Shown here: piece after piece, positions 1 to 64,000 of the stretch | Layout of the letters: the number at the start of each line of letters is the position of its first letter | Numbering within the stretch: position 1 is the stretch's first letter | From: Entomortierella parvispora E1425 | Taxonomy: Eukaryota; Fungi; Mortierellomycota | Assembly (NCBI GenBank): GCA_020891255.1 | Contig: BQFW01000008.1 | Span: 3,038,001-3,102,000, forward strand | Direction: 5' to 3' | Length of the DNA stretch: 64,000 nt | Made by a program: the position numbers and the translations under genes | The notes under the pieces: generated by a model | Database searches by the model: none | Told to the model about the DNA's origin: nothing | What the model saw: only the letters and a program-made list of their open reading frames with translations

Positions 1-121
1 GCACTGGGTTGGTGCTACGCAATAGCGAAGCTGAGGACGAGGACTGGACGGAGGTTGCAGATCTCGATGAAGCTGCTGCAGCCACAGCTATAAGAGTCCT
101 TCTTTTCCTACTAGCAGTCAT
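1..121 (-). CDS. 5' end of a third 3CxxC zinc-finger paralog, truncated by the window edge
   Basis: Minus-strand ATG at 121 gives MTASRKRRTLIAVAAAASSRSATSVQSSSSASLLRSTNPV. This resembles the N-terminus of the 478-1674 gene (RNRNRTLVTATTSVAAS...SLRSPNPDV). It shares upstream motifs with the 2147-3556 gene. Confidence 0.55.
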   Translation of the reverse strand, partial: MTASRKRRTLIAVAAAASSRSATSVQSSSSASLLRSTNPV

Positions 122-229
122 TGCAACTTTGAATTCGTGAATGACAATGTGACAATGATGAGCAGAGATGATCCTCTTAATGAGATGATTGGAAAAGTTG
201 CAGATGAAAGAGGGCCTTCACCAGGACCG

Positions 230-296
230 TGGGACACACGCGACTCTGAAAAGAGGGGGACGTGCTTCGCCATCGCAACCATTCAGTTAAGGGGCG
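230..296 (-). promoter_or_regulatory. Conserved upstream motif pair of the 3CxxC paralogs (TGGGACACACGCGACTC ... TTAAGGGGC, + strand reading)
   Basis: The same 17-mer occurs at 230-246 and 3671-3687. TTAAGGGGC lies about 165 nt upstream of the ATGs at 121 and 3556, and also occurs at 1932 upstream of the middle paralog. Confidence 0.5.
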
Positions 297-477
297 TCTC
301 GACGCGATTGAGGGCCTGGATCACTCGGAAGTGGCGAAGGCCGACTTGCTCCATGGTTCAGTGTTGGAACTTTAGAAAATGGTAGATAGGAAGTAATCTT
401 CTCAAGCTGCTCTGCATATCCATGGATGATTTCAAGTTGCCCGTTCTGTCATAAATCATCAAGTTTATTCATTTCAT

Positions 478-1674
478 CTAATGATACACTCCTGCGATGC
501 ATGCAGCGCATCGGTCCTCATCATGAGGATCGGTGTCCTCCACTACAGGACCTTTCGGCTCCTCACGCTTTCTTCGCTTTGTCCACAGCTCAAAGGCCTT
601 GATCATCGTTTTCGCATACAAAGCACGATTCAGCTCTGCATGCATGTAAACCTCGCAGCCTTGACATTTTTGATGATAGACCAAAGCTCTGTACCGAATC
701 GTGTCCTTGAAACCTGGGCGGTCACTGCCGAGAGTATGCTTGAACCATAATCGAGTACAAATCTCGGCAGAGTGCCAATGTCGTTGTCCACTGCCCTTAC
801 GGCAAGAAGTGCAATAGAACCGTCCAAACATATTGCGGGTCCTGTGTTCTACACCATCCTGCATCACAGGCTCCGACTTTAAGATTGACTGTGCAAGTAG
901 GGGATGCGATATGATATTCTGATCGTAGACGAGGTCGCAATCCCACAAAGCAGTTTTCTTTTTCTCGGCCGCTGCCTGCGCAAATCCGTCGTGCAAGGAG
1001 ATGGCTTCCCAGACCCCAGTGCTGGGCCCCCCTCGTTGGCGCCTTCCCTTTTTTTCAGTTTTTTTCTTCCTCTCATCGGCTCCAGATTTCTTTTCTTGTG
1101 CTTTCGCGCCTTTGTTGCTGGGGTTAGATCCAGAAGAGGAGCTCGAGCCAGAAGAAGAGCTGTGATCTGAGGTTGAGTTATTGTCTGAAGCAGAGAAGGC
1201 GCTTGATGTGACGCCGTCTGCGGAAGAAACGGCCGCCGTGGTAAATTCTGGGGTAGTACCAGAGGTGGAGGCTTCGTTCATCTTCCGACTAACACGCTCC
1301 TTGTCAATGAGAGAGCGCGTCCACGATGGCGCCACTTTCAAATCAATCGCGTTCAAGTCCTTGCGGTCCAGTCCTTCCAACTTGACTTTGAGCTCGGCCA
1401 AGGCTGCGTCTGATTTTATCTCTGGGGCCTCGAGTTTGAACTTTGGTTTGTCTGCTTTGACTTTGGCGCCTGTCTTCGCAGGTGCCTTGGTAGAGGCTTT
1501 CGGGCCAATATAGATAATACCGGTGGCAAGCACGTCAGGATTCGGCGACCTCAGCGAGTACAAAGACAAGGCTTTCGTGTCAACATAAGAAGCAGCGACA
1601 GAGGTGGTAGCAGTGACCAGGGTCCTGTTCCTGTTTCTGACGGCTGTTGCGACATTGACCGCGTTGGTGACCAT
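478..1674 (-). CDS. 3CxxC-type zinc-binding domain protein (ZAR1/RTP-like C-terminus) with a low-complexity N-terminus
   Basis: C-terminus reads MFGRFYCTSC...WHSAEI...YHQKCQGC...HDEDRCAAC, which matches the zf-3CxxC pattern. The ORF is open from 1923, but M84 (ATG 1674) is preferred by comparison with the paralog at 1-121. Confidence 0.8.
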   Translation of the reverse strand: MVTNAVNVATAVRNRNRTLVTATTSVAASYVDTKALSLYSLRSPNPDVLATGIIYIGPKASTKAPAKTGAKVKADKPKFKLEAPEIKSDAALAELKVKLEGLDRKDLNAIDLKVAPSWTRSLIDKERVSRKMNEASTSGTTPEFTTAAVSSADGVTSSAFSASDNNSTSDHSSSSGSSSSSGSNPSNKGAKAQEKKSGADERKKKTEKKGRRQRGGPSTGVWEAISLHDGFAQAAAEKKKTALWDCDLVYDQNIISHPLLAQSILKSEPVMQDGVEHRTRNMFGRFYCTSCRKGSGQRHWHSAEICTRLWFKHTLGSDRPGFKDTIRYRALVYHQKCQGCEVYMHAELNRALYAKTMIKAFELWTKRRKREEPKGPVVEDTDPHDEDRCAACIAGVYH

Positions 1675-2146
1675 GGGACGATGACAAGACGAGAGTCGGT
1701 GTGGCATCCTTTGAAGGAAGGAATGCAGATGGAGTGATGGTAACATTGTTGCAATGAATGAGCCGAAGGCCGAGGTGAAGTGTTTGTGAAGGAGAGATTG
1801 CAAAAGTGCTGACGAAGCAATGAATGCGCTTTTATCAGGAGGGGGTCGCGTCGACTTCTGCTTTGCCATGGGTTGCTTTGCCATGATTTTGCTGTGCCCG
1901 CTGTGGCTGCTGTGCCCATGCAACTATTCGGTTAAGGGGCGCATCACGCAAGGCCAAGGAGACACAAGGGCGCGACAGCCCCAGATCGTATACATCGGGC
2001 GGAACACAGGTACTTTCACCCGACTTAGTACACTCATGGTTTCCCCACAGGCGTCTTCACAAACGTAGTTGTTGTATAGCTCTTAACCATGATCTCGTCC
2101 TCGCTCAATATTGAACAAGTTTATTTCTCTTTTCAACTCCTGAAGA

Positions 2147-3556
2147 TCAGTATCCCCACCGGTGTGGGTAGTCAGTTCTGTTGCCACCATGATGGAGCCC
2201 CATGATACATCCATGGCACCGCGCCTTATCGTGAGGCTTGGTAGTTTCCTCAGAATCAGAGCCATCATTTCGATACTGACGTTCTCGTCGACCCGTCCAC
2301 AATTCGAAGGCCTTGATTGTCGACCTCACATATGAATCGCGATCCAGCTCTGCCTCCATGTATTGCTCGCAGCCTCGACACTTTTGAAAATAAATCAAAG
2401 ACTGGTACTTCAACGTATCTTTGGAGCCTCTGAATCCACTGGCTGGAGTATACTTGCACCAAAATTGAGTAAAAACCTCAGCAGAGTGCCAAGTTCGTGG
2501 CTTACCCCGCATGCGACAGGACGTACAATGAAATCGACCAAACATATCCCGACCCCTCTGCTCAATATCGGAATGCATGGACTCTGACTGTTTGAGTGTG
2601 GAATCATAGATAAGGGTGCAATCCCACAAGGACGATGTCGTCTTATTGGCGGCTGCCTCCACAAGTTCATCATGCAAGTAAGATCCATCCTTGGTCTTCT
2701 GGCTGGCGACTGGTCGTCCATAGTTCCCTGCTTTCCCTGGGTTCTTTTGCTTTTTCCGAGGCTTTTCCGCCTTAGCTACTATAGCCCGGTGAGTAGGAAG
2801 AGCTGAGCTGCTGGTCGAGGGAGAGATGGGCTCGAAATCGTCGTCAGAGGAGAGGACGTAGCCAGAGTTGTCTGAAGAGGGCTCCGCTGTGTCAGCGAAG
2901 GCGGATGCGCGGGCGGCAACTTCAGCTGGTGTTGCTGAGGCCTCAGCGCTTGATGTTTCCATGGCTACTTCGAGAGATTTTAGTACCGACTCCACGGGCG
3001 TGTCCACTTTCTTACGTCTACAACGTTCGTTGTTGATCAGAGAACGCGCCCAAGACGGGGTGGTCTGCATGCTGATCATGTTCAGGTCTGTGCGGTCTAA
3101 CTTTGGCAGCTTATCTCTCAAGTCTTCCAAGGCCTTGGCCGTTGCTTTGGCTGGAAGCTTGAGTTTGTAGGTGGATTTCGCTGCTGTTGCGGCCATAGAT
3201 GCTGCTGTTGTTGTTGGTGGTATTTTTGGCTGAGCTGATGTTGTTGTAGTGGAGGTGGTCGCTGCGGTGGTTATGGTAGGTGAGGCAGCAGCAGTGCTTG
3301 ATGTGTTTGGCTTGCCCAGTCGCTGGTCTTGTATTTTGCGCCGACATCGCTCCTGGTGGATAATGTGGCGAGCCCAAACAGGGGTGGAGCTCATATCCAG
3401 CCTGTTCAACTCTTGACGGTCAACCTTGGTGACTTCCGCAGCGAGCAAGGCGGGGCTCGCGCCGGGAGTAAGCAAAATAGAGAGCGTGGGCACGGACGAT
3501 GCCGCTGAGGCAGCAGCTGTGGTGGCAGGAACTTTGCCATTCTTGTTTTTAGCCAT
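2147..3556 (-). CDS. 3CxxC-type zinc-binding domain protein, tandem paralog
   Basis: 469-aa ORF containing MFGRFHCTSC...WHSAEV...YFQKCRGC...HDKARCHGC and two copies of a ~40-aa LDRxDLN...PxWAR..I..ER motif. Confidence 0.85.
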   Translation of the reverse strand: MAKNKNGKVPATTAAASAASSVPTLSILLTPGASPALLAAEVTKVDRQELNRLDMSSTPVWARHIIHQERCRRKIQDQRLGKPNTSSTAAASPTITTAATTSTTTTSAQPKIPPTTTAASMAATAAKSTYKLKLPAKATAKALEDLRDKLPKLDRTDLNMISMQTTPSWARSLINNERCRRKKVDTPVESVLKSLEVAMETSSAEASATPAEVAARASAFADTAEPSSDNSGYVLSSDDDFEPISPSTSSSALPTHRAIVAKAEKPRKKQKNPGKAGNYGRPVASQKTKDGSYLHDELVEAAANKTTSSLWDCTLIYDSTLKQSESMHSDIEQRGRDMFGRFHCTSCRMRGKPRTWHSAEVFTQFWCKYTPASGFRGSKDTLKYQSLIYFQKCRGCEQYMEAELDRDSYVRSTIKAFELWTGRRERQYRNDGSDSEETTKPHDKARCHGCIMGLHHGGNRTDYPHRWGY

Positions 3557-5693
3557 GATGACCTTGGTCTTGCTGGATGCAATGTTGTAATGGCGGGCCC
3601 GAGATGGTGCTGAGTGAATGAGATGTGATGAAGGAAAAGAGTGCTGATGCAGAGTGCTTTGACCATGGGGTGGGACACACGCGACTCAAAGGCGAAGTAC
3701 ACCAAGTCTAGGGTACAATTAAGGGGCACCACCGGGGATCAGGGACAAAAAAAAAAGCCATCCCCCGCGGCATGCCTTTTTTCTTGGCATGGGCCAATTC
3801 ACTTTCCTCAATCAACCATAGTAACATCAGTCGTCTTCATAATTCGAGCACAAGACTATTCTCCGGCCTAACAAGGATGTCGACGTACGCGCCCAAGGAC
3901 CTGTTCTAGAGGAACACTCTGTTCTGATAATGAAAAGGCAGTCGATTTTACTAACACGTCCCTCTTCACTCTCTGTCTCCCTGTCTGTCCTAGAAGTTCC
4001 CCGGAAAACATGGGACGATGACGGTCATTGAGAGAAGAAAAAAACTGGAGATCCCAGAAGGTATATCAAAGGTTGGAGAGACGACACAACCCCCCCCCCC
4101 ATTTTTTTACAGCATCGGGAGCGACATCTCCTCATCTCATATGAGAGGCTCGGGCAATTTGCGTGATACCATCAGCAATCGATGATGCCGGCGACAACAC
4201 ATAGAAAGTGGCGTTGTAAAGATGCTCGATAACAGCGGTACAATGAAAGAAGGCAGGCTAAATCCTGTGAGTAGAGATCATCAAGAGTGGCAACACGGGT
4301 GACCACTTCGTCGGCATCGCAGGTGGCAGTATCGTTGGCAGCCGCACTGTCAGCAGTGCTTCCGGATGATGATCAGATTGTCGACGATCTTGATGTTGTC
4401 GAAAATGTTGGATCCAAAGAGAGAAGCGATGGCCAGGATGACGGGGAGGACGACGGGGAGGATAGTGCATTTGGATCATCCCGATCCATTGCGCACAAAG
4501 ATGCACGTCATCTATTTAATGACTGGCCATTACTGCCATTTTTCAGACACATATTCGGAAGGTATTGTTATAGAGCTTGGCAATGTTCACTAAGTCTTCT
4601 GTATCGCTAAAACTCCTTTACTTTATAGGTACCCAAGGTTTCTCCGATGGGGCACCACGAATTCCAGCAGATATCCCTTCAGATGCTAGTCTCGTACGCT
4701 CACAGAACTCTCTCTGGAAAAGACGCAGAACTTCATAATCTCAAGGGTGTATAGTAAGTACATGAAAAAAACCCCCTATTGATCGCGCCACAGGTTTGGT
4801 TCACGTCCCATCTGCTGAAAAGTGCCCATCTTCTATTCCAAATGATTTTACTGTATGTAGCGTTGCCCTGTCTTGCATCGTCTCTGCCACTGTGAAAGAT
4901 GCCTACAACATATTCTGTCCCAGCGTGTTGCATGAATTGCGAGGGAAGTGACCCTGAGGGAGCTCACCATGCCGATCTTGAACAAAATTCTGTCACCTCT
5001 TCAGAAGAGCATCATTGGCAACAACTACGACCTCACCTACATGCAGCAAGAGGTGGATCTGCGCACGGCTGCGCTTGTTCTATGCGAGCGCGACGAACGA
5101 TGGTTCACAACGGAAGAGAAGGCGGACCTTGCCGCACCCTGGAAAGTCTACCAGATTCCACAGCTAAAACAAAATAAAAAATAAAACCATTTTATTTCAT
5201 TGACATCTGTGGGTCTGCTGAAGTGACCATGGAAGCCAACGGAATAAGAAGCAGTATATTGAGGACGTGGTTAGTCGTGGGCGGTGATCAGAAGTAATAT
5301 GCATACCCACGGACAGAATCGTCGGCAGGACAAGGGACGATGATATCTGTTTTGTGATTGATGAGATACCCATTACCATTGAACTGGACTGCCAGAGATA
5401 TCTGGGTGCTGTTGATCAAGTGAGTGCCATTGATGACGACAACCGCCCATCCAAGACTGGTCGGGGATAGTATAGCAGCAAGGCTCACAGCTGGTAAGTT
5501 CTGGGGCTTTTGCAATGCCTAATAGTCCAAGATCAACTCTTCTGAACGTTGGCAGCAGTGTCCTGGTGAGGGAAGGAAGCAGAGGGGTTGCAAAGATCAA
5601 AATGTCCATTTTTTCTGTTGTTTGAGTACCTTGAAAACAGACGAGAAAGAACAATAGGGTTCCTACACCTCCTACCTCAGCTCAACAGCACAT

Positions 5694-6008
5694 GACGACT
5701 ACTGGCCTTGTCTCCCTCCCTTTCTTCTATCTAGCGATCATTAAAAAATATAGGCGGGGGAAGCCTCCCGGACGTGCAACTGCCTCAAAAAAAAAAAAAA
5801 AAAAAGGGTTCATCAGCCATTTCCTTTCCACCAAGTCATGACACCGACCGAGGGGTCGATCTTAAATTGGTGACCGTGTAGACACATAGGATGCCTGTTG
5901 TCCTTGATCGCAACGCGTCAAAAGAACGCGTGCCGTTGACCTTTTCTACAGTTGTTTGAAGCACGTTGCACTGGAATCCAGAAAAAAAAAATCTCGGTTT
6001 TGATCAAT
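5694..6008 (+). repeat. Interspersed repeat, copy 1 (includes a GC-rich motif and an A-tract)
   Basis: Aligns by eye with the reverse complement of ~16180-16533 (gacgactac..ctagygatcattaaaaa..gcggggaagcctcccgga..gcctcAn..gatcttaaattggtg..tcaaaagaacgcgtgcc..ggaatccagaaa) and partly with 20160-20280. Confidence 0.8.
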
Positions 6009-6961
6009 CGTGATTCTATGGGTAGCGTTACTCTCCTGAGTCTCCTCCCACCCCACCTCTTCTTCCTCCTGCTCGATTGCCTGGTCCGAATCCTTGATCT
6101 TAGATAGCGAAGTACGACATCTCAAAGCCAAGCCCTCGTCTTGCCCCCTAGCTCGTATAAATCGTCGCCATCCCGGGGCAAAGGAAGACCCACAGAATCT
6201 TTTTCCCGATAAAAGCTCAATCTCACTCTTTTATTGTTTCCCATGTTCCTGTTCTGGATATTTTTCTTCACTTCTGTCCTTTTCTCTTTTCGTTTATTCG
6301 GGCTCGTCTCCCCCAAAGATCCCTCTCGTTGCGCCGCATTGTCTTTTTACAGCCACAAACCCCTCGCACTCCAACATAGGGTGGTGCGCCACGTTTTTTT
6401 GGCATGGAGCGAGCGGATTAAGATTTGAGCAGACAAACCGGGTCCAACGGACAGCAAATCATGAATTTTTAGAGCACAGCGGATGGCAGAGTGATGGCCA
6501 TTGGGCGCGCGGAACCGAAAGATTGCCCGGGTGGACAAAAGGGAGAGCGAATGGGCGGGTCGGGGGGCGTCGGTCTAGTCGGGCGTTGTTTTTATTTCAT
6601 TTGCTTGGGAAATAGGTCCCTTTCATCTGAGACCTTGCAAGTTAGAGCCAGGGGGGGCGGAGAGTGAGTGCAGCGGGACTATTATTGACATAAAGAGAAG
6701 GTCGACGCCCTGTGGGAGCGGGAAAGTGGGTCAAGAAGGGAAAGAATCTTGCTGTAGGATGTGGCGCGTACCGAAAGAAAGAAAGAGGGGAAGGCGAAGA
6801 AGGAGAAAGAAAAGAAGATTCATATCATGGCACAGAACACAAAAATGAATGCAGAGGCAGGGCGAGGGACATGCGCCCTCGTCTGTCCCCCCAACAACGT
6901 GTGGCTCTCATTTCCCAAGACGGTCAAGGTCAGTTCTCGGTATCGAATGAGGGACGACGGC

Positions 6962-7560
6962 GTGTGTGTGTGTGTTTGTTGTGTGTTGTGCGTGTGAGCG
7001 AGAGAGAGGAGAGAGAGAGGAGAGAGAGACAAGAAAGAGAAGAAAGAGAAGGGAGGGAAGAGAGAAAAAGAGCGAGAGCACTTTGAGGCAATTGAGTGAG
7101 TGGACAGAGAGAGGAAAAGAGAAAAGACCCGCCTGGTGCCAGTGCCATGTCGACACCCACACCCACACCCACTCGCCATTTTACCAGGGGACGACACACT
7201 GCAGTTGGGTCAGTTGGGTCAGTTGTTGTTGTTGTTGTTGGTCTCTCTTTGGGTCTCGCTCGTCTCTCTGGGTCTCTCTTTCGGTCTCTTTGGTCCATGC
7301 AGCATCCCTCAAAGGGTCCTCCTTCCTTCGTCCATTCGTTTCATTCCCTCATTCATTCATTCCCTCATTCTTTCCTTCTTGGCTCCCCCTGTCATCTCTT
7401 TCTCTCTCTGTTTCTTCTCTCTCTCTCTCTCTCTCTCTCCCTCTCTATATCTTCTTTCTTGCCCGCCTCCTGCCTCATCTCTCTCCCTCTCTCTCTCTTT
7501 CTCGTCTCTTTGTCATCTGCATCTGCATCATCTGCATCATCTGCATCATCTGAACTTTCA
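6962..7560. repeat. Microsatellite and low-complexity cluster: (GT)n, (GA)n, (CT)n, (CATCTG/CAT)n
   Basis: Directly visible simple repeats upstream of the Kelch gene. Confidence 0.85.
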
Positions 7561-8208
7561 TCATCCTCCATCTCGCTGACTCCTTCTTCTTAACTCCTCC
7601 CCTGCTTCTCTCTTCCCGTCCTCCCTTCACTCCTCTTTCTCGTCCTTTGCTTTCTCTTTACCCCTGCTTTGTCCGTTGTGGGTCCATACATTTCAGGCTT
7701 CCCTCGGTACACACAGACACACCCCCCGGCTTCGGGATCAAAGCTGCACCTGCTCCCTTTCCCTTTCCCCTTCCCAATCATCAACGGTCACTCGCTGTCC
7801 TGCAGCACAGACGCTCCTTCCTTCCTTCCTTCAGTGTGTCTCTGCTCCTCTTCCTTTGTTTTCTTTCTGTGTTCCACTATTCATTCTTTCCTTCCTCTCT
7901 CCGCTTGCTTCCTCGATTGCTCTTGAAGCATTCGCTCATCCTTTGTCGGACTGGAAGAACATTGAGCCTTTCCCTTCTGGCTTGCTATCCGCTTGTGAAC
8001 ATCGAAACGTCCTTATCTGATTAATGAGAAACACCGCAACGGTCGCCTGCATCTTCGCCCAGACCCTTTTCCAGCAGCCCCGTTTCCCTTCTGTTCTTGC
8101 TCCCCACCTCGTGTCTGCACCACCTACCACTGCACATTCTTAACCATATTGGCGATTAAGAACACAACTCCGAAGGGTTCAGCAAGATCGACAGGATCTA
8201 CACAAACC

Positions 8209-10423
8209 ATGGCGATCATCCATGCTCCAGTTGCAGCTGCATCATCAATGACAGGGACAGGAGGGATCTTAACAACAACCGCTGCTTCTTCCACAAGAGC
8301 AGCTTTAGCATCCCCCTCCGTACACAACGACAAAAAGAGCCACTTCCGCCTACTCTCAGCACCCTTGGTCCCCTTCCTTCTGCTCGCCACTCTAGCCACG
8401 ACCGCATGCTGCGCGAGCACGTCGTTTCAACCCGTGAGCTACTCGACCACGGCCCTGATGGGGTCCAGGCTCTTCATCTACGGAGGCCTCGTCAATGCTT
8501 CGGATCCCTTGTCGTATTCCTCACAATTTGTGAGTCTCTCCCTGGTCAAGGGGTTCCTTGTCGATAATGACAACAGCGGGAATTCTGATTTACCATGGCA
8601 ATTCTTGCCAAGGACCTTTGCCACCGCCATGGCACCAGGGGCGACAACTCAAGATCAAAGCCGGCTCGTTGTTGGAGGCACACGAGGCATCCACTCAACG
8701 GGCTCTTCACCCACCTCGACAGTTGCACTCTTTGATACTACTAAAAACACATGGAGCCAAGGACCCGATCTGCCCAAAGAGAATACAACCATTCCAACGA
8801 AAACAGCTGTTAGCGATGACTCTTCGACAGATCCTTCGGACCTTTCGCCGTCCTCTTCTTCCTCACCAACATCGTCACCATCACCATCGCCCTCAACCTC
8901 GCCCTCAACTTCGCCGTCACCCACCCCTTCGCCAGCTTTCCAGTTGTTGTCTCCCGGTATGAGCCTAGACAGTACTGTGGGGACGGTGCTTCAGTTTGGA
9001 GGCCTGAACGGATCCATGAATGTGACCAATACACTCTCCATTCTGAAAACAAACAAAAGCAGCCCCGGAGGGTCGTGGTCCTATTCGGGTCCGCTCGAAT
9101 CTGTCCCTGGACTATACGCACCTATTGTTGTGTACTTGCCTCGCTTGAAGGCGACCTTGATCATGGGCGGATGTAATCAGGCCAACGAGCAAGGTCGGCC
9201 GGTCCAATGTGCCCCCTTTGATACCCTGTACACTCTCGGGTCGGATGCTGTAGCAGCAGCAGCCTCATCGGAGATTTCCTCGGCAACGTCTCTGAAGGCT
9301 ACCAAGATTACGGTACGCAACAACAGCACAGATACCAACTCAACTTTGGGTTCCGCGTCCCCTGCATTCACGATACCATCGCCTAGATGGATGCCCTGCG
9401 CCGTGGTGTTGCAAGACGGGAATGTGTTCATGATGGGAGGTGAGGATCCAGTCCAGGGAGACGAGATCGGAGGACAGAGAAAGAATGCCCTATCCGATGC
9501 GTGGGTCTTGGACACGCGGAATTGGACTTGGCTCCATCGTAGCATTGGAGGTCTTCCCACTGGAGGTATCCGAGGCCACAGCTGCCAAATGGCGAGTTAT
9601 GAACAGATCCTGGTCATTGGAGGTAAAGACGTGAAAGAAATAACCCGCAGCAGGATCATTTTATTCCTTCCTTGTCGAGCGTCTGATCTAACGCTCTCTC
9701 AAAACAATAGGAGTGAATGCGACGGGACATGTCTATCGTCCATTATCGGTGATCAAGATGAGGGACTGGTCGTGGTCGGGACGGTTCTATGTACCCTCAC
9801 TCTCGCCCTGGATCAAGGTCGCATTGTCCCTGACTGTTATTGTGGTGGTGGGAGCTATTGTGGCCGGGCTGGTGATCCGCCATCGTCGAAACAAACGAGC
9901 CGCAGCCATTGCAGCAGCCAATCTCGAATCCGGGAGCATCAGGGGTAGTCGAAAGAAGAAACAAGAAAAAGATAGCGGAGTGGAGTTGGGATCCATCTCG
10001 TCTTCGTCGCACCGGCGGACACAGAGGAATGGTACAGGATCCGGAAGTGCCAGTGGAAGCAGTGGTCGTCGAGAAGGAGGAGGCTCCGGCTCGAGAAATC
10101 CGAGATCTAGAAGAGAGCATAGGAGGAGCGGGGGAGCAGGGACCGGAGGATCACGCCAAGCATCGGGTCGATCTTTGAGGAGGCAGAGCATTCAAGATGC
10201 AGAGGCTCCGCAGAGGCAGGTTCTACCCCAGGATGAAGATACAATCCATGAATTGGACAGTGTGAGGGTGGATCAGGATGATTCATGGCGGACTGGCCAT
10301 GACCTTGCGCATGTCGAGGTGTCTTCGCCGACAAGCACCCTTGTTCCTGAAGGCGAAGAGAATGAATACCCTTTCCAGCCACTGTCACATCCACTCGACC
10401 ACAGTCGTCGGGCCGAGTCGTAG
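8209..10423 (+). CDS. Kelch/galactose-oxidase-repeat single-pass membrane protein (2 exons: 8209-9622, 9711-10423)
   Basis: Hydrophobic leader (LLSAPLVPFLLLATLATTACCA) and Kelch GG/W motifs (RLFIYGG, VLQFGG, VFMMGG, DAWVLDTRNWTW). The GT..CTAAC..AG intron at 9623-9710 restores frame into a TM helix (VALSLTVIVVVGAIVAGLVI) followed by a basic stop-transfer segment. Start codon uncertain. Confidence 0.8.
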
Positions 10424-10962
10424 TAGACCTTTGCTTGTAAAAATAACTCTCCTCTTATAAAGATATTCTTTGATACCCACATGTACCGGTACTGTTTCTG
10501 TTGTTTTGGACAGGCTCGGCGTACGAATTGGTTGACAACGCGGAAAAAGAAGAGAAGATCCATGAGTCAAGATGCCTCGCAGCACGCACCGTAGATCGAC
10601 AGGACAGACAGGCGACAACGCGATTCTGGAGAGACAGAGAGTCAGCAAGACAAGACTGGACAAGAACAAAAGACAAGATGGGCCCTTCTCTCGTTGTTCT
10701 CGAGCGCTGTCCTTGACAGCAAAGAGCAGCCGACGTACCCTTGACCCGGTAGAGACCGACAGGACGAGAGGGCACGGAAGACAATGACAAAAAAAGGAAA
10801 GATGGCCATAAACAGTCACTTCTTCCCACGCATCGAACACCACACACCGTGACTCAAAGGCGGATCCTCAGTAGCGTGATATCTCTTCTCCTATCGTGCC
10901 TTCTCTCTCTATTCTTCTCATTCATCCATCCATCCCTTCATCCCCTCATTCATTCATTCGCC

Positions 10963-12900
<1,938 letters not shown>

Positions 12901-13646
12901 ACTTGAGACACCCCTGCGGCTTCTTCACTCTTATCATCCTCCAACCACACGATCTTTGTTCTTTTCTTTCTTCAATACCCTCTCCTAAAGATATTTCACA
13001 TTAGACCAGCAGCCTCTCCCTCATGAAGGGGAGCTACAAAAAATAAACCAGCTCCTTTTTTGCCTTCATCCACGCACAGTCTCGGACAGATTTCTACTGC
13101 TGTTGCTCAAGCCTACGCTCTTCGGACAAAAGTAAAAGTCTGTGTCAGACCGAATGCTACTGCAAACACAGTCGAGCCCCCTCTTCATCCTCAGCACTTT
13201 GAAACTGGCGGTGTGGGGCAACATCGAAGAGGTCACGCTTTCTTTGACGCGTCCCTTTCTCTGACAATTTAAACAAGCCACCGAGGGGCCAAAGCGCGAC
13301 ATGGGCCATCCAACATTAGGCGTCAATGCCACGCAACATTTCTCCATTCACCTCCCTCACCACGTTCTCATCAGTTACTTCCACGCGTTCTTTTTTACAC
13401 CTACCACAAACCCATATCGTCCATCACCTCCATCCTCAAGAATCTCACCATTCTCTTCAGCTCCGCTGTGGCAATCACCGCTTTCATCTCTCTCATTCTT
13501 TCTCTAGTCCCAGTTTCTTTCTCCAGCCGTTCATCCGTTCATATGGTAAGTTTCCAGTTCTATTTCAACCTTGGGAGAGACAAAGTGCCCAGGTGGGACT
13601 TGTCTTGTCGGCATTCCGAGGGCCATTCCTCTTAAGGATCCTGCAC

Positions 13647-13897
13647 AAGTAACTGCGCCCGGGTATCTCCCCTGCAGTAAAGTCCAAAAGTAGCTGCGTC
13701 CGGGACATTTCCCAGGCAGCGAAAGCCACAAGTAACTGCGCCCGGGGCATCTCCCCGGCAGTGAAGGCCACAAGTAGCTGTGTCTGGGGCATTTCCCAGG
13801 CAGCGAAAGCCACAAGTAACTGCGTCCGGGGCATTTCCCCGGCAGTGAATGGCACCCATAACTGCGCCCGGGGCATCTCCCCGGCAGTTAAAGGTAG
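13647..13897. repeat. Six ~42-bp tandem repeats with internal hairpin, plus a seventh copy at ~14098-14140
   Basis: Unit aagtaACTGCGCCCGGGGCATCTCCCCGGCAGTgaaggccac. Unit starts at 13647, 13688, 13730, 13772, 13814, 13856. Confidence 0.9.
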
Positions 13898-14318
13898 AGT
13901 ATCGACATACTGCACGGTGCAACTTCACCTGGTATCGTCAGGCTGCCTTTGGCATTGGTCCAAGCAGTCTCCAACACATTCTTTTTTCTTCAATTTTCAA
14001 ACATCAGCAAGGGCAGAGGTGCGATGTACCATTGTTGTTTTCTTGCAACATTGTACTATCTCTGTGGCCAGTTCCTCTCGTAAGGGTTGGTCTTGCACAA
14101 ATAACTGCGCCCGGGGCATTCCCCCGGCAGTTAAAGGTACAAGTATAACGTGGCGCACTGCACGGTGCACTTCACCTGGTGCGCCACACTGCTCGGCCGC
14201 AAGGTCGAAGCAGCCCCTTTTTGGTACCGCTCTACAATGCTGCACAATTTGCTGGAGAGGATAGATCCATTTTCTCTTAATGTAACAATGTAAATAACCA
14301 TCCATGTTTGATTATTAG

Positions 14319-15786
14319 TTGAAGACGTTCACTCCCACTCCAACTCATCTGCATCCGCCACCGGAATGCAACGTCCTTGTCCCCTTCCCGAAATCAATTG
14401 AGAACAATTCGCGAACTCGATTTTTCTTCATTAATACGCCTCAGCGATGGCTGCCAGAAATATATCTTAGGTCCGGGGAGGCGAGTCTGGAACCGTTCAT
14501 GGAGATGATGAAATCCCTGAGTGAATGTCGACATGTAGCCGATAACCGGATTCGTAGGTTCTGCTTTCAACTTTTGAAATTCTATACGGAAGACTCGGCT
14601 GGGAAACGGCGCAGGAAACTGCTGGAATCGGAACAAGCTACTCGACTGGAAAAAAATATATTCCATGTGGAGGCTGACGGCAATCTTTACCGTCAAGCAA
14701 CTGAAGGAAGTCAAGAAACCGGAGGCCAAGTAACAGAAAGTATGGCTTTTTACATCATTTATATCATAACATGTGCAAGTGTTTTAATTATGGCTCTTTA
14801 CATAGGTGGTGACAAGCGAAAGAGAGTTATCAGCGATGAACACGAATCGGAAAATCAGGGGAATTCTGAAGGCAAGTATTCGCCCACAGGATGATTTTCT
14901 ACACTTTTATTATATAAATACTGACATGGGTACATCTTCATGTTGCAGTAGCAATAGCGCCCTATCAGCGCGATCTTTCAACATCTTGTCTCTTCCCCCA
15001 AGACTCTCCCTCGAGCCCAGATCACTCAGCTGTGCTTGAGGAGCCGCTTACAAATGACCAAGATGATCCATTCCACGATGATGATTTAGCTGCGCAAAGA
15101 TGTAAGTGAATGTTGCAACAGCGATATCAGCTCATTGTTATCTCGGAATTAATTATTTTTGTGTATTCTTTGCATAGCGGCAGCCATGGCATCCTTGAAT
15201 CAAAAAGTAGAGTGGAAGGTTGGAAACCATGATTTCCTGTCCAAATTTCTCGACTTCAAGGCGCAAGCCAGTTCGCGATATTCATTAGCTCTAGATGGAG
15301 TTGCTGATCTTTCACCAGGTTCTGAGTTCACCCTGACTCTGCCTCTGGAGGAGCGTCCATTGGCCTGTGCGGTGTCCACATCAGAACCAGACATCAACGA
15401 AAAGTGGCCAACACTGCTTCCAATTCTTTCCAGAGTTTGTGCGCCTACCCACTCTTACGATGACGTGGTCAATGCCTTGAAGAACGAAGACGCCAATGAC
15501 CCCATTGTCGAATATCTCCGATGGATTACGTACAATTAGTAAGTACCATTTTTTTTCTCTTTTTTGTTTGTTAGAAGGATTTCTAACCTGCCTAGTATAA
15601 TTCATAAATAGCTCTCATCATCTAAAGTTCTCCAACGAGGTCTGTCAAAGCTTGAATGAGCGGGAGGGGTTTGGCGATTTTACCTGGCCTTTCATTCGAG
15701 GCGCATTGACAATGGTCGGTATCCGCTCACGACAATTCGAGATCTTGGTTGGGACGAAGAAAAGAATCTCGGTAGGCCCTTTGTCA

Positions 15787-15820
<34 letters not shown>

Positions 15821-16272
15821 ACTTCAAAAAAAAAACATTCGTTCAGACATACCACTCCCGCCCCATCCCATGATCTTCCTACAAGACTCACACATGCCTC
15901 CCTCTTTTTTTTTTTTTTTTTTTTTTTGTATTGGATGCAGGTCGCGACGTCGGCTCTATTGTACTTCAGTCAGTTCTTTCAATTTGTATCTGCTCAAGGC
16001 GGCTTGTCAGTCACTCTCCCCCAAGACGAACCCCTTTGATCACGGCTCCCCTCCACCGTGCTTTCAGGATTTGTTTCAATGACCAAGGTCTCCATCGCAA
16101 GACTATAACGATACCCACAGTTGACGGCGATTATAGCCAGAAATACATAAAGCGGAGAAACTTCTGCAAACAAACAGCAATTGATCAACATCGAGATTTT
16201 TTTGTTTCTGGATTCCTGGTGCAACGTGCGTCAAACAACTGCAGAAAAGGTCAATGGCACGCGTTCTTTTGA
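14319..16272 (+). pseudogene. Degenerate multi-exon hypothetical gene, possibly element-borne
   Basis: Protein-like ORF blocks at 14319-14894, 15159-15538 and 15612-15771. The intron 15539-15611 joins ...YLRWITYNY|SHHLKFSNEVCQSLNEREGFGDFTWPFIRGAL. The other junctions need stops or frameshifts. The 3' part is repeated elsewhere in the window. Confidence 0.45.
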
Positions 16273-16533
16273 CGTGCTACGATCAGAGACTACAGCCGTC
16301 TCATGGGTCCACACGGCACCAATTTAAGATCGGCCTCTTGGTTGGTTTCATGACGCGCGCGTGGCCAGCATGTTTCTGATGGGCCTTTTTCGTTTTGTTT
16401 TTTTGTTGTTGTTTTTTTTTGTTTTTTTGTTTTTTGAGGCAATTGCACATCCGGGAGGCTTCCCCGCTAACAGTTTTTAATGATCACTAGAGGAGAAGAA
16501 GAAGGGGAAGGAGACATGGCGAGTAGTCGTCAT
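16010..16533 (-). repeat. Interspersed repeat, copy 2 (inverted relative to copies 1 and 3)
   Basis: Reverse complement matches 5694-6008 and 20160-20420. Confidence 0.8.
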
Positions 16534-18344
16534 GGGCCATAGGAAGGACTGTTCTTTCTTGTCTGTTTGCAAGAGTCGACTGGATGGGCGGCGTTGGCGA
16601 CTGCTTCCTGTAGTTTGACGAGAATCTTGTCTGTGGATTGGCAATTCTTGGAGAGAGAGAGAGAGAGATTATGAGATGGTCTTGGGCGCGTAGAGGCGGC
16701 CATGAGTGTTTGGATATATCCGCTGGAAATTTTTGGTTTCCTCATCGGAACATCTTTCCGTAAAGAATAGTTCTGGGTCAGAGGGGAGGATCTCTGGGAA
16801 GATCCACGAGCCATCCTGGAGGGAAAAAGTCAGGGCATTGTTCAGGAAGCCAGAAGTATGGATCATTTTCCCAGAAGGAGATCGGTTCAGGGGCGGAAGC
16901 CGTGACCGTAGGGGAAGGAGGGGGGGTGTGCTCAGCAGATGGGGCTGGGGCTGCAGCTGCAACAACCTGGAGAAGTTGCATGAGAGGTGCATCTGTGGTG
17001 TTATCACTAGGCAGTGTAGACATAGGAAAAAGTGAGCTCAAGAGGTTGCGAAATGGTGAGCCTGGCGAACGAAAAGAACTTTCATTGAGGTCTTTCACAT
17101 GAAGTTGGTCCCAGCCCATGTAAGAAAATGGCCTTCATGCCCCGCACTCGTGGGTCTCCAAGAGTGGTCTTTCATATAAATTGGTTCTAGCCCATGTAAA
17201 AAAATGGCTTTCACGCCCTGCACTCGTGGGTCCCCAAATTCTAGCCCATGTAAAAAATGGCGGGAAACAACGATGTCTTCGCCCATCTGTATCAGTTCTC
17301 CATGTGCATCCCTCCATTTGATCTCATTCATTTAATCATTCATTCAATCATTCAACCGATCACTAGGACATGGTAGGGAAATCGCCTCCACGGTGTTGTT
17401 CTTCCTTGCCGTTGTTTTTCAACTTGCATCAATTTGTCGTTATCCCTGTCCTTAGATGCTAGGAAGCGAGCAAGGAAGACAGAAAACGCCTGTAAAGAGT
17501 TGTTTGCTGACCCTTCTGTCTATCTTCATGTTTTTGTTCCTGTTCAATTGCACCCTGTGAGAACAGACTCGCGCTGACTGATGTAGGGGCACGCCCAAAC
17601 AACATCGGACGACTCTTCCAATATCGACGCTCGTTGAGCCAGGATGACCAATGGCATCAGCGTCATCTTCGATTAGCACGCCAAACACACTCTCACCACT
17701 CTGGATGGTCGCCCAGTCGCTTTTGCTCACGGAAAAGGCACTCATCTTCACGATGTCGGACACAGTGAATACCTCCATGGGCAAGGGACCACTATTGACA
17801 CGGATTAGCAGGAGTAAAACAGGCAAGAACGCGATGGACATCCAAACACCTCAATTCAAATCCAATTCAGACGTTGAGCTGCACTCTCCCTTGAGGTGAT
17901 CACCGCACGATAACTGGGGAATGCCCTCATGGGCAGGGAGTAGCACCCTGCGTCTTGCCCCACTTCATCTACCAGGGCTTTGGATCAAGCTCACTGTCGA
18001 GACAAGGAAATCATTGGCAATAAGGAGGAATGTGTCATTGGCTTGATCCGAGATTGCAGTTGTACGCTTACGCCCTGTGGAGCTCTTTCAGCTGTGCAGC
18101 TGACTTGGACAATACATGTCCAGACAGTCCAGACAGGCCAATGTCTGAGCCTTGGACTGTAGTTCCATGCTAACTCTACCACGTCTCCCACGCTCAGCCT
18201 TGTAAGATCGTGGATCCATTCGGTCTCTAGGAAAGTATTCCCGTGGTTTCGATCGTCACCAGTCTCTTGATGTTGTCGATTGTTCGCTTGATGCTCCCTG
18301 TGCCCCATTATGTCCCAGAGTCCCTTAATTTTCAACTTTTCCAT
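16530..18344 (-). pseudogene. Fragmented hypothetical ORFs convergent with the 14.3-16.3 kb pseudogene; local ~47-bp repeats at 17114-17261
   Basis: Several overlapping short minus-strand ORFs in different frames, with no recognisable domain. The motif cccatgtaaaaaaatggc..gcactcgtgggtc is repeated locally. Confidence 0.3.
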
Positions 18345-18934
18345 TGAATTTTTTTTCCTTCACTTCTTCACCCCCTGATCTCTCTTCTCTTTCCACCTCC
18401 CTAGATTTTTTTACGTCTCTTGGAGCGTTTGCGTCAGGGGTTCTTCCTGCACCATCACCATTACTGTTGTTGAAATGTACTCTGACATCTCTTGACAATT
18501 GTGCCTTTGAACTCTGCTGTGAACCCTCACCTTTCTTGCCCTAACTCCTTGACTGCTTGATCTCTCGCACTTCGCTGTTGATCTCATTCCAGCCCCTGTC
18601 CCTTGTTTTCTCGCTACCCATTTTTTCATGCACCTCGCTGACAACACCAGTCATTACTGTGGTTTTTTGCAGTTATTCTATCTCGTTCTTGTAGTTGAGT
18701 ACGTCCTTTTTTCATCTGTAGTATACTCTTGAGGAACATCCGACTATATTTTCTCTCTCCTTTTCCAAAGGAGACCTGTCTTTCATATATAAAAGAAGGT
18801 TCCAACTTGACCAGCATCCTGCACCAAAACACATCCGATCCTACTCCAGCCAAAAACCGTGAAGGAGAAACAAGACCGTTTTCAAAGTTCCCCCTCCTTG
18901 TCAATAACCAACCCTATCCCATCGAACCACCCAA

Positions 18935-19198
18935 ATGCTCCGATACCTGTCGATCTTTGCCTCCTTCTTGGGTTTTGCCGCCGCCCTCAACTGCCAATGC
19001 CATTTCGCCGATTACAAGAGTAACAATGCCATTGACTTCGCAAGCACTGCAAGAGCTTGTAGAGATGTTAAAGGCTCGTACCTCGCACAAACTGGAGGTT
19101 GCGACCTTGGACAGAGTCCACGTATGGTTATCTGTAGAACGTTTGAGAACACATGCGTCACGCTTGGTGCAAAATCGCGCTGCTCTGCCTATTGTTAG
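18935..19198 (+). CDS. Small secreted cysteine-rich protein (87 aa, 8 Cys)
   Basis: Signal peptide MLRYLSIFASFLGFAAA, 8 Cys in the mature part, TATATAAAAG about 150 nt upstream. Confidence 0.8.
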   Translation: MLRYLSIFASFLGFAAALNCQCHFADYKSNNAIDFASTARACRDVKGSYLAQTGGCDLGQSPRMVICRTFENTCVTLGAKSRCSAYC

Positions 19199-20159
19199 TG
19201 CTTGGGGCACTGCCACCAGTCTCTGTGCAAAGTAGGAGGCTGTTATAGACTGAATAAACATCCCTCCTCCTGAAAGTTGGAACATGTTTATGAGGTACAA
19301 ACGAAAGAACCTGGAAGGCAAAAGAGAAAGACGTTGCTTGTCTGTAACGAAACAACATCTGCGCAACCAAGGACCTTGGAGGGATTCTCGGCTTCCTGGG
19401 GTCAGGGTTCATATGAGAGCACGACAGTTCTGGTCGTGGTGTGCTTTTAGAATCGTTGGGATAGCCATTGCCCAAGGAGGTGCTCGACTCTGTCTTCCTC
19501 GACACGAATGCACGAATCTGACTAGCGTCGTGCGAGATGACCGCCGAAATGCACACCCCATCATCCAAACACTCTAACCTTCCCTTCTGATACCAAGCAT
19601 CCTTCAAAGTCAAAAACATGCCTGACCCTGTCGCAACCAAGAGCGTCCTCCGCAGCACCGACAACACCATTTTTCTTCTAAAGCTCCTCCAAGTTGTCTC
19701 TCTCGCCTTGACCTCCACGGCGCTTCTCCCACTTTTCTACCCTCTTGGGTCTCGCGGCGGCCATCTCCAGAGGTGGGGGAATCCTTGTAACCATAGACAT
19801 GAGTGGCCGCGAGTAGAGGAAGACGGCTTCACAACCCAAATTCCAGAATATACTACTTCCCAAGAAGGTAATAAACATGGTGCCAGCTCCGAGCGATGTA
19901 CAGACGGAGAAGGCTATCTTCAGCTGTCAGCCTGATGATGGCTGGTCAACACTGACAAACTCTAGGGTGATCTCGGATGGAGAGGGTGGGTGACACGTAC
20001 CCAAATGTCCATTCGCCTTTGTAGAGACCCTTGAATCATAAGAGAATGACAGCGGTCTCGGACCTGAACAGGACCAAGAGCCAACAACTCCTGACGTCAG
20101 AGATGACATTTTTTTTTTACAAACAGCTTCATATCGTGCAATAGAGGGGGTCACTTTTT

Positions 20160-20420
20160 ATGACACCCTGTGGACACATAGGATGGATGCTGTCCTTGAT
20201 CATGGCGCGACAAAAGAACACGCGCCTTTGACTTACTCTGCAGTTGTTCGACAGGCCCCCTCGACTTTGATTAATTGCAAAAGTCTCTCTGCGTGATGTA
20301 TTACTGGCAGTATCATCGTCTGACTATGGACATATTCCTTCGATGGAAACCTTGGTTATTATTGAAACAAATCCTTGACCCGCCGTGGGAGCTGTGATCG
20401 AAGGATTTCGTCTTGGGGAG
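20160..20420 (+). repeat. Interspersed repeat, copy 3
   Basis: gtggacacatagg..gtccttgatc..caaaagaacacgcg..ctgcagttgttcga and cgatggaaaccttggtt..attgaaacaaatcc..tcgtcttgggga match copies 1 and 2. Confidence 0.7.
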
Positions 20421-20559
20421 GTTGCTGACTACAATCGAAAAAACTCGATTCAATGAGGATGACGTCGCCACTTGCATTCAATAGGATAGAACAGAAAACA
20501 TACAGTCCAGATATCTAAATACTGATTCGGCGGTAGCCCAGGCCCAAGAGCGTCCCAGT

Positions 20560-23500
20560 TTAAACGCTGAACCGGGAGAATGGAAACGCAAGAAAGGAGT
20601 AAGGTTATCATGTTGGTATGTTGGTTACAATCTCGAATCTGTCGTGTCGTGGTTGCTGTGACAAATTGATGGGTTGACCTACATCCTGTGGAGTACAGCA
20701 GGAACATCAAAGAGATACCAATCACCACGTTAGATACATTCCTACCACTGTCACGTCTTCGTGGATACGAACAATAGGTTGTCTCGACTTACCCGCTGAT
20801 TGAGCAGAACAGACACATCAGGGAAGAGATAACAACGTCCGCGTTAGCTACATTCTGTCATTTGCCATGTGTTCTCGGTACGAACAATAATTCAGCTTGA
20901 CCTACGATCTGAATAAGCAGAACAGAAACATCAGGGGAAGAGATACCAACAATCGCGTTAGCTAAAATCTTGCATTTGTCATGTTTTCGTCAGTAGGAAC
21001 AATAGGTCGGCTCGACTTACTATCTGATTGAGCAGAACAGAAACATCGGGGAAGAAATACCAATGATCGTGTTAGCTACAGTCTTGTATTTGTCGTGTCT
21101 TCGTCTGTACAAAACGATAGGTGGGCTCGACTTACTTGCTGATTGAGCGGAGCAGAAACATCGGGGGAAAAAATACCAACAATCGCGTTAGCTACAATCT
21201 TGCATTTGTCATGTCATCGTCGGTACGAACAATAGGTCGGCTCGACTTACCCGCTGATTGAGCAGAACAGAAACATCAGGGGAAGAGATACCAACAATCG
21301 CGTGAGCTACAATCTTGCATTTGTCATGTTTTCGTCGGTACGAACAATAGGTCGGCTCGACTTACCCGCTGATTGAGCAGAACAGAAACATCGGGGGAAG
21401 AAATACCGATGATCGCGTTAGGTACATTCTTGCATTAGTCATGTTTTCGTCGGTACGAACAATAGGTTGGCTTGACTTACATGCTGATTGAGCAGAACAG
21501 AAACATCGGGGAAAGAAATACCAGTGATCGCGTTAGCTATATCCTTTCATTTGTCATGTCTTCGTCGGTACGAACAATAAGTCGGCTCGACTTACCCGCT
21601 GGTTGAGCAGAACAGAAACATAGGGGGAAGAGATACCAATGATCGCGTTAGCTATACTCTTGCATTTATCGTGTCTTCGTCGGTACGAACAATAGGTCGG
21701 CTCGACTTACTTGCTGGTTGAGCAGAACAGATACATCGGGGAAGAGATACCAACGATCGCGTTAGCTATATCCTTGCATTTGTCATGTCTTCGTCGGTAC
21801 GATCAATAATTTGGATCGACTTACAGGCTGATTGAGCAGAATAGAAACATCGGGGAAGAGATACCCACGATCGCGTTAGCTATATCCTTGCATTTATCAT
21901 GTCTTCGTCGGTACGAACAATAGGTGGGCTCGACTTACGTGCTGATTGAGCAGAATAGAAACATCGGGGGAAGAGATACCAATAATCGCGTTAGCTGTAT
22001 CCTTGCATTTGTCATGTCATCGTCGGTACGAACAATAGGTCGGCTCGACTTACGTGCTGATTGTGCAGAACAGGAACATCGGGGGAAGAGATACCAACAA
22101 TCGCGTTAGCTGTATCCTTGCATTTGTCGTGTCTTCGTCGGAACGAACAATAGGTCGGCTCGACTTACATGCTGATTGAGCAGAACGGAACATCGGGGAA
22201 GAGATACCAATGATCGCGTTAGCTAAAATCTTGCATTTGTCATGTCATCGTCGGTACGAACAATAGGTCGGCTCGACTTACTCTCTGATTGAGTAGAACA
22301 GAAACATCGGGGAAAGAAATACCAATGATCGCGTTAGATACAATCTTGCATTTGTCATGTCTTCGTCGGTACGAACAATAGGTCGGCTCGACTTACATGC
22401 TGATTGAGCAGAACAGAAACATCAGGGGAAGAGATACCAATAATCACGTTAGCTACAATCTTGCATTTGTCGTGTCTTCGTCGGTACGAACAATAGGTCG
22501 GCTCGACTTACGTGCTGATTGTACAGAACAGGAACATCGGGGGAAGAGATACCAACAATCGCGTTAGCAACATTCTTGCATTTGTCGTGTCTTCGTCGGT
22601 ACGAACAATAGGTCGGCTCGACTTACGTGCTGATTGTGCAGAACAGGAACATCGGGGGAAGAGATACCAACAATCGCGTTAGCAACATTCTTGCATTTGT
22701 CGTGTCTTCGTCGGAACGAACAATAGGTTGGCTCGACTTACCCGCTGATTGAGCAGAACGGAACATCGGGGGAAGAGATACCAACAATCGCGTTAGCAAC
22801 ATTCTTGCATTTGTCGTGTCTTCGTCGGTACGAACAATAGGTTGGCTCGATTTACCCGCTGATTGAGCAGAACGGAAACATCGGGGAAAGAAATACCAAT
22901 GATCGCGTTAGCTACAATCTTGCATTTGTCACGTTTTCGTCGGTACAAACAATAGGTCGGCTCGACTTACTTGCTGATGGAGCAGAATAGAAACATCGGG
23001 GGGCGAGATACCAATAATCGCGTCAGCCACATTCTTGCATTTATCATGTTTTCGTCGGTACGAACAAAAGGTCGGCTCGACTTACAGGCTGATTGAGCAG
23101 AACAGAAACATCAGGGGAAGAGATACCAATAATCGCGTTAGCTGTATCCTTGCATTTGTCATGTTTTCGTCGGTACGAACAATAGGTCGGCTCGACATAC
23201 ACGCTGGTTGAGCAGAACAGAAACATTGGGGAAGAGATACCAATAATCGCGTTAGCTACAATCTTGCATTCGTCGTGTCTTCGTCGGTACGAACGATAGG
23301 TCGGCTCGACTTACACGCTGGTTGAGCAGAACAGAAACATTGAGGAAGAGATACCAATGATCGTGTTAGCTACAATCTTGCATTCGTCGTGTCTTCGTCG
23401 GTACGAACAATAGGTTGGCTCGACTTACGTGCTGATTGTGCAGAACAGGAACATCGGGGGAAGAGATACCAACAATCGCGTTAGCAACATTCTTGCATTT

Positions 23501-23986
23501 GTCGTGTCTTCGTCGGTACGAACAATAGGTTGGCTCGACTTACCCGCTGATTGAGCAGAACGGAACATCGGGGAAGAGATACCAATTATCGCGTTAGCTA
23601 CAATCTTGCATTTTTTTTTTTTTTTCGTCAGTACCAAAAATAGGTCGGCTCGACTTACCCGCTGATTGAGCAGAACAGAAACATCGGGGAAGAGATACCA
23701 GTGGCTATGTTAATTGCAACCTTGCGATTGTCATGTCCTAGTCGTCATGAGTAATTGGCATGTTTGACTTACGGCCTGATGGAATGGAACAAGGATTAGA
23801 ATGCGGGCGGAGACACTTAACCGCGTTAACTTCGGTTTTTGAATGTGCAGCATCATGAATGTGAAAGCTGCTGTCCGTAATGAGGCGTCTTCAGTCTATT
23901 ACTTCATCACTCTATTCAACTTACACTGGGGCAGCAATAGTAACACCTAGAAAGGCAACAAGGACAGGTAGAATTTGGATCTTCAT
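20560..23986 (-). CDS. Micro-exon gene for a small secreted peptide: 62-nt signal-peptide exon, 28 three-nucleotide exons and a terminal exon
   Basis: Exon 1 (23986-23925) encodes MKIQILPVLVAFLGVTIAAP+GT, followed by GTAAGT. There are then 28 instances of CAG|NNN|GT spaced 110-116 nt apart. The terminal exon starts at 20566 (C GTT TAA). The fully spliced product is MKIQILPVLVAFLGVTIAAPVPGGTVVLNGGTTIDITTLNGIGGK*. No transcript evidence is available. Confidence 0.8.
20567..23775 (-). repeat. Tandem array of ~28 units of ~115 bp (each an ~112-nt intron plus a 3-nt exon), degenerate at both ends
   Basis: Minus-strand consensus GTAAGTcgagccgacctattgttcgtaccgacgaagacatgacaaatgcaagattgtaGCTAACgcgattgttggtatctcttccccgatgtttctgttctgctcaatCAG+NNN. 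Most unit spacings are 113-116 bp. Confidence 0.97.
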
Positions 23987-24091
23987 TGTAAGGCGATTGG
24001 AACTGGAAGTTGTAGGGTGTAGTTTGAACAAGGTTGGGATGGAGGGAAAGGTTTGAATCAAGTGATGGTTGCGGCCCAAAGAAACCGATGG

Positions 24092-24306
24092 TATGTTAGG
24101 AGACAAGAAAAAGAAAAGCATCAAGGGGTTCGTCAGGGGTTTTCAAGGGATGCTTGAAGGGGCATCACCCTCCTTTAGTTCCCGTTCTTTTTGGGAAGAG
24201 GCACTATGTTAGGAGACAAGAAAAAGAAAAGCATCAAGGGGTTTTCAAGAGATGCTTGAAGGGGCATCACCCTCCTTTAGTTCCCGCTCTTCTTGCGAAG
24301 AGGCAC
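24092..24306. repeat. Tandem direct duplication (113 bp + 102 bp) upstream of the micro-exon gene
   Basis: tatgttaggagacaagaaaaagaaaagcatcaagggg...gaagaggcac occurs at 24092 and 24205. The copies differ by an 11-bp indel and a few substitutions. Confidence 0.9.
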
Positions 24307-24633
24307 TCAATGTCGGATCCCTGTCGTACGGTTGCACTCAATTGCTACTCTCAGATCTCTGCAGCAAGACGATCCCTGCAGCAAATCCCAGTGTCCCTCC
24401 TTCTTTTCCAAAAAAAAAGGGAACTTCCTCTCGCTCATCTTTACCGAACCAAGATGTCAGAATGCATGAAACAAAATTCTTTTGATTTATTTCATGTTCC
24501 CCATCATCATCAGACGAGACGAACACGCTGGAATATGGTACAAGAAAAGTGGGTACAAAAAGACGCGGGAGGGTGAGTTTTGGTTGGGTATCAACAATCA
24601 TATACAAAAAAGGAAAAAAGAAAAAAGAAGGCA

Positions 24634-27600
24634 TCAAAGGCTCGCCTCCATTTCTTCATGCCGAAGGATGTCCGCAACAATCGCAACTCCATTGCCGAGG
24701 ACATATCGCACAAACTTGGAGCCCGTGATAGCGCCGGCGGCATAGATGGACTGATCCAGACGAGGGTACAAGGATGGCGTGCAAGAAGGTGCCACCAGGG
24801 AATGGAGTCGCCGATGGTGATGAGGGTGGAGCTCCTCCTCCACCTCTACTGCCTTTAACTGCTCCCGCTCGTGTTCCGCTTCAACGGTTGTCGTCGCTGA
24901 CTCGGACCCGTCCAACGCTAAAGTGCACACAGATGAGGTGCAAGAGGATACAGACGTTGATCGATTGGACCTCACAGAAGCCGATCGCGTCAATGAGCCT
25001 GTGGAGGAAGCTGAAGTCGACAACAACTCTCCTGAGCCTTCTCCCTCCCCTTCCTCATCCTGCTCGATTGCCCCGTCCGCATCCTTGATCTTTGATACCG
25101 ATGTACGACAAGTCTTTGTCAGAGACTGCAAACAATTCGTCAACGCATTCGCGGCCGCCGCAGAGCAAAGGGTTAGCAATGGCGGCGTAGCCAGGGTCGG
25201 ACACACTGTTCGGGAGGACCTCAAGAGAGGTGAGCATGGCATGGACAAACACGCGGATTTGGAAATGGCTTTGGTCGCTGTGACCTCGTTACTGGGTTCT
25301 CGTGGGGCAGAATCACGAGGATCGTTTACGTCCCGGAGACGTGGCTCGTCATTCTCGGAGGCGCCTTCACTGACAAGAGTAGATCCTGGGGAGTCACTGT
25401 CAGTAGACTTCGAGGCCGTTGTAGTGACCGCTGAGGCGGTCGCGCAATCAGAGTTCCGAACTGGGTAGCAAGGTAGACGCGGGCACTTCTTGGCCTTGGT
25501 AGGGTACGCGACTGCTGAGCCCAGTGAAATCGAAGCGGGTGAGGCACTCGCTACTGCATCAACCAACGGACCAGATTCAGAAGACGCAGTCGAAGAGGGG
25601 ATGATCCGGAAGTTGTACATGTCCGAGACTAAAGGCCGTAAAAGTGTCAGCACTTGATACTCCTCAACCTTTTCTTCTTCGGATTCTTCCGAGGACTCTT
25701 CGCTCTCCTCCTCCTCCTCCTCCTCCTCCTCCTCCTCCTCCTCCTCCTCTTCTTCCTGTTTTTCTTCCTCCGCCACGTCCTTGTGTTCTTCTTGATCTGT
25801 ACAGCCAGCCTCAGTTAGATCCAATCCTGCTTCTGCATCTTGCTTCTGCTGCAAAGAAGGAAGAGCATGTGCCTCCGGGTCCATCATCTTGTTTTCAAGA
25901 GCTCCTTGAAGCAATTGACAAGGTCGAGACCAGAGCGACTGTTTCCTGGGTCTCAGAAGTGGTGACCTCGGTGGTGTACAAGGTGGTGTGAGCATGTCCA
26001 CTGCCAACTCTCGACTCGAGTCTGCGCTTCCTCGTCGAGGTCGTCTTCCTCGCCGACTGCCTCCTGATCGACTCAATCTCCTTCTCAGATCGGCTTTGAT
26101 ATCAAAAGGGTTCGTCGCGACGGCTTGAGGGAGTGGAGGAGATAGGTATCCCGTTGCAGGCGATGACGAAGAAGACCCTGGAAATTCACCATCCTCTAGC
26201 GGAGACGAAAGCATTTCTTCTGCCAACGATCCCTTCAGAAATCCCATGTGGACCTCCTTGCCAATAAACACGCCTACAGCCGCCACCTTTTCCTTGATCA
26301 CCACGCCGTGGCTCAGCAGGATCACAACCTCGCCTGAGATAGGGTCCCAGCTTGAGATGGATGCGTCAGGTAGACCTCTGTATGAACAGGCCGAGCAGAG
26401 AGCTAAAGGTCCGTTCTCCAACATCTCGCCATCTCCTGTCTCGCCCTGCTGCTCATGCTGTTCATGCTGCAAAAGCTTGCACTGCTCACACTGGGTCGTC
26501 ATGTTGGATACATCTCCAAAGATCTGGCAACATGGTGGCTTTTGTGGTTGCTGGCCCTCCTGTCCCTTTGTAGTCGACCCTGACTCCACAGCCTTTGGTT
26601 TTTGATACATCTGTACAGAGTTTTTGAGCGTGGCACACTTCCGCATTCGAAGCCAGACCGATGCATATCCCGGATACACATCGCGATGGCATCGCTTCAG
26701 TGGAGATGGTTCTGATGCCGTAAAATGCCTGTAGATGTGGATCACTCGTCGCCAGGGTTGCTTCTCCTGGATCAAAAGGATAGCATCCGCAGCTGAAAGC
26801 CCTGTACCCACAATCACAATCGGGAGAGGAGGTGGCAATGACGATGGCGGTGGTGTCTGATTCTGCAATCGCGCCATCGATACATTCTGTGATGACAACT
26901 GCAAATCTGCATCCTCCTTGTGGACAGCGGGAGTGGAACCCATTGGAGGCGGAGGCGAAGGTGGAGGTGACACCGCATTACTTCCTGCCGAGGTCGTCGC
27001 TATTGTTGTCCGGTTATCGTTGGGTCCGTGCCGCTTCATCCATTCTTCCAACTGTCGGGTATCATGAAATGTCTGCTTGATCATCAGCGCTGAAGGGTCG
27101 GTGGAAGGTAACGGCAGGCACGGATGAAGACTCACAGCCTGTAGTTTCTTGGGCTGGTCAAAGGTCCCTGTGGCCAACACAACTGTCTTGCATCGCACTA
27201 AAAATTTGCTTATCCGCTTGGCTGTTGTCGTGGACATCATAACCGCCACTGAAGTTGGAGAAGGTGGTGTGTCAATATGTCCCAGGACTGCGTATCGAAA
27301 AGGACTGCATTCCTTGCAAGGCCCCAATCCCAGTCTCATCCTCTGTTGAACTTTCTCTTCCATCCGGTGTCTCTGTTTGGAATCCAGCTTGGGATCGAGA
27401 GAACAGCAGCAGTGTCCTGGTAGATCCTTGAGATGATATACACTCGTGACAGTTGTAAATTCCGAAAAGTTGGACTGGATCTCCATCCGCTGGACATACG
27501 CCTTGTAATAAGCCGAGACTGCCGATCGCAAGGGTCGTTCCAGTTCCTGCTGATCCGAATATTCGGCATGCTCACTTAAAAACTCAGCGAAAGGGTATAA

Positions 27601-29775
27601 TGGTAGCTCCATGTGCTCGTTGTAACTATTGTTGGATACAGAGATAGAGTGGAGATGGGAACAACGCACAGTCAGCATACATGGAATAAATGGAAATAGT
27701 AAATTATGATCGGCGCCGACAAAAACAAATCTGTACCTGAGTGTCTGGTTATGATCTTGTTCCATGTCAGCCCAGATGCCACCGACAGCACCGCGACCAA
27801 GGACTAAATGCGGCCGTGCTGTTGATGTTGTCGGCGAAACATTGGGATGCAGAGTAGCATGCCCAAAAGTGGATGTCGGGGGTGGACTTTGGGAATCGGA
27901 GGCTGACGCGTCGATCGACTGCTTGGCCAAACCAAGGCCGGTGGGCGGGTGCTTCCAGTACAAAAATGAAGGGAATTCACCACGATTGGTATCAAGATGT
28001 GGGTGCGCCAATGAATCAAACATGGCACTAATCGGGTTTGCGTCCCTGCCAGCCTCGGCTAACTGATGCTGGATATGGTTGGTCAACTGAGCAAAGTCCT
28101 ATTTGAGTGAAATGGATATGAGCACAAAAATTCAGATGGCGACCCAAGGAGTGACGGGCATGTGGGTCGACAGGGGATGTCAAACGAGATGGGACACTGG
28201 ATCTCCTTTCTTGGCCACAAGATGCAACATGCATTGACAGAGAAGAAAGGCAATTGCTCTCGGTGCTCGACTATTGATATCATATGGTGTCATCTCTGGG
28301 TTGTCCCACCAACAAACAACTCCATCTCTGATCTATGGATCGAGTAGATATGGAGAACATCGGATCTCCAACATACTCAAAGACGCCATTTGTCGATCTC
28401 GATCTGAAATGCCGCGCGTCTCCACGTCAGCGGTTGGTCGTATGCATATCCAGAGAGCGCAACCACGAAAAAAAAAAAAAAAAAAAAAAAACACTTGCAA
28501 AATCTAGCGGTCGATGACCCGTGCACAATGCAAGATGATGGGCAAGAGGATCAGGGGTGTTGTGTTATCGTCGACAACCCAGGGGGTCTGTTTTTTCATT
28601 GCCTTTCCACGAGAACGAGAGCACAGGGGGAGAGAGAGAGAGAGAAAGATGGAAATGGGCCGTGGTGTTTTTTGTTTTGTCCTTGCAACGGAAAAAGAGC
28701 CAGGGGGTGGATGCTCATGCAACGATTGTCCTACACCCCTCCACCCTCGTTCTCCACTCGCACTGCTTTCAACAAAAATTGCAAGTCTGTCTTCTCCGGA
28801 GAGCAAGTCCGAGGTCTCCAGACTCACCCACCCCATTTTTTTGTTTAGCATTGGTGTAGTTGTTGTCGTCGTTTGTTGCATCACCACCCAATGACGGAAA
28901 AGCTGACAGATGTCAACACTGCCCAACCTTTTTCTTTCACCCACAATGGTTTGCCGCCGAAACATCAGAGTACAAAGCCCAGTCAGATCCCTGTCAACAC
29001 AAACCAACACAGGATTGGCATGTGTAACTTTGATTGGGTGAGTTGGCACCGAGCACGCGGGGAGAGAACTTGTAACATGCGCCAGGTTGGAAATCAAAAA
29101 AGAAAAGAAAATCCCAGACGTGTTTTGCATCGTGGCGACTTTGGCAGCGCATTGGCTTTCCTCAGAGTGCTCTCGCAACCACCTTGGCGGGAGGAGATGG
29201 ATGCAATGCCTTTCTATTTTGCCCGATGGACGCCGCGATTTCTTCATTTCGGGGTGTCAGAGCAGAGATCTTTACCTGTTTCAGCATTGACTTTGGTCGA
29301 CAACCTTCCAGCGCAGTGGGTGCAAGCATGCTGTGGAGGATCGGGTCAGGATGTGGCCTCGATGGCTCTGCATGATAATAGGGCTCATATCCATTCAGCA
29401 GCAACGAGATCAAAATGCCGGCTGGTCCATTTCCTGATGATGATATGATTCAACGGCAAGAAAAGTGAAGAGACGATAAGGAGATTGAGATGCAAAATGG
29501 AGAAGAGGCGCGGGTATCAGATACGGAATCGGACCTCGGATTAAGATCAGCTGTGGTCTCAAAGCGAAAGAAACGTTACCGACAACGACAATATCTGTTT
29601 GCGGGGGGAGGGAGCAGGTCGAGCGGGGATGCTTTGATCGGGCATGGGCACGAGCATGGACATTGGAGGCTACAAGGGAGGGGGCATTCGATGGCATTGT
29701 AGATGGAATCGAGAGAGAGGAGTCCTGATCCGGCATCAGCCTCCTGGGGGAGCTGGCCTCGGCCATTGAGCACAT
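24634..29775 (-). CDS. OSGIN1/2-like (oxidative stress-induced growth inhibitor) FAD-dependent oxidoreductase with large low-complexity insertions
   Basis: Spliced Rossmann motif DIVVVG|NGPAGILISLLLNGYEPYY (intron 29579-29434), then HPDPILH, NPISAMFDSLAHP, GGIWADM, TLS|YNEHMELP (in-frame 111-nt intron 27736-27626), VVLATG, IVIVGTGLSAADA, and C-terminal IYAAGAITGSKFVRYVLG. Exon structure between 29276 and 28098 is uncertain. Confidence 0.82.
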
Positions 29776-30137
29776 TGCGAGTAGAGAGGGGGAGGCGCCA
29801 ATGCGGATGGTGAATGCGAGGGAATGCGAGGGAATGCGAGGAGGGGAACGACTGCAAAAGGGTATCAATCAGCAAGGAGGGAATGCGGTGGAGGATGGCA
29901 GAAGGAAGGGAGGGGAGGAAGGAATGAGTGTGTCTTCTTTCTTGTCACCAAACTCTTCAGCAGCTGCTGCAGGTGTGCGTTCTCGCTCGACTGATCGATC
30001 GAATCGGGTGTCTGTCTGTCTGGGTGACTGGACTGGACTCTTTTGCAGTTTTTGCACCCCCATCCCACCCTGGTGGATGACTGGCTGAAGCGACTCTGAC
30101 AAATCAAAAAAAAAAAAAAGCACACCCGCACGCGAAG

Positions 30138-30175
<38 letters not shown>

Positions 30176-30259
30176 TGAGCTAAAACGTCAACAACGCGCC
30201 ATCCCGCACCACCGCAGCTGCTGCGATCCCGTCATCTGGCGCCATCTGTCTGCCTCCTC

Positions 30260-30328
30260 CCTCTGTCCCTCTGTCCCTCTGTCCCTCTGTCCCTCTGTCC
30301 CTCTGTCCCTCTGTCCCTCTGTCCCTCT
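30260..30328. repeat. (CTCTGTCC)n 8-bp minisatellite
   Basis: About 8 perfect copies are visible. Confidence 0.9.
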
Positions 30329-30743
30329 ATCCTGAAGCACACGTCCACCCAATCGACTCCTCCACCGCACATGGTGTCTTGGACTGCCTCTTGTGGACGC
30401 CACTCTTCTCGTTCTCTCCTCTCGTTCTCTCTTCCGTCCTGGCTCCTCTATCTATATCCCAGCCACTCGTCTCCTTGCAGCCCATCAACAGCTCCTTTGC
30501 ATTCACCGGAGCCATGAAACTTATAAAGGAGTCCTTCTTCTCTCTCTCTCTCTCTCTCTTCCTTAATTGGTCCCAAAATATCGCAATACTCAGGAACCGA
30601 ACCGGATCCCAGAAAAGTCAACAAGGACAAAGGGAGAGATCTCGGACTACGACCGGTTGCTATATAACTTACCGCCGTCCCCTTCTCTTTTCTCTTCTAT
30701 TTTCCTCCTCCCCCTCCTCTTCATATATACCTGGTAAATCATA

Positions 30744-31028
30744 ATGACCACTCTCCTCCTCACCCGTCCCTCGCGACTCTTTTTCATGGTCATGGCCCTC
30801 TTCATCTCACAAACAGTCCTTTCCATCGAGGCGAGAGGCGGTCACTCCAGGGTCAACAGCGCCGGTTCTCAAACCTGCATCAGCACCTGCTCTTCAATCT
30901 ACGACCGTGGAGTTCTTGATTGTAAACAAAAGACACCGTCTGAGCAGCCTGACTGCATTCAGTCCGTGGCCCTTGGCTTGAAAAGCTGCACCGACATTTG
31001 CGTCCCCAGTTCTGCAGAGGTGGAGTAA
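30744..31028 (+). CDS. Small secreted cysteine-rich protein (94 aa, 6 Cys)
   Basis: Hydrophobic leader (LFFMVMALFISQTVLS), Cys spacing C-x3-C-x10-C-x10-C-x10-C-x3-C, TATATAA at ~30661. A (CT)n tract follows the stop. Confidence 0.7.
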   Translation: MTTLLLTRPSRLFFMVMALFISQTVLSIEARGGHSRVNSAGSQTCISTCSSIYDRGVLDCKQKTPSEQPDCIQSVALGLKSCTDICVPSSAEVE

Positions 31029-31032
31029 ACAA

Positions 31033-31082
<50 letters not shown>

Positions 31083-31934
31083 GCTCGCTATCTTCATGCA
31101 AGTTCTCAGCCCCGCTTGCTTGAATCAAATATCAAAGGCATCCCCTCTTTTGTCCCTACGGCCACAACGCCAAGGCTAGCGTGACTGACAAGGTCTCTTC
31201 TAAACGACTCGTATAAAATAAAAAAAAACAGCTGCGTCTACTCCATTGGCTTTTCTGAACGATCCAGACCCCCTACCTTGTACTGTTATCGTTTTTCGGA
31301 GCAAAATGGGGGAGAAATAGGAAGGGCTTCTCACTGCAATGGACAGCAATTGCGGGCGGCGTGGCAAGAGCGGCGTCTGCTTTCCGTAGGTTAGCTCATG
31401 CATGACTGTTGACCCTTGACGCGTCCACTGCAAGAACTTGGCCCTGGCGCTTTTTTTTTTTTTTTTTTTTTTTTTGTTTATTTGTGGTCAACCATTCTCC
31501 TTTGGACAAGGAGACCAATCTCCACGGTGAATAATAATAGTATGAGCATCTGCTATGCGAATTCACAACAGAAAGGCAAGAGTGGGGTGAGGGGGTGGCG
31601 GTGAAAGGTGGGATATATATGTAACAAGAGAAAGATATTACGACGAGGTTGTAAAGAGAAAAGGAAAAAACAAATGAAGTGAACAACGATCAAAACAAAA
31701 CGAACGAAAAAGAGAAGGCAAATGTATGGATAACACAAATTGAGGGAGGAGTAGGGAGTAGAAAAAAGAATGAGAAAAACAGATCTTCACTTTGCTTTCA
31801 AAGGGGTATAGGTTCGTTGTGAGGGAAAGGACATCCTCCTCTTTTCAACGGAAATCCTGGGCCCAGTCAAGGCTAAAGTTGATCCAGATCGTCCTTGCTT
31901 CTTGTCCGCTTCCGTGTATAATTCCATGTTATAT

Positions 31935-34163
31935 TTAATCCGCACGGCTACGGTTCGAGGTTCCGATCAATCCTTCCTCCTCTTCAGATTGCTGTGCTAC
32001 AAAAAGGAGCGAAAACAGGAACGCATGAGATATTTTAGACGTCAAGAGACAAGAGACAGAAAAGGGCCATAAGACGAATGATAAACAAGACCACAATTCA
32101 AATGCTTCAATGAATCTGATCAGCAGTTATAGTGACGAACCAGTGACGAACCTTTGGGCCTGGGAATAGACAGACACTTGATGCCAAGATACGTGCAGAA
32201 ACGGTCAATGACAAAGAGCGCCCATTGAGCATAGGCAACAGCCACAAAGATAAAGTAAGCCCACAAGTAGTAGTACTCGGTATCGGGCGAGAAGAAGGGC
32301 TCCCATCCAAAGAGAACAGGGATGTTGGACAAGAAGGCGCCCAAGATGAGAGGCACCAACTGGATGGTGAAGTAAGGGAAAGGCATCTTGGTCACGTGGG
32401 CCAAGATGATCTTGGTTGCCATTCGTCCAAACACAATTCCGACAGTGACGGCAAACAGGATAAAGTGCTGCTCCGAGAAAATGTAGGAGTAGGGCGAGGA
32501 CAACCAGGCGTAGGCACTGACCAAGAACAGCGAGACGGGCAAGAGCTCAGAGTAGGCAGCAAGGACCGACTGGTTCTTTTCCTTGCAAGACTTGTACACG
32601 GCAATCAGGCAGGGAGGGAAGTGGCCAAAGACCATCAAGAGGGTCATGCCAGCGACCATCACATCAAGCAAGATCCAGCCGTCGGGGAAGATGCCGAAGT
32701 TGGTGCCGAAAACCTCGACAACCTCCTTGCGCCAGACCAAGGGACCGACGAATCCAGAGAGGGCCATGGTCAAGCAGGCAATGATCAAACCCTCGGTAGG
32801 ACCATTAACGTAACCAAGGTAAAGGACACCAGTGTGGTACTCCTCCCAGGTCGACAGGAAGAAGGGAAGGGTGGTCAAGAGCAAGAGGAAGGCAGCGTAC
32901 CAACTGTGGCCCATGGACATGCAAGCAGCCTGGTTCACAGCTCCGATACAGCAGTTCAAAGAATCGCATCCATGATCAAAAAGCTCTCCCAGAGGGGAAG
33001 AGGATCCAGTCCTGCGGGCCTGCTTTCCGTCCACGTTGTCAAAAGTCGAGTACAACCACAAACCAATGGCACAGCTAAATGCAAATGAAAACAAGGAAAC
33101 AAACAGTTTTAGACACGACGCCTGTTTCGACAACTATTTTCATGACGTCCCCCTGTGTCCTTGTGCACCATTTCCCGTTTGTTTCTTTGTTTTCCTTTGT
33201 TCAAGGGAAAAAAAGAAGGGGGGAAGGATGGTCCAGGCTAGTCTTCACAGTCACATTCCGACAGACCATCGACATTTTTTTTTGTTCACGCAAGCCCGGG
33301 GTCCAGAGACAATTGACAGACAATTGATATGACCAAAACGGTGTCTTACCTGAAGTAAACCCAGGTAGGGCCAGGGGTCTCCAGATCGGGGATGAAGTAG
33401 ATGACGATGAACAGGTTGGCGACGACGAATCCGAATCCGATCAAGGTGATCAAGTTGGGACTATTTGCAGAGAGAAAAGATAACGAATCAAGTCCAGGGA
33501 CGATCAGCAATCTGGTTGAGAAAGAAAAAAAAAAGGTCCGCTGGACAGAGCCCCTGTCGGTCCGTCCACTCGTCTGTTCATCTGTTTGGTCGCATTGATG
33601 GGAATCCCTCCCCCTGTCTATCCCGATGTGCTCCCTACTTCCTTTCTTCCAAAGTCAACTCTTTCTTTCAGTCCTTCCTTGGCTGTCTTTGGTCGGAAAC
33701 TATATTACGAAGCGAGATGGACTGCGACCGGGCTAATAATTATCGGATGCTCCTATCCTCTTCTCCCGCACTCGGCCCGATAGAACCGACCAAGACTATT
33801 GCTTGTCAAGTTGGGTACTATAAACGAGGTCTTTGCTGCTGATGCTGATTCCTTGGGAGACATGGTCGGTCCTGATCTGTCCATGACGAACTCTTGGCTC
33901 ACATTTGAATAAAATGGGCAAACCAACGGCACAAAAAAGAAACATGTGCTCATCCATCACTGGCGGATGATCAACTCGACAGGTCAAATTACTTACGCCA
34001 TCCACATGGGGAACAGAGTAACGGCCCAGTTCCAGTAGTGGCTCAAGATGTACTTTGTCACAGGGGACTTGTCGACACAACCATACTTGTAGAGACGCAA
34101 GTTGGCAAGACCGGCGTCACTGACATAGTCGGATTCATGCAGACGACTTCCGAATCCAAACAT
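31935..34163 (-). CDS. Choline/ethanolamine phosphotransferase, CPT1/EPT1 type (exons 34163-33997, 33460-33350, 33074-32152, 31996-31935)
   Basis: CDP-alcohol phosphotransferase signature DNVDGKQARRTGSSSPLGELFDHGCD, N-terminal YKYGCVDKSPVTKYIL..W..FPMWMAPNLITLIG, and multiple TM helices. GT-AG introns keep frame. CPT1 cannot be told from EPT1. Confidence 0.92.
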
Positions 34164-35702
34164 TTCTCTACTATGTGATGAGGGGATGTAATGAGAGAAG
34201 GGAATGGAAAGAGAAGAGGAAGGAGAAAGCGAGAAGGATGAGAGGATGGGAGAGTGAAGAAGAGAAGAAGAGAAGAAGAAGAAGAAAAAAAAAGAGGAAA
34301 GGCCTAAAAAATCTTGGGAAAAGATTTTCCTCGGCTGCTGCCCTGCCCTGTCGCTTTTTTTTTCTTTTTTGGAGGATAGGCAGTCATAGGCTTGCTGTTG
34401 CTGTGGCCATGATGATGAAGGGGACAGCCGAGGGTCAAGGGCCAATGGAACTCCGTGGCCAAGGATCCGAACTACGGAAAACTAGCGCAGTCGGTCCAGC
34501 TGGGACAGCGATGGCTGTTCTCTTGGCAGCAACCTCTGTCTCTGCCTTCCTTTCTGTTCTTCTCTTGCTTCATATATGTGTGTGTCTTCATGTCCATGGC
34601 ATTGGCTTGCTCACATCGTCGTCTGGTCTGTTGCCGTTGCACCTCTGCCTTCTCCACCTTTTTTTTTTTTTTTTTTTTTTCATGCTTCTTTCTTCTTTAC
34701 GCTCTCTCACATGGCCCGGGAAGGGCGAACTGCATTGCTCTCGAATTTTTTCTTTTACCCCAACGATTTTTTTGATTTTGAGTTGACCGTCAGTCTTTGC
34801 CCTCGCTCTGCCCCGTCCTGGCCAGGGCTCTGCTGTTTTCTATCCAGCGTATCTACCAGTCGACTTTTGTTCATTTCACGATTGCAAACTTTGAATCAAC
34901 CGCACACGCCCACTTTCTGCTCTTCTCCTCCACGCTGCGACTTTCTCCATGTCACTTTCTGATGTGTTGTCAGCTTCTTTTGCTAGTTTTTTATTTTTTT
35001 TTAGTGTACGACAATTGTCCCAGCAGTAGTCCCTCGGTCGTCTCAATGGTTCGCCCTTGGGGCGTCGGGTTACACCAAAAGAAAATAGTCCTGGTCTTCT
35101 CTTCCCCCCGCTCCACAATTCACAAGATGGCCACACCAAAACACAAAAAACACAAAACAAAAAAAAATGCGTCGTCTTGCTATTTTTGATTGCAAACGAA
35201 AAAATATATCCACCAAGGGCTACTGACCGATCATTCTCAAATGTTCACGAACACGCGCAACAAAAGACACGCAAAGACACCAGCCCAGCCGACAAAGTGC
35301 ATGGACGCGCGGTGAACATGGACTGGTATCGCATCGACAATCTGTTCCTCCTTGAACCAATCTGGATACTCGCCCCCCCTGTTTGGTTTTTGGTCAACCA
35401 GACATGCATGTGGTGCAAAACCACTGTAATGCAAGGACTGCAACCTTATTATATTGCGGCTGTGGACCAACCTCGTCGGGGCCAATGCACTCTAGAGTCT
35501 TAAAACAATCACCACAGAAACAAAGTGTATCGAGTGATGTTGTCCTGTTTTCCACACAAGAGGCCGAGACAATCCTTCATTTCAGTTGAAGAAACTGCCG
35601 CCATTCAACAAGCCCGTAGTGTTGCCGCCAGAACGTAGCTCTCCAGGTCGCCAGTTTGGAAGTTTTATTCTTTATTTAATAGACTACATCCACCAAAACG
35701 AG

Positions 35703-37133
35703 TTACCAGGACAACCATCCATCAAAGACGTGCTCCGAGTTCTTGTTGCCATTGCTATAATATCGCAGGTGTGGCCAGGTCCTCAACATCCACCTCATTG
35801 CCGGCTTCTGCTCTATAAGTGTAGGGACGTATAGACCACGCTTCCAGAGTTTAATAGGATCCTGGCTCTGGCCTGACTGGTCGTCTTTGTTGTTGTGCGC
35901 AGGAGTAGCGTCCGCTGAAGGACTGGTCGTGAGCGAAATATCCCTCAGGTCCTTCAGAGCTTTGAGTTCCTCTTGCATATGACGATTCTGTGCTTTGTCC
36001 TTTGACCAATTAAACTCATCCACCGAGATGAGTTCCAGTTCTGTGCAAGCCCATTGAGGCTTCCTCGGCATGGTTGTCAGAGATCCAGATCCGGTATTCT
36101 TGGGAAGATCAGCAGCATCCATTCGTTGACAATGAAGGGATCTCAGCAGTGGAGCAGCGCCCAGAATCGACATTATGGCCGCAGGATGTTGCTTCTGCCC
36201 TTCTCCCAACACCAATACCCTGATCGATTCCCACAATCCATTCATCTTGCCCGCCCTAAAAGTCTTTTCACCAAAGGCAGCGTCTCCCTGTACCATGATC
36301 GAGGTCAACCTTGGGAACTTTGAGATCAGTTGCGCTTGACGTTCATCATCCAAGACCAAGGAGTGGCGCAAACTGTCCAAGGTGAGCGAGGGACTCCAGT
36401 GACTGATAGAGCTGGACATCTTGGGATTGGGCTGATAGTCCACTAGAATCAAGCCCTTGAGTCGTGGACAATGGGCCATCCAGTCCAGAGCCGAGTGCGA
36501 GATGTAATCTGCACCGTGACCATGCAGAACCAAAGTCTCCAAGACCGGGAACATGGGCGGCCCTTCCCGCTCGTGTGGGTAGGATTCTATGATGCAATCC
36601 TGAAGATCGAGAACTGCAAGGGTTGACAATCCTTTCAGGTGGGCGAGATCCAGGATTGCAAATTTAAGTCGTAGCTCCATCAGCCTTGGAGGCAGAGAAG
36701 GGGAAAGATCCAGGGGCAAACGTCGGATGTCGTACGGATGCGGGAGGCAATCGAACTGCAGGGCGTAAAGATGTGGGTTGTTCTTCAGCAGACCTTTGAC
36801 CGTGATCCAAACTTTGCTTTTGAGGGCCACTGGATCAATCTTGGCCTTGACAAGCAAACTGTGGAGTGATGTGGCCTTCGAAACGAGTGGAGCAGCGGAA
36901 GCGGATCTCAGATTGAGAGTCAAATCCCTGATATGGGAGGCATGGCGGATAAGAACCGGTTGCTCTGGCTGGCCACACATAAGAAAACCTCCTTCATAGG
37001 CACAAAGGTCGATCGTCCGATAGAGCAGAGGCGTGAAAGTATTGCACCATGCCTTACATACTACGGTGCAGGCCTCCAGGTCCCCTTGGGAGAGGTAGAG
37101 GCCTATGTGGAGCCAAACTTCTGGTACATACAT
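35703..37133 (-). CDS. F-box-like / RNI-like LRR protein
   Basis: N-terminal PEVWLHIGLYLSQGDLEACTVVCKAW..FTPLLYRTI (F-box-like), followed by LxxLxL repeats and the W.C..LE.I motif. Confidence 0.8.
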   Translation of the reverse strand: MYVPEVWLHIGLYLSQGDLEACTVVCKAWCNTFTPLLYRTIDLCAYEGGFLMCGQPEQPVLIRHASHIRDLTLNLRSASAAPLVSKATSLHSLLVKAKIDPVALKSKVWITVKGLLKNNPHLYALQFDCLPHPYDIRRLPLDLSPSLPPRLMELRLKFAILDLAHLKGLSTLAVLDLQDCIIESYPHEREGPPMFPVLETLVLHGHGADYISHSALDWMAHCPRLKGLILVDYQPNPKMSSSISHWSPSLTLDSLRHSLVLDDERQAQLISKFPRLTSIMVQGDAAFGEKTFRAGKMNGLWESIRVLVLGEGQKQHPAAIMSILGAAPLLRSLHCQRMDAADLPKNTGSGSLTTMPRKPQWACTELELISVDEFNWSKDKAQNRHMQEELKALKDLRDISLTTSPSADATPAHNNKDDQSGQSQDPIKLWKRGLYVPTLIEQKPAMRWMLRTWPHLRYYSNGNKNSEHVFDGWLSW

Positions 37134-39629
37134 CCTTCACTGAAAGGAGGGGGAGGGACGCGGTGAACGTGGGAGACGGGAAGCGGGGGAGTGAGTGCGT
37201 GAGAGGAGTGGAGGAGAAAGACGAAAAAACAGTCGGTGGAACAAAAACGATAATATTGTATGGTGGCTTTGAAAAATCAGGCACAACCTTGGTCAACACC
37301 TGAGCCCGACGCCCGACGTGTCCATGCTCAGCAGAGGAATAGACGTACACCTGCTCTTGTTACAACTACCACCTCGCTTTGTAACTTTTACGCTAGGAGC
37401 GGATGTTGTTCATCCCTGTTGAGTCCATGGAAAGGGAGGCTGCAAAGAGCAGGATGACTCACTCTCAAAAACAAGAGTTTAAGCGGATGAAGAGTTCTGA
37501 TCGCGTCGCGTCTACGGTGTGGATTGTCAAATGGTGAAGAGTGTAAAAGGGAGAAGAACCTCGAGTAAACAAAACATGGAGATGGCCAGACGTTTGAAAA
37601 AGGAATGGCCTCACAGGCAATACTCAGTCATCACTGCTTCTATGGTTTACTTGTCAGTTTGCCGCGCCTCTCCTCAGCAGATAGCACCCACACTGGTGGG
37701 CCCAGTGGTCCATTATGGTCCATTGATAGATATAGGCCATTGAACAGTAAAACTGTTGTTTGAAGGGAAAGGATTGTGTGGGTTTCGTGTGTTGTGGAAT
37801 ATCTGGATCAAAGAGGAGCGATGCTCTACTCAGGATATCTGCTCCTGTGAGACGTCCATTCCAAACACGGCGGCATTCATCGCGAAGTGAATGGCAATGT
37901 GGACATCAAAGCACGGCACCTGCCATCAAGGTCTGTCCTCATTCCACGACACTCATTGCTCATTCGCATGCCGCCTCCCGCTCTGTTCATTCGCTCGTGT
38001 GTTTGACATGAGAGCTCGCGTTTTTTTTTGTTTTTTTTTTTGATTTTATTATTGTACCTTCATGGTGGAGGAACGAACGAGTTCCTCCACCATGATCGAT
38101 CCTTGGTTCCTGCCTTAGAAGAAGGATGGACAATCTGAAATGACAGACATCCTGACACACGAAGGAGTGTCACGATGGGGTGGGGGATGGATTATCTTGA
38201 CGCCCCGCCATCCTTGTCTCAAGTTCAAGAATTAGCGTGACAATGGAAATAGAACTTCGAACAAAGCTGCCAGGGTCGAAGGATCCCTATATTCCTACAT
38301 TATGGACAGGAAGGGCAAAGGGCAAGAGGTGGCACCCATGCTGGAAGCACCTTTGTCGTAGTCTAGAGCAATATTCCAAGGAGGAGGGGTGGAGGCTGCT
38401 AATGTTGATACCGACAAGCCCTATTGCCATACCATTGCAGATCGCAGCAAATGAGTGTTCATTCATGGAAAAGAAGGATTGCTTTCCTGGTACATGAACC
38501 CCATCTCGCGGACAAAACTCCCTCTGGCCATATGAAAAGATTCAGTGGCGGCCCGTAATGAAAAAGGCTTCGATTGAAATCGGCCGTGCCTCCCGCGTCG
38601 TCTCGTCAGCCATCCCTCCGGAGAAGCGCATGGGCCTTTTTAAAAAATATTCGTCCCCCCTTGTCCGTTGTGTTAATGACCGGGACTGCGTAACCTGCCC
38701 TCTCCTCCCCTCCCTATAAAAGGACGACCCCCTCCCACTTTCACATTTTTCTCCTCGTCTTTTTCTCGGCCGCATTCGCGGTATCGAAGGCAACCCTTTG
38801 GAAGGTGGCTGATGGCTGTTGCTAAGCAGGCTGGCGGATGAGGTTGTAACTTGTAGCTGATGGCTTCTGTCGATAAATGCAGACTGGCGAATGAGGCTAC
38901 TTTAAGGTTGCAGCTGATGGCTCTTGCAGTTATAAGCGGCCTGGCGAATGAGGTCATCAACTGGGGGGCTGTTAAGATCGCCGAGCGGCTGGGGACTGAC
39001 CCCCTCTTTTTCTTATTATACGTAACAAACAAAAAAGCGATGGGCATCGGTGGGCATTTTCTCGTTCATTCTCGTTGTTCTCTCAGGTGCTCTAGTGCAA
39101 GGAGAACCTGACGTGATAATATGATTGAAGGAGGAAGGGGGATGGAAGGGGAGGAGGGGTTGAGGTCTCCGCAGGGCAGAGGCTGCAATCTGGTTCAAAA
39201 AAGTTCAGACACTCCACTTTCTTCAGTAATTGAACACTGCATGTGTGAAGGGATTCAAATGAATGCAAAGGGAATGTCGAGAGCTACATGCAGAACATGC
39301 AACAGGTTCATGAGCCACTTGGTCTGTGCGACGTTTCGTCTGCTGAGAGATTGGGTGCACAAACCACACGATGCACGCGATGCGACCAGCCAGGGCGTGC
39401 AGTCTCACGAGCCGCGTGCCTCGCCAAAAAAATCTTTCAGTCTGGCTTTTTTTTTTTGGTCCTCCGCCCTCCCGTCTCCCTGCCCCTGATGAATTATCTT
39501 TGATGGCACGGATCGACTTCGCGCTTTCACCACGTTTCAAGTCATCTTTGGCCTCCTTCCCCCATCGCGCGGGCTTGATAAAAGTGATTTTTTTTTAATG
39601 TAATATACTCTCTTTTACTGTGCATTCTA

Positions 39630-41255
39630 TCATTTCTTGAAGGCGATCCTAGGTCTTCTGGATCGCAAATTATGAATAAATGTATCCAGTGCCAGCTTGT
39701 CGGGTTTGACTCTGGAGATGTCGATGATAAGTACCGGAACATTGCTGCTTGCCAAATCCACATACTCCAGACTTGTCCAGTGCTCTGCCACCCACTCGGC
39801 TTCCTTGGACCCCATTCTGTAGACCGTCTTGGGTCCCAGTCCAAGCCGCCTCAACGATGTCAGGTTCTCAAGCTGACGTAAATAACCTCCAGCGCCGAGG
39901 ATGAATAGATCGACGGGTCCAGCTACAAAGTCCCATTCCTCCAATTGCTCGAGTTTGGCAAACTGGGAGAACATGTAGTCCATACACCGTTTCGGGAGCG
40001 ATTGCTTCCAGCTGTCGCCTTTGACGGTCGGGATACCCTGTGTCAATTGAGAGCCAAGTTGCAACTTCTTGAGGCCGAGGCACACCCAATCACGGCTGCA
40101 CATCTGATCAAACTTGTTGATGTCCACCGTTTGGACCGAGATCTCGTTCAGTCTGGCACGGACGGATTGCAAATGGGGGAGGCCGGTGACGAGCTCGTTA
40201 AATACTTCAAAATTCATCATGAGGTCCTGACAATGAACCTGGGTCAAGGACTGGGAGAGATGCTCGGTCATGGCCACCGCGGATTCAAACTTGAAGTGGG
40301 AGGATGTGATGGTGATCTTCTCGAGCCCAACTGCGCCCATACCGCGATCGGGGCCCATAACGCTCAAGAGGACGGGCAAGGGATCTTCCTTGAGTGAGTT
40401 GTCTCGGTTGGGTTGGAAGATTCGTAGCTTTGGGCAGGCGCCGTCTCTGAGGGCATCCTTCAACAGATCCACCGTCTCGGGAACCATGATGTTGAATATG
40501 TGCAACTCCTCCAATAGGGGACACTTCTTCAGCAATGGCACCATAATGGCGGCTTCTTGATCCGCAAGGGTTGTGGAGAGCTTCAGGGTCTTGACAGCGA
40601 GATCTCCCATTTCTTCCATGTCGATCTTGGCCTGTTCGTATTCTTCTTTCTCTTCGATGCCCTTGAATGAGTCTGCACCAGAGAAAGTGAGATACAGTCC
40701 TTCACACTGACGGCATGCGTTGATAACTTTTTGGATATGAGTAGGGTTGACATATTCCGTGCAGGTCATCTTCAGTTTCTGAAGATGGGTAAGCGATTGT
40801 AGCGAGGCGAGAAAATGTTGAAAGACGTCTGAATTGTCCAAGGCGAGGGTGATGGTCAGATTCTGCAGCAATGGTACCGTTTTCAACAGGAGGACGAGCC
40901 GAAGATCGACGCGAGCAGTATTCACATTGCCACTACTGCTATAGGCTCTAAAATGACCAGCACTTTGCTGAACAAACTGAACGGACTGCAGGTTGGGAAA
41001 GGACCAGAAATCTCTTGATTCGACAGCGAGGTCGATGGAGAGGTCCTTGATGACCTTGACGTGTTTCTGGTAGCGCTTGAGCCCGGGAATGTTTTTGAGG
41101 TTTGTATAGAACCTCCGTGTGTGCCAGAGGTGGGGAATGAACAAGTCAAAGGCCTTTTTGGAGGTGCAACACAAATGGAGAATGTTGCGGGGTGTAAGGT
41201 GCTTGATGAGCTCGGCGCGGATCACGGCATCATCAAAGGCATGATCTTTTTCCAT
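39630..41255 (-). CDS. F-box-like / RNI-like LRR protein
   Basis: 541-aa ORF with a divergent F-box (IRAELIKHLTPRNILHLCCTSK..FIPHLW), CPLLEEL and CPKLRIF LRRs, and the WVCLGLKKL motif. Confidence 0.8.
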   Translation of the reverse strand: MEKDHAFDDAVIRAELIKHLTPRNILHLCCTSKKAFDLFIPHLWHTRRFYTNLKNIPGLKRYQKHVKVIKDLSIDLAVESRDFWSFPNLQSVQFVQQSAGHFRAYSSSGNVNTARVDLRLVLLLKTVPLLQNLTITLALDNSDVFQHFLASLQSLTHLQKLKMTCTEYVNPTHIQKVINACRQCEGLYLTFSGADSFKGIEEKEEYEQAKIDMEEMGDLAVKTLKLSTTLADQEAAIMVPLLKKCPLLEELHIFNIMVPETVDLLKDALRDGACPKLRIFQPNRDNSLKEDPLPVLLSVMGPDRGMGAVGLEKITITSSHFKFESAVAMTEHLSQSLTQVHCQDLMMNFEVFNELVTGLPHLQSVRARLNEISVQTVDINKFDQMCSRDWVCLGLKKLQLGSQLTQGIPTVKGDSWKQSLPKRCMDYMFSQFAKLEQLEEWDFVAGPVDLFILGAGGYLRQLENLTSLRRLGLGPKTVYRMGSKEAEWVAEHWTSLEYVDLASSNVPVLIIDISRVKPDKLALDTFIHNLRSRRPRIAFKK

Positions 41256-41854
41256 GATGTATGTATGAAGAAAGGGGGATTGAAACTGAACTGAACTGTA
41301 GGGGGAGGGGGGAGGAGATGACGGAGAATAGACTGAAGAGAAGAGGAAGAAGTGGAGAGCAAGTCAGAGAGAGTGTGTGAGTGGGGCATCAGAGGAGCAA
41401 AGCCAGCCCATTTATACCAACGGGCGGACTCTTTTGATCTCTGGTGGCAACGAATGGGATGAAAAAAATGTGAGCACGGGTGTTCAGCCTTTGCCACCAG
41501 TTTCTTCTTTTGCGATTTTCTCAACTGACGTGCCTGTGTGGCCAGATGCTCTCATGGCAGCTTCGCCATCGTGTTACTTTGCTCTTGGTGTCAAAAATGC
41601 CTCTCCAAGCAAAAGGTCAGAGGCATGTACTCGGGTACCACTTTGGCAGCTGGCGTCGGCCACTTGTTAGAAGATACACTCGGGGTTGTTGTCTGCGGCC
41701 AGTCTTCACTCGCGCTGGGCATGAATGACAAGATCACATGATTCAATTGTTTGATGTGGTGCTTGTACGCAAGCCTCTGCGCCTGTTTCCTTTCTTCTCT
41801 CCCTTCCATCGTCCACAGTCGTTCCTTGACCCTTCCCCTTCTCCGAGCAAAAGG

Positions 41855-42987
41855 ATGTCACATATAGCAATCGCCGTCAACCCACTCGACCTTCCCGAGA
41901 TCCGACTTGCCCTTGCCGATAACCTTTCTCTCCACACTCTTTCAATATGCGTTAGAGTCAACAAAGACTGGTATTGGTCCTTCATATCCCCGCTCTGGAG
42001 GGAAATCACGCTCTCGGTCAATCCCGAAAATAAATGGCCCTTTTCGACTGGAAACACCACACTGGATCTAGCTGTCAAACACAAGGAGTTCATACAATGT
42101 TTGAACGTCGAAGGTATCATACCTCCAGAAGTCCTATCATTGAGTATTTCCACATCGCACTGACTATCATTTTATTGTCACTAGACCTCAACAAGTGGAA
42201 AAACGAGGAAAGTGAAGAGTTTTGGTCGGCCATTTCTGGATTTTCTACTCTGCGCTCATTAGAACTTGGCCAAGTATACGGCGCGCAGGCCATAGTTAAG
42301 CATGAGTCCATACAGCGTCTAGGACCACAGTACTCAAACTTGAACGACCTGGACTTTGACCCAAATATCAACTTGGCAAGTGAATCGTACGAGGAGATCT
42401 TGTCAAGTTGCCCCCAGCTACAGACCCTGCGAGGCGGTAATGTCAAGGCCGTGGTGCTAACAGAAGGACGATCTTGGGTCTGCACCAAGTTGCGTCTGTG
42501 GTCTCTTGGTTTGGACTTTGGGCCCGCCGATGACTATCGTGGGAAAATCACCAAGCTAACAGAGTCACCAGATTCGACTCCCTCGCGGTCGACGAAGGAA
42601 GAGGTGGGACAGTGGGTTGAACAGATGCGCAATCAAGTTTGCCTCCAGTTGTTTGGGAGAATGTCGCTCTTGGTCAACCTGCAGACTGCTGATTTCCGCG
42701 TAAAGAACTTGCGCGGCTGCCCGTGGCCGCTCCTGCTACTCGACCATCAGGACTCTGGCTTGGAGCGTCTGTTGCAGTGCCCGCGTTTGAAAGAGGTGAT
42801 GTTCGATTGGGACGAGTCAGAGTTGGAGACATACGATTGGATCAAGACTCATTGGAAGAACATCAACATCAACAGCCCTCCAGATTCAGCGGACGACTAT
42901 GATGATGATGAGGATTACGGATTCTTCGATAATGGAGGGTACGGGGACTATTCGGATTACTACACTTCGGATGAAGACTACTATTGA
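41855..42987 (+). CDS. F-box/LRR protein, tandem copy A (exons 41855-42113, 42185-42987)
   Basis: NPLDLPEIRLALADNL...CVRVNKDWY..FISPLW F-box, a phase-1 intron, CPQLQTL/WVCTKL/CPRLKEV motifs and an acidic Tyr-rich tail. Confidence 0.85.
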
Positions 42988-43249
42988 AAACACTCGATCG
43001 TGGTTCAGACAAGCGTTTGAAAAGCAGACGCCCTTTCATCAGCGGCAACCGAGTCTGATATGATGAGTGAGACGAGGAGCAGAAAATAAAGACAGAAGCT
43101 CAAAGATCAAAATCACCGCGCCTTCCCGTCTTTTGTTTGAGAAGTGCTCCCTCCCTCTCTCCTTTTCCTTTTCTCCCATCGAACTCTACAGATATCACCC
43201 ACAGACTTCCCTTGGACTTTCCCTCCTCTCCTCCAGGCAGTAAAGGATG

Positions 43250-44529
43250 ATGGATACCATCATTCATCCACTCGACCTTCCCGAGATTCGACTTGTCCTT
43301 GCCGACATCCTTTCCCTACACACTCTCACAGTCTGTGCAAGAGTCAACAAGGAATGGTATAGGTCTTTCATGCCCCCGGTCTGGAGACATACCTCACTCC
43401 AAGCCGAGGCCGAGAGGACAGGAGCCTCTTCAGCTAGAGCTCCTACCCTAGAACTAGCTATCAAACACAGAGAGGTCATACAAGGCTTGGCTATTCGAGG
43501 TAACATGTCCCCAGAAGTCTCATCGCCGCTGGTTTTTTCATCACGTTGACCCACGTTGACCATCATTCCGTATCTACTTTAGATCTCAACGAGTGGAGAG
43601 TCAGGCAAAGGAGGGAGCTTTGGGCAGCGATCTCAGGATTCCCCGTCCTACGTTCACTGGCTTTTCAGCAAACCAGTACCACACAGACTGTGGTCAAGCC
43701 TGAGACGATTCAACTGCTAAAGCCACGCTTCTTGCACTTGACCGCCGTGGATTTCCACCCAAACATCAACTTGGCGAGCGAGTCGTATGAAGAAATCATG
43801 TCGAGTTGTCCTCAGCTGCTGACCTTGCGGGGCGGCAATGTCAAGGCCTTGGTCTTAACACAAGGTCGGCCTTGGGCTTGCACCATGTTGCGCCTGTGGT
43901 CCCTTTGTTTGGATTTTGGGACCACAGACGATTATCGTAGGAGAATCGCTGATTCTGCTACAGGACCTTTGGATTCTGCTACAGGACCTTTGGATTCGGC
44001 AACAGGACCTTCAGATTCGGCAATAGGCCCTTCGGATTCAGAAACCTCATCATCGATGGAGAAAGTGGTCGAACAGCAGATCGAGCAGATGCGCAAGGAG
44101 GCGCGTCGCCAGCTTTTTGAGAGAATATCTCTTTTGGTCCACCTGGAAAGCGCCGATTTCCGTCAAGTCAACCCAATCGGCTGTTCTGGTCCTCTCTTGC
44201 AGCTCGATCGACATGAATCTAGCTTGGAGCTTTTATTACAATGCCCGCGTTTGAAAGAGGTGATGTTCGATTGGGACAAGTCAGAGCTAGAGACATACGA
44301 TTGGATCAAGACTCACTGGCAGCAGATCAAGGTCAACAGTCCTCCAACTTGGCACGACGACTATGACGAGGACGAGGACGAGGACGAGGACGGGTATGGG
44401 TCAAACGACAGTGATTTCAACTTATCGCCAGCGTACGAATACAGAACAAGCAGATATCATCACTGGTCAGACGACTACAGCTTGGATGATGATTATTATT
44501 CTGAAGACGACTACTACTGGAACTCATGA
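43250..44529 (+). CDS. F-box/LRR protein, tandem copy B (exons 43250-43499, 43583-44529)
   Basis: Same F-box and intron position as copy A. Contains a 21-bp (DSATGPL-like) x4 internal repeat and an acidic tail. Confidence 0.85.
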
Positions 44530-44755
44530 ATCTAACTACTTCCTTTCGGGTTTATGTCGATTGTAAAAGAATAAAACCCGGAGTCGCGTTTTGACGCGTG
44601 CGGCAGGTTGCACTCACCCCTGTTGATGGTCGATATCACATGATCCCTTTTGTTTCATGCAGTGATGGGGGGACAACTATTTTGTTTCCTCTTGACCATC
44701 TTTCTTCTTCCTTCCTCGTCCCTCCCTCCCACCACTCACCTCCAAGAAATATAGC

Positions 44756-46035
44756 ATGTCAAATACTGCCACTACCAGCAACCCACTCGACCTTCCCGAG
44801 ATACGACTTGTCCTTGCTGATGTCCTCCCTCTACACACTCTCACGGTCTGCGCAAGAGTCAACAAGGAATGGTATAGGTCCTTCATGCCCCCGCTCTGGA
44901 GACATACCTCACTCCGAGTCGATATCGACAAGGCAGGGAGCCCCTCCGCTAAAGTCACCACTCTGAAGTCCGCTACTAAGAACAAAGAGTTCATTCACAA
45001 CTTGAGCATCATAGGTAGCATATCTCTAGTAGCTCTCAGGCCTTGGTTTTTTGACATCATGCTGACCATCATTTCGTATACGCAATAGACTTCAACTTGT
45101 GGAGAGTCAGACAAAGGAAGGAACTTTGGTCGGCCATGTCTGCATTTCCTGTGCTTCGCTCACTGACGCTGCAGCAGACATACGATACACAGACTGTGGT
45201 CAAGCCTGAGTCGATTCAACTGCTAAAGCCACGGTTCTTGCACCTGACCACCGTGGATTTCCACCCAAACATCAACTTGGCGAGCGAGTCGTATGAAGAA
45301 ATCATGTCGAGTTGCCCTCAGCTGCTGACCTTGCGGGGCGGCAATGTCAAGGCCTTGGTCTTAACACAAGGTCGACCTTGGGTTTGCACCTTGTTGCGTC
45401 TGTGGTCCCTTTGCTTGGATTTTGGGACAATAGACGACTACCGTGGGAAAATCACTGATGCCGCTACAGGATCATCGGATTCGGCAACCTCATCATCATT
45501 GGAAAAGAACATTGGACAACAGGTTGAACAGATGCGCAAGGAAGTCCGTCGCCAGCTCTTTGAGAGAATGTCGCTTTTGGTCCATCTGGAGACTGTTGAT
45601 TTTCGCAAAATGAATCCAAAAGGTCTTTGTCAACCGCTCCACGTCGACCACAATGACTCTGGTCTGGATCGTCTATTGCAGTGCCCACGACTGAAGGAGG
45701 TGAGGTTCGACTGGGACGATTCCAATTTGGAGACCTACGATTGGATCAAGACCCAGTGGCTGGAGATTAAGGTCAACAGTCCTCCCGCTCTAAAGATTGA
45801 GGATGAGTTCGAGGATGAGGATGAGTTCGAGGATGAGGATGACGATGACAGCGAGTACGAATCAGATCTCGGCTCTACCGAGAGCGATGAGTATGGCTAT
45901 CGTCGAGGACGTGGTCCATATTGTGCCAGGTGCGATGAACACGGCTGCAGCCACTATGCAGAAGTGCTCGAGATCCGTCACCAGGAACGACGCTACCGCC
46001 ATGGAGGATACTCTGGTCGTTATGGTCGCTGGTGA
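44756..46035 (+). CDS. F-box/LRR protein, tandem copy C (exons 44756-45014, 45089-46035)
   Basis: Same F-box and intron position. Acidic tail followed by CARCDEHGCSH and an Arg/Gly/Tyr-rich end. Confidence 0.85.
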
Positions 46036-48223
46036 GCTCTGGACTGAGAACCCGGTCGCATCTCGCTACTCTGGTTTACTGCCTTCAACTTCCCTTCGTT
46101 TTTTTCCCTATACTCCTGCATGGACCCAGGACCCAACGCGATGTACCCAGTTGCCCTTCTACTTTGAGAAAATTACGGTAACACAGTTACTTAGAGCGCA
46201 AATGAATAAAATCTGTCTGCAACAATTGGTCAACCTAATGTTCCTATTAGAATCAGCATCGGGAACAATTGACATTGAGAGCAGGCAAAAGAGGGGTGGG
46301 GATGGGGATAGAGGAAGATGAGCAAAAAAGAAGAGAAAGCACTGTCGTGGACTATGTTTAGATGACACTTTCATGCACATCATCACTGCGCTCTTGTCTT
46401 ATCCACACCTGTATTGGGAGCAGATTACAGACTCTATTATCAGTCGTGTCGTCGACGTGTGAGTCAGGATCTTCTCATTTGGACACTTGGATCATAAAGG
46501 CTCAAGGTCAGTCGCCAATGGGCTTCTCCGCGACCATGTTTGGAAGATGATCGACTGTCTTTAAATTCGAAGGATTGATGCGCACAAAATAGTCTGCAGT
46601 TTTAAAATAAAAGATTGTCGAGTCGACTGCGCCGCTCCTAGGGGAGGGGCATGCACTCTTACAACGCACCCACCCACATCAGGCGGGCGTTGCCGTAAAG
46701 GCCACAAATACTGATATTCACCTTCACGGACCAAAGACCGCAGTGGACGTCTCAAAAGTAAAGTTTATGGTGGCGAATGCCTGTGTTGTTGCCAAGAGCA
46801 TCAACAAAAAAAAAAAAAGACGCGCCGCGCCGCGCCGCACCGGCAAAACCTTCTGGACCAAGCACAGGCAGCAAGGTGCAGGTTGAAAGCCCTCTTTTTA
46901 TTCTTTCTAGCCCAAAACAGGATGGACCTCCGTTCACAGCTCCGAGGAGACGTGAGTGGTTCAGGAACCGTTGGTGGGGCAGCTGGCTTTGGAATTTTCA
47001 GTTTTGCACGCGCTCCTCTTTGAGCTTGATCCGCCACGGCTCCACAGCAACTGCCTTTATTTTTTTTTTTATTTCTCTACCTTGGTGCGTGAGCACTTTG
47101 TCAACGTGCTTTCGAGCAATAAAGCCAATCAAGAAGGACCTCAAGGGTCCTCGGTCCATTTTTGACCTTATTTACCGCAGCGATCGACAACCTTGCAAAC
47201 ACAACAGAGGTCAATAACGGATAACCGGTTGAAGAAGCGGGATAGAGCTCAAGCAAGGGTGCACATTCCCTACTCAACTCTATGTTCCATAAAGTGCATC
47301 CACTGGGAGAACGAGCAAACCCATATAAGGAATCAACTCTCGTGTGCCTGTGCCTTGGCAAGTCCTCAAGTCCGAATTTGCCCTGGTAGATGCTCTCTAC
47401 ATGGCTTTTTCTTGCTCTCGTTGCCCGTCGTCGTAGAAATAATTGTTTGTTGTCCATGGTGCCCCCAGGCCAGCAGTCATTTCATCAATTGATTAGTGAG
47501 AGCAGTTCCCGAGTTGAGTTCCTTTTGTTGGATATAATAAATGGGGAACAGGAAGAACGACCGGGGGGCCAGAACCCTGCCGAGGCAGGTCGGTCAACAA
47601 GAACAAACATACCTCAGGTCCGCAGCGCTGTTGCTCACAAAACGTCCAGCCGCCTTGTTTCTGCAGGGTTCGTTCATACTGTACCTCATTCCAGCCAGAC
47701 AATGGTCTCGACTCGGCCGCGTGGGAGCAACGACAGTGTTGTTGAGATGCAATCGATGTGTTACGAACAAATGAGCATGCTGCTCAAGAGCAAGAAGGCA
47801 AGCTGACCCGACAAGGTCGCACCGCCAGCCATTCACCCTCGTCAACAAAACAAAAAGAAAAGAGGGGACAGGAAGGATCGAAAGAAGGTGCGCTTATTTT
47901 TGTTTGTGTTTGTGCGCTGTTGTGCACTGTTTTCTATTGTTATTTCCCTTCACTCCCTTGCCCTTCTCTTTAGTTTCTTTTCTCCTCCCACCACCTCATC
48001 CCCATCCCCCATCCCCATCTCCCTCATAGCATTGCGCCTCTCATCCGTGCTTCTGCAGCCTGCGTGGTGTCTGTCGTCCATTCTCGCAGACTGTTCTCGC
48101 GCCTCAGTTCGCATGCTTCATCCGTCGTCTCGTTCCATCTTCCAGTGAATGAGTTTCTTCCAACGGTCGACAATGACGCTTCTTCCCTCTCTCCCCCCTT
48201 TCTCTCCTTCCTCTCTTCGCTCC

Positions 48224-51035
48224 ATGATCCCTCTCGCCCTTGCGGTTCTCCTCTCCGCAACCTGCACTCTCCTGCTTGGGCATGTGGATGCTCAAACCGC
48301 CACCACCTACATACCTGTCGCCTACTCCGCCGCGGCTACTCTAGCTGATGGTGCCTTCTATATGTACGGCGGCGTTATCAAATTTGACGATAGCCCAACA
48401 GGGTTCAATACAGGCACAAATCAGTTCTTGCGTCTCGACCTCACCAAGTCTTTCTCAACTACGTCGCCGCCCTGGACTTCAATCCCCGGCAACTTGATCT
48501 TTACCATGATTGACGCAGCACCTAGTCAAATTGGTCAACAATTCATTATCTGCGGCAATCGTGACTACATTGGACAGCCTCTGTGCGGTTCCTACGACAT
48601 TGGTACTAAAGGGTGGGTCACACTCCCCAATACAAATAGTACGCCAAACCCGACGTACAAGCGATATAATATCGGCATGACCCTTGACAAGTCTACGGGC
48701 CTGGTGGTGGTCTATGGAGGTTTGGGCTATGCTGGTTTCTTACAAGAGATCTCGGCCTTGGACACCTATACAAACCCGGACCCTACCAAGTACCAATGGG
48801 ACATCTCGTTCAACCAGACCGTCATCCCCGCACTGTACGCGCCATTTGTGCTGTACCTGCCAACACTCAAGAAGACGCTCGTTATAGGTGGAGGCGACCG
48901 GCTCAATGCCACGACGGGATACGTGGCGAGGGCCGCATCCCTGGCTACTGGCTACTTGATTTCTGGAGAGACAAGTCAGAGCACAACGGATATTCAGACG
49001 CAGCCATTGACGTTTGCTGGAGGGTTGGCTAATCCGCCTCCCCCAAGATACCAAGCTTGCAAGGTGGTGATGGATGACGGAAATGTGCTCATTCAAGGTG
49101 GCAGGGATCCGACTTTGTTCTATGGTGATACTTGGGTTTTGAATGTGACGACCTGGGTCTGGACAAACATGACTGTGAACGGACCTGCGTCCAGTTTGAC
49201 CAGAGCTGGACATGCCTGCACGATGGGACCCAATGGCCAACTTCTCATTGTTGGAGGTAAGCATCCCAGAATGAAGAAAATAAGTTTATTGTTATCGGTA
49301 CGAAAATGGAAAGGATGGGCCATTACCCGGTGAGAGAGAGCGGGAAAGATCAAAAAAAGGTACTGGGTCCGAGATTCCAGTTGAATGAAAGCATTGAGAG
49401 CCTTTTTGCCCCCAGGGGTGCGGTGGGTGCGACCATGAGGATCGACCATCATGGAGACAAAGAGCAAGTCGATGCCGTTGAGTTTTTAGCTTTTTTTTGT
49501 GTCCGTCTGCGCCATGTTCCGTGTTCACGCTCTCTTGTCCATGGTTTATTGGGTCTGTTTTGGCCTATTCAGCCCTTTGCCGACTATTCTAACCTCTGCT
49601 TGGCATCGCCATTCTGCGCATCGCTCTCATAGGCTTCGTCATGCCCGCTGGAGTGTCCACATATGTCAACCCAGCCGTCATTATCCTCAATACCAAGACA
49701 TGGACCGTGACAGACACCTACAATGGAGCCGCCGTTGACCAGATCTGGACCCCTGGCCCAACCCCTGGCTCAACCCCTACAGGCACTGGCGGGAACAACG
49801 ATAATAGCAGCAGCAAGACATCCTCAGGCCTTTCCTCGGGGGCCAAAGGAGGCATCGGTGCATGTGTGGTGCTCATCCTGGTTGGCATTGTGGGATTCGT
49901 CTTTTGGAAGAAGCGCACTGGACGTGATAAGACAGCCCGCCATTACAACCAACCGCATGCTGCATCGACAGAAAAGAACTACACAGGCGGTGACGATCCT
50001 TCTGCGGGCTCTGGGGGCCTGGGCTCTGTATCGGGCGGAAGCGGTGCAGGAATGTCCCCCATTTCATTGCATTCACAACTTGCTCAGCACGTTCCTCCTG
50101 TGACGGGTTCACCCTTGAGCACCGCTGCACTCTCCACCGCGACCCCTAGTTCGACTGGACCTGCGATATCGTATGCCACCAAGCCTCAGCAACTGCCAGC
50201 CGGCGGAAAGTTTGGAGGTTATTTCGTAAGGTCGCAAGCGGGATCCAAGGTCAGTGACGAGGATTTGGCCTCGGCTATGGTCCAAGCTGAGGATAAGGTC
50301 GCTTCTTCACCACATCAAAGTCCGACCGTGCATCACATCTCTTCTTCGGCGCTGTCCTCCCCTTTGATTTCACAGGATGTGTACGCTGCAGGAAAGATGG
50401 GCCAGGGTTCCCCCAACACCACTGCGGGCACATTGAGCCCTCAAACCATTGCCCGTAATCCTGTCCTCACCTCGGGCACGCTTTCGTCCACGGACGCCTT
50501 TTTGAATGCCAACAACAACGTGAATGCGCCTCACAGGATGTTACTGAACCCCCAGAGTGTTCCTGAGCATGAGGCAAGAATTGAACGCACCTCCCCTGGT
50601 GTCAGGACCCATGTGATTCATTCTGCCGAGGATCTGGATGCCCAAGGATTGTACCCCCCTCTGACCGCCGATCGTCTCTATGGCTTTGGATCCACCATCA
50701 TTGGAACTCCTGCCCCCCATCCAAACCAGACTGCTGCCTCCTCGTTCTCGGCCGCGGCCGCAGCTGCTGTCGCCGATGCTGCCAACACACCGACGGAAGC
50801 ACAAGCGCAAAGGGCAAGCTATTTTGGTCAACAACAACAACCCTCTCCGTATATGGATGCTAACCAGCAGCAGCAACAACAACAGTACCAACCACCTCCA
50901 CAGCAATACGGCGCCCCTCAAACATCACCCTATAGAGACCCAAGGATGATGAGGGATCTTGATGATATCGCGAGAATGATCGAGAACCAAACCATGTCCG
51001 AACCCCAGGGCCCACATACCGTCCAACACTCATAA
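48224..51035 (+). CDS. Kelch-repeat single-pass membrane protein (exons 48224-49256, 49633-51035)
   Basis: Signal peptide MIPLALAVLLSATCTLLLGHVDA, Kelch motifs (FYMYGG, VVVYGG, VLIQGG, DTWVLNVTTWVW), TM helix GGIGACVVLILVGIVGFVFW+KKR, and a long disordered cytoplasmic tail. The intron is at the same position as in the 8.2-kb Kelch gene. Confidence 0.85.
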
Positions 51036-51310
51036 TCGACTTTTTTTTTTTTTTTTGGACCACCGTTATTTATTCAAAGCTGTTTCATGTATCCTAATAA
51101 ATGACAGCTTTCATTTCATTGCGCTATTTCAAAGTTGTTTTTGTTTTCCTGTTGGTTTTTTTTTATTGAAAATGGAAGGAATTTGAGTTATCATACAAGG
51201 GCGAGTGATATGGCGCAATGGTTTGGTGGGTGAGGTGAATGGTGATTAGAAAAAAAAAGAGTACAAAGGTGGGTGCAAGAGCTTGTTGGGCCATGCAGAG
51301 GACATCTCGC

Positions 51311-64000: not shown

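Follow-up and report, generated by a model that had tools for sequence, protein, structure and literature searches.

The locus lies on the minus strand of the 64-kb window (the whole stretch of Entomortierella parvispora DNA analyzed here) and consists of a 62-nt exon beginning with ATG at 23986 (23925..23986), 28 CAG-NNN-GT sites placed 110-115 bp apart, and a terminal exon. What looks like a satellite tract of ~3.4 kb is most likely a real gene with 28 near-identical introns and 3-nt exons between them, and the predicted array itself (20683..23775, minus strand) is composed of 28 exons of 3 nt and 27 introns of 107-112 nt. A regular-expression search of the minus strand for [CT]AG-NNN-GT returns exactly 28 sites and recovers every triplet and coordinate proposed in the sequence-only reading. 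In 5' to 3' order, with the lowest forward-strand coordinate of each, microexons 1-7 are GCC 23773, CGG 23659, CGG 23544, CAC 23429, CGT 23315, CGT 23201, and CCT 23086; microexons 8-14 are CAA 22971, CGG 22856, CGG 22742, CAC 22627, CAC 22512, CAT 22397, and AGA 22282; microexons 15-21 are CAT 22169, CAC 22054, CAC 21939, CCT 21825, CAA 21711, CGG 21596, and CAT 21481; and microexons 22-28 are CGG 21366, CGG 21251, CAA 21136, ATA 21021, ATC 20906, CGG 20793, and GAT 20683.

The array is bounded by two introns that are related to the repeat but have diverged from it. Intron 1 (23776..23924, minus strand) is 149 nt long with a GTAAGT donor, a TTAAC branch-like site, and a CAG acceptor, its sequence having diverged from that of the related repeat unit. 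The last intron (20567..20682, minus strand; 116 nt, GTAGGT...CAG) is likewise diverged from the unit. The start of the terminal exon at 20566 is set by the acceptor of this intron, the exon being listed as 20300..20566 (minus strand), and no polyadenylation site could be assigned in the terminal-exon region. Upstream of exon 1, the segment 24092..24307 (minus strand) contains a tandem duplication of ~102-113 bp, whose direct repeats, D1 and D2, are 94-100% identical, followed by a pyrimidine-rich tract toward the gene, and is a putative promoter and 5'UTR.

Genomic Setting and Repeat Structure

The locus is situated within a stretch of ~11.7 kb that is missing from the syntenic site of Gryganskiella, the nearest relative compared, and neither an array nor a tandem repeat is present beside the OSGIN2-like gene of Gryganskiella cystojenkinii. 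Neither the ORFs of the 12.9-20.5-kb flank nor the neighboring ORFs gave Pfam results informative about the locus. Tandem Repeats Finder counts 26.1 copies of a 115-bp period (88% matches) and also detects a higher-order period of 458, individual units measuring 110-115 bp. Such a setting, a lineage-specific insertion with no recognizable genes close by, would also fit repeat-rich junk DNA, and together with the tandem arrangement, the higher-order period, and the 88% identity it is a point in favor of an inert satellite produced by tandem duplication of an intron and its 3 flanking nt. In that case the tract would be unexpressed or not spliced as a chain, and the variable bases would mark a mutational hotspot created by CpG decay or by slippage at unit junctions. 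The 5' edge of the array argues against such an origin, as an ATG, an exon of signal-peptide-like sequence, and a perfect donor are placed exactly there.

Recent multi-unit blocks are still discernible in the array, with adjacent units copied as one; units 2-4 and 9-11 differ by only 1-4 mismatches. Joint duplication of such blocks points to unequal exchange and not to units inserted one at a time. This bears on a further explanation in which a mobile introner-like element has inserted repeatedly beside itself, the 3 nt being target-site remnants. Introner-like elements of Dothideomycetes and the introners of algae are families of many near-identical spliceosomal introns dispersed among unrelated genes, and the fungal elements are reported to fold stably. 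The array resembles them in holding many near-identical introns of spliceosomal type in one genome. It differs in that its copies are strictly tandem within one predicted gene and unstructured, and no copy of the unit occurs elsewhere in the 64-kb window. Repeated insertion of this kind is considered very improbable.

Other readings of the repeat were examined at the level of coding capacity and RNA structure. The longest ORF over the locus is at most 92 amino acids, and inside the array units at most 70 amino acids on either strand. A conventional coding repeat was rejected because the unit length of 115 bp is not divisible by 3 and ORFs across the locus reach no more than 92 amino acids. A sense ORF of 59 amino acids running through the array had no match in a protein search, and an antisense ORF of 61 amino acids gave two matches to unrelated repeat proteins that were judged to be due to chance. 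The only Rfam match to the intron units was one of 20 bits (E = 0.71) on the opposite strand, and the units have no stable RNA fold, with z-scores of -0.66 to +1.96 relative to shuffled sequences; a cluster of snoRNAs, miRNAs, or other structured RNAs was rejected on these grounds. With no long ORF, no Rfam family, and no stable fold, there is no competing coding or structured-RNA reading.

Splice Signals and Variation among the Units

The donor following exon 1 is a perfect GTAAGT, and the same hexamer follows the microexons in 24 of 28 cases, the remaining four being GTATGT, GTAAAT, and GTAGGT (twice), with GT always kept. The branch sequence is CTAAC in 24 of 27 units, and CTGAC, CTCAC, and TTAAC occur as variants. 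These donor and branch variants are the ones named in the sequence-only reading, which had also described an AG-free, pyrimidine-rich tract in every unit; the tract between the branch and the invariant CAG is 62-71% pyrimidine and is free of AG in 26 of 27 units, the claim failing in one. The array introns have the features of fungal U2-type introns, with a GTRNGT donor, a CTRAY branch, a YAG end, and a length similar to introns of conserved genes. In the neighboring aminotransferase gene, with exon boundaries inferred by tblastx, introns are ~80-210 nt long and include GTAAGT donors and one CTAAC branch. The distance from the branch A to the acceptor in the array is 44-49 nt, which is rather long. 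The corresponding distance is ~27 nt in the one inferred intron of the window that has a clear branch site.

A neighbor-joining tree built from 25 core units served to count the changes required in each column. They number 3, 12, and 14 at triplet positions 1, 2, and 3, respectively, compared with a mean of 1.23 and a maximum of 7 over 115 intron columns in the same count. The 14 columns of the donor, branch, and acceptor average 0.36 changes versus 1.37 in the other 98 intron columns (Mann-Whitney p = 0.0026), and 11 of these 14 are invariant compared with 34 of the 98 (Fisher p = 0.0023), so the splice signals are significantly more constrained than the other intron columns. Relative to the intron mean, triplet positions 2 and 3 change ~10 times faster and splice-signal columns ~4 times slower. 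The suggestion that the triplet is the most variable site of the unit holds for positions 2 and 3, which are the top two columns by entropy (1.63 and 1.99 bits, with 1.39 bits for the next-highest column). Between introns that are <5% diverged, 44-67% of pairs differ at triplet positions 2-3 and none differ at position 1, where 23 of the 28 triplets have C.

The distribution of hot and cold columns separates the array from an ordinary satellite, in which variation would not be placed according to function, and the possibility raised beforehand that splice signals are no better conserved than the remainder of the unit is not borne out. An inert tract would nevertheless derive some support from the other CpG columns of the unit, which are also among the more variable (up to 1.1-1.2 bits), and CpG decay can explain part of the triplet variability, namely the G/A exchange at position 2 and, with the G of GT following, the C/T exchange at position 3. 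However, the four bases are near-even at position 3 (7/7/6/5), a distribution that transitions alone cannot yield. The same hypervariability would not be expected of target-site remnants and is a further point against an introner origin.

Exon 1, the Reading Frame, and the Predicted Product

Exon 1 encodes MKIQILPVLVAFLGVTIAAP and 2 further nt (GT), ending 2 nt into a codon directly ahead of GTAAGT, as had been described. By inspection, MKIQILPVLVAFLGVTIAAP has Lys at position 2, a hydrophobic core of 13 residues, and a T-I-A motif of small residues, and this arrangement of n-, h-, and c-regions looks like a signal peptide. The sole ATG-initiated frame of exon 1 yields MKIQILPVLVAFLGVTIAAP-VPGGTVVLNGGTTIDITTLNGIGGK-stop on spliced translation, and the product obtained by hand splicing agrees with that given in the sequence-only reading. 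The stop codon TAA is split over a junction, with TA contributed by microexon 25 (21022-21021) and A by microexon 26 (20908, minus strand), and microexons 26-28 and the terminal exon would consequently be 3'UTR. As exon 1 leaves a codon incomplete after 2 nt, the first base of each microexon is the third position of the preceding codon, and bases 2 and 3 are codon positions 1 and 2 of one residue. Nearly all codons of the predicted frame end in C. Compared with ORFs of the 64-kb window, GGC, ACC, GTC, AAC, and ATC are the commonest codons for their residues, and CTC is the second for Leu. The proposal that the first-position C serves as a wobble base agrees with its count of 23 of 28 but is ambiguous, since C or A would equally fit there as position -3 of the consensus 5' splice site, and the reading frame is not independently fixed by it.

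A different frame is one form of the view in which transcription and intron removal do occur but the useful product is something other than the predicted peptide; the introns or the act of splicing could be what is valued, or the gene could be very young with a functionless peptide. The phase-0 frame is open over all 28 triplets and 38 codons of the terminal exon and would encode an Arg/His-rich peptide. It was set aside because exon 1 has no ATG in that frame; moreover, nine of its codons would be CGG, which is seldom used for Arg here. The constraint seen at the splice signals is neutral as to translation and would indicate only that splicing matters, which is compatible with a product other than the peptide. 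A function centered on the introns receives no support from Rfam or from folding, as the units fold no better than shuffled sequence, and it leaves unexplained why exactly the two bases that would set the residue are hypervariable.

Similar Arrays in Metagenome Contigs

A scan of metagenome contigs yielded ordinary satellites with invariant triplets and arrays with variable triplets. In control satellites that carry CAG-NNN-GTAAGT, the triplet entropy is 0 or near 0 and no higher than in the rest of the unit; the invariance of these triplets places the pattern seen in the array far from chance. Two of the arrays, L038 and L097, are homologous to the window array, with 68% identity to its units. 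In both, GTAAGT, CTAAC, the pyrimidine tract, and CAG are conserved while the central part of the intron has diverged, and the triplets are not the same. Intron 1 in the window has the 5' end GTAAGTTGAA, a match to the beginning of the L038 and L097 intron units. As the triplet strings of the homologous arrays are unrelated, they give no sign of purifying selection for any particular peptide, an observation in favor of a product other than the predicted one. On the combined evidence that alternative is judged unlikely.

Four further arrays (L005, L045, L056, and L036) are of similar design with unrelated introns. The low-high-high pattern of triplet variability is found again in L005 despite its unrelated intron sequence, and its absence from the control satellites is difficult to reconcile with an inert tract, an explanation that is held to be quite unlikely overall. 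Three arrays of like design (L052, L032, and L027) form a probable basidiomycete set. L052 contains >50 units, its conventional exons end in phase 0, and its triplets read stop-free and are rich in Lys, Glu, and Leu; the depletion of stop codons in the basidiomycete-like arrays is only marginal (1 observed versus 4.6 expected, p = 0.05). The presence of analogous arrays on unrelated contigs suggests that the phenomenon is not a one-off.

Discussion

The locus is probably a real gene of a new kind, a lineage-specific, protein-coding micro-exon gene read from the minus strand in a fungus of the Mortierellaceae. This gene model passed all the sequence-level tests that were run, with the wobble-base argument remaining ambiguous. 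The gene would be ordered as a signal-peptide exon, 28 exons of 3 nt with a canonical U2-type intron of ~112 nt after each, and a terminal exon. Given that a single unit is repeated in tandem as the introns, growth of the gene would have been through unequal crossing-over or block duplication of units made up of an intron and 3 nt. Each intron would be recognized singly by intron definition and removed one by one, the removal being successive because U1 on the donor and the acceptor machinery 3 nt upstream cannot bind together. Joining of the exons would give a precursor of 45 residues, MKIQILPVLVAFLGVTIAAP-VPGGTVVLNGGTTIDITTLNGIGGK, from which cleavage of the signal peptide would release a secreted peptide of about 25-26 residues. 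The predicted mature peptide is of low complexity, with almost no charge and with Gly, Thr, Val, Ile, and Asn as abundant residues. The sequence-only reading had conjectured that exon skipping could generate a combinatorial peptide library.

The closest known design is that of the Schistosoma micro-exon genes, which have a signal-peptide first exon, very short exons that are multiples of three (~6-36 nt), heterogeneous introns, a small secreted product, and rapid diversification. The array shares with them microexons in multiples of 3, here 28 in tandem between exon 1 and the terminal exon, rapid diversification, and the property that skipping any microexon would keep the frame, and its first exon may likewise encode a signal peptide and its predicted product be small and secreted. 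It differs in that every internal exon is 3 nt, the introns are tandem copies of one 112-nt unit, and the host is a fungus, and the likeness is an architectural analogy rather than homology. Recursive splice sites, or ratchet points, occur in long introns of Drosophila and vertebrates, leave a 0-nt exon, and add nothing to the mRNA. As at these sites, an acceptor and a strong donor (CAG, then GTAAGT) stand side by side in the array and would demand stepwise intron removal; unlike them, the array would retain 3 nt at each step, and these would be translated.

To our knowledge there is no experimental precedent for a run of 28 consecutive 3-nt exons, and no description of arrays of 3-nt exons was found in the literature searched. 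Long reads from Coprinopsis cinerea show that fungal spliceosomes process exons of 1, 2, and 3 nt, with 27 such exons in 26 genes (PMC12230235). The 3-nt exons among them resemble those predicted for the array in being internal, in having canonical introns on both sides, and in occurring in a fungus (PMC12230235). The Coprinopsis cases amount to essentially one tiny exon per ordinary gene, whereas in the array 28 in a row would make up the whole predicted mature product.

Considering the related and analogous arrays together, at least two fungal phyla, Mortierellomycota and probably Basidiomycota (L052), may well share an unrecognized, satellite-like gene architecture of one intron plus one codon, in which each exon contributes one residue of a peptide or protein segment. 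Length would be altered by unit duplication, residues by two bases, and isoforms possibly by in-frame skipping, and such genes would be missed by standard gene finders and RNA-seq aligners. If spliced as predicted, the locus is a limit case of split genes, with one exon for each amino acid of the mature product and a gene that is also a satellite. Intron-defined splicing would then be able to chain dozens of 3-nt exons, and unequal exchange would offer a concrete route to the evolution of peptides residue by residue. The finding supplies a simple search pattern for further arrays, and, if the model is true, there would be a class of secreted-peptide genes and protein segments that is invisible to current annotation pipelines and short-read aligners.

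Structure of the Predicted Array Gene

The gene model was read from window positions 20300-24300 on the minus strand, and consists of exon 1, 28 three-nucleotide microexons set between introns of ~112 nt, and a terminal exon. A regular expression finds exactly 28 YAG-NNN-GT sites at a spacing of 110-115 bp, and Tandem Repeats Finder gives a 115-bp period (26.1 copies, 88% identity) with a higher-order period of 458 bp. Exon 1 (23986-23925, minus strand, 62 nt) has its ATG at 23986 and a perfect GTAAGT directly after it, and the terminal exon begins at 20566 on the minus strand, preceded by a pyrimidine tract and CAG. In the repeated unit, composed of one intron and one 3-nt exon (the triplet between CAG and the next GT), the donor is GTAAGT in 24 of the 28 sites, a CTAAC-type branch site lies 44-49 nt from the acceptor in each unit, and the acceptor CAG is invariant. 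Pyrimidines make up 62-71% of the branch-to-acceptor tail, which lacks AG in 26 of 27 units. The regular expression matched every site, coordinate, and triplet listed in the sequence-only reading, whose description of exon 1, the terminal exon, donor, branch, and CAG was borne out in each detail on reading the sequence.

A conventional coding repeat was rejected, as no ORF exceeds 92 amino acids across the locus on either strand or 70 within the array units, and the unit of 115 is not a multiple of 3. The sole Rfam match has a score of 20 bits (E = 0.71), folding of the intron units is no more stable than that of shuffled sequence (z −0.66 to +1.96), and neither the unit nor exon 1 has another copy in the 64-kb window. 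Just upstream of the gene start is a tandem duplication of ~102-113 bp (24092-24307, 94-100% identity), each copy of which ends with a pyrimidine tract and CCTAAC on the gene strand, one running on as ATAG like an intron 3′ end. This duplication could mark a 5′-UTR intron or a duplicated promoter element.

Variability and Constraint across the Units

Triplet positions 2 and 3 are the top two columns of the unit by entropy (1.63 and 1.99 bits, the next being 1.39), and the CAG and GTA beside the triplet never vary. When the 25 core units are placed on a neighbor-joining tree made from intron columns alone, triplet positions 1, 2, and 3 need 3, 12, and 14 changes, or 3, 9, and 13 if each triplet goes with the intron upstream of it; the 115 intron columns need a mean of 1.23 and a maximum of 7. 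The possibility that splice signals are no better conserved than the rest of the unit, raised beforehand as grounds for refutation, is contradicted by the means of 0.36 changes for the 14 donor, branch, and acceptor columns versus 1.37 for the other 98 (Mann-Whitney p = 0.0026), with 11/14 and 34/98 columns invariant, respectively (Fisher p = 0.0023). By change count, the columns therefore sort into three groups: the splice signals are slow, the intron body is intermediate, and two bases are very fast.

Among intron pairs less than 5% different, triplet positions 2-3 differ in 44-67% of pairs and position 1 never does. This decoupling could reflect rapid triplet change or, equally, homogenization of the introns with selection keeping the triplets distinct, and whichever the cause, the comparison indicates that selection acts on positions 2 and 3. 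The G/A differences at position 2 and the C/T differences at position 3, where the G of GT follows, fall in CpG context, and elsewhere in the unit CpG columns likewise vary to a fair degree (up to ~1.2 bits); CpG decay cannot yield four nearly equal bases at position 3. Entropy, tree changes, and decoupling all agree in pointing to more than a satellite with chance splice-like words, and we consider it unlikely that the locus is an inert intron-derived satellite.

Reading Frame and Predicted Product

Only one of the three possible frames of exon 1 has an ATG, and this frame encodes MKIQILPVLVAFLGVTIAAP plus two bases, by inspection a putative signal peptide. Intron 1 starts GTAAGTTGAA, like the units of the homologous metagenome arrays L038 and L097 described below, and the alternative donor GTGTAA, which would set phase 0, is weak. 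Chained in the ATG frame, the triplets give the predicted product VPGGTVVLNGGTTIDITTLNGIGGK followed by a TAA stop assembled from microexons 25 and 26, with the final junction only ~10 nt beyond. Microexon bases 2-3 then form codon positions 1-2, and the mostly C first base is the third position of the preceding codon. The assignment of this first base as wobble had been made from the sequence and agrees with the ORFs of the window, in which GGC, ACC, GTC, AAC, and ATC each rank first among the codons of their residue and CTC ranks second among those of Leu, but C or A is also what the 5′ splice-site consensus has at position −3, so codon usage is no independent proof of the frame.

A locus that is spliced to a product other than the predicted peptide appears rather unlikely. 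The Arg/His-rich peptide of phase 0 is open into the terminal exon but lacks a start codon and was set aside. In 20450-20728 (minus strand), which includes a 92-amino acid ORF across the last intron and terminal exon, the phase-0 chain continues without a stop for 38 codons of the terminal exon. Chance is the probable reason (about 0.16 for an open run of that length), but the open tail would matter if an upstream exon set phase 0.

Genomic Context and Growth of the Array

The array gene is flanked by an OSGIN2-like ORF identified by protein matches (24634-28086, minus strand, 1150 amino acids), all of whose matches are in Mortierellaceae, the best being Gryganskiella cystojenkinii (55% identity). 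In that species an aminotransferase gene lies 260 bp after the OSGIN2-like gene, and its homologue in the window is at about 10.9-12.9 kb. The array gene thus belongs to a stretch of about 11.7 kb (12.9-24.6 kb) that is missing from the syntenic site of that relative, where there is no tandem array. Putative aminotransferase introns, placed between tblastx-defined exon boundaries, are roughly 80-210 nt and include GTAAGT donors and a CTAAC branch, so the array units look like normal introns of this genome. Outside the array gene, the stretch (12900-24630) holds short tandem repeats, homopolymer runs, and ORFs, the latter with no recognizable domains or Pfam matches; a 42-bp tandem repeat at 13644-13893 (6 copies, 80% matches) has a GC-rich palindrome-like core, CCGGGGCATCTCCCCGG. 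Elsewhere in the window a 1278-amino acid ORF (56687-60523, plus strand) contains about ten 126-bp (42-amino acid) tandem repeats at 58728-60084, and their period and sequence (e.g. GHTGGITSVAYSPNG) suggest WD40 repeats of the highly similar kind in fungal NLR-type proteins.

The block of units 2-4 is nearly identical to that of units 9-11 and carries the same triplets, which argues for growth by unequal exchange of multi-unit blocks and not by separate insertions; an introner-type origin of the units is accordingly very improbable.

Similar Arrays in Metagenome Contigs

Protein searches with ORFs running through the array found no related arrays. Metagenome contigs were scanned with the sequence-independent pattern GTAAGT, 85-115 nt, CAG NNN GTAAGT, 85-115 nt, CAG NNN GTAAGT, and the more than 120 matching contigs fall in two classes. 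Most are ordinary satellites whose triplet varies no more than the remainder of the unit (e.g. TAA, ATG, or CCA repeated), which serve as negative controls; a minority combine near-identical introns with variable triplets.

Two of these contigs, L038 (array 8-1324, plus strand) and L097 (94-780, minus strand), both from metagenome Ga0302182, have units homologous to those of the window (68% identity over 197 nt), with GTAAGT, the CTAAC region, and the pyrimidine tract plus CAG conserved relative to the window consensus and the intron middle diverged. Save for a shared final CAA, neither contig's triplet string is related to that of the other or of the window. The contigs are 76% identical over the 3′ part of the array and about 600 nt of flank, and their arrays would be either paralogues within a single organism or genes from sister taxa.

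Other contigs have 3-nt variable exons between intron units of 105-184 nt unrelated to the window's: L005 (whole contig, minus strand), with a 129-bp unit and the same low-high-high triplet variability, L045 (241-1583, plus strand), L056 (minus strand), and L036 (5311-6419, minus strand), where the array comes after conventional exons encoding coiled-coil-like sequence. Contigs L052, L032, L027, L114, and L073, from samples Ga0193742/3, combine introns of 53 nt with exons of 3 nt. In L052 (Ga0193742_1000959; 2781-6120, plus strand) more than 50 tandem 56-bp units come after the exons of a P-loop GTPase-like gene, whose nearest Atlas clusters are basidiomycete, and the host is probably a basidiomycete. 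Its conventional exons, spliced at the best donors, end in phase 0 just before the first microexon, and the triplets in that frame are stop-free and rich in Lys, Glu, Leu, Asp, Phe, and Trp; across the Ga0193742/3 arrays 1 stop codon is observed versus 4.6 expected, a marginal difference (p = 0.05). L052 appears to be a second, larger example of a one-codon-per-exon array. These comparisons indicate that the architecture recurs with unrelated introns, and it probably spans two fungal phyla; they are no proof of expression of the array gene in the window.

Relation to Known Micro-exon Genes

We favor the array gene as a real, lineage-specific gene, probably encoding a small secreted peptide in which each residue has its own exon. 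Duplication of units made up of an intron and a codon would have built the gene, and its splicing would proceed by sequential intron-defined removal. A peptide "library" produced by exon skipping is possible and hypothetical.

Long-read annotation of Coprinopsis cinerea includes 27 exons of 3 nt in 26 genes along with 1- and 2-nt exons (PMC12230235), and fungal spliceosomes can therefore process such exons, although there is essentially one 3-nt exon per gene compared with 28 predicted in the array gene. In full-text literature searches, no account of 3-nt exons in arrays turned up. Among known systems the closest is the micro-exon genes of Schistosoma, which have exons of 6-36 nt and introns that are not satellite. 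A signal-peptide exon (putative here) and symmetric short exons are common to both, whereas in the array gene the internal exons are all 3 nt and the introns form a satellite. From its predicted structure the array gene is classed as a new, extreme form of micro-exon gene organization, which, if true and confirmed by cDNA, would be very surprising to specialists.
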